42,068 nt of DNA. Source: an uncultured Gemmatimonadota bacterium (GTDB lineage Bacteria; GCA-2686955). Below the pieces are notes generated by a model. The model was not told the origin of the DNA and did not search any database. It saw nothing but the letters and a program-made list of their open reading frames with translations. The position numbers were made by a program, and so were the translations under genes. This document shows positions 1-42,068 of the stretch, in pieces (the first letter of the stretch is position 1; each line of letters starts with the position of its first letter). Where the stretch lies: NCBI GenBank assembly GCA_964490075.1, contig CAZBBK010000050.1:1-42068 (forward strand), in the 5' to 3' direction.

Positions 1-8
1 ATCCGCAA

Positions 9-417
9 AAAGTTGGAGAATCGATTGCCATTTTCCCCGTTTTGACCCCTCGAAATCGCCCGAAATCGAGCCAAATCGTTGTGTGGCTTCGTAGTAGCCA
101 GAAATCAAAAAGTTGGAGAATCGACCTTCTTCGGGGGTACCGAAATCGATTCTCCAACTTTCGGTTGGATCGATACGCGCGTCCGACATGATGCACGCCC
201 GCAACTTCATGTCATGAAACAGCTTTCCCCCTGTCCAGGTTGACTGGGTGATATGCCCCAAGTTGTGAAATTTGGAGAATCGACTCGGCGGACCCCTCTT
301 CGAGGCGATTCTCCAACTTTCGAAAATCGGCCCAAGCGCCCGGCACTCGCCCGTAATCTGTTGAACCATAACGAATTGGAGCGTTTTCGCGGGCTTCTCC
401 AGAAGTTGGAGAATCGA
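9..417. repeat. Six copies of a 16-bp motif (consensus AAAGTTGGAGAATCGA) in direct and inverted orientation; possible CRISPR leader or regulatory region
   Basis: Direct copies at 9-24, 109-124, 268-283 and 402-417; inverted copies ((T/G)CGATTCTCCAACTTT) at 146-161 and 305-320. The region is more AT-rich than the coding DNA and lies upstream of cas6. Confidence 0.85.
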
Positions 418-862
418 CCTGGCCCCCCTTGTCCGGCGTATCTGGCTGTGAGACAGCGACTTCTGGGCGAATCCCGGCGACTTTGGAGTTGGGGAGCCGC
501 GGGCGCACCGAGGTCGGCCGCGCTCTTCCTGGCCGTCCGCCCATGCATCGACCCCGCCCCATTCGCGGCCCGGTTGGTCCACAGGACTCCTTTGTACAAG
601 AAGTCTCGATCCCAGCGCTCGGGACCGCCGCTCCGGTCGAGTGATGGGTGCGCGGCGTGAGCATCGTCCCCAGCAGCGCTTCAGCGACCCGGCCCGCACC
701 CGGCGCGCTCCGGCCGAGCAGTCTCGCCGCCGAGGTTGGCGACCGAGCCGGGGTTCGGAATCGGGAGCTCCATTTTGTGGTGGCGCTCGCCACTTTGATC
801 GACTAGCGTGCGCCCTCCAGGCATGAGAAGCAGTGCACCGGCACCAGGAGTGAAAGGCCAGC

Positions 863-1861
863 GTGATGATGATCGGGGGGACGAAGGGAAGCGGGATCGC
901 CGACTCCGTCGCGTCCGCCCTGGATGTGAGCGTTTCCCGCCACGAGCTGCGCCTCGACCTCGAGGGGGGAGCTCGCCTTCCCGCGTTTCCGGGCTCGGAG
1001 CTCCGCGGCATGATCGGGCAGGGCCTGCAAGCACTGGCCTGCTCGCGTCCGGGCGCCGAGCACGGTGCCTGCGACTCGTGCCCCGATACGGCGCGCGGCG
1101 CCTGCGACCACTGGCGACACTTCATGGAGCCCGCCTTTCCCGCCGCGATCGCCGACCTCGTGGGGCGCAACGGCCCAAAGCCCTACGTGCTGCGGCTCCC
1201 TTTCGCCACCGACCGCGCTCCGGACGACATCGCGCTGCATTCCGCCGCCGACTCCATCGCCCTGGATCTCGGCGTGTTCGACACCAGCCTGGCCCGCCAG
1301 GGCTCGTTGCTGCGCGCGCTGGAGATCAGCGGCTCCCGCAAACGCCTCGGCTGGGGACCACGCTGCCGCTTCACCCTCCGCTCGCCGGCTGATGCCCGAA
1401 CCGAGTCCATTCGCGACCGGCTGGAGCGCCTGCGCGGAGCAACCTGCGTGCGACTGGCGTTTCGCACACCGCTGGCGATTCGTCGCAGCCAGCGTGTGCT
1501 CACCTGGTTCGACCTGGCGGCCTTCGCGCTGGCCCTTCGCGACCGCTGGCTGAGCGTGGCGGCGACATATTTCGGGTCCTCCTCGGCCGACTTCGACGCC
1601 GAGACCGGCGTCCTGGAGGCGACACGCGGAGTCAGGGTGGAGCGAGCGATGACTCGAACCGTGCGCCAGATGCGGCTCGGCCGGCGCACGCGGAAGCAGC
1701 CCTTCCACGGCATCGTCGGGGGCGCCGAGCTGAGCGGAGACCTGGCCGCTTTCCTGCCCTACCTGGCGGCCGCGGAAGTGCTCCAGGTCGGCCTGCACAC
1801 GACCTTTGGCTACGGCGTGGTGGACGTGGAGAGAGTGAGGAACGATGTCTCGCGAAGCTGA
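863..1861 (+). CDS. cas6: CRISPR pre-crRNA processing endoribonuclease Cas6 (RAMP)
   Basis: N-terminal 'LPAFPGSELRGMIG', Cys cluster (C..CDSCP..C), 'PKPYVL' and C-terminal Gly-rich loop 'QVGLHTTFGYG'; first gene of the cas operon. Exact start uncertain. Confidence 0.85.
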   Translation: MMMIGGTKGSGIADSVASALDVSVSRHELRLDLEGGARLPAFPGSELRGMIGQGLQALACSRPGAEHGACDSCPDTARGACDHWRHFMEPAFPAAIADLVGRNGPKPYVLRLPFATDRAPDDIALHSAADSIALDLGVFDTSLARQGSLLRALEISGSRKRLGWGPRCRFTLRSPADARTESIRDRLERLRGATCVRLAFRTPLAIRRSQRVLTWFDLAAFALALRDRWLSVAATYFGSSSADFDAETGVLEATRGVRVERAMTRTVRQMRLGRRTRKQPFHGIVGGAELSGDLAAFLPYLAAAEVLQVGLHTTFGYGVVDVERVRNDVSRS

Positions 1862-3632
1862 CCCCGGAACACAGCGTTCCACTCCGGCCGACCCGGTCGC
1901 AACCGGCGAGCTTGGGACGTTTCAGCACCACACCCGCATGATCTTGCCCCTGCGCCTGGCCGGACAGGGCGGCTCCCGGTCCCAGGATCTGACGCTCGCC
2001 ACCGAGCGCCTGGATGCCCGCGGCGCGCCTCGCCAGATGCGAGAGATCGACCAAGGGGTCGATCCGCCGAGGTTCTGGACCACCCTCGGAGACGGCAAGC
2101 GACACATGCAGCGCCGCTTCCTCCTGCCCTTCGTGCGCGACCTGCTCGACGATCCGGAGGATCGAGATATAGCCCACAACGAAGTCGGGATCGTTCGGCG
2201 CCAGATCGCACCGGAAACCCTGGAACGTCTCACCATCGGAGGCCGCCCCCTCGCCCTCACGAAACGGTCCGGAGCCCAATTCCCCTTCCTGATTCACCTG
2301 TCGGATATCGAGCTCTACCTCTTCGACAGCATGCTCTGCTTCGTCCTCGTCGAGCTGACGATCGATGGACGGGATGCGCGCCTCTCCGAGGCCCAGGATC
2401 TCGCCTACGCGTTGCGCTCGGTCAGCGAAGACGAATGTGAGCTCGTCCAACTGTCCCTCGCGCCGGCGCCGGCCCGGCGCAATGAGAAGAGGTCGGAGGT
2501 AGAGCTGACGGAGGCGCAGCGGGCAAAGCAACTCGAAAGAGAGCGAGCGCGCACCACCGACGATCGGTTCTTCAATCGGATCATCGCCGGAGAGAGTTTC
2601 ACTTTTCCCGAGCTGCTGCTCTGGCTGGTCGACACCGGCGCGCCGAAGGAACCGTCGCCATCGAGCGCCGCCCGGGCACTGCCCCTGAGCCCCGGATGGG
2701 GACCGCGTCTCTGCGCCTACCACGTTCTCGCGTTCGACGGCGAGATCCCCGGCGATCACCACCTCGCCCAATGGCCGGCCACTCCCGAGCTGCTGCGGCT
2801 CACCCGCCTGGGGCACTCCGGCTACCAGATCCGCCCCCACGATCTCGATCCCGCCCGCAACCCCGCCCTCTTCCGGGGCTCCGGCAACGTCCTCTTCTCG
2901 CTGGGGCGAGAGAGCAGCGTGGTGCTGCGCGCCAGCGGCACCGCGGAGTTCGAGACCGAGCAAGAGCAGCGCACCCGGTGGGGGTATGTTCTGCTCCTGC
3001 TCTTGACCATGCACCAGTCGATTCGACTGCTGGAATTGCAGCGCGAGGGTGCCGCGGTGTACAACGGCGTGCTCGGCGGGACCCCATCGAACGGTCCCCT
3101 CGAGGCGCGGATCGAGGCAGTGAAGAACCTGCTCTCGAGCGTGCTCGCGTTCACCTTGCGCCACTGCTACTCGGAGGTTTCCGGGCACACCTACTACCGC
3201 CTGGCGTACAAGGGCTGGCACGACGTGTTCGGTGTGCGGGCTACTTGGGACGACTTGCGCAACGAGGTCCGCGAGCTGGACGACGTTTTCGATCGGCTGC
3301 AGCAGAGCCAGATGCTACAAACCCAGAACGAGATCATCGCCAGGCAATCCGATCTGCTGAGGCAAGAGGTGAGCTCCGCGCGCGAGGAATCACTGCGCAA
3401 CCAGCGGGATCGGCGTTTCCAGACCTGGATGACGGTGCTGGGCACACTTCTGCTTCCGCCGACCGTGGTCTTTTCCTACTTCGGCATGAACTACCAGACC
3501 ATGGACGAGACGAGCATCTTCTTGCCTTCGAGGCCGAGCGATCTGATGCTCATCGCGCCCGCGGTCGGATTGACCCTGATCTTCTTGATCTTGATGGTCG
3601 GGTTCGGATGGACTCGGCGTAAAGAGGGTTAG
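1845..3632 (+). CDS. corA: Type III CRISPR-associated CorA-family membrane effector
   Basis: Large soluble N-terminus, coiled-coil stalk, then two C-terminal hydrophobic helices with the CorA GMN signature ('VVFSYFGMNY'); overlaps the end of cas6. Confidence 0.8.
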   Translation: MSREADPGTQRSTPADPVATGELGTFQHHTRMILPLRLAGQGGSRSQDLTLATERLDARGAPRQMREIDQGVDPPRFWTTLGDGKRHMQRRFLLPFVRDLLDDPEDRDIAHNEVGIVRRQIAPETLERLTIGGRPLALTKRSGAQFPFLIHLSDIELYLFDSMLCFVLVELTIDGRDARLSEAQDLAYALRSVSEDECELVQLSLAPAPARRNEKRSEVELTEAQRAKQLERERARTTDDRFFNRIIAGESFTFPELLLWLVDTGAPKEPSPSSAARALPLSPGWGPRLCAYHVLAFDGEIPGDHHLAQWPATPELLRLTRLGHSGYQIRPHDLDPARNPALFRGSGNVLFSLGRESSVVLRASGTAEFETEQEQRTRWGYVLLLLLTMHQSIRLLELQREGAAVYNGVLGGTPSNGPLEARIEAVKNLLSSVLAFTLRHCYSEVSGHTYYRLAYKGWHDVFGVRATWDDLRNEVRELDDVFDRLQQSQMLQTQNEIIARQSDLLRQEVSSAREESLRNQRDRRFQTWMTVLGTLLLPPTVVFSYFGMNYQTMDETSIFLPSRPSDLMLIAPAVGLTLIFLILMVGFGWTRRKEG

Positions 3633-3636
3633 AGGA

Positions 3637-4872
3637 ATGAAGTGTCTTTTTGTGACGGTGGGCGGCTCGCCGGCGCCGATCATGACCGCCATCGAGCACC
3701 ACGCTCCAGATCGAACGGTGTTCATCTGCTCGATGGACGACCCCGTCTCCGGCCGCCCCGGCAGCCACACGCAAGTCACCGGCGAGGGCAAGGTCTGCAA
3801 ATCGAAGTTCGACGTAGAGAAACCGGATCGGCCCAACATCCCCACGCAGCTCTGCATGGAGCCGGACAGCTTCGAAGTGTTGCTGGTGCCCGCTGATGAT
3901 CCGGTGACCGTTGCCTCTCTGGTCGAGGAACAGCTCCTGCGACCGATCGAGGATCCGACCGCCCGGATCCTGGCCGACTACACCGGCGGAACCAAGTCGA
4001 TGTCGGCCGGCCTCTTCCTGGCGGTCGTGCAGCAGCAGCAACGGGTCGAGCTCTTTCTGGTCGGGGGCCTTCGGGTCGACCTGGTCCGTGTCGCGGATGG
4101 TCATCAGTCGGTGCGCCAGGTCGACGCATCGCCGGTGCAACTTCGCTGGCGAATCGCCGAGGCCGAGCGGGCGTGGGACCGGCACGGCTACCAGGAGGCC
4201 GCCGACCTGCTCGCGGCGACCGAGTCCCCCGATCCGGAGCTGCAACGATGGCTGATCGCCAGCCGCGCATTCGCGGCCTGGGACGCCTTCGATCACGCCC
4301 ATGCCTATGAGCTGCTCCAGCCTTTCATGGTGGCGGTCGATCGGCGCCATGTGGAGTCGCTCGCGCAGCTCAAGAGCGAGCAGATGCGGCACTCGAATCA
4401 GCCCTTGAAGATCTGGGATCTGCGTCTGATGTCCGATCGCCGCGCCGCCACTGGCCGCCACGATGTCGCGGTGCTGGTCCTGTACCGTGCCATGGAGTGG
4501 ATCGCCCGGTGGGCGCTCGCACAGATCGGCATCGACGCCGACGACGCAGCCGACCGGTCCGACATCGCCGATCTGACGGTCCGCGGTCACGACGACAAGC
4601 CGAAGCTCGACCTGCACGGTGCCTGGAGCGCGCTCGGGCGCATCGCACCGGAGAGTCCCCTCGGCAAGGTGGCCCGGGCGACCGAGAAGTCGCGGCTCGG
4701 TTTCGCCGGACTGCGCAACGGTTCTCTCTTTGCGCACGGCCAGACCCCTCTGGCGCGCGGCCGCTTCGAAGAGGCACGCGACTGGCTCGACCAGGAAGTA
4801 ATGGCGACATTTCTGGATGTCGCTTTCAGTGGCCAGAGTCCCTACCCGCAGCTGCCGCGGACCTGCCCCTAA
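3637..4872 (+). CDS. CARF-HEPN CRISPR ancillary protein (TIGR02710-like), probable cOA-activated RNase
   Basis: N-terminal 'VTVGGSPAPI', CARF motif 'ADYTGGTKSMSAGL' and C-terminal HEPN-like 'RNGSLFAHG'. Confidence 0.8.
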   Translation: MKCLFVTVGGSPAPIMTAIEHHAPDRTVFICSMDDPVSGRPGSHTQVTGEGKVCKSKFDVEKPDRPNIPTQLCMEPDSFEVLLVPADDPVTVASLVEEQLLRPIEDPTARILADYTGGTKSMSAGLFLAVVQQQQRVELFLVGGLRVDLVRVADGHQSVRQVDASPVQLRWRIAEAERAWDRHGYQEAADLLAATESPDPELQRWLIASRAFAAWDAFDHAHAYELLQPFMVAVDRRHVESLAQLKSEQMRHSNQPLKIWDLRLMSDRRAATGRHDVAVLVLYRAMEWIARWALAQIGIDADDAADRSDIADLTVRGHDDKPKLDLHGAWSALGRIAPESPLGKVARATEKSRLGFAGLRNGSLFAHGQTPLARGRFEEARDWLDQEVMATFLDVAFSGQSPYPQLPRTCP

Positions 4873-4890
4873 ACCCGATTCCCGCTCATC

Positions 4891-6066
4891 ATGGCCGATT
4901 CGCCGCTCCCCCGCCCCCGTGCCCTGATCTCACTGGTCGACGACAACCCGCTGCTCCCGGCGTTGGTGGCGCGACATATACGACCCGCGCAGTGGACTCT
5001 GGTCAGCTCCGACCGCCCCAACGCCCTCGGCAGAGTCGAAGAGATGGCGGCCTGGGCGCGGCGCTTCGGCATCGACACCCGATCGGTTCAGGTCGAAGAC
5101 GGATCGGTCGAGGGCGCCCGCAGCCATCTGAGCGACGCCGTCGGCTCCGCCGACACTCTGTGGATCGACGTCTCCACTTCGGGCCCCGCCCTCGCCGCCG
5201 CCGCGCACGCCGTGGCCCTCGACCGGGGCGTGCCGCGCGTGTTCGTCGACGAGACCCGCAACCGTCTCCACCTCTTGAACGGCCAGACCGAGCAGACCGA
5301 AGTGCTCGACGTTCCGATCACCGTCGCCGATTGCCTGGAGCTGCACGGCCGCGCGATCGTCAACCAGCCCCGGCGCCTCTCCGACCTGCACGAGGACGCC
5401 TGCGCGCTCTCATACTACGTGGGCTCCCGCTACGCCGACCTCGAGCCGCTCGCCACCAGCATTCGTCGCGCTCTGGTGAGCCGCCGCCGCAGGCCGATCG
5501 TCATCCCTTCCGCCGAGCACAACCGCGCCGTCGAGCACCTGCTGGAGCACCTGGGCGAGCTGGGAGCCGTCGATTCGATCGAGCCCGACCCGCATCAGCT
5601 CCGGCTCGAGCTGCGCCTCGATCACCCCATCTACTCCCTCTTCCGTGGCCCATGGCTGGAGCACTACGTCTACATGGAGGTGGCAAACCTGGTCGAAGAC
5701 GGAGTCGCCGACGACGCATTGCTGGGCGTCGAGTTCAGCTGGGACGCGGACGATCCCGGCGCCAACACCAACGAGATCGACGTCGCGTTCACCATGGGCG
5801 ACCGCCTGGTGATCGTCGAGTGCAAGTCGGGGCGCTTCGACCGCCGCGCCGATCCCGCCGCACAGCTCCATCGGCTCGTTGCGTTGCGTCGCTACGTCGG
5901 AGCGACGACGGCGGAAGCGGTCCTGGTGGTGGCGAAGCGGGTCCATCATCGAGCCATGATTCGCCGCCGGGCGCGCGAGATGGATGTGGCGCTCTTCGAT
6001 CTGCGGGACCTGCGTGATCTGGACGAGCATCTCCGTTCGCTGCGTCCGGGCGTGCGGCTGGTCTGA
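4891..6066 (+). CDS. Can2/Card1-like (DUF1887-type) CARF + PD-(D/E)xK nuclease
   Basis: N-terminal Rossmann-like degenerate CARF ('ALISLVDDNPLLP', 'WIDVSTSG'); C-terminal 'GPWLEHYVY...NEIDV...VIVECKSG' restriction-like nuclease motif. Confidence 0.75.
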   Translation: MADSPLPRPRALISLVDDNPLLPALVARHIRPAQWTLVSSDRPNALGRVEEMAAWARRFGIDTRSVQVEDGSVEGARSHLSDAVGSADTLWIDVSTSGPALAAAAHAVALDRGVPRVFVDETRNRLHLLNGQTEQTEVLDVPITVADCLELHGRAIVNQPRRLSDLHEDACALSYYVGSRYADLEPLATSIRRALVSRRRRPIVIPSAEHNRAVEHLLEHLGELGAVDSIEPDPHQLRLELRLDHPIYSLFRGPWLEHYVYMEVANLVEDGVADDALLGVEFSWDADDPGANTNEIDVAFTMGDRLVIVECKSGRFDRRADPAAQLHRLVALRRYVGATTAEAVLVVAKRVHHRAMIRRRAREMDVALFDLRDLRDLDEHLRSLRPGVRLV

Positions 6067-6077
6067 ATGCAGGCATC

Positions 6078-6368
6078 GTGGCCAGGACGACGCTTCTGCA
6101 CATCGTCGCCTACGACGTCGCCTGCGACCGGCGCCGAACCCGCGTGATGAACGCACTGAAAGACGTGGGCGTGCGCGTCAACTACAGCGTTTACGAGTGC
6201 GTTCTGCCGGCGGGCGACGCGGCGGAGCTTCTGAGCCGGCTGCAGGGACTGATCCGGCAGAGCGAGGATCACATCCGCATGTATCGTCTGTGCGGCTCCT
6301 GCGCGGTCGAGACCAAGGTCATCGGCAGCTTCGACGATCCGGACGCCGGCATCATCAACATCTCATGA
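6078..6368 (+). CDS. cas2: CRISPR-associated endonuclease Cas2
   Basis: 96 aa; 'IVAYDV', 'RVNYSVYEC', 'DHIRMYRLCGSC'; directly upstream of RT-cas1. Confidence 0.92.
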   Translation: MARTTLLHIVAYDVACDRRRTRVMNALKDVGVRVNYSVYECVLPAGDAAELLSRLQGLIRQSEDHIRMYRLCGSCAVETKVIGSFDDPDAGIINIS

Positions 6369-6384
6369 CCGGAGAACCCGCGAC

Positions 6385-8688
6385 TTGGGCGAGCTCTACC
6401 AGGAGATCATCACCGAGAACAGTCTCTTCGAGGCCTGGCGTGTCGTCGGCCGGCGGCCGGTCGCGCACGGCCTCGACGGTGTCGATCCCCAGATGTTCCA
6501 GCGTGATCTCGACGCGGAGATCGTCGAGCTGGCGCGAGATCTGGCTTCGTACCGGTTCGCGCCGGTGCCGGCACGCCAGGTCTTCGTGCCGAAGGGCGGA
6601 AGCGAATGGCGGGAGCTCGCGCTCCCTTCGATCCGCGACAAGATCGTGCAGCAAGCGGCGCGCCGTGCGGTGGAACCGATCCTGGAGCGGACCTTTCTGG
6701 ACTGCAGCTACGCTTACCGCAAAGGGAAGAGCGCCTGGAAGGCGATCGGGCGTACGCGCCACGAGCTGAAGAACATCGGCGCCAACTGGGCGGTGAAGAG
6801 CGACGTGGACGACTTCTTCGACACGATCGATCATGCGCGCCTGTTCGAGATGCTGGCACGGGAGATCGACGACGCCGACGTGGTACGTCTGATCCGTATC
6901 TTCGTCGAGAACGGCGTGATGGGGGCGACTGGAGAGCTGCGCGACCCGGTGAGCGGCGTGCCGACCGGGTCGGTATTGGCACCGCTCCTGAGCAATCTGT
7001 ACTTGAGCGGATTCGATCGCTATCTGCGCGACACCGATGTCTGCCACGTGCGCTACGCGGACGACTGGGTGATGCTGATGAAGAGCAAGTCCAGAGCGAA
7101 GGAGGCATCCGAGGCGGTAACAACGTACTTGAAGGAGCGCCTCGGATTGAGGATCAACCGGCGGCGGCAACCCTACTACGCGACCGAACGGGGCTTCCCC
7201 TTTCTGGGGTTCTGGGTGCGTGCGCGGGAGCTTCGCATCGACCGCGCCAAGATCGGCAAGACCGAGCGAATGCTTCAGTCGCTGGCGAAGCGGTCGGCGC
7301 GATGGTCGATGAACGCGGTGGTGAGCCACCTCTGCGCCAAGGCGGAGCACTGGAAGCGCTACTACGCGAAGATCGACGGCGGCAGCGAGTTGCTGGAGCT
7401 GGAGGCCCATCTTCGACAGTTCTTGCTCGATGCGCTCCAACTCCGTATCGAGCAGGAAAGGGAAGAGGACGCCGCGACCTGGAAGAGGCGCCTGCGACGC
7501 TTTCCGTGGCCCGCGCCGGGGGACGGCGCCGAGAGGCTCGAGAAGGCCTGGAAGGAGCGAGAGGATCAGCGCGCCCGGGAGCAGCAAGAGGCGAAGAAGC
7601 AGCAAGCGACAGATCGGGCGGTACGCAGGACCCGGCGCCGTTACCGCAAGGCGGTCGCCGACAAGACAGAGCTGGTGATCTGGAAGAGGGGCGCGCGCCT
7701 GGCGCGGCGCGGCGAGCGGATCTGGATCAAGCCGTCCGCCAAGGGCAAGGCGATCGAGCGACCCGCGGCGCGGGTGCGGTCGGTGGTGGTGCGGGCCAAG
7801 GGCGTCGAGATCAGCGCCGATGCGCTCTCGCTCTGCGCCCAGAACGACGTGGCGGTGAGCTTCCTGGGCAAGCGCGGCCGGCCCTTCGCGCTGCTGCACT
7901 ATCCGGAGTCGGCGCAAGCTGAGCTGCTCCTGTCCCAGCTCGAGGCGGCGACCGGTACGCGCGGCCTGGAGATCTCTTGCCGCCTGGTGCAGGCCAAAGT
8001 ACGCAACCAGGCCAATCTGCTGCGGTACTTCGGCAAGTACCTGGAGAAGAGTGACGCAAGGACGCATGAGCGCCTGGACGAACTGGTGCTGGACGCCCGC
8101 CGTTGCGCGCTGGAGCTGAACGAGATCCGCCGCGCGGCGGCCGGCATGGAGCCCGACGCCGGTCGCGGCAAGATCTTCGCCGCAGAGGGGCGCGGCGCGG
8201 CATCGTACTGGCGGGGGGTCCGCGAGCTGGTGGAGCCCGACTACAGCTTCCCGAAGCGGACCCACAGAGGCGCGAAGGACCCCATCAACTCCGCGCTCAA
8301 CTACGGCTACGGCATTCTCTACCACCGGATCGAGAACGAGATCATGAAATCCGGCCTGCACCCGCAGATCGGGTTCCTGCACAAAGGGATCGGCAAGCGT
8401 CCGTCGCTCAGCTTCGATCTCATCGAGCTCTTTCGGGCGCCGGTGGTCGATCGCGCCGTCATCGCCATGGTGTCGCGGCGGGAGCCGATCGAGGTCGAGG
8501 TCGAAGGCCGACTGGCGGAAGAGAGCAGACGTGCGATCGCCGACAACGTGCTGGAACGTTGGCGATCCGAAACGCCGTACGGCGGCGACCATCGCGACTA
8601 CGGGGCGATCCTGAGAGATCAGCTCGACCGGATCAAGAGCGTGGTGCGGGGCGAGGGCCGCTATCGGCCTTTCGTGCAGCGGTGGTGA
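6385..8688 (+). CDS. cas1: Reverse transcriptase-Cas1 fusion
   Basis: RT motifs 'RELALPSIRDKIVQ', 'SYAYRKG', 'KSDVDDFFDTI', 'GVPTGSVLAPLLSNLYL', 'RYADD'; C-terminal Cas1 with 'EGRGAASYW', 'NSALNYGY', 'GFLH', 'SFDLIELFR'. TTG start with GGAG upstream. Confidence 0.93.
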   Translation: MGELYQEIITENSLFEAWRVVGRRPVAHGLDGVDPQMFQRDLDAEIVELARDLASYRFAPVPARQVFVPKGGSEWRELALPSIRDKIVQQAARRAVEPILERTFLDCSYAYRKGKSAWKAIGRTRHELKNIGANWAVKSDVDDFFDTIDHARLFEMLAREIDDADVVRLIRIFVENGVMGATGELRDPVSGVPTGSVLAPLLSNLYLSGFDRYLRDTDVCHVRYADDWVMLMKSKSRAKEASEAVTTYLKERLGLRINRRRQPYYATERGFPFLGFWVRARELRIDRAKIGKTERMLQSLAKRSARWSMNAVVSHLCAKAEHWKRYYAKIDGGSELLELEAHLRQFLLDALQLRIEQEREEDAATWKRRLRRFPWPAPGDGAERLEKAWKEREDQRAREQQEAKKQQATDRAVRRTRRRYRKAVADKTELVIWKRGARLARRGERIWIKPSAKGKAIERPAARVRSVVVRAKGVEISADALSLCAQNDVAVSFLGKRGRPFALLHYPESAQAELLLSQLEAATGTRGLEISCRLVQAKVRNQANLLRYFGKYLEKSDARTHERLDELVLDARRCALELNEIRRAAAGMEPDAGRGKIFAAEGRGAASYWRGVRELVEPDYSFPKRTHRGAKDPINSALNYGYGILYHRIENEIMKSGLHPQIGFLHKGIGKRPSLSFDLIELFRAPVVDRAVIAMVSRREPIEVEVEGRLAEESRRAIADNVLERWRSETPYGGDHRDYGAILRDQLDRIKSVVRGEGRYRPFVQRW

Positions 8689-8765
8689 GTCGGATTCGCT
8701 TCCTGTGAAGGGCGCGCGTCCTCGAGCCCCTGACATCGACGGAGAAAACGCAGATCGGAGGCGTC

Positions 8766-11333
8766 ATGGCCGAAGCAGAGAATCCTACGAAACAGAGCCC
8801 GGCTCCCCTCGATCTGGCGATCGACTCCTGGCAAGAGGGCGCGGAAACGGTCGCGATCGCCGCGATTCGGATCGGTCGGATCGCCACGGCGGGGCTCTTT
8901 CTGGAGCGTTGCGGAGCCACCGCCCGCCAGAGCGTCTCGCAGCTTTGCCACGATTCCTGGGCCGACCTGGCGGATGGTCTCGCGATCCTCCAGTATGGAG
9001 CCGACGTCTTGCTGCTGATCGGCGCGGCGCCACGAGACGACGCCGTGCCGGATGTCGCCGTGGCCTTTCTTGCCCTCGGCCGAGGCGCGACCGACAGCGA
9101 AGCCCGCGGGCAATGCCGGCGCCAAGGCCACGACCTCTGGACGCTTCTGACCAGCACGTTGAGCTACGCCGAGTCGACGCCGATCACTGATCCCGGCGAG
9201 CTGGACTCTCTGGTCGTTCACTTGCGCAGGCCTTCCGTCGTCGAGCTCAGGCGGCGCCATCAGGGCCTCACCGTGTCGGACGGCGTGCTGCGGGCGGCGC
9301 CGATCGGCTTCGGTCAGGCCGACGAGGCGGGTCCCGGAAGGCATCTGCCGCTGGAAGTGCCCCATCTCTTCCCCTGGATCCCCAGCACCAACTCGTGGGG
9401 ACGGATGATCCAGACCCTGGCCGATCACCAGGGCGGCGCCGCCTACGTCGTGCGCGTCCGCGGATGGCCGGAAGCACCCGAGTCGTGCAAGCAGGAGATA
9501 CGGCGCACTCTGGCGAATGCCGAGCGGATCGCCGGCGGCACCGATGGCGGAGACAGGAACGCGCGGACGGTTCTGGATCTGCAAGTCAGCAAGCTGCGGG
9601 AGGAGACACTAGAACGCGCGGCCTTCCTCGAAGGTCCCATGCTGGACATGCGCGTTTTCCTCACCACGCGCGAGACGGCGCACGACGGCCTGATCGCCAC
9701 GGTCGAAGGGTGCATCGACGACACCTACGTCACCGATCATGCTCGCTGGCAGATGGACTACCTGTTTCGCGGCGGCTCGCGGGTGCTGCGCCGCGATCCG
9801 GATGCCCCCTTGCGGACCGATGCCGCGCCGCCCGCCATCGACACGCTCTTCTCTCCGCGCGAAGCGACGGCCGTGCTGCGTACGCCGATGCCACCCACGG
9901 AGGACATCATCGGGATCGAGCTGGACTATGCGCGCAGTGTTCTGCCCAGCGGCCGCTCGGGGGACGACGTGCCGATCGGCACGAGTGTGCGCGCCGGCCG
10001 CCGGATTCCCATTCGTCTGCACCAGAACGCTCGCTCGCGACACCTGTACGCGGTGGGCCAGACAGGAACCGGCAAGTCGACCTTGCTCCTGAACATGATC
10101 CTCCACGATCTGGAAGCGGGGCGCGGCGTAGCGGTTCTCGATCCGCATGGAGCGTTGATCGAGGATCTGCTGGCCCGCTACCCGGAGGATCGTCTGGACG
10201 ACTTGGTGATCGTCGATCCCGCGGATTTGGAACGGCCGGTCGGTTTCAACGTATTGCGAGTCGATGAGCCAGATCCCTTTCGCTACCGCCTGGCGCGCGA
10301 CTTGCTGATCGATGATCTCTACTCATATATCGCCTCTGCCTACAATCTTGCCATGACGGGCGGCCCGCTCTTCGAGACACATTTTCGGTCGATGCTGGCT
10401 CTTCTCATGGGGACCAGGCCGAGGACGGAGAGCCACATCCCCAATCTTCTGCTGTTGCGTCTGATCTACTCGAACAGCGACCTTCGCGGAGCACTGAAGG
10501 CGGCGACCGCGGACGAAGACCCGATGCTCATCGATGCCATCGTCGAAATGGAACGTACCACGGGGGACTGGTCACTCGCGTCGCTGTCACAGTACATAAC
10601 GAGCAAGTTCACTCGCTTCGTCGCCGACGCCCAGCTTCGAAACATCACTTGTCAGCCGCGCTGCATCGACGTCGCGCGAATTGTCGACCAGTCCGGTGTC
10701 TTGTTCTTCAATTTCGGAAAGGGCCGTTTCGGTGAGACTGCCGCTGGTCTGCTGGCATGCCAGGTAGTGTCGCGGATCCGCCATGCGATCTTCGCGCGCG
10801 GGGCCACGAAAGACGCCCGGTCTTTCCACCTGTACGCGGATGAGTTCCAGGTGTTCGCCGATGAGCGCTTCGCGGAGCTTCTTGCCGAAGCGCGGAAGTT
10901 CGGGCTGTCGCTGACCATCGCCCATCAGTACGCCGAGCAACTCCGAGGCGAGGTCTTTCCTGCGATCACCGGCAACGTCGGTACACTAATCTGTTTCCGC
11001 GTGAGTCCAGCCGACGGCAAGCGGCTGGAGCCCTTCTTCGCCCCCAAGCTCAGCGCCGACGATCTGGTGACCCAGGGCAACTTCAGAGCCTGCGCGCGCA
11101 GTGTCGGCGATCTGGGATCGTCGCCTTTCACGCTCGAGGCGCTCAAGCCCCCGGCCGCGGGCGATCCCCGGCGTGCGGAGCGGCTTCGAGAACACGCGCG
11201 GCAACGCCACGGCCGAGCCCGCGACCAGGTGGAGAAGGAGATCCGGGAGATTCGCAATGCGTACATGGAGATCGGGAAGGAGAGCGAGGGCGATGAGTCG
11301 AGGATCAAGGAGATCCTACATCGAGGTGGCTAG
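8766..11333 (+). CDS. VirD4/TraD/HerA-FtsK superfamily ATPase with an uncharacterised ~400-aa N-terminal domain
   Basis: Walker A 'HLYAVGQTGTGKS', 'VLDPHG', Walker B 'LYADEFQ', 'EARKFGLSLTIAHQY', 'GNVGT'; GGAGG RBS. Confidence 0.8.
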   Translation: MAEAENPTKQSPAPLDLAIDSWQEGAETVAIAAIRIGRIATAGLFLERCGATARQSVSQLCHDSWADLADGLAILQYGADVLLLIGAAPRDDAVPDVAVAFLALGRGATDSEARGQCRRQGHDLWTLLTSTLSYAESTPITDPGELDSLVVHLRRPSVVELRRRHQGLTVSDGVLRAAPIGFGQADEAGPGRHLPLEVPHLFPWIPSTNSWGRMIQTLADHQGGAAYVVRVRGWPEAPESCKQEIRRTLANAERIAGGTDGGDRNARTVLDLQVSKLREETLERAAFLEGPMLDMRVFLTTRETAHDGLIATVEGCIDDTYVTDHARWQMDYLFRGGSRVLRRDPDAPLRTDAAPPAIDTLFSPREATAVLRTPMPPTEDIIGIELDYARSVLPSGRSGDDVPIGTSVRAGRRIPIRLHQNARSRHLYAVGQTGTGKSTLLLNMILHDLEAGRGVAVLDPHGALIEDLLARYPEDRLDDLVIVDPADLERPVGFNVLRVDEPDPFRYRLARDLLIDDLYSYIASAYNLAMTGGPLFETHFRSMLALLMGTRPRTESHIPNLLLLRLIYSNSDLRGALKAATADEDPMLIDAIVEMERTTGDWSLASLSQYITSKFTRFVADAQLRNITCQPRCIDVARIVDQSGVLFFNFGKGRFGETAAGLLACQVVSRIRHAIFARGATKDARSFHLYADEFQVFADERFAELLAEARKFGLSLTIAHQYAEQLRGEVFPAITGNVGTLICFRVSPADGKRLEPFFAPKLSADDLVTQGNFRACARSVGDLGSSPFTLEALKPPAAGDPRRAERLREHARQRHGRARDQVEKEIREIRNAYMEIGKESEGDESRIKEILHRGG

Positions 11334-11335
11334 GA

Positions 11336-12502
11336 CTACTCTTCGGCGGCGTCCGCCAGCTTGCTCAACAGTCCGCGGCGGATCTCGACCCACTTCTTAC
11401 CGCCTGTGATGTTTTTCTTGATCGCCTTGTGGGCCTTTTCCTTCACGCTCGGATCGCAGTCCCGCAGTCGCGGAATCCAGTCTTCTTCGATGATCCGCGC
11501 GCGTTGCGCCTTGTTGGGCGGCTCTCCCGTGTCGGCGAGCGCGGGCGGGTTCTCGAGCCAGGCCGAGAACTCGCTCCAGGTCGGATCGGCGGCGGCTTCC
11601 TCCTCGCGCTCGCGGGCATCGGGATCGATCTCGACCTTCCAGCGGTCCGGTGCGGCGCGGCCGTAACCAGCGACGGTCTTGGCGCCCACGCCCCACTCTT
11701 CGAGCGCCTTTTGCAGCAGCTCGAGCGCCAACGCCGTCCACGCCTTCGGTCCGCTCAGCGCGACCAGGAACTCCGCGCCCGGGCGAACCGTCAAGAACGA
11801 CACAGGCACCGGGTCTTCGTAATCGTTCGGCCATGGCCGCGCGGTGCCGCTCGCGCCGTAGTAGGCTCCCTGGTGCGGCGTCAGGACGTCTCTGGCGAAA
11901 GTACCCTTGCGGCGCACGGATGAGGAAACCAGCAGCGCATCGTGGAAGACGACGAATCCTCGAGAGGCCGCGGAACGCTCCCGCTGCTCCTCCTCGGTCC
12001 AGCTCGTGTCGGGGCGCCCGAAGAGCGCGCCGTGGATCTCGCCCGAGGACTTGACGATCCTTGCCCCTCGCCACTCGACACCGCGGTACTTCTTGCGCTC
12101 GTCGTTCTCGGCGCCGGAACCGGGGTCCGGACCGTAGACGGCATCGACGTAGTGGTTGAGCAACCCCTTGAGCGCCGATCCGGGGATGAACGGAACTCCC
12201 CAAGTATGGTGAAGCGTCAGGCCTACCTCGGTCGCCGAGGGAGTTCCGGAGCCCACCAGCAAGCGCGACGCGAATCTCGCGCGAGCAGCTCTCGATCCGT
12301 CCGTCCCCAGACTCCCGACCCACCTCAGATAGGCGTGGTGATAGTCCGGCGCGATCTCTATCTTCTCCAACTGGTCGAACCAGGAGTCCTTGACGCGATT
12401 CGGGATCTTACCCGAGTCGTCCGCCGGCGCCCACACGTCGTAAGCCAGACCCGGGTGCTGCGGTACGCTTGCCGCGCCGAGGCGCTTGATTGCGTCACGC
12501 AT
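11336..12502 (-). CDS. cmr6: Type III-B RAMP Cmr6
   Basis: 'SRLLVGSG..SATEVGLTLHHTWGVPFIPGSALKG', 'DVLTPH', 'NDYEDPVPVSFL', 'GVGAKTVAGYG'; start placed at ATG 12502. Confidence 0.92.
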   Translation of the reverse strand: MRDAIKRLGAASVPQHPGLAYDVWAPADDSGKIPNRVKDSWFDQLEKIEIAPDYHHAYLRWVGSLGTDGSRAARARFASRLLVGSGTPSATEVGLTLHHTWGVPFIPGSALKGLLNHYVDAVYGPDPGSGAENDERKKYRGVEWRGARIVKSSGEIHGALFGRPDTSWTEEEQRERSAASRGFVVFHDALLVSSSVRRKGTFARDVLTPHQGAYYGASGTARPWPNDYEDPVPVSFLTVRPGAEFLVALSGPKAWTALALELLQKALEEWGVGAKTVAGYGRAAPDRWKVEIDPDAREREEEAAADPTWSEFSAWLENPPALADTGEPPNKAQRARIIEEDWIPRLRDCDPSVKEKAHKAIKKNITGGKKWVEIRRGLLSKLADAAEE

Positions 12503-12515
12503 GATTGCTTTCTCC

Positions 12516-12875
12516 TCAGTCCTCGAAGGTTGCGTCGACCGCACGCTTGTACCACAGGCAAAGGGCGAGCATCTCTCTCGTGGCGAGCATGTACTCACCG
12601 GCATCCAGCCCACGAATCGCGCCCGGCAGGTGTGCTCCGGAACAGCCCTCGGGAACACCCGGGATTCCGGATCCAGCCAGGTGCTCCAAGAGCGAGACGA
12701 TCGCCGGCTCTTTCTTGCCCCGTTCGAGAAAGGCCAGCGCGGCGGATAGCCCGCTGCGAACGATCTCCGAGCCGAGGCTCTTGACCGTTGTGCGGTACTT
12801 CTCGCGCTCTCGAGGATCGCCTACGGTGGCGACATTTTGATAAGCGATCAGCGCTCGTTCCTGGTCGCGTCTCAT
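12516..12875 (-). CDS. cmr5: Type III-B small subunit Cmr5 (Cas11)
   Basis: ~119-aa helical protein with 'YRTTVKSLGSEIVRSGLSAALAFL' and 'YMLATREMLALCLWYKR'; lies between cmr4 and cmr6. Confidence 0.88.
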   Translation of the reverse strand: MRRDQERALIAYQNVATVGDPREREKYRTTVKSLGSEIVRSGLSAALAFLERGKKEPAIVSLLEHLAGSGIPGVPEGCSGAHLPGAIRGLDAGEYMLATREMLALCLWYKRAVDATFED

Positions 12876-13795
12876 GCCCCCGCCTCCTCGCCGACCGGGG
12901 CGGCCTGGATCCCGAGCGGGATCATCCGGCAACGTCCGCGGCCCACCGTCGCCTTTCCGCCGAACTGCAACATTCGTTCATCGTCCAGAACGAAGGCGAT
13001 CACCTCATCCGGCGTCATCCGCTGGTCCCGCCATCGGCTGCGATCCGCCACCAGGCAGCCGACCAGCAGGCTCTCGGGAGGAAGGCTCTCCTCGGTCCAG
13101 AGCGCCTTGTCGGCCACGGTGCGCGTCTCGGCGTCGATCCGCACCCGGGTGTCGACCTGGGTCGCGGTCTCCCACAGGAAGGTCATCGTCTCGTCGTCGA
13201 CGATCACGAAGCGACGCTCGAACATCTCCGGGTGCTCCGCGCCGCCCACCAGCGGGGCGAGCGCCGCGCCCCAGGCCGCGCAGCACTGGTCGGCCGTCAC
13301 CGGCAGGTCGAGGTCCTCGAGGTAGACCTTCGCGCCCTCACCGCCGCCGACGACGTTGACGCACTTGTTTTCACCACCAATCGATGCGACCAGAGCCGTC
13401 GTTGCGCCGGCGGTGGGGATCTGGTGGTCCAGCACGCTCCGCAGCTCCGGGTCACGCACCGCCAGCGACAGAAGCAGTGGCGAGGAGACCCAGGCGAAGG
13501 TGCCGGCGAAGCTCCGCACGGGAAGCGCGAGCAAGCGGGCATCGGTCACGATCAGCGCCCCGGCGTGGGCGCTCGCCTCGAGTGTGTTGGGGCCGAAGAC
13601 CGCCCGGATTCGTTTCGGGTCGGCGCCGATGGAGCGCAATGCGTCGCGCAGCACACCCTTGACCGACGAGCCGGGAAGCAGCGGAATCCCGGTCGATCTC
13701 ATCCGCGCGATCGGCAGGTCGATCACGCCGACCGATTGGCCGGTACCGGCGTGCAAGGGCGACAGTGCATGAATCAGAAAAGGTCTCGCTAGCAT
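12872..13795 (-). CDS. cmr4: Type III-B backbone RAMP Cmr4 (Cas7)
   Basis: 'HALSPLHAGTGQSVGVIDLPIAR', 'PGSSVKGVLR', 'ALWTEESLP', 'QFGGKATVGRG'; start at ATG 13795. Confidence 0.95.
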   Translation of the reverse strand: MLARPFLIHALSPLHAGTGQSVGVIDLPIARMRSTGIPLLPGSSVKGVLRDALRSIGADPKRIRAVFGPNTLEASAHAGALIVTDARLLALPVRSFAGTFAWVSSPLLLSLAVRDPELRSVLDHQIPTAGATTALVASIGGENKCVNVVGGGEGAKVYLEDLDLPVTADQCCAAWGAALAPLVGGAEHPEMFERRFVIVDDETMTFLWETATQVDTRVRIDAETRTVADKALWTEESLPPESLLVGCLVADRSRWRDQRMTPDEVIAFVLDDERMLQFGGKATVGRGRCRMIPLGIQAAPVGEEAGA

Positions 13796-15027
13796 GTGGT
13801 CACATCTCCCTTGGAAGCGGCGGCCGACGTACCCTCGGGGTGCCACACCCCGCCGGCCACACAGCCCATTCCCTTCGTGGTGTGCCCTCCGATCTGGCCC
13901 AGCCACAACGATTGAAGCTCGGCGGCCGTGATCGGTTCGGCGGATTTCTTCTGGAAAAAGTAGACCGACCCAGGCGGAACGAGGCGCAGCGTCGGCTTCG
14001 GTTCGCCCCTCGCCACGTCCCAGCCGGAGACGTGCAACGCGCGACCGGTGATCGCCGCACGCAGGACCAGCGTGCCATCGATTCCCGAGAGCTGTCCCTC
14101 GAAGGTCTCTTCCTCCGTGGCGTCGAAGCCGTCCGGCAGCCATCCGCGCTCGAAGCATGCCGGAGTGACCAGTACGAGCCGAAGACCGGGGCAGGGTCTA
14201 TCCTGGAAGTCCGGCGCGGCAAGAAGACCGGCCGGGCAGGCGCCGGCATGGGTCAGGCCTCCGTCCCCCCCCAGGAAGAGGGGCTGCGACGCAATTCCCG
14301 CGGTATCCTCGGGGAAGCTCGCGCGCAGTGCCATGGCCCACTCCCACAAAGGGGCGCCTGAGGCACAGCGGCTCCAGGGCTCCACGACGTCGAGCGAGAA
14401 GAGCGCGCCTTCCCGTGCCGTGCCGGTCTCGGCGTCGAGCGATACATGGACACGCGAGCGATTGCCCTGGGTCAACGCGACGTAGTCGGCCGGGCGGTGG
14501 GCAGCGACCTCCTCTCCGCGCAGCCAGGCCTCGAAATCGGGATCGGGCCACCAGCGTGGTGCCGGAACCGGCTTCTCGGCACATCGTCGCCGCGGTCGCC
14601 ACAGTCTTTCTCTGGCTCGCTGCTCCTCATCGGATCCGAGATCGCGCCCCATGCTCGGGACGGTCGCCGGTCGAGGACACAAGCGCTCGATCGACTCCGC
14701 GCCACGGGCGTAGAGCGCGTCGAGGGGCACCGGCCACATTCGATCGGCGCGCGACCACGCGGATCCGTCCGCCCGCCGCCGCAGCGGCAGCATCGCGTGG
14801 AGCGCCACCTCGGCCGTGCGTTCGGGCCAGGAGCGCCGATCGAGCGAGAGACTCGGGTCGCTGGCCTCGAGCGATCGTCCCCAGCCGGTGCGCAGCGCTC
14901 CGAGGACCGTCGATGGAAAGGGCCAGTCCAGCGTGCCGGCGCGCCGCGTCTCGCTGGAGTACCAACCTCTGCCATCCTTGAAGCTGTGGCCGTCCTGACC
15001 GCGAAGAAGAAGATCGGTGGGCGCCAT
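13789..15027 (-). CDS. cmr3: Type III-B Cmr3 (Cas5)
   Basis: 'FKDGRG...WPFPSTVLGALRT', 'FLGGDG', 'LVLVTPA', 'VSGWD..RGEPKP..RLVPPGSVYFF', C-terminal 'KGMG'; start at ATG 15027. Confidence 0.9.
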   Translation of the reverse strand: MAPTDLLLRGQDGHSFKDGRGWYSSETRRAGTLDWPFPSTVLGALRTGWGRSLEASDPSLSLDRRSWPERTAEVALHAMLPLRRRADGSAWSRADRMWPVPLDALYARGAESIERLCPRPATVPSMGRDLGSDEEQRARERLWRPRRRCAEKPVPAPRWWPDPDFEAWLRGEEVAAHRPADYVALTQGNRSRVHVSLDAETGTAREGALFSLDVVEPWSRCASGAPLWEWAMALRASFPEDTAGIASQPLFLGGDGGLTHAGACPAGLLAAPDFQDRPCPGLRLVLVTPACFERGWLPDGFDATEEETFEGQLSGIDGTLVLRAAITGRALHVSGWDVARGEPKPTLRLVPPGSVYFFQKKSAEPITAAELQSLWLGQIGGHTTKGMGCVAGGVWHPEGTSAAASKGDVTTC

Positions 15028-16892
15028 CACTTGGCCTCCTCGGGATCCGGAATCGTCCGCCGTGAATCGTGGAAGAGACGGGTGATCAACATTCGGCTGA
15101 CCCACTCGTCGACCCGTGCGTGCAGCGCGGCGTAGGATCCCGGTCCCGCTGCCTCGATTCCGCAATCGGACAACCCGGGCGCCGGCTGGCGGGTGTCGCC
15201 ATCCTGTCCCGTGCCGCTCTCCGAACGGGCAAGAGAGCGAGCCACCTCGCCGCGCAGCACCTTTGCCCAGGCGGCCTGCTCCTTGTCCGCGCCGAGCTGT
15301 TCCGCCGCCGGCATTCGATCGAGGATCGACCGCACTTCGTACACCTTTCGGTGGGACACCGCCGGATTCCGCCAGGTAGCGATGTCGGCCGCGAGGCGAG
15401 CGCTCGGCTCGTCCGGATCCGACCAGCGGCGGCGCCAGCTCAGCTCTCCGCCCGAGCGCTTCTTCAGCACGATTGCCAGGGCGTTGCGATCCTTTCCAGC
15501 GCGCCACAGCTCGGCGCCCTTGGCCAGCGACTCCGCCTGGCGCCCCATCTGCAACAGATCGCTCATGCTCTCGCGGGAGTGCCCGACCGCGAGACCGACC
15601 GAGAGCGTCGGTCTGGCCACGGCTTCGTCCGCCAGCGCCTCCTCCATGCAGTCCCCGAACGCCTGGCGCAGCGCCCCTGCGCAGGAGATCGCGTCGCCCA
15701 GGCAGACGAAAGCCAGCACGTCGTCGCCGCCGGAGTAGACCAGCAGCCCGCGATGTCGTTGTTCGACGATCTCCCTCGCCTTCCCCGCGAACTCCGCCAG
15801 CTTGATCGAGAAGCGCCGGTGATCATCGGGGTCGCCGAGTGTGTCGATCGCCGCGCCCATCTGATCGCCGTCGGCAACCAGACATGCGACGTAGGGGCTG
15901 GGTGCGCCGCCCATGGCCTTCAGCAGAGGGCGGACGTGCCGCCCGCCCCATGCGGCAGGATCCTCGTCGGCCTCGACCTCCTCGAGCAGGCTCGGCCAGC
16001 GCTCCTCGAAGAGCACCTGGGCGTCGAAGGGGAAGCCGCCGAGCCAGCTCAAATCGGGGCGGTGGATCGGCCCGATCCCCCGGGCGCGGCATTCGCTCCG
16101 CAGCCTATCGAGAGGCCCGGCCGCCTGGCGTGCGGCGGCGGCCAGCCAGTCCGCCACCGCGACGTTGGTGACGGGCACGAACTGCGACGGCTCTCCACCC
16201 GCGCGCTTGGTCAGACCGATCGCATCGAGCTGCTCGTTGTCGGTCAGGCGAAACCTGCGCACCAGGTGCGCGGGGCGCCGGCCCGGTGGTTGCAGCAGTG
16301 TGTTGCGGGCGCCGTCCAGGCTCGACTTCGGAACGCCATCTCGCTGACGTCGCCAGGGGGAGAAGTCGCGCAACAGCTTTCTCTGGGCGACCGCCGCTTC
16401 GACTTCGAGCCGCGCCGCCTTGTAGCCTCGCTCGCCGACGGCCGTCCAGGCCGCCGCGAACTCGATCAGCGTGTCGATCTGCTCGTCCCAGGCGCGATCG
16501 GTGCCGTCGGCGATGAGCTCCGCGACACGCTCCCTCGCTTGCGTGGCCAACGCGCGCCACCGCTCACCCGCCGCCTCACGGCAGCGCTCCGCCAGGCGTG
16601 CCGGATCGCGACCCGCGGGAACCTGCGCGAGGATCTTGTTGGCGACGTTCAGCGGCGGTCTCTCCTTGCCCGCGACCTGGCGCAGCGGACTGTCGCATGG
16701 ATCGAGCTCGACATCGCCGGCGCCGATCGCCGGAAAGACCAGGGTGGCGCCCTCCTCGATCAGGCGGCCAGCGGCGGCTCGCGAGATCTCGCTCAATGCG
16801 TGGCTTCCGAACCACAGATCGCGCGTGCGGCGCGCCTGCGCGATGTACTCCTGGACCGGTCCCAGGACGACCAGCAGCAGCTGATCCGACAT
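15027..16892 (-). CDS. cas10: Type III-B Cas10/Cmr2; cyclase motifs intact, HD domain absent
   Basis: Begins 'LGPVQEYIAQARRTRDLWFGSHALS'; 'ADGDQMG' and 'YSGGDDVLAF' palm motifs; no N-terminal HD domain; start at ATG 16892. Confidence 0.95.
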   Translation of the reverse strand: MSDQLLLVVLGPVQEYIAQARRTRDLWFGSHALSEISRAAAGRLIEEGATLVFPAIGAGDVELDPCDSPLRQVAGKERPPLNVANKILAQVPAGRDPARLAERCREAAGERWRALATQARERVAELIADGTDRAWDEQIDTLIEFAAAWTAVGERGYKAARLEVEAAVAQRKLLRDFSPWRRQRDGVPKSSLDGARNTLLQPPGRRPAHLVRRFRLTDNEQLDAIGLTKRAGGEPSQFVPVTNVAVADWLAAAARQAAGPLDRLRSECRARGIGPIHRPDLSWLGGFPFDAQVLFEERWPSLLEEVEADEDPAAWGGRHVRPLLKAMGGAPSPYVACLVADGDQMGAAIDTLGDPDDHRRFSIKLAEFAGKAREIVEQRHRGLLVYSGGDDVLAFVCLGDAISCAGALRQAFGDCMEEALADEAVARPTLSVGLAVGHSRESMSDLLQMGRQAESLAKGAELWRAGKDRNALAIVLKKRSGGELSWRRRWSDPDEPSARLAADIATWRNPAVSHRKVYEVRSILDRMPAAEQLGADKEQAAWAKVLRGEVARSLARSESGTGQDGDTRQPAPGLSDCGIEAAGPGSYAALHARVDEWVSRMLITRLFHDSRRTIPDPEEAK

Positions 16893-18271
16893 CACCGGAT
16901 CCTCCTCGCCTTGCGGCCGCTGTCCAACCATCCGAAGAACGCCTCTCGCATCCGCAGCCCCCGCGCGGTCGATCGATCGACTCCGTCGAGGGGTTGGTAG
17001 TGGGCGGCCTCTCCCCGCGCCAGGAGCTGATCGAAATCGGCTCCGGCCGTCCTCAAGCTGGGTGGCGCCTTCGCGACCTCCGGCGCCACGGTGCCTTGCG
17101 GGTAGGCCCTCTCCAGCCACAGAGCGCAAGCGACGAATCTCCCGCCGGCGAGCGGCAGCGCCTTGACGATGAGCGGGCTCGCGAGCCGGCTTCTCTTCTC
17201 TTGGTGCGGGTCATACCAGAAGAGCTCGAACTCGCCCGGGTCGCCGGGACTGGTCGGAAACGACCCCTGGATCGGCAGACCGAAGGCGGCCCGCGGCCAG
17301 ACCGGGGTGGCGGTGTGTCGCGGTGTCTTGCCCCTGCTTCCGGTCAAGTGTCGCAGCTTGTCCGGCTCGGGCCAGTTGGAGCGGCCGGGGCGTTTGGGCG
17401 CTCGGCCGTACTGGCGTGCGAAGTTGCTGGGGCTCGGCGACGCTGTCCCTGTGCTCGGAGCGCGCCCCTGCCGGAAGTCGCGCAGCCAGCTCACCGCCTG
17501 GCCCCACTTCGTTTCGGCCGAGTCGCCGGGGCTGGCTCCGGCATAGAGCAGCGCGCCGCGCAGGCAGGGCGTCGGAAGTGCGGAGGGCGTGCTCGACGCA
17601 GCAAAGAGCCCCGCGCCCAGGAGCCTCTCCAGCTCGGCGAGTGTCGCGCTCTCGGGCAGCCACTTGTCGCGATCGTCCCCGATCACCGTCAGGCCGCCGA
17701 GCCCTCGCCGCGTCCGCGAGCCGTAGCCTCCGAAGAGTATCCAGGCACGGAGCGCGCGCTCGACCTCTTCCACGCGGTCCTCGTCCACCCGCAACGTCAG
17801 CTCGAGCTCGGTGCCAGCGGGGCGCCGCGGCGCTGGAGGAGTATCGTGCCTCGTTTGCGACTGCGCGGGCCACAAGGCGTACGAGCCACGCGTCGTGCTC
17901 AGGTCGATATCGGTCTCGTCGAGCTCCTGAAGAGTCTTGCGGTCGACCCGGACGTCGATCTCGACCTGCGACCGCACGGTCTTCTCGCCCGCGCGGCCGC
18001 CCCACAGCGCCGCCTCGCGCTCGGCCAGCTCGCTCGCGTCGCGAACTTCGTGGGCGACCAGGGCCCGCCACCAGAAGCGCAGATGCCCTCGGACGGCCGG
18101 CACTCGGATGACGTCCACCTCGTCGATCACCCGCGTCGCCGGGGCGCCGCCCAGAATCGGCGTCACGACCTTCAGCTTCACCTCGATCGGTTTGATCGTC
18201 GATCCGCCTCGACGGTTGCGCAACCGGGCCGCCGGCAGTTGCGCCGGTGGCTCGGGAAGAGGTGGGGACAT
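16892..18271 (-). CDS. cmr1: Type III-B RAMP Cmr1
   Basis: 'VVTPILGG', 'RGHLRFWWRA', 'FGGYGSRTRRGLG', 'PRAAFGLPI', 'RLASPL'. Confidence 0.93.
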   Translation of the reverse strand: MSPPLPEPPAQLPAARLRNRRGGSTIKPIEVKLKVVTPILGGAPATRVIDEVDVIRVPAVRGHLRFWWRALVAHEVRDASELAEREAALWGGRAGEKTVRSQVEIDVRVDRKTLQELDETDIDLSTTRGSYALWPAQSQTRHDTPPAPRRPAGTELELTLRVDEDRVEEVERALRAWILFGGYGSRTRRGLGGLTVIGDDRDKWLPESATLAELERLLGAGLFAASSTPSALPTPCLRGALLYAGASPGDSAETKWGQAVSWLRDFRQGRAPSTGTASPSPSNFARQYGRAPKRPGRSNWPEPDKLRHLTGSRGKTPRHTATPVWPRAAFGLPIQGSFPTSPGDPGEFELFWYDPHQEKRSRLASPLIVKALPLAGGRFVACALWLERAYPQGTVAPEVAKAPPSLRTAGADFDQLLARGEAAHYQPLDGVDRSTARGLRMREAFFGWLDSGRKARRIR

Positions 18272-18534
18272 GATCGCTCCCTTCGTCTATCCGATCTCTC
18301 GCCTCCTCGATGGACGGCCAGGATCGATGCCGTGGGTCCAGTCTCTCGCTCCGACGTGAGCGAGCGGAGCGTAGTAGTCCGATTGGAATATGTCCAGACA
18401 GACGGCGCCGCCGAATCGGTGTGACAGATCTCCGAGACCGCACCCACACTCTTGACGCCGTGCCCGTCATCCGACACCCTTCGAAAGCGCAAGAGAACCC
18501 GGCGCCAGCCCGATCGACCCAGGACGAGAGACGC
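18272..18534. promoter_or_regulatory. Divergent intergenic/promoter region between the cmr operon and the Lon-CARF operon
   Basis: Gap between divergent genes; inverted repeat CGCTCCG (18347-18353) / CGGAGCG (18365-18371); TTGACG (18452) followed by N17 and CACCCT is a weak sigma70-like candidate. Confidence 0.4.
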
Positions 18535-19800
18535 ATGAGCAATACACACTTCGATCCGGCAGATCTCGACCTCTACTGCCAGGATCCGGGTTCCGCGAGC
18601 GCTTTTCTCGGCACCGCGCTGGCGCCCTATCTGCTCACCGAAGCGGCGCGCCGCGAGGCCGGCGTGGCGCCGCCCCTTCTCTCGGACCGCTCCGGGAGCT
18701 GCACGGCGCTTCTGGTGTGGCGCACTGCATCGCCGAAGGTCTTGCGGCCCAGCTTCATTCTGCCCCTGACCTGGCATCGAGACCGAAAGGACTCAGCCCG
18801 GCTTCCGCGGGGATTGGGGCCGGTCGCCGACGGCGTGCGGCGCGCGCTCGACCTTCCGGACTGGGGACTCGATCTGGCGCCGGAGCTGGACGGCGTAGAT
18901 CTGAGCGGTCTGGCGGTGGACGCCGACTCGACCTGGGCGTCTCTGGCGGCGGGTCTGATCGTCGCGAGCGAGGGTGGCGTGCCGCGATCCAACGTCTTCG
19001 CGACCGGCAGCTGGACGGGCCGGGGCATCGAGGCGATCGACCAGCTCGAAGCGAAGATCGGAGCGGTGCGGGACTGGTCCGAGGCGCACGAGCGGGAGGC
19101 GAAGATCTTCGTGCCGGCTGCCAATGCGATCGCGGCGCTCGAGCTGAAGGGGGGGAGCGTCGAGGTCGCGTACTATCCTCCGGCGGATTCCGAGCCGAAG
19201 AGCTCTCTGAAGCAGCACCTGGCCGATCTCGAGGTTCCTCCGAGTCGCGAAACCGAGCACCTCGACCGCAGGATCGCGTTCTTCAATCGAGATCGTCGCC
19301 CTTGGAAGGTCCATCTCGACTACTACATCGATCATCTCGCGAAAGACATCGCGGTCGGCCTGCGCGAGGATGTGTCGGCAGATCCCCCGGTCGCTCGATT
19401 GGCGCTCGCGGTGGGGTTGAGAGCGGACCTGGCTACGCTCTTGATCGAGACGCTGCGCCCGCGCGAGGCTCTGCTGCTTGTCACAAAGGACAGCCACAAG
19501 TACGTCGAGAGGATCAAAGAGGCGACCGGCCGGGCAGACCTGCCGGTCGTGCTCTTCGACATGCAGCACTACGACGCGGTCGTGTGCGAGCTGCGCGATT
19601 GGTTGAGCGCCGCGCGATCCTCCGGCACCGACGCCGTCGACATCACCGGCGGTACCGGGGCGATGACCGCGTGCCTGCTGGCCGCCGCGTGGCAGACTGG
19701 ATCCCGCGTCCTCTATCTGACGCACAACTGGGAGCAGGGGAGGAACCAGGCCGGCGAAGAGATGCTAGTGCCGCTGCGGCTGGAGGCGCGCAGCCGATGA
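18535..19800 (+). CDS. Lon-type Ser-Lys protease domain fused to a C-terminal CARF domain
   Basis: Lon_C-like 'VDADSTWASLAAGL...VFATGSW..RGIEAIDQLEAK...KIFVPAAN' (Ser132 and Lys174, 42 residues apart); C-terminal CARF 'LALAVG...AVDITGGTGAMT...RVLYL'; start at ATG 18535. Confidence 0.78.
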   Translation: MSNTHFDPADLDLYCQDPGSASAFLGTALAPYLLTEAARREAGVAPPLLSDRSGSCTALLVWRTASPKVLRPSFILPLTWHRDRKDSARLPRGLGPVADGVRRALDLPDWGLDLAPELDGVDLSGLAVDADSTWASLAAGLIVASEGGVPRSNVFATGSWTGRGIEAIDQLEAKIGAVRDWSEAHEREAKIFVPAANAIAALELKGGSVEVAYYPPADSEPKSSLKQHLADLEVPPSRETEHLDRRIAFFNRDRRPWKVHLDYYIDHLAKDIAVGLREDVSADPPVARLALAVGLRADLATLLIETLRPREALLLVTKDSHKYVERIKEATGRADLPVVLFDMQHYDAVVCELRDWLSAARSSGTDAVDITGGTGAMTACLLAAAWQTGSRVLYLTHNWEQGRNQAGEEMLVPLRLEARSR

Positions 19801-20624
19801 CCCGCGACCGCAGCGAGCTGCCGCCCGAGTTCCGGGACGAGATCTTCCGCTACGCCGAGTGCTTGCTGGGCCGGTGGCCGGCGGTTCGCGGACGGACCGA
19901 GGCGGGAGACCTGGTGAGCGTTGGGTGGATGAAGCTCGACGCCGCGCGCCAGTCGGGCGCCACGATCGAAAACCCCGTCGCTTACTGCAAGAGGATCGTC
20001 TTCCGGCATTGCGTCGATCTGCATCGCCAGGCCCGGAGACAGAACACCCATTCCATGGAAGAAATCGAGAAGCTCGGTGACAGAGGGGCCGTGATCGATC
20101 GGCCGGCCGAGGTCGATTCGGCCGCGCGCGCGGTCGCGGCCTGGGGGGAGCGGCTGCGCGGTGCGCTCGATCGCGCCGACTGGCCACCGCCAGGCGTCGT
20201 CCACTATCGAGCGATTCTGCTCCTGGCGTTGCGCGTGGCGCTTCTCGAAGGTGTCGCGAAGGGCGGCGGCGAGATCGAGCCCGGCGTGCCCGTCGTCGAG
20301 CGGATGCTGCCGTGGCGCAGCGAGGAGCAGGGCTTTGCTCTGCGCGCCGAAAGCCCGGTCGAGCTGTCACAGATCTGGTCGGCCATCGTCGAGCATCGGA
20401 AAGAGCGAGGAAGCCCTCTCCGGGTGAACGACATATGCGAGATCGTCAACACGCTCGACACCGGTGCGCCCGCGTTGAACACGAGCCTCTACCGCCAGTG
20501 GATCCTGAGATCCAAGAAGCTGGGCAAAGAGCTGATCGATGCGGAGGAATGGAGCAGAGCTTTCGCTGGTCTGCTGCCGGACGTGCGCGGCCGCGCGCGC
20601 TCGCCGCAGGGGGTGCCATCATGA
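19797..20624 (+). CDS. ECF sigma-factor-like protein (region 2 recognisable, atypical C-terminus)
   Basis: 'EAGDLVSVGWMKL...IENPVAYCKRIVFRHCVDLHRQARR' fits the sigma70/ECF region 2 pattern; ATGA overlap with the Lon-CARF stop. Confidence 0.65.
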   Translation: MTRDRSELPPEFRDEIFRYAECLLGRWPAVRGRTEAGDLVSVGWMKLDAARQSGATIENPVAYCKRIVFRHCVDLHRQARRQNTHSMEEIEKLGDRGAVIDRPAEVDSAARAVAAWGERLRGALDRADWPPPGVVHYRAILLLALRVALLEGVAKGGGEIEPGVPVVERMLPWRSEEQGFALRAESPVELSQIWSAIVEHRKERGSPLRVNDICEIVNTLDTGAPALNTSLYRQWILRSKKLGKELIDAEEWSRAFAGLLPDVRGRARSPQGVPS

Positions 20625-21412
20625 GTCTGAAGCTGTCCGCCTTCCCGCATCCGCGAAAGAGTGCTCGCGTGCGGGTGTTCGGGAGCGTCCCCAGAGCCCT
20701 CGACCATCTGCGAGATCATCTGCTCACGGCTCCCGAGGCGGAGGCCTGGGGATTGATGGTTCCCGACTACCGCGATGTTCTCGATCCGGAGGATTGGCGG
20801 GGGCGATCGCGACTCGTACGGGAGATGATGGATCAGGATGGACAACCTGCCGGTGACCTCTACCGGATCTACGCACAAGCCATCGCGCAAGCCTGTCACG
20901 GGGGCAGGAACCTGGGATGGCATGTCGAGACCGATGGGGTGGAAGCGTACTTCTACACCACGGCGGTGCTGGTCCTGTTGCGTTTCGATTCCGGCGGCGA
21001 CTCCGTCGTCCTGACATCGTTCATCCCAGGGCAGGGTTCGGCCGATAAGGTCCGAAAGAGCAGAGACGAAGACGATTCCGGCGGCTCCATCGTTCGCGAG
21101 TCGACACGACGGATGCGCCGGGGCCGGCGCGAGCTCCGTGAAGACCGGGAGCGGTCGATGCGCGAGATCGAATGGAGTGAATCGGAGCGCCGCTACTTCC
21201 GGGTTTTTCGTCCCACCGTGCAGTTCATTCGGCGATCGCACTTCGATGAATTCGCTTTCGATCCCGGCCGAGGCAGGGCCAGGACCAGGCGGCATGAGTA
21301 CGCTCTGCTGAAGAAAAGGCTCCCCAGTAGCTCCAGACTGTCGTACGAGTACTGGAGGGAGCTGACCGACAACCCGTTTCGGGTGCAGGAGCAGGACCTT
21401 GAGCAGTTCTGA
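20621..21412 (+). CDS. Hypothetical protein (possibly Csx31-like) in the protease/sigma operon
   Basis: 263 aa; ATGA overlap with the sigma-like gene; no recognisable catalytic motif. The Csx31 idea rests on context only. Confidence 0.6.
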   Translation: MSLKLSAFPHPRKSARVRVFGSVPRALDHLRDHLLTAPEAEAWGLMVPDYRDVLDPEDWRGRSRLVREMMDQDGQPAGDLYRIYAQAIAQACHGGRNLGWHVETDGVEAYFYTTAVLVLLRFDSGGDSVVLTSFIPGQGSADKVRKSRDEDDSGGSIVRESTRRMRRGRRELREDRERSMREIEWSESERRYFRVFRPTVQFIRRSHFDEFAFDPGRGRARTRRHEYALLKKRLPSSSRLSYEYWRELTDNPFRVQEQDLEQF

Positions 21413-22643
21413 GATCGATGGGCTCTTCATTCGCGAGACGCCGGAGCCGCCCCCAGACTACGCGCCGCGCGTGGACGACCTGATCGAGATCTGGGTCGAT
21501 CGCGCCAGCGCGGCGGTCGAGACGTGGAGGGCCGGACGGGACCGGGTCGGGAGTGAGCCGCCCTGGGAGTTCCGGGAGCTCTGCGAGGCCGCCTATGACG
21601 CGTTGGCGAGCTGGAGTGGACTGATCAGGATTCGGCCCGATCTCAGGCCGCTTTGTGACGACACTTTCGCGGAGCTGCGTGCACTGATCCGGAAAGATAG
21701 GGAAGCCCTGGTCCGCGCGGCGGAGCGCCTGCCGGATCCCGCCGGGTGGATGGAGGAGATGCGGGAGTGGGAGCAGGAGGCCGAGTCGCCGGGGATCGAT
21801 CACGTGTACGCATCACGCCGAGCCCGCGAGCTCTACTGCGACCTCGACGATGCGGAGCTGGTGGCGTGGGCGCTGGACAGGCTTCTCCCGGGGTCGGGTC
21901 GCCGGCTAGCGGAGGAGCTCGAGCCTTGCTTGCGGCGCGCTACCGACGAGGCATGGCGCTTCTATCCTGCGTCGACCTACTTGCGGCGCGTCGCCGAGTC
22001 GATGGATCCGGGGCTCGCCGACCGCGACCCCGATCTGGCTCTCACACAGGTCAAGCTCCTGGCGACGCTCGACGCCTTCGACCGCGCCCTCGCGGAGGAA
22101 CCCGCGAACCTCGCCCTCTCTGCGGAAGAGCTGAAGCTGCTCGGCTCGCACGCGCTCTCCCCCTCAGCGGCGGCAACTCCCTGGGAAGAGCGCCTCCGAC
22201 ATTTCATCGACGCGCTCTCCGAGGAGTGGAAGCGAATCGTGTCGACTCCGCCGCCATGGCCAGTCCACGCCCCGATTCACTCGACCGGGACGGCCGCGGG
22301 ACCGGCGGCAGGCGGCGATCGCATCGATTGGCGCGGCGCTCGCGAAAGCTGGCGCGCATTCGCCAGACTGCCCGCCGCCGCGGACGCGGCCGATTCGGCG
22401 AGGATCGAGCTCTATCTGAGCGGCGTGGAGGACGACGACCGTGTGTTGCTGGCGGGGATCGAGCGGGCGCTGATGAGCGCCGGTGCTCTGCATCGCGTCA
22501 CATTCGAGCTGGGCGAGCTGCGGCGCGGAGCTCCCCCCGAGCTCCCGGACGGGCTGCTGCTGCTGCGCGCGGACGGCCGCCTCGATCTCGGAATCCCCAG
22601 CGCCGCGAACCAGCTCGAGGACACCGAGCCGCCACCGGCGTGA
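21399..22643 (+). CDS. Hypothetical protein; candidate anti-sigma / protease substrate (possibly Csx30-like)
   Basis: TTG start after AGGAG, overlapping the previous gene; acidic helical N-terminus, Pro/Ala/Gly linker ('STPPPWPVHAPIHSTGTAAGPAAGG') and beta-pattern C-terminus. Confidence 0.6.
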   Translation: MSSSEIDGLFIRETPEPPPDYAPRVDDLIEIWVDRASAAVETWRAGRDRVGSEPPWEFRELCEAAYDALASWSGLIRIRPDLRPLCDDTFAELRALIRKDREALVRAAERLPDPAGWMEEMREWEQEAESPGIDHVYASRRARELYCDLDDAELVAWALDRLLPGSGRRLAEELEPCLRRATDEAWRFYPASTYLRRVAESMDPGLADRDPDLALTQVKLLATLDAFDRALAEEPANLALSAEELKLLGSHALSPSAAATPWEERLRHFIDALSEEWKRIVSTPPPWPVHAPIHSTGTAAGPAAGGDRIDWRGARESWRAFARLPAAADAADSARIELYLSGVEDDDRVLLAGIERALMSAGALHRVTFELGELRRGAPPELPDGLLLLRADGRLDLGIPSAANQLEDTEPPPA

Positions 22644-22658
22644 GCGAGCAGCACTGAT

Positions 22659-23603
22659 ATGGAATCACCGCAAGCCTCACCCGCGATGATCTCGATTCGA
22701 TTGCGCATCGAGCTGGGCCACGAGTGGCGATTCGAGGATCTGCCGCCCCGCTCGATCGCACTCGACGGTGCGGTTTTGGGGCCGCGGATCGACCCCGCGA
22801 AGCAGCGCTACTCCTTCGACCACCACAAAGGCTGTGTGCGCCTGGTGACCAGCGCCACTTGCCAGCAGGTGCTCGACGCCATGCTCCTGGGGCTGGATCC
22901 GGCCGGCCACGAGGTTCTCGTCAACGACCTCGATGCCGACACAGTATTGTCGATCTGGCTGCTGGAGCATTACGGACGTTGGCGGCGGCCCGACGAGCGC
23001 GAGCGGGTCCGCCCGCTGGTCGCCAGCGTGGCGGCGCTCGACGCCCACGGTCCGGCCTACCCGGCTCCCGATGCGCATCTGGCGACGCACTTTCAAGCGT
23101 TGATCATGGCGCCGGTCCGCAAGGCCGCGCGATCGACGTTCGAGGAAGGGACCGCCGCACCCCTGTCCAAGGCCCTGGCCTGTCTGGAGAGCTGGTGGGA
23201 CTCGGGACTGGTGCCGGAAAGCACGTCCGACGACCCCGGCCCGACGCTCGCGGTGACCGATCGCGGATCCTGGATCCTGGCGAGTCTCGGGGACGATCCG
23301 GGTGCCAATCCCCTGGCCGGAATGGCGCGGCTCTATGAACAAGGCCACGACCGGATCGTGTTGCACCGTCTGCTCCGCGGCGAGCACTACTACACGCTGG
23401 CGAAGCGCTCCGACCTGGTCACCGCCTTCCCGCTGCCGCGGCTCTACGAGCATCTGAACCGGGCCGAGTCGGAGGCGCGCGCCGCGACGCTGTCGCCGGG
23501 CGAAACCTGGGGCGGCGGATCGAGCATCGGCGGTGGGCCGCGGCGAGGCAGCGTGCTGGGGCCGGAGCGGGTGACGCAGGTGGTGGGGGCGCTGCTCGAC
23601 TAA
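22659..23603 (+). CDS. DHH-motif phosphoesterase (NrN-like), candidate second-messenger degrading enzyme
   Basis: 'SFDHH..C.R..TSATCQQV', 'VNDLDAD', 'LDAHG' and C-terminal Gly-rich 'WGGGSSIGGGPR'. Confidence 0.6.
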   Translation: MESPQASPAMISIRLRIELGHEWRFEDLPPRSIALDGAVLGPRIDPAKQRYSFDHHKGCVRLVTSATCQQVLDAMLLGLDPAGHEVLVNDLDADTVLSIWLLEHYGRWRRPDERERVRPLVASVAALDAHGPAYPAPDAHLATHFQALIMAPVRKAARSTFEEGTAAPLSKALACLESWWDSGLVPESTSDDPGPTLAVTDRGSWILASLGDDPGANPLAGMARLYEQGHDRIVLHRLLRGEHYYTLAKRSDLVTAFPLPRLYEHLNRAESEARAATLSPGETWGGGSSIGGGPRRGSVLGPERVTQVVGALLD

Positions 23604-24190
23604 ATCGTCGGTCGCGGCACTTCGTCCACTTCGATCTCGAACCCCTCGAGAAGTGCCGAGGACGCGCGGTCGCCAAGCCCGTAAAGCCCCCCACGCACAT
23701 ACCCGCGCTCGGTCCAGGAGAGGATCTCTGTCGTTTCGCCCTCAAGGTTGACGTACCAGAGCTCTCGCACACCGTGACGCTCGTAGGTCGCTCGCTTCTG
23801 GGTTCGATCGCGCAACGCTGTTGTTGGCGAGAAGATCTCGACCACAAGATCGGGAGCCCCCTCCACGCCTCGTTCCGTCGTTACTTCTGCCCGGCGGCCG
23901 CTGAGCACCACCAGAAAGTCAGGCTGGACAACCTGCTCGCGGTCTTGCTCGCGAAGCACGACGTCGATCGGCGCGTACAAAATCTCACCGGCGCCGGTGC
24001 TCCGCAGTTGAGTGAGCAGCAAGAACCCGAGATCGCGCGAGACCCGCTGATGACGAGTAGATGGGTGAGGAACCATGACGAGGTTACCTTCGGTCGGCTC
24101 CCAGCGATTTTTCCCCTCACCGAGGGCGTCGTAGTCAGCCCGGCGATAGGGGAAGCGGGGCAGTGGGGCGGAGGGCGCGCTCTTTGGCAT
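23600..24190 (-). CDS. Uma2 family (DUF820) endonuclease-fold protein
   Basis: 'PHPSTRHQRVS', 'APIDV', 'VQPDFLVV', 'GAPDLVVEIFSPTT..RDR..K...YERHGVRELW'. Confidence 0.88.
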   Translation of the reverse strand: MPKSAPSAPLPRFPYRRADYDALGEGKNRWEPTEGNLVMVPHPSTRHQRVSRDLGFLLLTQLRSTGAGEILYAPIDVVLREQDREQVVQPDFLVVLSGRRAEVTTERGVEGAPDLVVEIFSPTTALRDRTQKRATYERHGVRELWYVNLEGETTEILSWTERGYVRGGLYGLGDRASSALLEGFEIEVDEVPRPTI

Positions 24191-24305
24191 CTCGAGTCTC
24201 TCCGGACGGTCACCCTTTTCACCAGCCTACATCACGGCGGGGGGATCGGTATCGTCCGTCCGTGACGACATCATAATCCTGACGATCAAACCGCGAGAAC
24301 CGACC

Positions 24306-25496
24306 ATGGGCAGACACCTCTAATCGTTCCTCGGCAAGAGATTGCCGGAAAAGGGCAACTATCGAAGCGCGAAGTACCGCTTCAGCGACGGCAGCGAGAG
24401 CCAACATGTGCGCTTCTTTCTGGTCGCGTTGCATGGGTGGCTTTGCTCGTGCGATCGCCGGCCGGATCGCGTGGTCGTGTTGGGGACTGCGTCATCGATG
24501 TGGGAGAACCTCGTCGATCTGTTGCCCTCGGGGCGCCCGCTCGATGAGGACCGATGGGCGGAGCTCGCCACTCGTGTGACGGCCGCGGATGTCGATGACG
24601 CGTGTCTGTCCTGGATCGAGCGCGAGCTGCGATCCGTCTTGGAGACCGACGTGAGATTGCGCGTGATTCCCTTCGGGTGCGACAGAAGGGAGCAGTTGGG
24701 GATCGTCTCGGCGATCGCGGATGGGGTGTCAGCCGACGATCGGCTGGTCCTGGATATCACGCACGCATTTCGTCACTTGCCGGTGATTGCGAGCAGCGCG
24801 CTGGCCTACGTTGCTCGCGCTCGACGAGCCTCGGTCGAGAGCATTTACTCCGGCGCTTTCGAGATGGCCTCTGGTGGAGCGGCGCCGGTGCGGGTGCGAG
24901 ACACGGCCGATCCTTCCGCTCTCTCGGATCTGGGTGGGCTGGACTCAGGCCTCAGGAAAGCACTGCAAGATGCCGGTTTCGCGCGGAAGATCGGCCAGCT
25001 CGGGCGGATGGTCGATCGGCTGAGCGCGGCGCGGGGAGCCTTGCGCAACCGGCTGGAGACCGCGACGACCAGAGACGACCCTCTGCTGCAACTGGTCGGC
25101 GACGATGTTGACCAGGTTCTGTCCCCCACCGGCCAGCGACACACGTGGACGGCCATGTTGCGATTCGCCGAAGGTCTGGCCGAGTGTGATCCGATGCGGG
25201 CCTTGGTGCTTCTTCGGGAAGCCGTGGATGTGTGGGCCGATGAGGTGCACTTCGGGGGCAAGCTGAAGTGGACCCGACCCGAGGATCGCCGCCGGAAGAT
25301 CCGCGAAAAGCTGCCCGAGGCGCATCGAGACGGCTTCAATTTGCTCTGCGACTTTCGCAACCGAGTTGTGCATGGCCGAAAGCCCGGCCAGAAGATGCGC
25401 AGGGACGAGATTGGCGATGCGATGAAGACGCCGGAGGGGTTCGGGCATCTGATGCGTCGGGTGCTGGAAGAGACCGAGAGGATGATCGGCACGTAG
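24306..25496 (+). pseudogene. csx1: Csx1/TIGR02221-like CARF-HEPN RNase with an in-frame stop at codon 6 (pseudogene or sequencing error)
   Basis: ATG 24306 reads MGRHL*SFLGK (TAA at 24321-24323), in frame with ORF 24342-25496, which has 'VLGTASSMWE', CARF 'LDITHAFRHLP' and HEPN 'RNRVVH'. Confidence 0.7.
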
Positions 25497-25535
25497 GCGC
25501 CCGATCGATGCGGCAGGGCGATGGAGCAGGACGGG

Positions 25536-27080
25536 CTAATGCCAATGAAAAGCCTCATGCATCAGCTCGCGGCTGCGGCGCAGGCGGTCGGCCGCCGGTA
25601 GGGCGCGTAGCTCGGCGCTCAGGCCCTGGTCGGCCTGCTTGCGCAGGCTGGCGATCACCGCGTCGATGATGCGCTTGGGGAATCCTCGCTCCTCGAAGAA
25701 GGGGCGGTGCTGGCGCAGGCAGTCGGCCGCCTCGACCGCGGTGTAGGGGAGCTGCTCCAGGCGCTCGGCCAGCTCGGGCTGCTCGAAGATGTTGCCCTGG
25801 ACCTCCAGCGCCCGCGCCTTGTCGGCGGCCTCGGGGTCGCCCAGGCCTTCGGCCGCGCAGATCGCCACCGCGGCCAAGAGCAGATGGCAATAGGCGCTGC
25901 CGTCGGGGCCGCGGTACTCGATGGTCGGTCGCGCGAGATCGCTCGGATAGTCGCCGGTCTCGGCCGGGTTCATGACCTGGTCCATGCGCTGGGCGGTGTC
26001 GAAGCTGAGCGGCACCCGCACCAGGCTGGAACGGTTGCGCCGGCCCCAACAGATTTTTGTCGGCGCTTCCTGGCCCGGCACCAGGCGCAGGAAGCTGGCC
26101 GCAACGGTGTTGCCGAAGGCGGTCAAGGGCGCGGCGTGGCCGAGGATGCCGCCGATCAGCGCCAGGGCTTCGGAGGAGAGCTCCGCGCCCTCTTGCATCA
26201 TGTTTCTTCCGTCGCGGTAGAGCGCCAGGTGCAGGTGCATGCCGCTGCCCGCCATCCCTTCGTCGAGCTTCGGCAGATAGGTGACCGAGGCGCCGCGGCG
26301 GTCGGCGATCACTCGGATCAGCCAGCGCGCCACCGTCAGCCAGCAGCCGAGATCCTCGATCGGCATCAGGTCGAACTCAAGCTCGTACTGTTCGACGCGC
26401 CGGCCGTGCAGCTCGCTCTCTTCCGACTCGATGCGATCGATGTAGCCGACCTCGCTGTGGCAGTACTTTACGCTGCCCGTCACCTGGCTGACGATGCGCA
26501 AGATCTCGTCGGCGATCGCTCGCCCGTGCAGGTAGGGCGCGCTCTGGTGGTAGTTCCCCTGCGAGCGCGACGGAAAGCGCTCGGTGTCGCGATCGAGAAC
26601 CAGGTAGAACTCGAGCTCCGCCAGGGCCTTCAGCTCGGCGCCGGACTGCTCGCGAATGCGCCGGGCCGCGGCCGCCAGCACGTTGTCCGGCGTGCCGCGT
26701 TCGGGGTTGCCCTGGTGGTCGGCGAAGCGGCAGACGATGTGCAGCTCGTCGTCGGCCCAGGGGTCGAGGAAGGCCCAGCGGTAGACCGGGACCACGTAGA
26801 GATCGCTAGCACCGGTGTCGAAGAGCTTGGGGAAGAGGCTCGACCCGTCGACCCGCTCGCCTCCGGCCAGCACCCGCTCCAGAAAGCGCCCATCGTTCAC
26901 CGGCAGGCGCAGCTCTTTGAGCTTGCCGTCCAGGGCGGCGTAGTGGAAGTCGAGCACCCGGATCCCGTCGTCGCGGCAGAGCGCCAGCAGGTCTTCACGC
27001 TGCCACTCTTCGGGGCGTTTGCCGAGACGCCGCACCAGGGGCCGGACGTCATGCTGCAAGGCGCTCGATGTGTCGATCAT
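25536..27080 (-). CDS. glnA: Glutamine synthetase family protein
   Basis: 'DGKLKEL', 'DGSS', 'AELEFYL', 'HSEVG', 'GMAGSGMHLH', 'RLVPGQEAP', 'NRSSLVRVP', 'IEYRGPDG'; start at ATG 27080. Confidence 0.9.
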   Translation of the reverse strand: MIDTSSALQHDVRPLVRRLGKRPEEWQREDLLALCRDDGIRVLDFHYAALDGKLKELRLPVNDGRFLERVLAGGERVDGSSLFPKLFDTGASDLYVVPVYRWAFLDPWADDELHIVCRFADHQGNPERGTPDNVLAAAARRIREQSGAELKALAELEFYLVLDRDTERFPSRSQGNYHQSAPYLHGRAIADEILRIVSQVTGSVKYCHSEVGYIDRIESEESELHGRRVEQYELEFDLMPIEDLGCWLTVARWLIRVIADRRGASVTYLPKLDEGMAGSGMHLHLALYRDGRNMMQEGAELSSEALALIGGILGHAAPLTAFGNTVAASFLRLVPGQEAPTKICWGRRNRSSLVRVPLSFDTAQRMDQVMNPAETGDYPSDLARPTIEYRGPDGSAYCHLLLAAVAICAAEGLGDPEAADKARALEVQGNIFEQPELAERLEQLPYTAVEAADCLRQHRPFFEERGFPKRIIDAVIASLRKQADQGLSAELRALPAADRLRRSRELMHEAFHWH

Positions 27081-27114
27081 CGATTCGATTCCCACGGTCG
27101 TCGCCAAACTGGCG

Positions 27115-27591
27115 CTACCCCTCGCAGGTTCCGATGTCTTCGGTCGAAAGCCGCTGGAGTATTTCTGTCTCTTGTTGTTCGTGGCGGGCGAGCTCGTCCA
27201 GCGCGTGGCGCGCCTGGGCGACGATCTCGGTCGCATCCGAGCCGCCCTGAGCCGCGCAGCGGACCACGCCGGAGAGTAGGGCGTCCAGCTCGGCGACGAT
27301 CGATCCGTGCTCGCGGCGAAAGCCTTCGAGGCGATCCGAAGCTCGCGGATACTGGCGCTCGAACTGTTCGAAGAGCCCCGAGCACTCCTCGGCCTGAAAA
27401 TGCGTCGCGACCGCGTCGCGCAGGCCCGCGATCGCCGGCTCCAGCCCGCCCAGCCAACGCTTCGCCTGCCGCGCATCGGCCATGGTCGGGGCGGCCGCCA
27501 GAGAGCTTCGAATCGCGGCGATGAGCGCGCGGATTCGCAGGTGCTCGGCCTGTGCCTGGTCGGCGGCCGAAGGGGTCGGTTGTTCACTCAT
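27115..27591 (-). CDS. Hemerythrin-like (HHE cation-binding) domain protein
   Basis: Helical protein with 'EH', 'HFQAEE', 'EH' and 'HEQQE' metal-ligand pattern. Confidence 0.75.
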   Translation of the reverse strand: MSEQPTPSAADQAQAEHLRIRALIAAIRSSLAAAPTMADARQAKRWLGGLEPAIAGLRDAVATHFQAEECSGLFEQFERQYPRASDRLEGFRREHGSIVAELDALLSGVVRCAAQGGSDATEIVAQARHALDELARHEQQETEILQRLSTEDIGTCEG

Positions 27592-27724
27592 GGGAGCCTC
27601 CGCGGGATCGGTGCCGGCGCGCGGAGGCGCGCGGCGGCCTCATCGGCTACTCTACCCGCTGCCAGCCACTCGCCGCCCGCGAAAAGCGCCGCCCGCGCCG
27701 CCCCGGTCCCGCGAAAGGACCACC

Positions 27725-28735
27725 ATGAACCGCCTTTCGACCCTCGTTCTCGCCTTCGCAACAAGCGTCTCTGCGGTCTTTGTCCCCACCCTTCCCCTCC
27801 TCGCCACCGCCCCGGTCGACTCGCTGCCGCCCTACCAGAAGCTCTGGGACTTTTCGGACCCGGCCGGCACGGAGGCCAGGTTTCGCGAGCTGCTGCCCCG
27901 CGCCGAGACTTCCGGCCGCACCGCTTACCTGGTTTCGCTGCTCAGCCAGATCGCCCGCAGCGAGGGTCTGCAGGGCAAGAGCGACGCCGCCCACGCCACC
28001 CTCGACCGGGCCGAGGCGCTGCTCACCACCACCACCGACGGCGACGAGATGAACCGCGCCCGGCTGCTCTATCTGCTGGAGCGCGGCCGCGCCCACAACG
28101 GCATCCCGGGCGCCACCGATGCCGAGGCCGGCGCGCGCAAGGCCAAGGCGCGTCCGCTTTTCTTGCGCGCCTGGGAGCTCGCCCGTGCCACCGGCCAGGA
28201 CGCTCTGGCGCTCGACGCGGCCCACATGCTCGGCATCGTCGACCCGCCCGAGTCGGCGCTGCAGTGGAGCCTGAAGGCGATCGCCCTGGCCGAGCAGACC
28301 TCCGACCCGCGGGCCCGCGGCTGGCTCGGTCCCCTCACCAACAACATCGGCTGGACCTATCACGACGCCGGCGACTACGCCAAGGCGCTGGAGTTCTTCC
28401 AGAGGGGCGTCGAGTTCCGCGCTCAGCATCCCGAGGGGGCGCGCGAGCTGCGCATCGCCAAGTGGGCCGTGGCCCGAGCTCTGCGCTCGCTGGGACGGGT
28501 CGAGGAGGCGCTCGCCGCCCAGCGCGCGCTGGGCGAGGAGTGGCGCCAGGCGGGCGAGGAGGGTCCCTACGTGATCGAGGAGCTGGCCGAGTGCCTGCAC
28601 GCTCTCGGTCGGGACGAGGAGGCCCGTCCCCATTTCTGCAGGGCGCATGACTTGCTCTCCCATGACCAGTGGCTGATCGCCAACGAGCCCGAGCGCCTGG
28701 CCCGCCTGAAAGAGCTCGGGCAGGCGCCCGACTAG
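27725..28735 (+). CDS. Secreted tetratricopeptide repeat protein
   Basis: N-terminal signal-like hydrophobic segment; TPR-like helices ('LTNNIGWTYHDAGDYAKALEFFQR', 'EELAECLHALGR'). Confidence 0.75.
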   Translation: MNRLSTLVLAFATSVSAVFVPTLPLLATAPVDSLPPYQKLWDFSDPAGTEARFRELLPRAETSGRTAYLVSLLSQIARSEGLQGKSDAAHATLDRAEALLTTTTDGDEMNRARLLYLLERGRAHNGIPGATDAEAGARKAKARPLFLRAWELARATGQDALALDAAHMLGIVDPPESALQWSLKAIALAEQTSDPRARGWLGPLTNNIGWTYHDAGDYAKALEFFQRGVEFRAQHPEGARELRIAKWAVARALRSLGRVEEALAAQRALGEEWRQAGEEGPYVIEELAECLHALGRDEEARPHFCRAHDLLSHDQWLIANEPERLARLKELGQAPD

Positions 28736-28741
28736 CGGCTC

Positions 28742-29617
<876 letters not shown>

Positions 29618-29684
29618 CGGGCGATTCTCCTTGGTCGTGGCTCAGCCTAGCGCGCCCACCCTTCCTCCGCCGACACTACGTGCA

Positions 29685-30404
29685 GTGAAAGATCCCAACC
29701 CTCTCGCCGACAGGCACCGGACCGGATCTCCCGACGCGCCGGTCGTGCTGCTCCACGGCCTGGGTCGCGGCCGCGCCTCGATGGCGCCGCTCGCCTGGCG
29801 TCTGCGGCGCGCAGGGCTGCGGGCCGTCAACCTCGGCTACCCCTCGCGCCGCCACCCGATCGACACCCTGGCGGCGGGTGTGGTCTCTCAGTTGCGCGAG
29901 CGTGAGTGGCTGGCTCCGGGTGGATCTCCCGCGGCCCTGCACTTCGTCACTCACTCGATGGGCGGGATCGTGCTGCGTGCGCTGGCTCACGCCGATGCCG
30001 CGGGTCCGACGCCGGCCATCGGCCGCGTGGTGATGCTCGCCCCGCCCAACCGCGGCAGCGAGCTGGTCGACTACCTGCGACACTTCCCGCCCTTTCGCTG
30101 GCTCAACGGTCCAGCCGGACTGCAGCTCGGCACCGACTCAGCGAGCGTGCCCTTGGCCCTCGGACCGGTCGACTTCGAGCTCGGTGTGATTGCTGGTCGT
30201 CGCAGCCTCAATCCGCTCTTTTCGCGCGTCTTCTCGGGAGCGAACGACGGCAAGGTCGCGGTCGAAGGGGCAGGGGTCGAAGGCATGAAGGAGCTGCTCG
30301 TGGTCGACCAGGATCATACCTTCATGCCGGCGCGCGCGGCGGTGGCGCACCAAGTGCTGCACTTTTTGCGGCACGGTGAGTTTCGGCGCGCCGGGATCAG
30401 CTGA
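29685..30404 (+). CDS. Alpha/beta hydrolase (lipase/esterase-like)
   Basis: 'VLLHGLGR', nucleophile motif 'THSMGG', 'LAPPNRGS', 'NDGKV', 'DHTF'. GTG start assumed. Confidence 0.85.
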   Translation: MKDPNPLADRHRTGSPDAPVVLLHGLGRGRASMAPLAWRLRRAGLRAVNLGYPSRRHPIDTLAAGVVSQLREREWLAPGGSPAALHFVTHSMGGIVLRALAHADAAGPTPAIGRVVMLAPPNRGSELVDYLRHFPPFRWLNGPAGLQLGTDSASVPLALGPVDFELGVIAGRRSLNPLFSRVFSGANDGKVAVEGAGVEGMKELLVVDQDHTFMPARAAVAHQVLHFLRHGEFRRAGIS

Positions 30405-31179
30405 GGAGGGAGCGATAGAGCTCCGTGCGCCGGTCCGCCAGGAACGAGAAACGCCGTCGCGTCTTCTTCACCTCTGTGGCGTCGACCGTGCCCGCCACGA
30501 TCGCCGGCCGCCCCGCCTCCGCCTCCGCCAGCACCTCGCCCATGGGATCCAGCAGCGCCGAGTCGCCGCTGTGCGGCATGTCGCCGCCGACTCCCACCCG
30601 GTTCACGCCGAGCAGGTAGCACTGCCCCTCGATCGCCCGTGCTCGCAGCAGCGTTTTCCAAGCATGGGCGCGTTTCTGGGGCCAGTTGGCGATCACCACG
30701 AAGAGGTCGGTGGCGGCGGCCGCCGCACCGAATACCTCGGGAAAGCGCAGGTCGTAACAGATCAAGGGGGTGACTCGAATCCCCTCCACGTCGGCCGTGT
30801 GGACTGCGTCTCCCGCGCAATAGTGTCGCTCTTCGCCGGCCAGGCTGAAGGGGTGGATCTTGTGATAGCGCAGCCGCTCCGTGCCGCGCGGATCGTAGAG
30901 CACGCAAGCGTTGCGCGGCCTCGGCCGGTGCGGCTCCACCAGTCCCGCCAGCACCCAGACCTGGAGCGAGCGGGCCAGGTCGGTCACGAAATCGAGCGTG
31001 GAATCGGCGTGGCCGGCGGCGGCCTCGGCATTCATCGTGAAACCGGTCGCGAACATCTCCGGCAGCACGATCAGCCGCGCCCCCGCCGCCGCCGCTTCGC
31101 CCGCGGCCGCCCGGGCGCGCGCGAAGTTGACGGGCGGATCTTCCCACGCCAGGTCGAGCTGCAATCCGGCGACGATCAT
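30397..31179 (-). CDS. Carbon-nitrogen hydrolase (omega-amidase-like)
   Basis: 'VLPEMF', 'YHKIHPF', 'ICYDLRFPE' (Glu-Lys-Cys triad); coupled to the upstream aminotransferase. Confidence 0.9.
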   Translation of the reverse strand: MIVAGLQLDLAWEDPPVNFARARAAAGEAAAAGARLIVLPEMFATGFTMNAEAAAGHADSTLDFVTDLARSLQVWVLAGLVEPHRPRPRNACVLYDPRGTERLRYHKIHPFSLAGEERHYCAGDAVHTADVEGIRVTPLICYDLRFPEVFGAAAAATDLFVVIANWPQKRAHAWKTLLRARAIEGQCYLLGVNRVGVGGDMPHSGDSALLDPMGEVLAEAEAGRPAIVAGTVDATEVKKTRRRFSFLADRRTELYRSLLS

Positions 31180-32333
31180 GACCGAATCCGGCGCAGCCGG
31201 TCCGCCGTCTCGCGAAGTGTCTCCATCTTCTTGCAGAACGCAAAACGCACCAGGCGCGCCCCTTCGGCGCGGTCGCTCTCGTAAAAGGCGCTGCATGGGA
31301 CGCAGGCGATGCGGTGCCGCTCCACCAGCCAGCGCGCGAAGGCGTGGTCGTCGCCGTCGAAGACATCGCGGAAGTCGGCCATGATGAAGTAGGTGCCGTG
31401 CGGGGTGGCGGCCCGCAGTCCCGCCTGATTCAGAGCTTGGACCAGGAAGTCGCGGCGCTCGGTGTATGCCTCGAGGAAGGGGGCGAAGTACTCTGTGTCG
31501 TGGTTGCGCAGGGCGCCGGCCATGGCGATCTGAAAGGGTGTGGCGACAGCAAAGGTGACGAACTGGTGCGCTGCCTGCGCGGCGTCGATCAGCGACTCGG
31601 GGCCGCAGGCCCAGCCGATCTTCCAGCCGGTGTAGGAGAAGGTCTTGCCGGTGCTGGAGAGGGTCAGTGTGCGCTCGCGCATTCCCGGGAGTGTGGCGAT
31701 CGGAATGTGTCGCGAAGGCGCGAAGACCAGGTGCTCGTAGACTTCGTCGGCGAGCACGGCGACGTCGTGCTCGCGGCAGAGCGCGGCGATCAGCTCCAGC
31801 TCTTCTGGTCGAAACACTTTTCCAGTGGGATTGTGCGGGGTGTTGAGGATCAACAGGCGCGTGCGGGTTCCGAAGAGGGCCGCCAGCTGGTCCGGGTCGA
31901 AGGAGAAGTCGGGGAAACGCAGCGTGCAGTAGCGGATCTTGGCGCCGGCCATGGCCACGCAGGCCGGGTAGCTGTCGTAGTAGGGCTCGAAGGTGATGAC
32001 CTCGTCGCCGGGGTTCAGCAGACCCAAGAGCGATGAGGCGATGCCTTCGGTGGCGCCGGAGAAGACCAACACCTCTCGCATCGGGTCGAAGCTCAGGCCG
32101 TAGTGGCGCTGTTGGTGGGCGGCGATGGCTGTGACCAGCTCCGGACACCCCTGCGAGCGCGCGTACTGGTTGTGCCCGGCCAGCATCGCGGCGTGCGCCG
32201 CGTCGATGATGTCGGGGGGGCCGCAAAAATCGGGGAAGCCTTGCGACAGGTTGATGGCGTCGTGCTCGGTCGCCAGGCGGGTCATCTCGGCGAAGATGGT
32301 GGTGCCGAAGGGGCGCAGCTTGTCGGAAATCAC
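31176..32333 (-). CDS. Class I/II PLP aminotransferase (YbdL/methionine aminotransferase-like)
   Basis: 'TTIFAEM', 'INLSQGFPDF', 'NTPHNPTG', 'DEVYEHL', 'STGKTFSYTGWKIGW'. Confidence 0.9.
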   Translation of the reverse strand: MISDKLRPFGTTIFAEMTRLATEHDAINLSQGFPDFCGPPDIIDAAHAAMLAGHNQYARSQGCPELVTAIAAHQQRHYGLSFDPMREVLVFSGATEGIASSLLGLLNPGDEVITFEPYYDSYPACVAMAGAKIRYCTLRFPDFSFDPDQLAALFGTRTRLLILNTPHNPTGKVFRPEELELIAALCREHDVAVLADEVYEHLVFAPSRHIPIATLPGMRERTLTLSSTGKTFSYTGWKIGWACGPESLIDAAQAAHQFVTFAVATPFQIAMAGALRNHDTEYFAPFLEAYTERRDFLVQALNQAGLRAATPHGTYFIMADFRDVFDGDDHAFARWLVERHRIACVPCSAFYESDRAEGARLVRFAFCKKMETLRETADRLRRIRS

Positions 32334-32416
32334 GGGGAGAACCTCGATTCGATCCGGACAAGGTAGCATGGGGCCGAATGCGTCGGCGCAACGCCCCAGC
32401 AGGGAGAGGTCCTCTG

Positions 32417-33157
32417 ATGACCGAATGGCATCGCGACGAAACCTTCTGGCGCACTTTCGCGCCCTTCATGTTCCCAAGCTCGCGCATCGACGCCGCCGCC
32501 GAGGAGATCGAGCAGGTGCTGGCTCTTACCGGCATCGATCGGGGGAAAGTGCTCGACATGGGCTGCGGCCCGGGACGGCACGCGATCGAGCTGGCCAGAC
32601 GAGGCTTCGAGGTCACCGCGGTCGACTCGACGCCGTGCCTGCTGCGAACCGCCCGCGAGCGGGCCGGCGCGGCGGAGGTCGACGTGGAGTGGGTTCTCGG
32701 AGATATGCGTGACTTCGCGCGTCCCGCGAGCTACGACTTGGTGATCAGCATCTTCACCTCCTTCGGCTACTTCCGCGGTGACGACGAGAACACCGCCGTG
32801 CTGGAGAGCTTCCGCCGCAACCTGCGTCCCGGCGGCCTCTGTCTGATCGAGCTGATTCCCAAGGAGACGCTGGCGCGGATCTTCCAGCCGGCCGGTGCGA
32901 CCCCCCTGCCCGGGGGTGCGGTGGTGTTCGAGCAGCGCGAGGTCAGCGACGATTGGTCCCGCCTGCGGGTCGCCTGGACCTTGGTGGAGGGCGACGCGGC
33001 GACCCGCTTCGAGCTGGATCATGCGATCTACTCGGCCCAGGAGCTGAAAGACCGGATGCGCGCCGTGGGGTTCGGCTCGGTGCGCTGCTTCGGCGGTCTC
33101 GGGGGCGACCCTTTCGGACCGGAGTCGCGGCGTCTGGCGGTGGTCGGAGGGAGCTGA
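32417..33157 (+). CDS. Class I SAM-dependent methyltransferase
   Basis: 'VLDMGCGPGRH', 'GDMRDF', 'FTSFGYF', 'LRPGG'. Confidence 0.9.
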   Translation: MTEWHRDETFWRTFAPFMFPSSRIDAAAEEIEQVLALTGIDRGKVLDMGCGPGRHAIELARRGFEVTAVDSTPCLLRTARERAGAAEVDVEWVLGDMRDFARPASYDLVISIFTSFGYFRGDDENTAVLESFRRNLRPGGLCLIELIPKETLARIFQPAGATPLPGGAVVFEQREVSDDWSRLRVAWTLVEGDAATRFELDHAIYSAQELKDRMRAVGFGSVRCFGGLGGDPFGPESRRLAVVGGS

Positions 33158-33184
33158 GTAGCCGACTCACGAGCTCTGGACTCG

Positions 33185-35206
33185 TCAACCCGCCCCGCCG
33201 GCCTCCTCCAGCACCCCGCGCAGCGCCCGCAGCAGCTCCTCGGGCTTGAAGGGCTTGTGCACCACCACCGAGCCCTCCGGATCGAGCCCGTGGTGGCGGC
33301 CGGTCTCGTCGGAGTAGCCGGATACGAAGACCACGGGCAGCTCCGGCAGCCGCTCGCGCAGCGAGCGGGCGAGGGTAGGACCGGAGAGGTCGGGCATGAC
33401 CACGTCGGTCAGCAAGAGATCGACCCGGCCGCCGAACTGGTCGAAGAGGCGCTGCGCCTCGGCCCCGCAGGCGGCGCGCAGCACCTGGTAGCCGTTGGTC
33501 GAGAGCACCCGCGCGGTCAGCTCGCGCAGGCCGTCGTCGTCCTCGGCCAGCAGCACCGTCTCGCCCCGCCCGCGGCACTGCTGCGGCGCGTCCTGGACCG
33601 GGGTCGCGCCGAGCGGCTCGTCGGTGGCCGGCAGGCAGATGCGAAAACGGCTGCCCCGTCCCGGCTCCGACTCGACTTCGATGCCGCCGCCCGCCTTCTG
33701 CACGATGCCGTAGACGATCGCCAGTCCCAGTCCGGTGCCGCGCTCGCGGACCTTGGTGGTGAAGAAGGGCTCGAAGATCCGCTCCAGCACCTCGCGATCC
33801 ATGCCGCAGCCGTTGTCGCTCACCTCCAGGCAGGCATGGTCGCCCGGCGCGGGGCTGAACCCGAAAGGCTCTTTGCTCTCCGCGCCGCCGTCGACCCTCC
33901 GCGCGGAGCTGCGGATTTCGAGCCGCCCCCCGTCGGGCATCGCGTCGCGGGCGTTGACGCCCAGGTTCACCAGGATCTGCTCGATGTGGGTCGGGTCGGC
34001 CACCACATGCGGCAGGTCGGCCGCCAGGCTGGTGTGCAGCTCGATCTGCTCGCCGATGGTGCGCCGCAGCAGCTGCTCGATGCCGCCGATGATCTCGTTC
34101 AGGTCGAGCACCACCGGCCGGCCGCTCTCCTTGCGGCTGAAGAGCAGAAGCCGCCGGGTGAGCGCCGCACCGCGCTCCGCCGCGCGTTCGATCTCCCTCA
34201 CGTCGGCCACCAAGGGATCGTCGGAGTCCAGTCCCTCGCGCACGAACTGCGAGAAGCCCAGGATCGCCGCCAGCAGGTTGTTGAAGTCGTGCGCCACCCC
34301 GCCCGCCAGGGTGCCCAAGGCCTCGAGCTTCTGCGAGCGGCGCAGGCGGGCCTCGCTCTCCCGCAGCTCGGCGCCGCGCTCGGCCACCCGCCGCTCCAGA
34401 TCCTCCTCGGTGCGCTTGGCCGCGCTGATATCGCGAAAGGCGCAGACCACCCCCAGCAACGCGCCGCTCTCGGCGTGCACCGGGTTGGCACGCGCGCTCA
34501 GCCAGATCCCCTCCGGCCGCCGCTCGTGGCGCACCAGGAAGTCGCCCGCCACCGGCCGCCGCTGCTCGAGGGCACGCGCCAGCGGCAGTTCCTCAGGGCG
34601 CGCGGGCGCCTGCCGGTCGGGATCGAGCAGCCCCCACGCCTCCGGCTCGGTGCGCGCCACCGCCACCCCCAGCAGCAGGTCGCAGGCCACATTGCTCAGC
34701 AGAACCTGCCCCCTCGCGTCGGCCATCACCACGCCGTCGCTCATCGCCCCGAGCACCGAGCGCAGGAAGATGTCGGACTCGGTCAGCTTGCGCCGGGCCC
34801 GCTCCAGCGCCCGCCGCCGCCGGTCCAGCTCCAGGAAGACCGACACCTTGCTGCGCAGGATCAGCTCGTTGATCGGCTTGTAGAGGAAGTCGACGGCGCC
34901 GGCCTGGTAGCCCTGGAACTCGTACCCCAGCTCGCGCGCGGTGGCGGTCACGAAGATGATCGGCACCGCTTCGGTGCTGGGGTGGCCGCGCAGCAGACGA
35001 GCCGTCTCGTAGCCGTCCATCTCCGGCATCCGCACGTCCATGATGATCAGCGCCAGGTCGTGGGAGAGCGCCAGCGAGAGCGCCTGCTCGCCGGACGCGG
35101 CGCTGACGATCTCCAGCTCGAGATCGCCGAGCACGGTCTCCATCGCCTGCAGGTTGCGCGGCTCGTCGTCGACCAGGAGGACGGCCGGCGCGCGGGGCTC
35201 GGTCAT
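33185..35206 (-). CDS. Hybrid histidine kinase (REC-PAS-HisKA-HATPase-REC)
   Basis: 'LLVDDEPRN', 'MDVRMPEMDG', H-box 'GVAHDFNNLL', 'NARDAM', 'FFTTK..GTGLGL', C-terminal 'TDVVMP'. Confidence 0.93.
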   Translation of the reverse strand: MTEPRAPAVLLVDDEPRNLQAMETVLGDLELEIVSAASGEQALSLALSHDLALIIMDVRMPEMDGYETARLLRGHPSTEAVPIIFVTATARELGYEFQGYQAGAVDFLYKPINELILRSKVSVFLELDRRRRALERARRKLTESDIFLRSVLGAMSDGVVMADARGQVLLSNVACDLLLGVAVARTEPEAWGLLDPDRQAPARPEELPLARALEQRRPVAGDFLVRHERRPEGIWLSARANPVHAESGALLGVVCAFRDISAAKRTEEDLERRVAERGAELRESEARLRRSQKLEALGTLAGGVAHDFNNLLAAILGFSQFVREGLDSDDPLVADVREIERAAERGAALTRRLLLFSRKESGRPVVLDLNEIIGGIEQLLRRTIGEQIELHTSLAADLPHVVADPTHIEQILVNLGVNARDAMPDGGRLEIRSSARRVDGGAESKEPFGFSPAPGDHACLEVSDNGCGMDREVLERIFEPFFTTKVRERGTGLGLAIVYGIVQKAGGGIEVESEPGRGSRFRICLPATDEPLGATPVQDAPQQCRGRGETVLLAEDDDGLRELTARVLSTNGYQVLRAACGAEAQRLFDQFGGRVDLLLTDVVMPDLSGPTLARSLRERLPELPVVFVSGYSDETGRHHGLDPEGSVVVHKPFKPEELLRALRGVLEEAGGAG

Positions 35207-35568
35207 GGCGGCACTCCGGATGGGTCGATACTACACCTGGGGAAACGGGTCGACCGTGGGCAATTGTCCCGGGCGTTTCGATGAGTCGCTTCTCGATCGA
35301 CGCACTCCGCGAAGAACCGCGGGCCCAGCGGGAGTCCGCCGGCCTCCGGGGCTCCATGCGCGATTGGGGGCGGTCTCGACAGCGCTTCTTCGCGCGCCCC
35401 CGCCCCTGCCCGATTCGGGCAACGGAGTCGGGTAGGGGCAGGTTCGTCGCGCGCCGGTCCCTCCCTGCGTAGAGGCCGGCCATATCGAAACCTCAGATCC
35501 CGGCGAACCCCGGAATCCACACCCGCACGAGGGCCCCGTTCCGGCGTCGTAGCATCAGGGCCGGAATC

Positions 35569-35735
35569 CGGTCGTAACTCCGCACTCTCGACCGAGAGTG
35601 GCGAGGTACGACGCGAATACGGTCGTGGCTCCGGGTTCTTCGCGATGAGCGGCGAGTTGTGGCGGATATACGGTCGTGGCTCCGCACTCTCGATCGAGAG
35701 TGGCGAGTTGTGTCGCGAAAGGGCGTCATGACTTG
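35569..35735. repeat. ~3 copies of a 51-bp tandem repeat with an internal hairpin
   Basis: CGGTCGT unit starts at 35569, 35620 and 35671, with a degenerate fourth near 35722; units 1 and 3 contain the palindrome CACTCTCG-N2-CGAGAGTG. Confidence 0.8.
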
Positions 35736-35906
35736 CGGTTCCGGCCGCGGAGCTGGGCTTTGTGTCGGGGCGCGGGCGCGGGCGCGGGGGAGCGCGCTCC
35801 GTCGCGGAGTGCGTCGCTCGAGAAGCGCCATGTCGAAACGCCAGGGGAGGCTGGCGACGCAATGCACCCCGCCCTCGACGCCGCACTCAAGTCGGCCGCC
35901 CCCCCC

Positions 35907-39187
<3,281 letters not shown>

Positions 39188-39191
<4 letters not shown>

Positions 39192-40207
39192 CGGGCCACC
39201 GCGTCCCCCAGCTCGACGACGGTCACCGCCGCCGGGCGCACCCGCCGCAGCGGCTCGCCGTGCAGCAGCCGCAGAAAGTCGGGCGGCTCCGATCCCTCTA
39301 CCAGGCCCGCGGCCAGCGCCCAGCGCGCCTCGTCCTCCATCGCCAGCAGCAGCTCCTGGCTCAGCCCCAGGCGCAGGTCGATCTGCCCCCACAGCTCGGC
39401 GACCCGCGCGGCGTCGATGCCGAGGCGGCGCGCCACCAGCGCTTGCGCTTCGCCCGGACGCGCGCGCGCGAAACGTTCGGCGTCCAGCACCCCCGCCACC
39501 AGCCGCCGCAGCGCCTCGCCACGCCGGGCGACTACGTCGGTCCCGGCGACCAGGTTGAAGCTCTTGTGGTAGAGACCCGGCTCGGCGAACACGATCGCGC
39601 CCTCACCCAACAGCCGCTCCGCCTCGCTCACGAAGGGCTCGCGCATCGAGAAGGCGTCGATGCGCCCCTCGGCCAGCGCCGGCGCCAGCTCTTCGGCCTT
39701 CATGAAGCTGAGCTCCACGTCGGCTTCAGTCATTCCGTGGGTCACCAGGAAGAGATGCAGAAAAAAGTGCACCGCGGAACCACGCTGGGTGGCCACCCCT
39801 TTGCCGCGCAGGTCCCCCGGCCCGGCGATCCCGGCGTCGCGCCGCGCCACCACCCGCGGCTCGTTGCCCGACGAGCCGACCGTCCCGAAGCAGGCGAAAT
39901 CGCTGCGCTCGAAGGCGCGAAACACCAGCGGCACCTCGGCCGTGGTCGCCACCTCGACCTCGCCGGCCAGGACCGCGTTCAGGGCGCGCTTGCCGCTCAC
40001 GTAGTCGCGCACCGCCAGCTCCAGCCCGTGGTCGGCAAACAGCCCCTGCTCCACGCCGATCACCATCAGCCAGTTGACCGGGTCGGGGGGCAGGCCGAGG
40101 CTCAGCGCCAAGGGTCCCGCGGCGGGCTCGGAATCGCCCGAATCGCAGCCCGCACCCGCGAGGGCCAGGGCGGCCAGCAGAGCCGGAAGGCTGCGCGCTC
40201 TCGGCAT
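39188..40207 (-). CDS. NitT/TauT (SsuA/THI5-like) substrate-binding lipoprotein
   Basis: Lipobox-like 'LAGAGC', 'GLFADHGLEL', 'DLRGKGVA', 'GRIDA..REPF'. Confidence 0.8.
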
Positions 40208-40234
40208 GGGTGGGCGCCTTTCGCGGCGGCCGGG

Positions 40235-41311
40235 TCAGAACCGAAGCTGGAACTGGAGCTGGATCACGTCGTCGTCGATCGCCTCGTCCGCCTCGCGCTT
40301 CAGCACATAGTTGGCCATCAGCTTGGCGTCGTGGCCGTCCACGTAGTAGTTGAAGGCCAGGGTGGTCCAGTCTATCTCCGCGGCCGCGCTGGGGGCGGAG
40401 CGATCGTCCGGATCGTAGCTCTGGTGGCGGACGAATGCCTCGATCTTGTCATCCACGAGCTCGCAACCCGCCTGTAGGAAAGCGCCGCTGGCGTCGAAAC
40501 GCGGATCGGAGTCCGAATCGGCCCGGAGCTCGGCGGCGATGTACTCCGTCTTGGCCGACCAGCGCCCCCAGCTCCCGCCCGCCGCCAGATCCCAGATCAG
40601 GCGCCGGTAGGGCCCCGCGAAGGGCATTCCCAGGTCGGACTGGACATACGCGCTGGGATCGGAGAGGTCGCCGCCGCGCGGCCGCTCCCAGAGGGCGCTG
40701 GCGTGCAGATAGAGCGCCTGGCCGCCGGCCCCGCTCGCGTCCCAGTCGAGCGCGCCGGCGTAGAGCAGTCCGGTGTCGTTGTTGGCCGTGACGTTCGGTC
40801 CGGCGCCGTTGTAGACCCCGAGCTGCCAGTCCAGGCGGTCGTCGGCCAGCGCGCCGAAGGCCTTGACGCCGATGTCGCGGCCGCCGGTCGGACTCAGCAG
40901 CCGCTCGCCGGCGCGGAAGTAGTCGAGCAAGTCGATGCGCCAGGCCGGCTGGACCTCCTCGTGGCCCACCGGCACCTTGAACTGCCCGCAGACCAGGTTG
41001 AGCTCCGACCCGAGCCGAACCCGCAGCTCGACGTCGAGCAGCGTGGGATCGACCGCCAGGCTGCCGGTGCTGCGCGCCAGGCTGAAGTGCAGCTTGTAGC
41101 CGAAGTCGGCCCCCACCTCGCCCACCGCCTTGATGCGCGCGCGGCGCACCCGCATGCTGGAAACGCCGGCCCCCTCGTCGCCCGCCACCCCGTCGTAGCG
41201 GAACTGCAGGAAGCCGTCCCAGCGCGGCGCCGCGTCGCGCGGGGCATCCTCGGCGGATGCGAGCCCCGGCAGCGCCGCCAGGAGCAGCGCCCCGCACGAG
41301 AACCTACTCAT
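40235..41311 (-). CDS. Outer-membrane porin (phosphate-selective OprO/P-like)
   Basis: Signal peptide, 'RVRRARI', 'GQFKVP', 'GRDIG', amphipathic beta strands and C-terminal Phe ('QLQFQLRF'). Confidence 0.8.
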   Translation of the reverse strand: MSRFSCGALLLAALPGLASAEDAPRDAAPRWDGFLQFRYDGVAGDEGAGVSSMRVRRARIKAVGEVGADFGYKLHFSLARSTGSLAVDPTLLDVELRVRLGSELNLVCGQFKVPVGHEEVQPAWRIDLLDYFRAGERLLSPTGGRDIGVKAFGALADDRLDWQLGVYNGAGPNVTANNDTGLLYAGALDWDASGAGGQALYLHASALWERPRGGDLSDPSAYVQSDLGMPFAGPYRRLIWDLAAGGSWGRWSAKTEYIAAELRADSDSDPRFDASGAFLQAGCELVDDKIEAFVRHQSYDPDDRSAPSAAAEIDWTTLAFNYYVDGHDAKLMANYVLKREADEAIDDDVIQLQFQLRF

Positions 41312-41606
41312 CGAGCTGACCCCGAACCGCGCTGAGCTTGTCCTCGATCCCCTGCTCCTTGTCGATGCGTGAGCCCAGGCGCAGGTTGGTGGAAATGCGG
41401 ACCGCCCCGCGCGCGTGGAGCTCCTCGTGCACCCGCTTGAGCGCCGCGAAGATGGTGTCATAGTCGCCTTCGATGTTGGTGCCGTAGCCGTGGAGCATGA
41501 CCGGCAGCCCGGTCTCGGCGAGGATCCGGTGCGCAAGCGCGACCTCTTCGCGGACGCTGGTTCGACCGGTATTCGGGACGACGCAGATGTCGACGATGAC
41601 TTTCAT
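41304..41606 (-). CDS. MTH1187/YkoF-family thiamine-binding protein
   Basis: 100 aa; 'VDICVVP', 'LHGYGTNIEGD', 'VHEELH..GAVRISTNLRLGSRID'. Confidence 0.85.
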   Translation of the reverse strand: MKVIVDICVVPNTGRTSVREEVALAHRILAETGLPVMLHGYGTNIEGDYDTIFAALKRVHEELHARGAVRISTNLRLGSRIDKEQGIEDKLSAVRGQLDE

Positions 41607-41677
41607 GGCGGAGGAGGCTAGCACGCCCCTCTAAGGGTCCGCGCAGTCAGGTTTCAGAGCCTCCACGCCCCGCCCTG

Positions 41678-42010
41678 GACGCCTGAGTCGAGTCAGCGGG
41701 GAATTCGGGTCGCCCCGCGGTCGTCCGCTGCGGCTGAGTTGGGTCAGCGGGGGAAGTTGGTCGCTTCGCGGTCGTTCGCTGCGCCTGAGTCGGGTCAGCG
41801 GGCGGACTTGGTCGATCTGCGGTCGTTCGCGGAGGTTGAGCCGGGTCAGCGGCGGAATCCGGTCTCTCTGCGGTCGCTCACGGCGCCTGAGTCGGGTCAG
41901 TGGCTGATTCTGGCTCCCGCGCGGTCATTCTGGGCGCCTGAGTCGGGTCAGCGGGCGAGTTCGGTCGCTTCGCGGTCGTCCGTGGCGCCTGAGCCGGGTC
42001 AGTGGGCGGT
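41678..42010. repeat. Seven-unit degenerate 51-bp tandem repeat
   Basis: TGAG core of consensus GCCTGAGTCGGGTCAGCGG at 41684, 41735, 41786, 41837, 41888, 41939 and 41990 (exact 51-bp period); second conserved block GCGGTCG. Confidence 0.9.
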
Positions 42011-42068
42011 TTTGGTCTTAGGCGCTCGCCAGAATTGACCCACCTGTGCTCGTGAGAAGCGACCCACT

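Follow-up and report, generated by a model that had tools for sequence, protein, structure and literature searches.

A gene in a 42,068-nucleotide contig of an uncultured Gemmatimonadota bacterium (CAZBBK010000050.1; the window below is this whole stretch) raises the question of what a Lon-type protease fused to a CARF sensor would cut when it stands beside a CRISPR operon, and which signal would switch it on. The Lon-CARF gene occupies positions 18535..19800 of the forward strand (stop codon included) and encodes 421 amino acids, as judged from its open reading frame and motifs, a PADLOC match, and an AlphaFold2 (AF2) model. The longest reading of the frame starts at 18310; the ATG at 18535 lies within about 10 residues of the start in a database copy (P0001) and in most of the 19 closest relatives, and the third-position GC of the frame is 0.78. 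[quoted passage not shown] Every motif it named was recovered at its position: DADS at 129–132 (with Ser132), FATG at 155, Lys174, IFVP at 191, N197 and DITGGT at 369–374, with a spacing of 42 residues from Ser132 to Lys174.

The AF2 model was confident (pLDDT 95.7, pTM 0.92, with a pLDDT of at least 88 in each 10-residue block up to residue 410). Structure prediction had been proposed as a check of the two folds, and Foldseek found both of them, Lon and CARF, in the model with a probability of 1.00. The claimed absence of an AAA+ module also held: at 421 residues, the chain is filled by one Lon-like and one CARF-like domain, Pfam reports no ATPase domain in it, and no ATPase family matched it in Pfam, NCBIfam, or PADLOC.

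The PADLOC model PDLC01981, named “CARF_m2--CARF_LON”, matched residues 28–411 over model positions 31–403 of 408 (E = 1.5e-55), and the match was reproduced in a search of the source assembly. By this profile, the protein belongs to the catalogued CARF-Lon family, with which it shares the domain order (Lon first, CARF last) and a type III CRISPR setting, and its architecture was already known. The model reportedly goes back to the census of CARF proteins by Makarova et al. 2020, since which CARF-Lon is said to have been a prediction. The fusion also figures as a bioinformatic prediction in a 2022 review, which treats its function as speculative. [quoted passage not shown] The literature searched yielded no biochemistry of CARF-Lon proteins.

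With the single sequence as a query, Pfam returned neither a Lon_C nor a CARF match, phmmer against the PDB gave nothing at E ≤ 10, and a word-indexed homologue search found a single relative besides the protein itself; these near-empty results indicate that profiles are needed for this family. Approximately 420 related clusters were found at E ≤ 1e-3 among 1.84 billion representatives. Among 109 full-length relatives aligned at 23–41% identity, only W80, S132, and K174 form invariant columns (109/109 each), which puts the motif match far beyond chance. A Pfam scan of the 109 members detected Lon_C in 4 and CARF_Card1 in 19. Metagenome searches with Lon-domain patterns retrieved no relative, and a search with a CARF pattern retrieved 21 loci, with family members only in L021 and L022. 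Relatives are adjoined by cas or CARF genes in L002, L003, L004, and L022; L005 and L055 gave no match in the one ORF scanned per locus.

The predicted Lon-type (S16) proteolytic domain extends over positions 18667..19254 (+; approximately residues 45–240), as delimited by the family profile and Foldseek. Searched against the PDB, the family profile matched the A. fulgidus Lon proteolytic domain (1z0w, E = 1.9e-10) along with many other Lon entries, and Foldseek matches of the domain comprised BsLonBA (8dvh, TMt 0.66), 1z0e (TMt 0.65), MtaLonC, and E. coli Lon (3wu6). The alignment to A. fulgidus Lon (AfLon), with numbering fixed by the D508A mutant entry, places DADS on GDS, FATGSW on MTGSL, and FVPxxN on IIPKDN. 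The predicted nucleophile Ser132 (codon 18928..18930, +) aligns with the Ser following D508, and Lys174 (codon 19054..19056, +), the predicted general base, falls on the Lon Lys located 43 residues past the catalytic Ser. Judged from these alignments, the Lon (S16) proteolytic domain of the protein has an intact Ser/Lys pair, which does not vary within the family. It shares with the LonB/LonC-type proteases (A. fulgidus Lon, B. subtilis LonBA, and Meiothermus MtaLonC) a common fold, with target-normalised TM-scores of 0.63–0.67 for isolated domains, and the dyad positions (spacing of 42 versus 43 in AfLon). Unlike them, it has about 45 additional N-terminal helical residues, lacks both an AAA+ and an AAA-like module, and gives no hint of a hexamer-forming context; the identity is just 12–18%. 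ATP-dependent Lon proteases (LonA/LonB) differ from the Lon-CARF chain by their AAA+ unfoldase module.

The CARF domain (19387..19779, +; approximately residues 285–415) was recognized by the profile, by Foldseek, and by TIGR02710 (E = 7e-9, under the cut-off of that model). The family profile matched the CARF domain of Thermus thermophilus Csm6 (TtCsm6; 5fsh, E = 4.3e-18) and Cam1 (8t64, E = 4.5e-11), and the best Foldseek matches were again TtCsm6 structures (8jbb/8jh1, E = 3e-9). The TtCsm6 CARF, which is Crn1-like and both binds and cleaves cA4, is the best solved relative at 22–25% identity and has motif II D-x-T-x-G-T-K in common with the family consensus, although the effector is a protease here and not a HEPN domain. 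Motif II of the window copy, D-I-T-G-G-T-G (residues 369–375; 19639..19659, +), aligns with T133/G135/K137 of TtCsm6. T371 and G373 are conserved in 106/109 and 107/109 relatives; position 375 is Lys in 86 and Arg in 9 of the 109, and it is Gly in the window copy in place of the family Lys, a detail absent from the initial annotation. Motif I likewise reads G-L-R-A-D versus the family S-x-(S/N)-P-E: position 294 is Gly (Ser in 91/109) and position 296 is Arg (Ser in 45 and Asn in 31). The G294/G375 pair occurs in only 2 of the 109 sequences. The family ligand motifs (S-x-S/N in motif I and T-x-G-x-K in motif II) are therefore not matched by this copy, though T371 and G373 are present; the mismatch matters for ligand binding and leaves the homology unaffected. 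In the TtCsm6 study, the K137A substitution abolished both cA4 binding and activation; since G375 replaces the corresponding Lys, cOA control of the window copy is less certain than the initial annotation had assumed. Two side observations give a lead to cA4 for the family: the closest solved CARF is that of cA4-binding TtCsm6, and one family member has a C-terminal Csx3 domain (E = 1.4e-18).

The gene adjoins a type III-B cmr operon with a complete cmr1–6 set, and its Cas10 retains GGDD. Cas10/Cmr2 lies on the reverse strand (longest ORF 15027..17129; TIGR02577, E = 6.9e-56; PADLOC Cas10, E = 9.8e-90; GGDD at ORF residue 467); its family match sets in only near residue 83, which puts the actual start codon probably close to 16892. 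Cmr1 (16892..18271, −; RAMPs, E = 1.8e-17; TIGR01894, E = 7.5e-11) is divergent from Lon-CARF, and Cmr6, Cmr4, and Cmr3 follow within 11336..15507 (−; ORFs 11336–12658, 12872–14158, and 13789–15507; PADLOC E-values of 1.8e-38, 7.6e-64, and 1.5e-55). Other genes of the CRISPR island lie on the forward strand at 863..8688, with PADLOC matches for Cas6 (1.6e-34), a CorA-like protein (CorA, 5.4e-13), a Csx1/Csm6 protein (CARF-HEPN; CARF1--CARF_HEPN, 4.1e-87), a Can2-like CARF-PD-DExK protein (CARF4--CARF_PDDEXK, 2.2e-40), and RT-Cas1 (Cas1_IIIb, 1e-130). No CRISPR array was found within the window; arrays are present at three contig ends of the source genome.

Downstream of Lon-CARF, the four genes Lon-CARF, sigma-like, g3, and g4 overlap in the window. 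The start of the sigma-2-like partner gene (19797..20624, +; 275 aa) overlaps the Lon-CARF stop (ATGA), that of g3 (20621..21412, +; 263 aa) shares 4 nt with the end of the sigma-like gene, and g4 (21399..22643, +; 414 aa), when read from a TTG start codon, has 14 nt in common with g3. Of the 10 informative loci, 7 have a sigma-like/g3/g4 module beside Lon-CARF, at a GC content of 47–71%; g3 is syntenic in these seven, and g4 in six loci. In a 401-genome sample, g3 occurred in 4 genomes and was beside Lon-CARF in 3 of them; genome G262 carries sigma-like, g3, and g4 genes, with no Lon-CARF in the 17 kb fetched around the module. The remaining 3 of the 10 informative loci (L002, L053, and L054) are without the module, and their neighbors include unknown 526- and 617-aa proteins, a Fic protein, and an AAA_15 ATPase. 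A 228-aa protein upstream in L002 has a weak Sigma70_r4_2 match (E = 0.0012); as a sigma-like orthologue, it was rejected (hhalign probability of 3%).

The sigma-2-like protein matched Sigma70_r2 (E = 0.0049) and TIGR02937 sigma70-ECF (E = 1.3e-4) below the curated cut-offs, as did 3 of 7 orthologues for Sigma70_r2 (best E = 1.1e-5, also below the curated cut-off). Aligned by hhalign to the ECF-type sigma factor P0174, it gave a probability of 95% over residues 10–83, which covers region 2 only; no region 4 was detected by Pfam or in this alignment. One 710-aa protein, P0009, joins a Lon-CARF (residues 3–412) to a sigma-like protein (434–697; hhalign 99%, E = 5.4e-18); this fusion is represented by one cluster only, and, given the 4-nt overlap of the two genes, a frameshift error could have produced it. 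The product of g3 has 21 database relatives, none named and none with a Pfam domain, and conserved motifs HLRDHLLTAPE..W and TAFLPGQG. Its AF2 model (pLDDT 85.7) contains a low-confidence basic linker at approximately residues 140–170. Against the PDB, g3 had no relative by sequence and no Foldseek match at E ≤ 0.001, and an Atlas search returned unnamed clusters only (at most 0.90). An identity as a CalpT-like or MazF-like protein was discarded for want of PDB sequence and fold matches; the only weak Foldseek rows, to RelE/ParE/HigB-type toxins (probability of 0.15–0.33), were treated as noise. A complex prediction of Lon-CARF with g3 scored 0.00 (mark 0.32) and was counted neither for nor against. 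For g4, no match in Pfam, NCBIfam, or PADLOC reached E ≤ 0.001 (Pfam listed two rows, with E = 0.021 and 0.54, both under the cut-offs), the PDB gave no match, and Atlas no usable one. The conserved downstream operon, which the initial annotation had missed, favors a specific substrate and an output at the level of transcription over a free-standing protease. The operon goes unmentioned in the literature searched.

Only two characterized cOA-gated proteases, CalpL and SAVED-CHAT, were found in the literature searched, and in the accessible parts of these reports both have SAVED sensors. The earlier statement that CalpL uses SAVED and not CARF is borne out by this literature. As described there, CalpL cuts CalpT upon cA4 binding, and CalpS is released. 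Like CalpL, Lon-CARF is an ancillary Lon-family protease of a type III system, without an ATPase, fused to a predicted cyclic-nucleotide sensor, and it has a putative sigma-like protein and another candidate partner encoded nearby. Unlike CalpL, it has one CARF domain (about 130 residues) instead of SAVED, with dimeric CARF proteins as its best matches, and CalpL is absent from the best 60 PDB sequence matches and from the Foldseek matches listed for Lon-CARF. CalpL is reported as a self-associating monomer, whereas a single CARF domain would need a dimer. The CalpL/CalpT/CalpS set also differs from this operon, which adds g4 as a third conserved partner; g3 has no similarity to any PDB chain and hence none to CalpT, if CalpT is deposited. 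SAVED-CHAT, part of a type III-B, cA3-activated cascade, is likewise a cOA-gated protease, which performs limited proteolysis; its protease is the caspase-like CHAT and its sensor SAVED, and no sequence or fold relation to Lon-CARF was seen.

Together, the operon in 7 of 10 loci and the P0009 fusion suggest a CalpL-like relay from protease to transcription. We give a probability of roughly 60% to the reading that this CARF-Lon member is an ATP-independent Ser132/Lys174 protease with a CARF sensor, a type III-B ancillary effector that cuts an operon partner and thereby releases the sigma-like protein. In such a relay, Cmr bound to target RNA would activate the Cas10 cyclase, and a cyclic oligoadenylate, most likely cA4, would bind to CARF, probably spanning the two chains of a homodimer. 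Binding would release or align the protease, which may then make a limited cut in a partner from the same overlapping operon. The first-choice candidate substrate is g3, which has a conserved boundary at PGQG and a flexible linker of basic character. By analogy with CalpL/CalpT/CalpS, the cut would free the sigma-2-like protein and redirect transcription. Of this scheme, the analysis establishes the two folds, the invariant dyad, the CRISPR setting, and the conserved operon, while ligand, dimer, activation step, and substrate are inferred.

Both the cut and its trigger could be read otherwise. Lon-CARF might be a cOA-activated protease of broad specificity that degrades many host proteins and brings about dormancy or death without a dedicated partner. 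The three informative loci that have no sigma-like/g3/g4 module would fit such a suicide role, and non-specific effectors, Csx1/Csm6 and the Can2-like nuclease, are already in the locus. Without an unfoldase, however, broad degradation of folded proteins is unlikely, and the seven other loci share a conserved operon with translational coupling; there is also a natural fusion to the sigma-like protein. The 2022 review does speculate about an “aggressive promiscuous protease” or the cutting of essential host proteins, but CalpL, the sole characterized CRISPR Lon protease in the accessible literature, is partner-specific, and we consider such general degradation improbable. Another reading would make the CARF domain the active part: a Crn1-like unit that resets the system by breaking down or sequestering cA4, with the Lon-like domain being structural. 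The TtCsm6 study describes this CARF type as sharing its motifs with Crn1 ring nucleases, these motifs are retained in the family consensus, and a Csx3 domain has been added in the one member. Against this stands the invariance of S132 and K174 across all 109 relatives while the catalytic/binding Lys of the CARF domain varies, and the window copy, with no motif-II Lys, is the least likely family member to be a ring nuclease; we regard this role as very improbable.

A further possibility concerns the window copy rather than the family. With G375 and G294/R296, it might be blind to cA4 in the manner bound by Csm6/Crn1-type domains, or retuned, and be governed by another nucleotide or by a partner, or be decaying. 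Lys or Arg at position 375 in 95 of the 109 relatives, the scarcity of the Gly pair, and the effect of K137A in TtCsm6 speak for it, and the cOA response could be left to the two further CARF effectors in the locus. Apart from these positions, the CARF domain is nevertheless intact and confidently modelled with T371 and G373 retained, the frame is open with gene-like third-position GC, and the operon is intact; R296 might even stand in for the lost charge. As 14 of the 109 relatives retain the dyad with neither Lys nor Arg at 375, a tolerated variant is suggested rather than decay. We hold loss or retuning of cA4 binding to be rather unlikely, and keep to the cOA-gated relay as the preferred reading.

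More tentatively, Lon-CARF with the sigma-like/g3/g4 module could be a second, independently assembled relay from CRISPR to transcription, in which cleavage of g3 or g4, each from a new family, by the CARF-gated protease would free a private sigma-like factor. Other sensors might drive the same module, as the Lon-less G262 may indicate, and the G375 copy may answer a signal other than cA4. The initial annotation had also envisaged an RNA-triggered protease tool, for which a relative with a canonical S294/K375 CARF, such as the L003 orthologue, would be a safer start than the window copy.

Overall, this locus and its relatives offer a set of four genes that overlap in turn, a Ser/Lys pair that never varies, and three proteins as candidate substrates. 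Should the relay exist, g3 and g4, two families without known relatives, would gain a role, and proteolysis would have brought type III CRISPR to transcriptional control at least twice.

Lon-CARF lies in an open frame on the plus strand that extends from 18310 to 19800, and the ATG at 18535 gives a protein of 421 aa, the same length as its database copy P0001. Most of its 19 closest relatives start within ~10 residues of this position, and the frame has a gene-like third-position GC of 0.78. The initial annotation had read the product as a Lon protease domain fused to a CARF domain, and every motif it named was present in the translated ORF at the residue assigned to it: DADS at 129–132, FATG at 155, K174, IFVP at 191 and DITGGT at 369. 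Routine annotation could not have confirmed this call, since a Pfam scan of the single sequence matched neither Lon_C nor CARF and phmmer against the PDB returned zero matches. The PADLOC model CARF_m2--CARF_LON aligned residues 28–411 on model positions 31–403 of 408 (E 1.5e-55).

When 1.84 billion representatives were searched exhaustively with HMMER, 420 clusters proved related at E ≤ 1e-3, of which 273 passed E ≤ 1e-10 and 49 passed E ≤ 1e-30. From the best 150 we hand-picked 109 full-length members, excluding fragments and a few much longer proteins; these share 23–41% identity with the query, and the only invariant columns of the alignment are W80, S132 and K174 (109/109 each). The phylum of the window was represented by five genomes in the searched set, of which only the window's own carries the family; outside this phylum it was rare (6/401, 2/401 and 2/14 genomes searched). 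The six matches in one 401-genome sample of a single phylum were obtained with the PADLOC CARF-Lon model, and in one of them (G390) the CARF part matched alone, with a stop within.

Profile searches with the 109-member alignment resolved the two halves of the protein. Positions 129–232 matched the Archaeoglobus fulgidus Lon (AfLon) proteolytic domain (1z0w, E 1.9e-10) and dozens more Lon entries, and the C-terminal third matched the CARF domain of Thermus thermophilus Csm6 (TtCsm6; 5fsh, E 4.3e-18) and Cam1 (E 4.5e-11). The N-terminal halves of the protein at five loci were used for a second profile, which could be aligned to AfLon residue by residue; in this alignment the family motifs vDaDSawasLA, vfatGsW, GieaKiea and FvPreN fall on VEGDSASISIA, VAMTGSL, GVTQKIEA and IIPKDN, respectively. 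The entry 1z0c, described as the D508A mutant of AfLon, reads EGASAS in the same alignment, so that the serine following D508 is the residue aligned to S132. The aligned Ser and Lys are 43 residues apart in AfLon versus 42 in Lon-CARF; the AfLon pair, S509 and K552, is its established catalytic dyad. An AlphaFold2 model based on the 109-sequence alignment reached a mean pLDDT of 95.7 and a pTM of 0.92, and Foldseek against the PDB recovered both folds from it: a first group of TtCsm6 chains (E 3e-9 to 4e-8), with cA4 and A2>p complexes among them, and a second group of isolated Lon proteolytic domains (TMt 0.66 for BsLonBA, 0.65 for AfLon, 0.67 for M. jannaschii Lon and 0.61–0.66 for E. coli Lon), which also included MtaLonC.

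The gene is divergent from a cmr operon comprising Cmr1 (16892–18271), Cas10/Cmr2 (15027–17129, minus strand), which keeps its GGDD motif, and Cmr3, Cmr4 and Cmr6. In the Cas10 ORF, 'HD' occurs at residue 687 only and is absent from the N-terminal part, so this type III-B system may rely on signalling rather than on an HD nuclease. According to PADLOC, genes in the initial 11 kb of the window encode Cas6, an RT-Cas1 fusion, a CorA-like protein (1845–3632), a Csx1/Csm6 CARF-HEPN protein (3637–4872, E 4.1e-87) and a Can2-like CARF-PD-DExK protein (4891–6066, E 2.2e-40), together with a HerA/mad8-like ATPase (8766–11333). At least four of the products encoded between 863 and 11333 are additional candidate effectors of signalling or accessories, which makes this multi-effector type III-B locus unusually crowded. 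The window holds no CRISPR array; three arrays lie elsewhere in the assembly at contig ends (the end of C18 and the starts of C38 and C54), with five copies at ~61-nt, four at ~86-nt and seven at ~73-nt spacing, and none of the three repeat words tested occurs in the contig of the window. An ~18-nt word (AAAAAGTTGGAGAATCGA-like) occurs three times in positions 1–200, upstream of cas6, twice in direct and once in inverted orientation. Beyond ~25.5 kb the genes are housekeeping ones; the 51-nt tandem repeats at 35559–35719 (3 copies) and 41633–42040 (~6.6 copies), 61–81% identical between copies and adjoining histidine-kinase and porin genes, are not CRISPR-like.

Downstream, ATGA at 19797–19800 combines the Lon-CARF stop with the start of a sigma-like gene (275 aa), whose own stop is overlapped by the start of g3 (263 aa) at 20621; g3 and the 414-aa g4 overlap by 14 nt. 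Searches of genome contigs, metagenomes and whole genomes, the last with the PADLOC model, yielded 11 loci with full-length Lon-CARF, the window included and L021 and L022 taken as one; L056 runs up to a contig edge and was set aside as uninformative. By tblastn, the sigma-like gene and g3 adjoin Lon-CARF in 7 of the 10 informative loci (the window, L003, L004, L005, L021/22, L052 and L055), at a GC content ranging from 47 to 71%. Six of the seven also carry g4, the contig of L055 stopping inside g3, and in L021/22 all three partners lie upstream instead of downstream. No tblastn match to the partner genes was found beside Lon-CARF in L002, L053 or L054. In L002 it neighbours two proteins of unknown type, and Sigma70_r4_2 was matched weakly there. 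The relatives in L053 and L054 are divergent (26–27% identity); the former adjoins a protein with a Fic domain (E 1.5e-10), the latter an AAA_15/AbiEii-like ATPase (E 1.8e-19), which suggests that partners vary between subfamilies. A g3 profile matched four genomes in the 401-genome sample of one phylum, with g3 next to Lon-CARF in three. In the fourth, G262 (contig C7, ~6847–9975, minus strand), the sigma-like gene, g3 and g4 are followed by an overlapping gene for a 1000-aa protein with no Pfam match, and no Lon-CARF was found across the 17 kb examined; the output module may be driven there by another sensor. In the 710-aa relative P0009, residues 3–412 align with Lon-CARF and residues 434–697 with the sigma-like family (hhalign 99%, E 5.4e-18); this may be a fusion that occurs naturally or a frameshift artefact, given the 4-nt overlap of the two genes in the window.

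The sigma-like protein matched Pfam Sigma70_r2 (E 0.0049) and NCBIfam sigma70-ECF (E 1.3e-4) below the curated thresholds; three of seven orthologues matched Sigma70_r2, likewise below threshold (best 1.1e-5). Its profile gave weak PDB matches to SigJ, SigW and SigE (E 0.064–0.38), and hhalign placed residues 10–83 on a 159-aa ECF-type sigma factor at 95%. Every sigma match falls below curated thresholds and is confined to region 2; the family also conserves the C-terminal 140 residues, though these are unassigned. For g3, the 21 database relatives are all unnamed and strongly conserve the motifs HLRDHLLTAPE..W, LYDLY and TAFLPGQG. Its model (pLDDT 85.7) has an alpha/beta N-domain and a helical C-domain, separated by a basic, low-confidence segment spanning residues ~140–170, and no solved structure was related to it by sequence or by fold. 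Searches of the Atlas and the PDB found no relative of g4.

We propose, with a probability of about 0.6, that Lon-CARF is a cOA-gated, partner-specific protease feeding a sigma-like output: cOA binding is predicted to gate the protease, which would then act on a specific partner and so lead to the sigma-like output. The proposed mode of action resembles that of CalpL/CalpT/CalpS, the CRISPR Lon-SAVED protease with its anti-sigma and ECF-like sigma factors; Lon-CARF nevertheless lies outside the CalpL family because its sensor is not SAVED and no CalpT homology was found. A promiscuous suicide protease, set beside an operon in which the same partners recur, appears improbable.

The ligand site bears on whether the window copy itself responds to cOA. 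In the profile alignment, family motif I, S-x-(S/N)-P-E, falls on TtCsm6 G58-T59-S60-P-E, and motif II, D-x-T-x-G-T-K, on D-L-T133-S-G135-T-K137. One study of TtCsm6 describes loss of cA4 binding in K137A, and loss of cleavage and activation in T59A/S60A (PMC10897365). Of the 109 relatives, 86 carry K at position 375 and 9 carry R there, 91 carry S at position 294, and S294 and K375 occur together in 74. The DITGGT of the initial annotation is real in Lon-CARF but ends one residue before the informative position 375, which is G in the window copy; its motif I reads G294-L-R-A-D, and one other sequence among the 109 has the same glycine pair. Judged from these residues, the family probably senses cOA; the window copy may do so, with less certainty. 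That this copy is ligand-blind or retuned is a minority possibility, one that overlaps the gated-protease reading at the family level. The protease dyad is kept in all 109 relatives, whatever residue stands at 294 or 375. One member, P0002-like and encoded in L004 (5938–7653), combines Lon, CARF and Csx3 in a triple fusion (Cas_csx3, E 1.4e-18). Csx3 is a cA4 ring nuclease, and as a built-in off-switch it would point to cA4 as the family ligand; the cA4 lead for Lon-CARF comes from this fusion together with the TtCsm6-like CARF. A ring-nuclease role for Lon-CARF itself is very improbable.

The CARF-Lon fusion is already catalogued as a PADLOC model, and excerpts of a 2022 review list it as predicted, with a speculative function. 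According to the literature excerpts, 'Lon-CARF' is also a former name of the present CalpL, which is Lon-SAVED. Among the excerpts returned by a full-text literature search, we found neither experimental work on a true CARF-Lon nor a description of the sigma-like/g3/g4 operon, although Makarova et al. 2020 may already describe the neighbourhood. Overall, the gene is a further member of a known, predicted family, and the sigma-like/g3/g4 operon is the part likeliest to be new.
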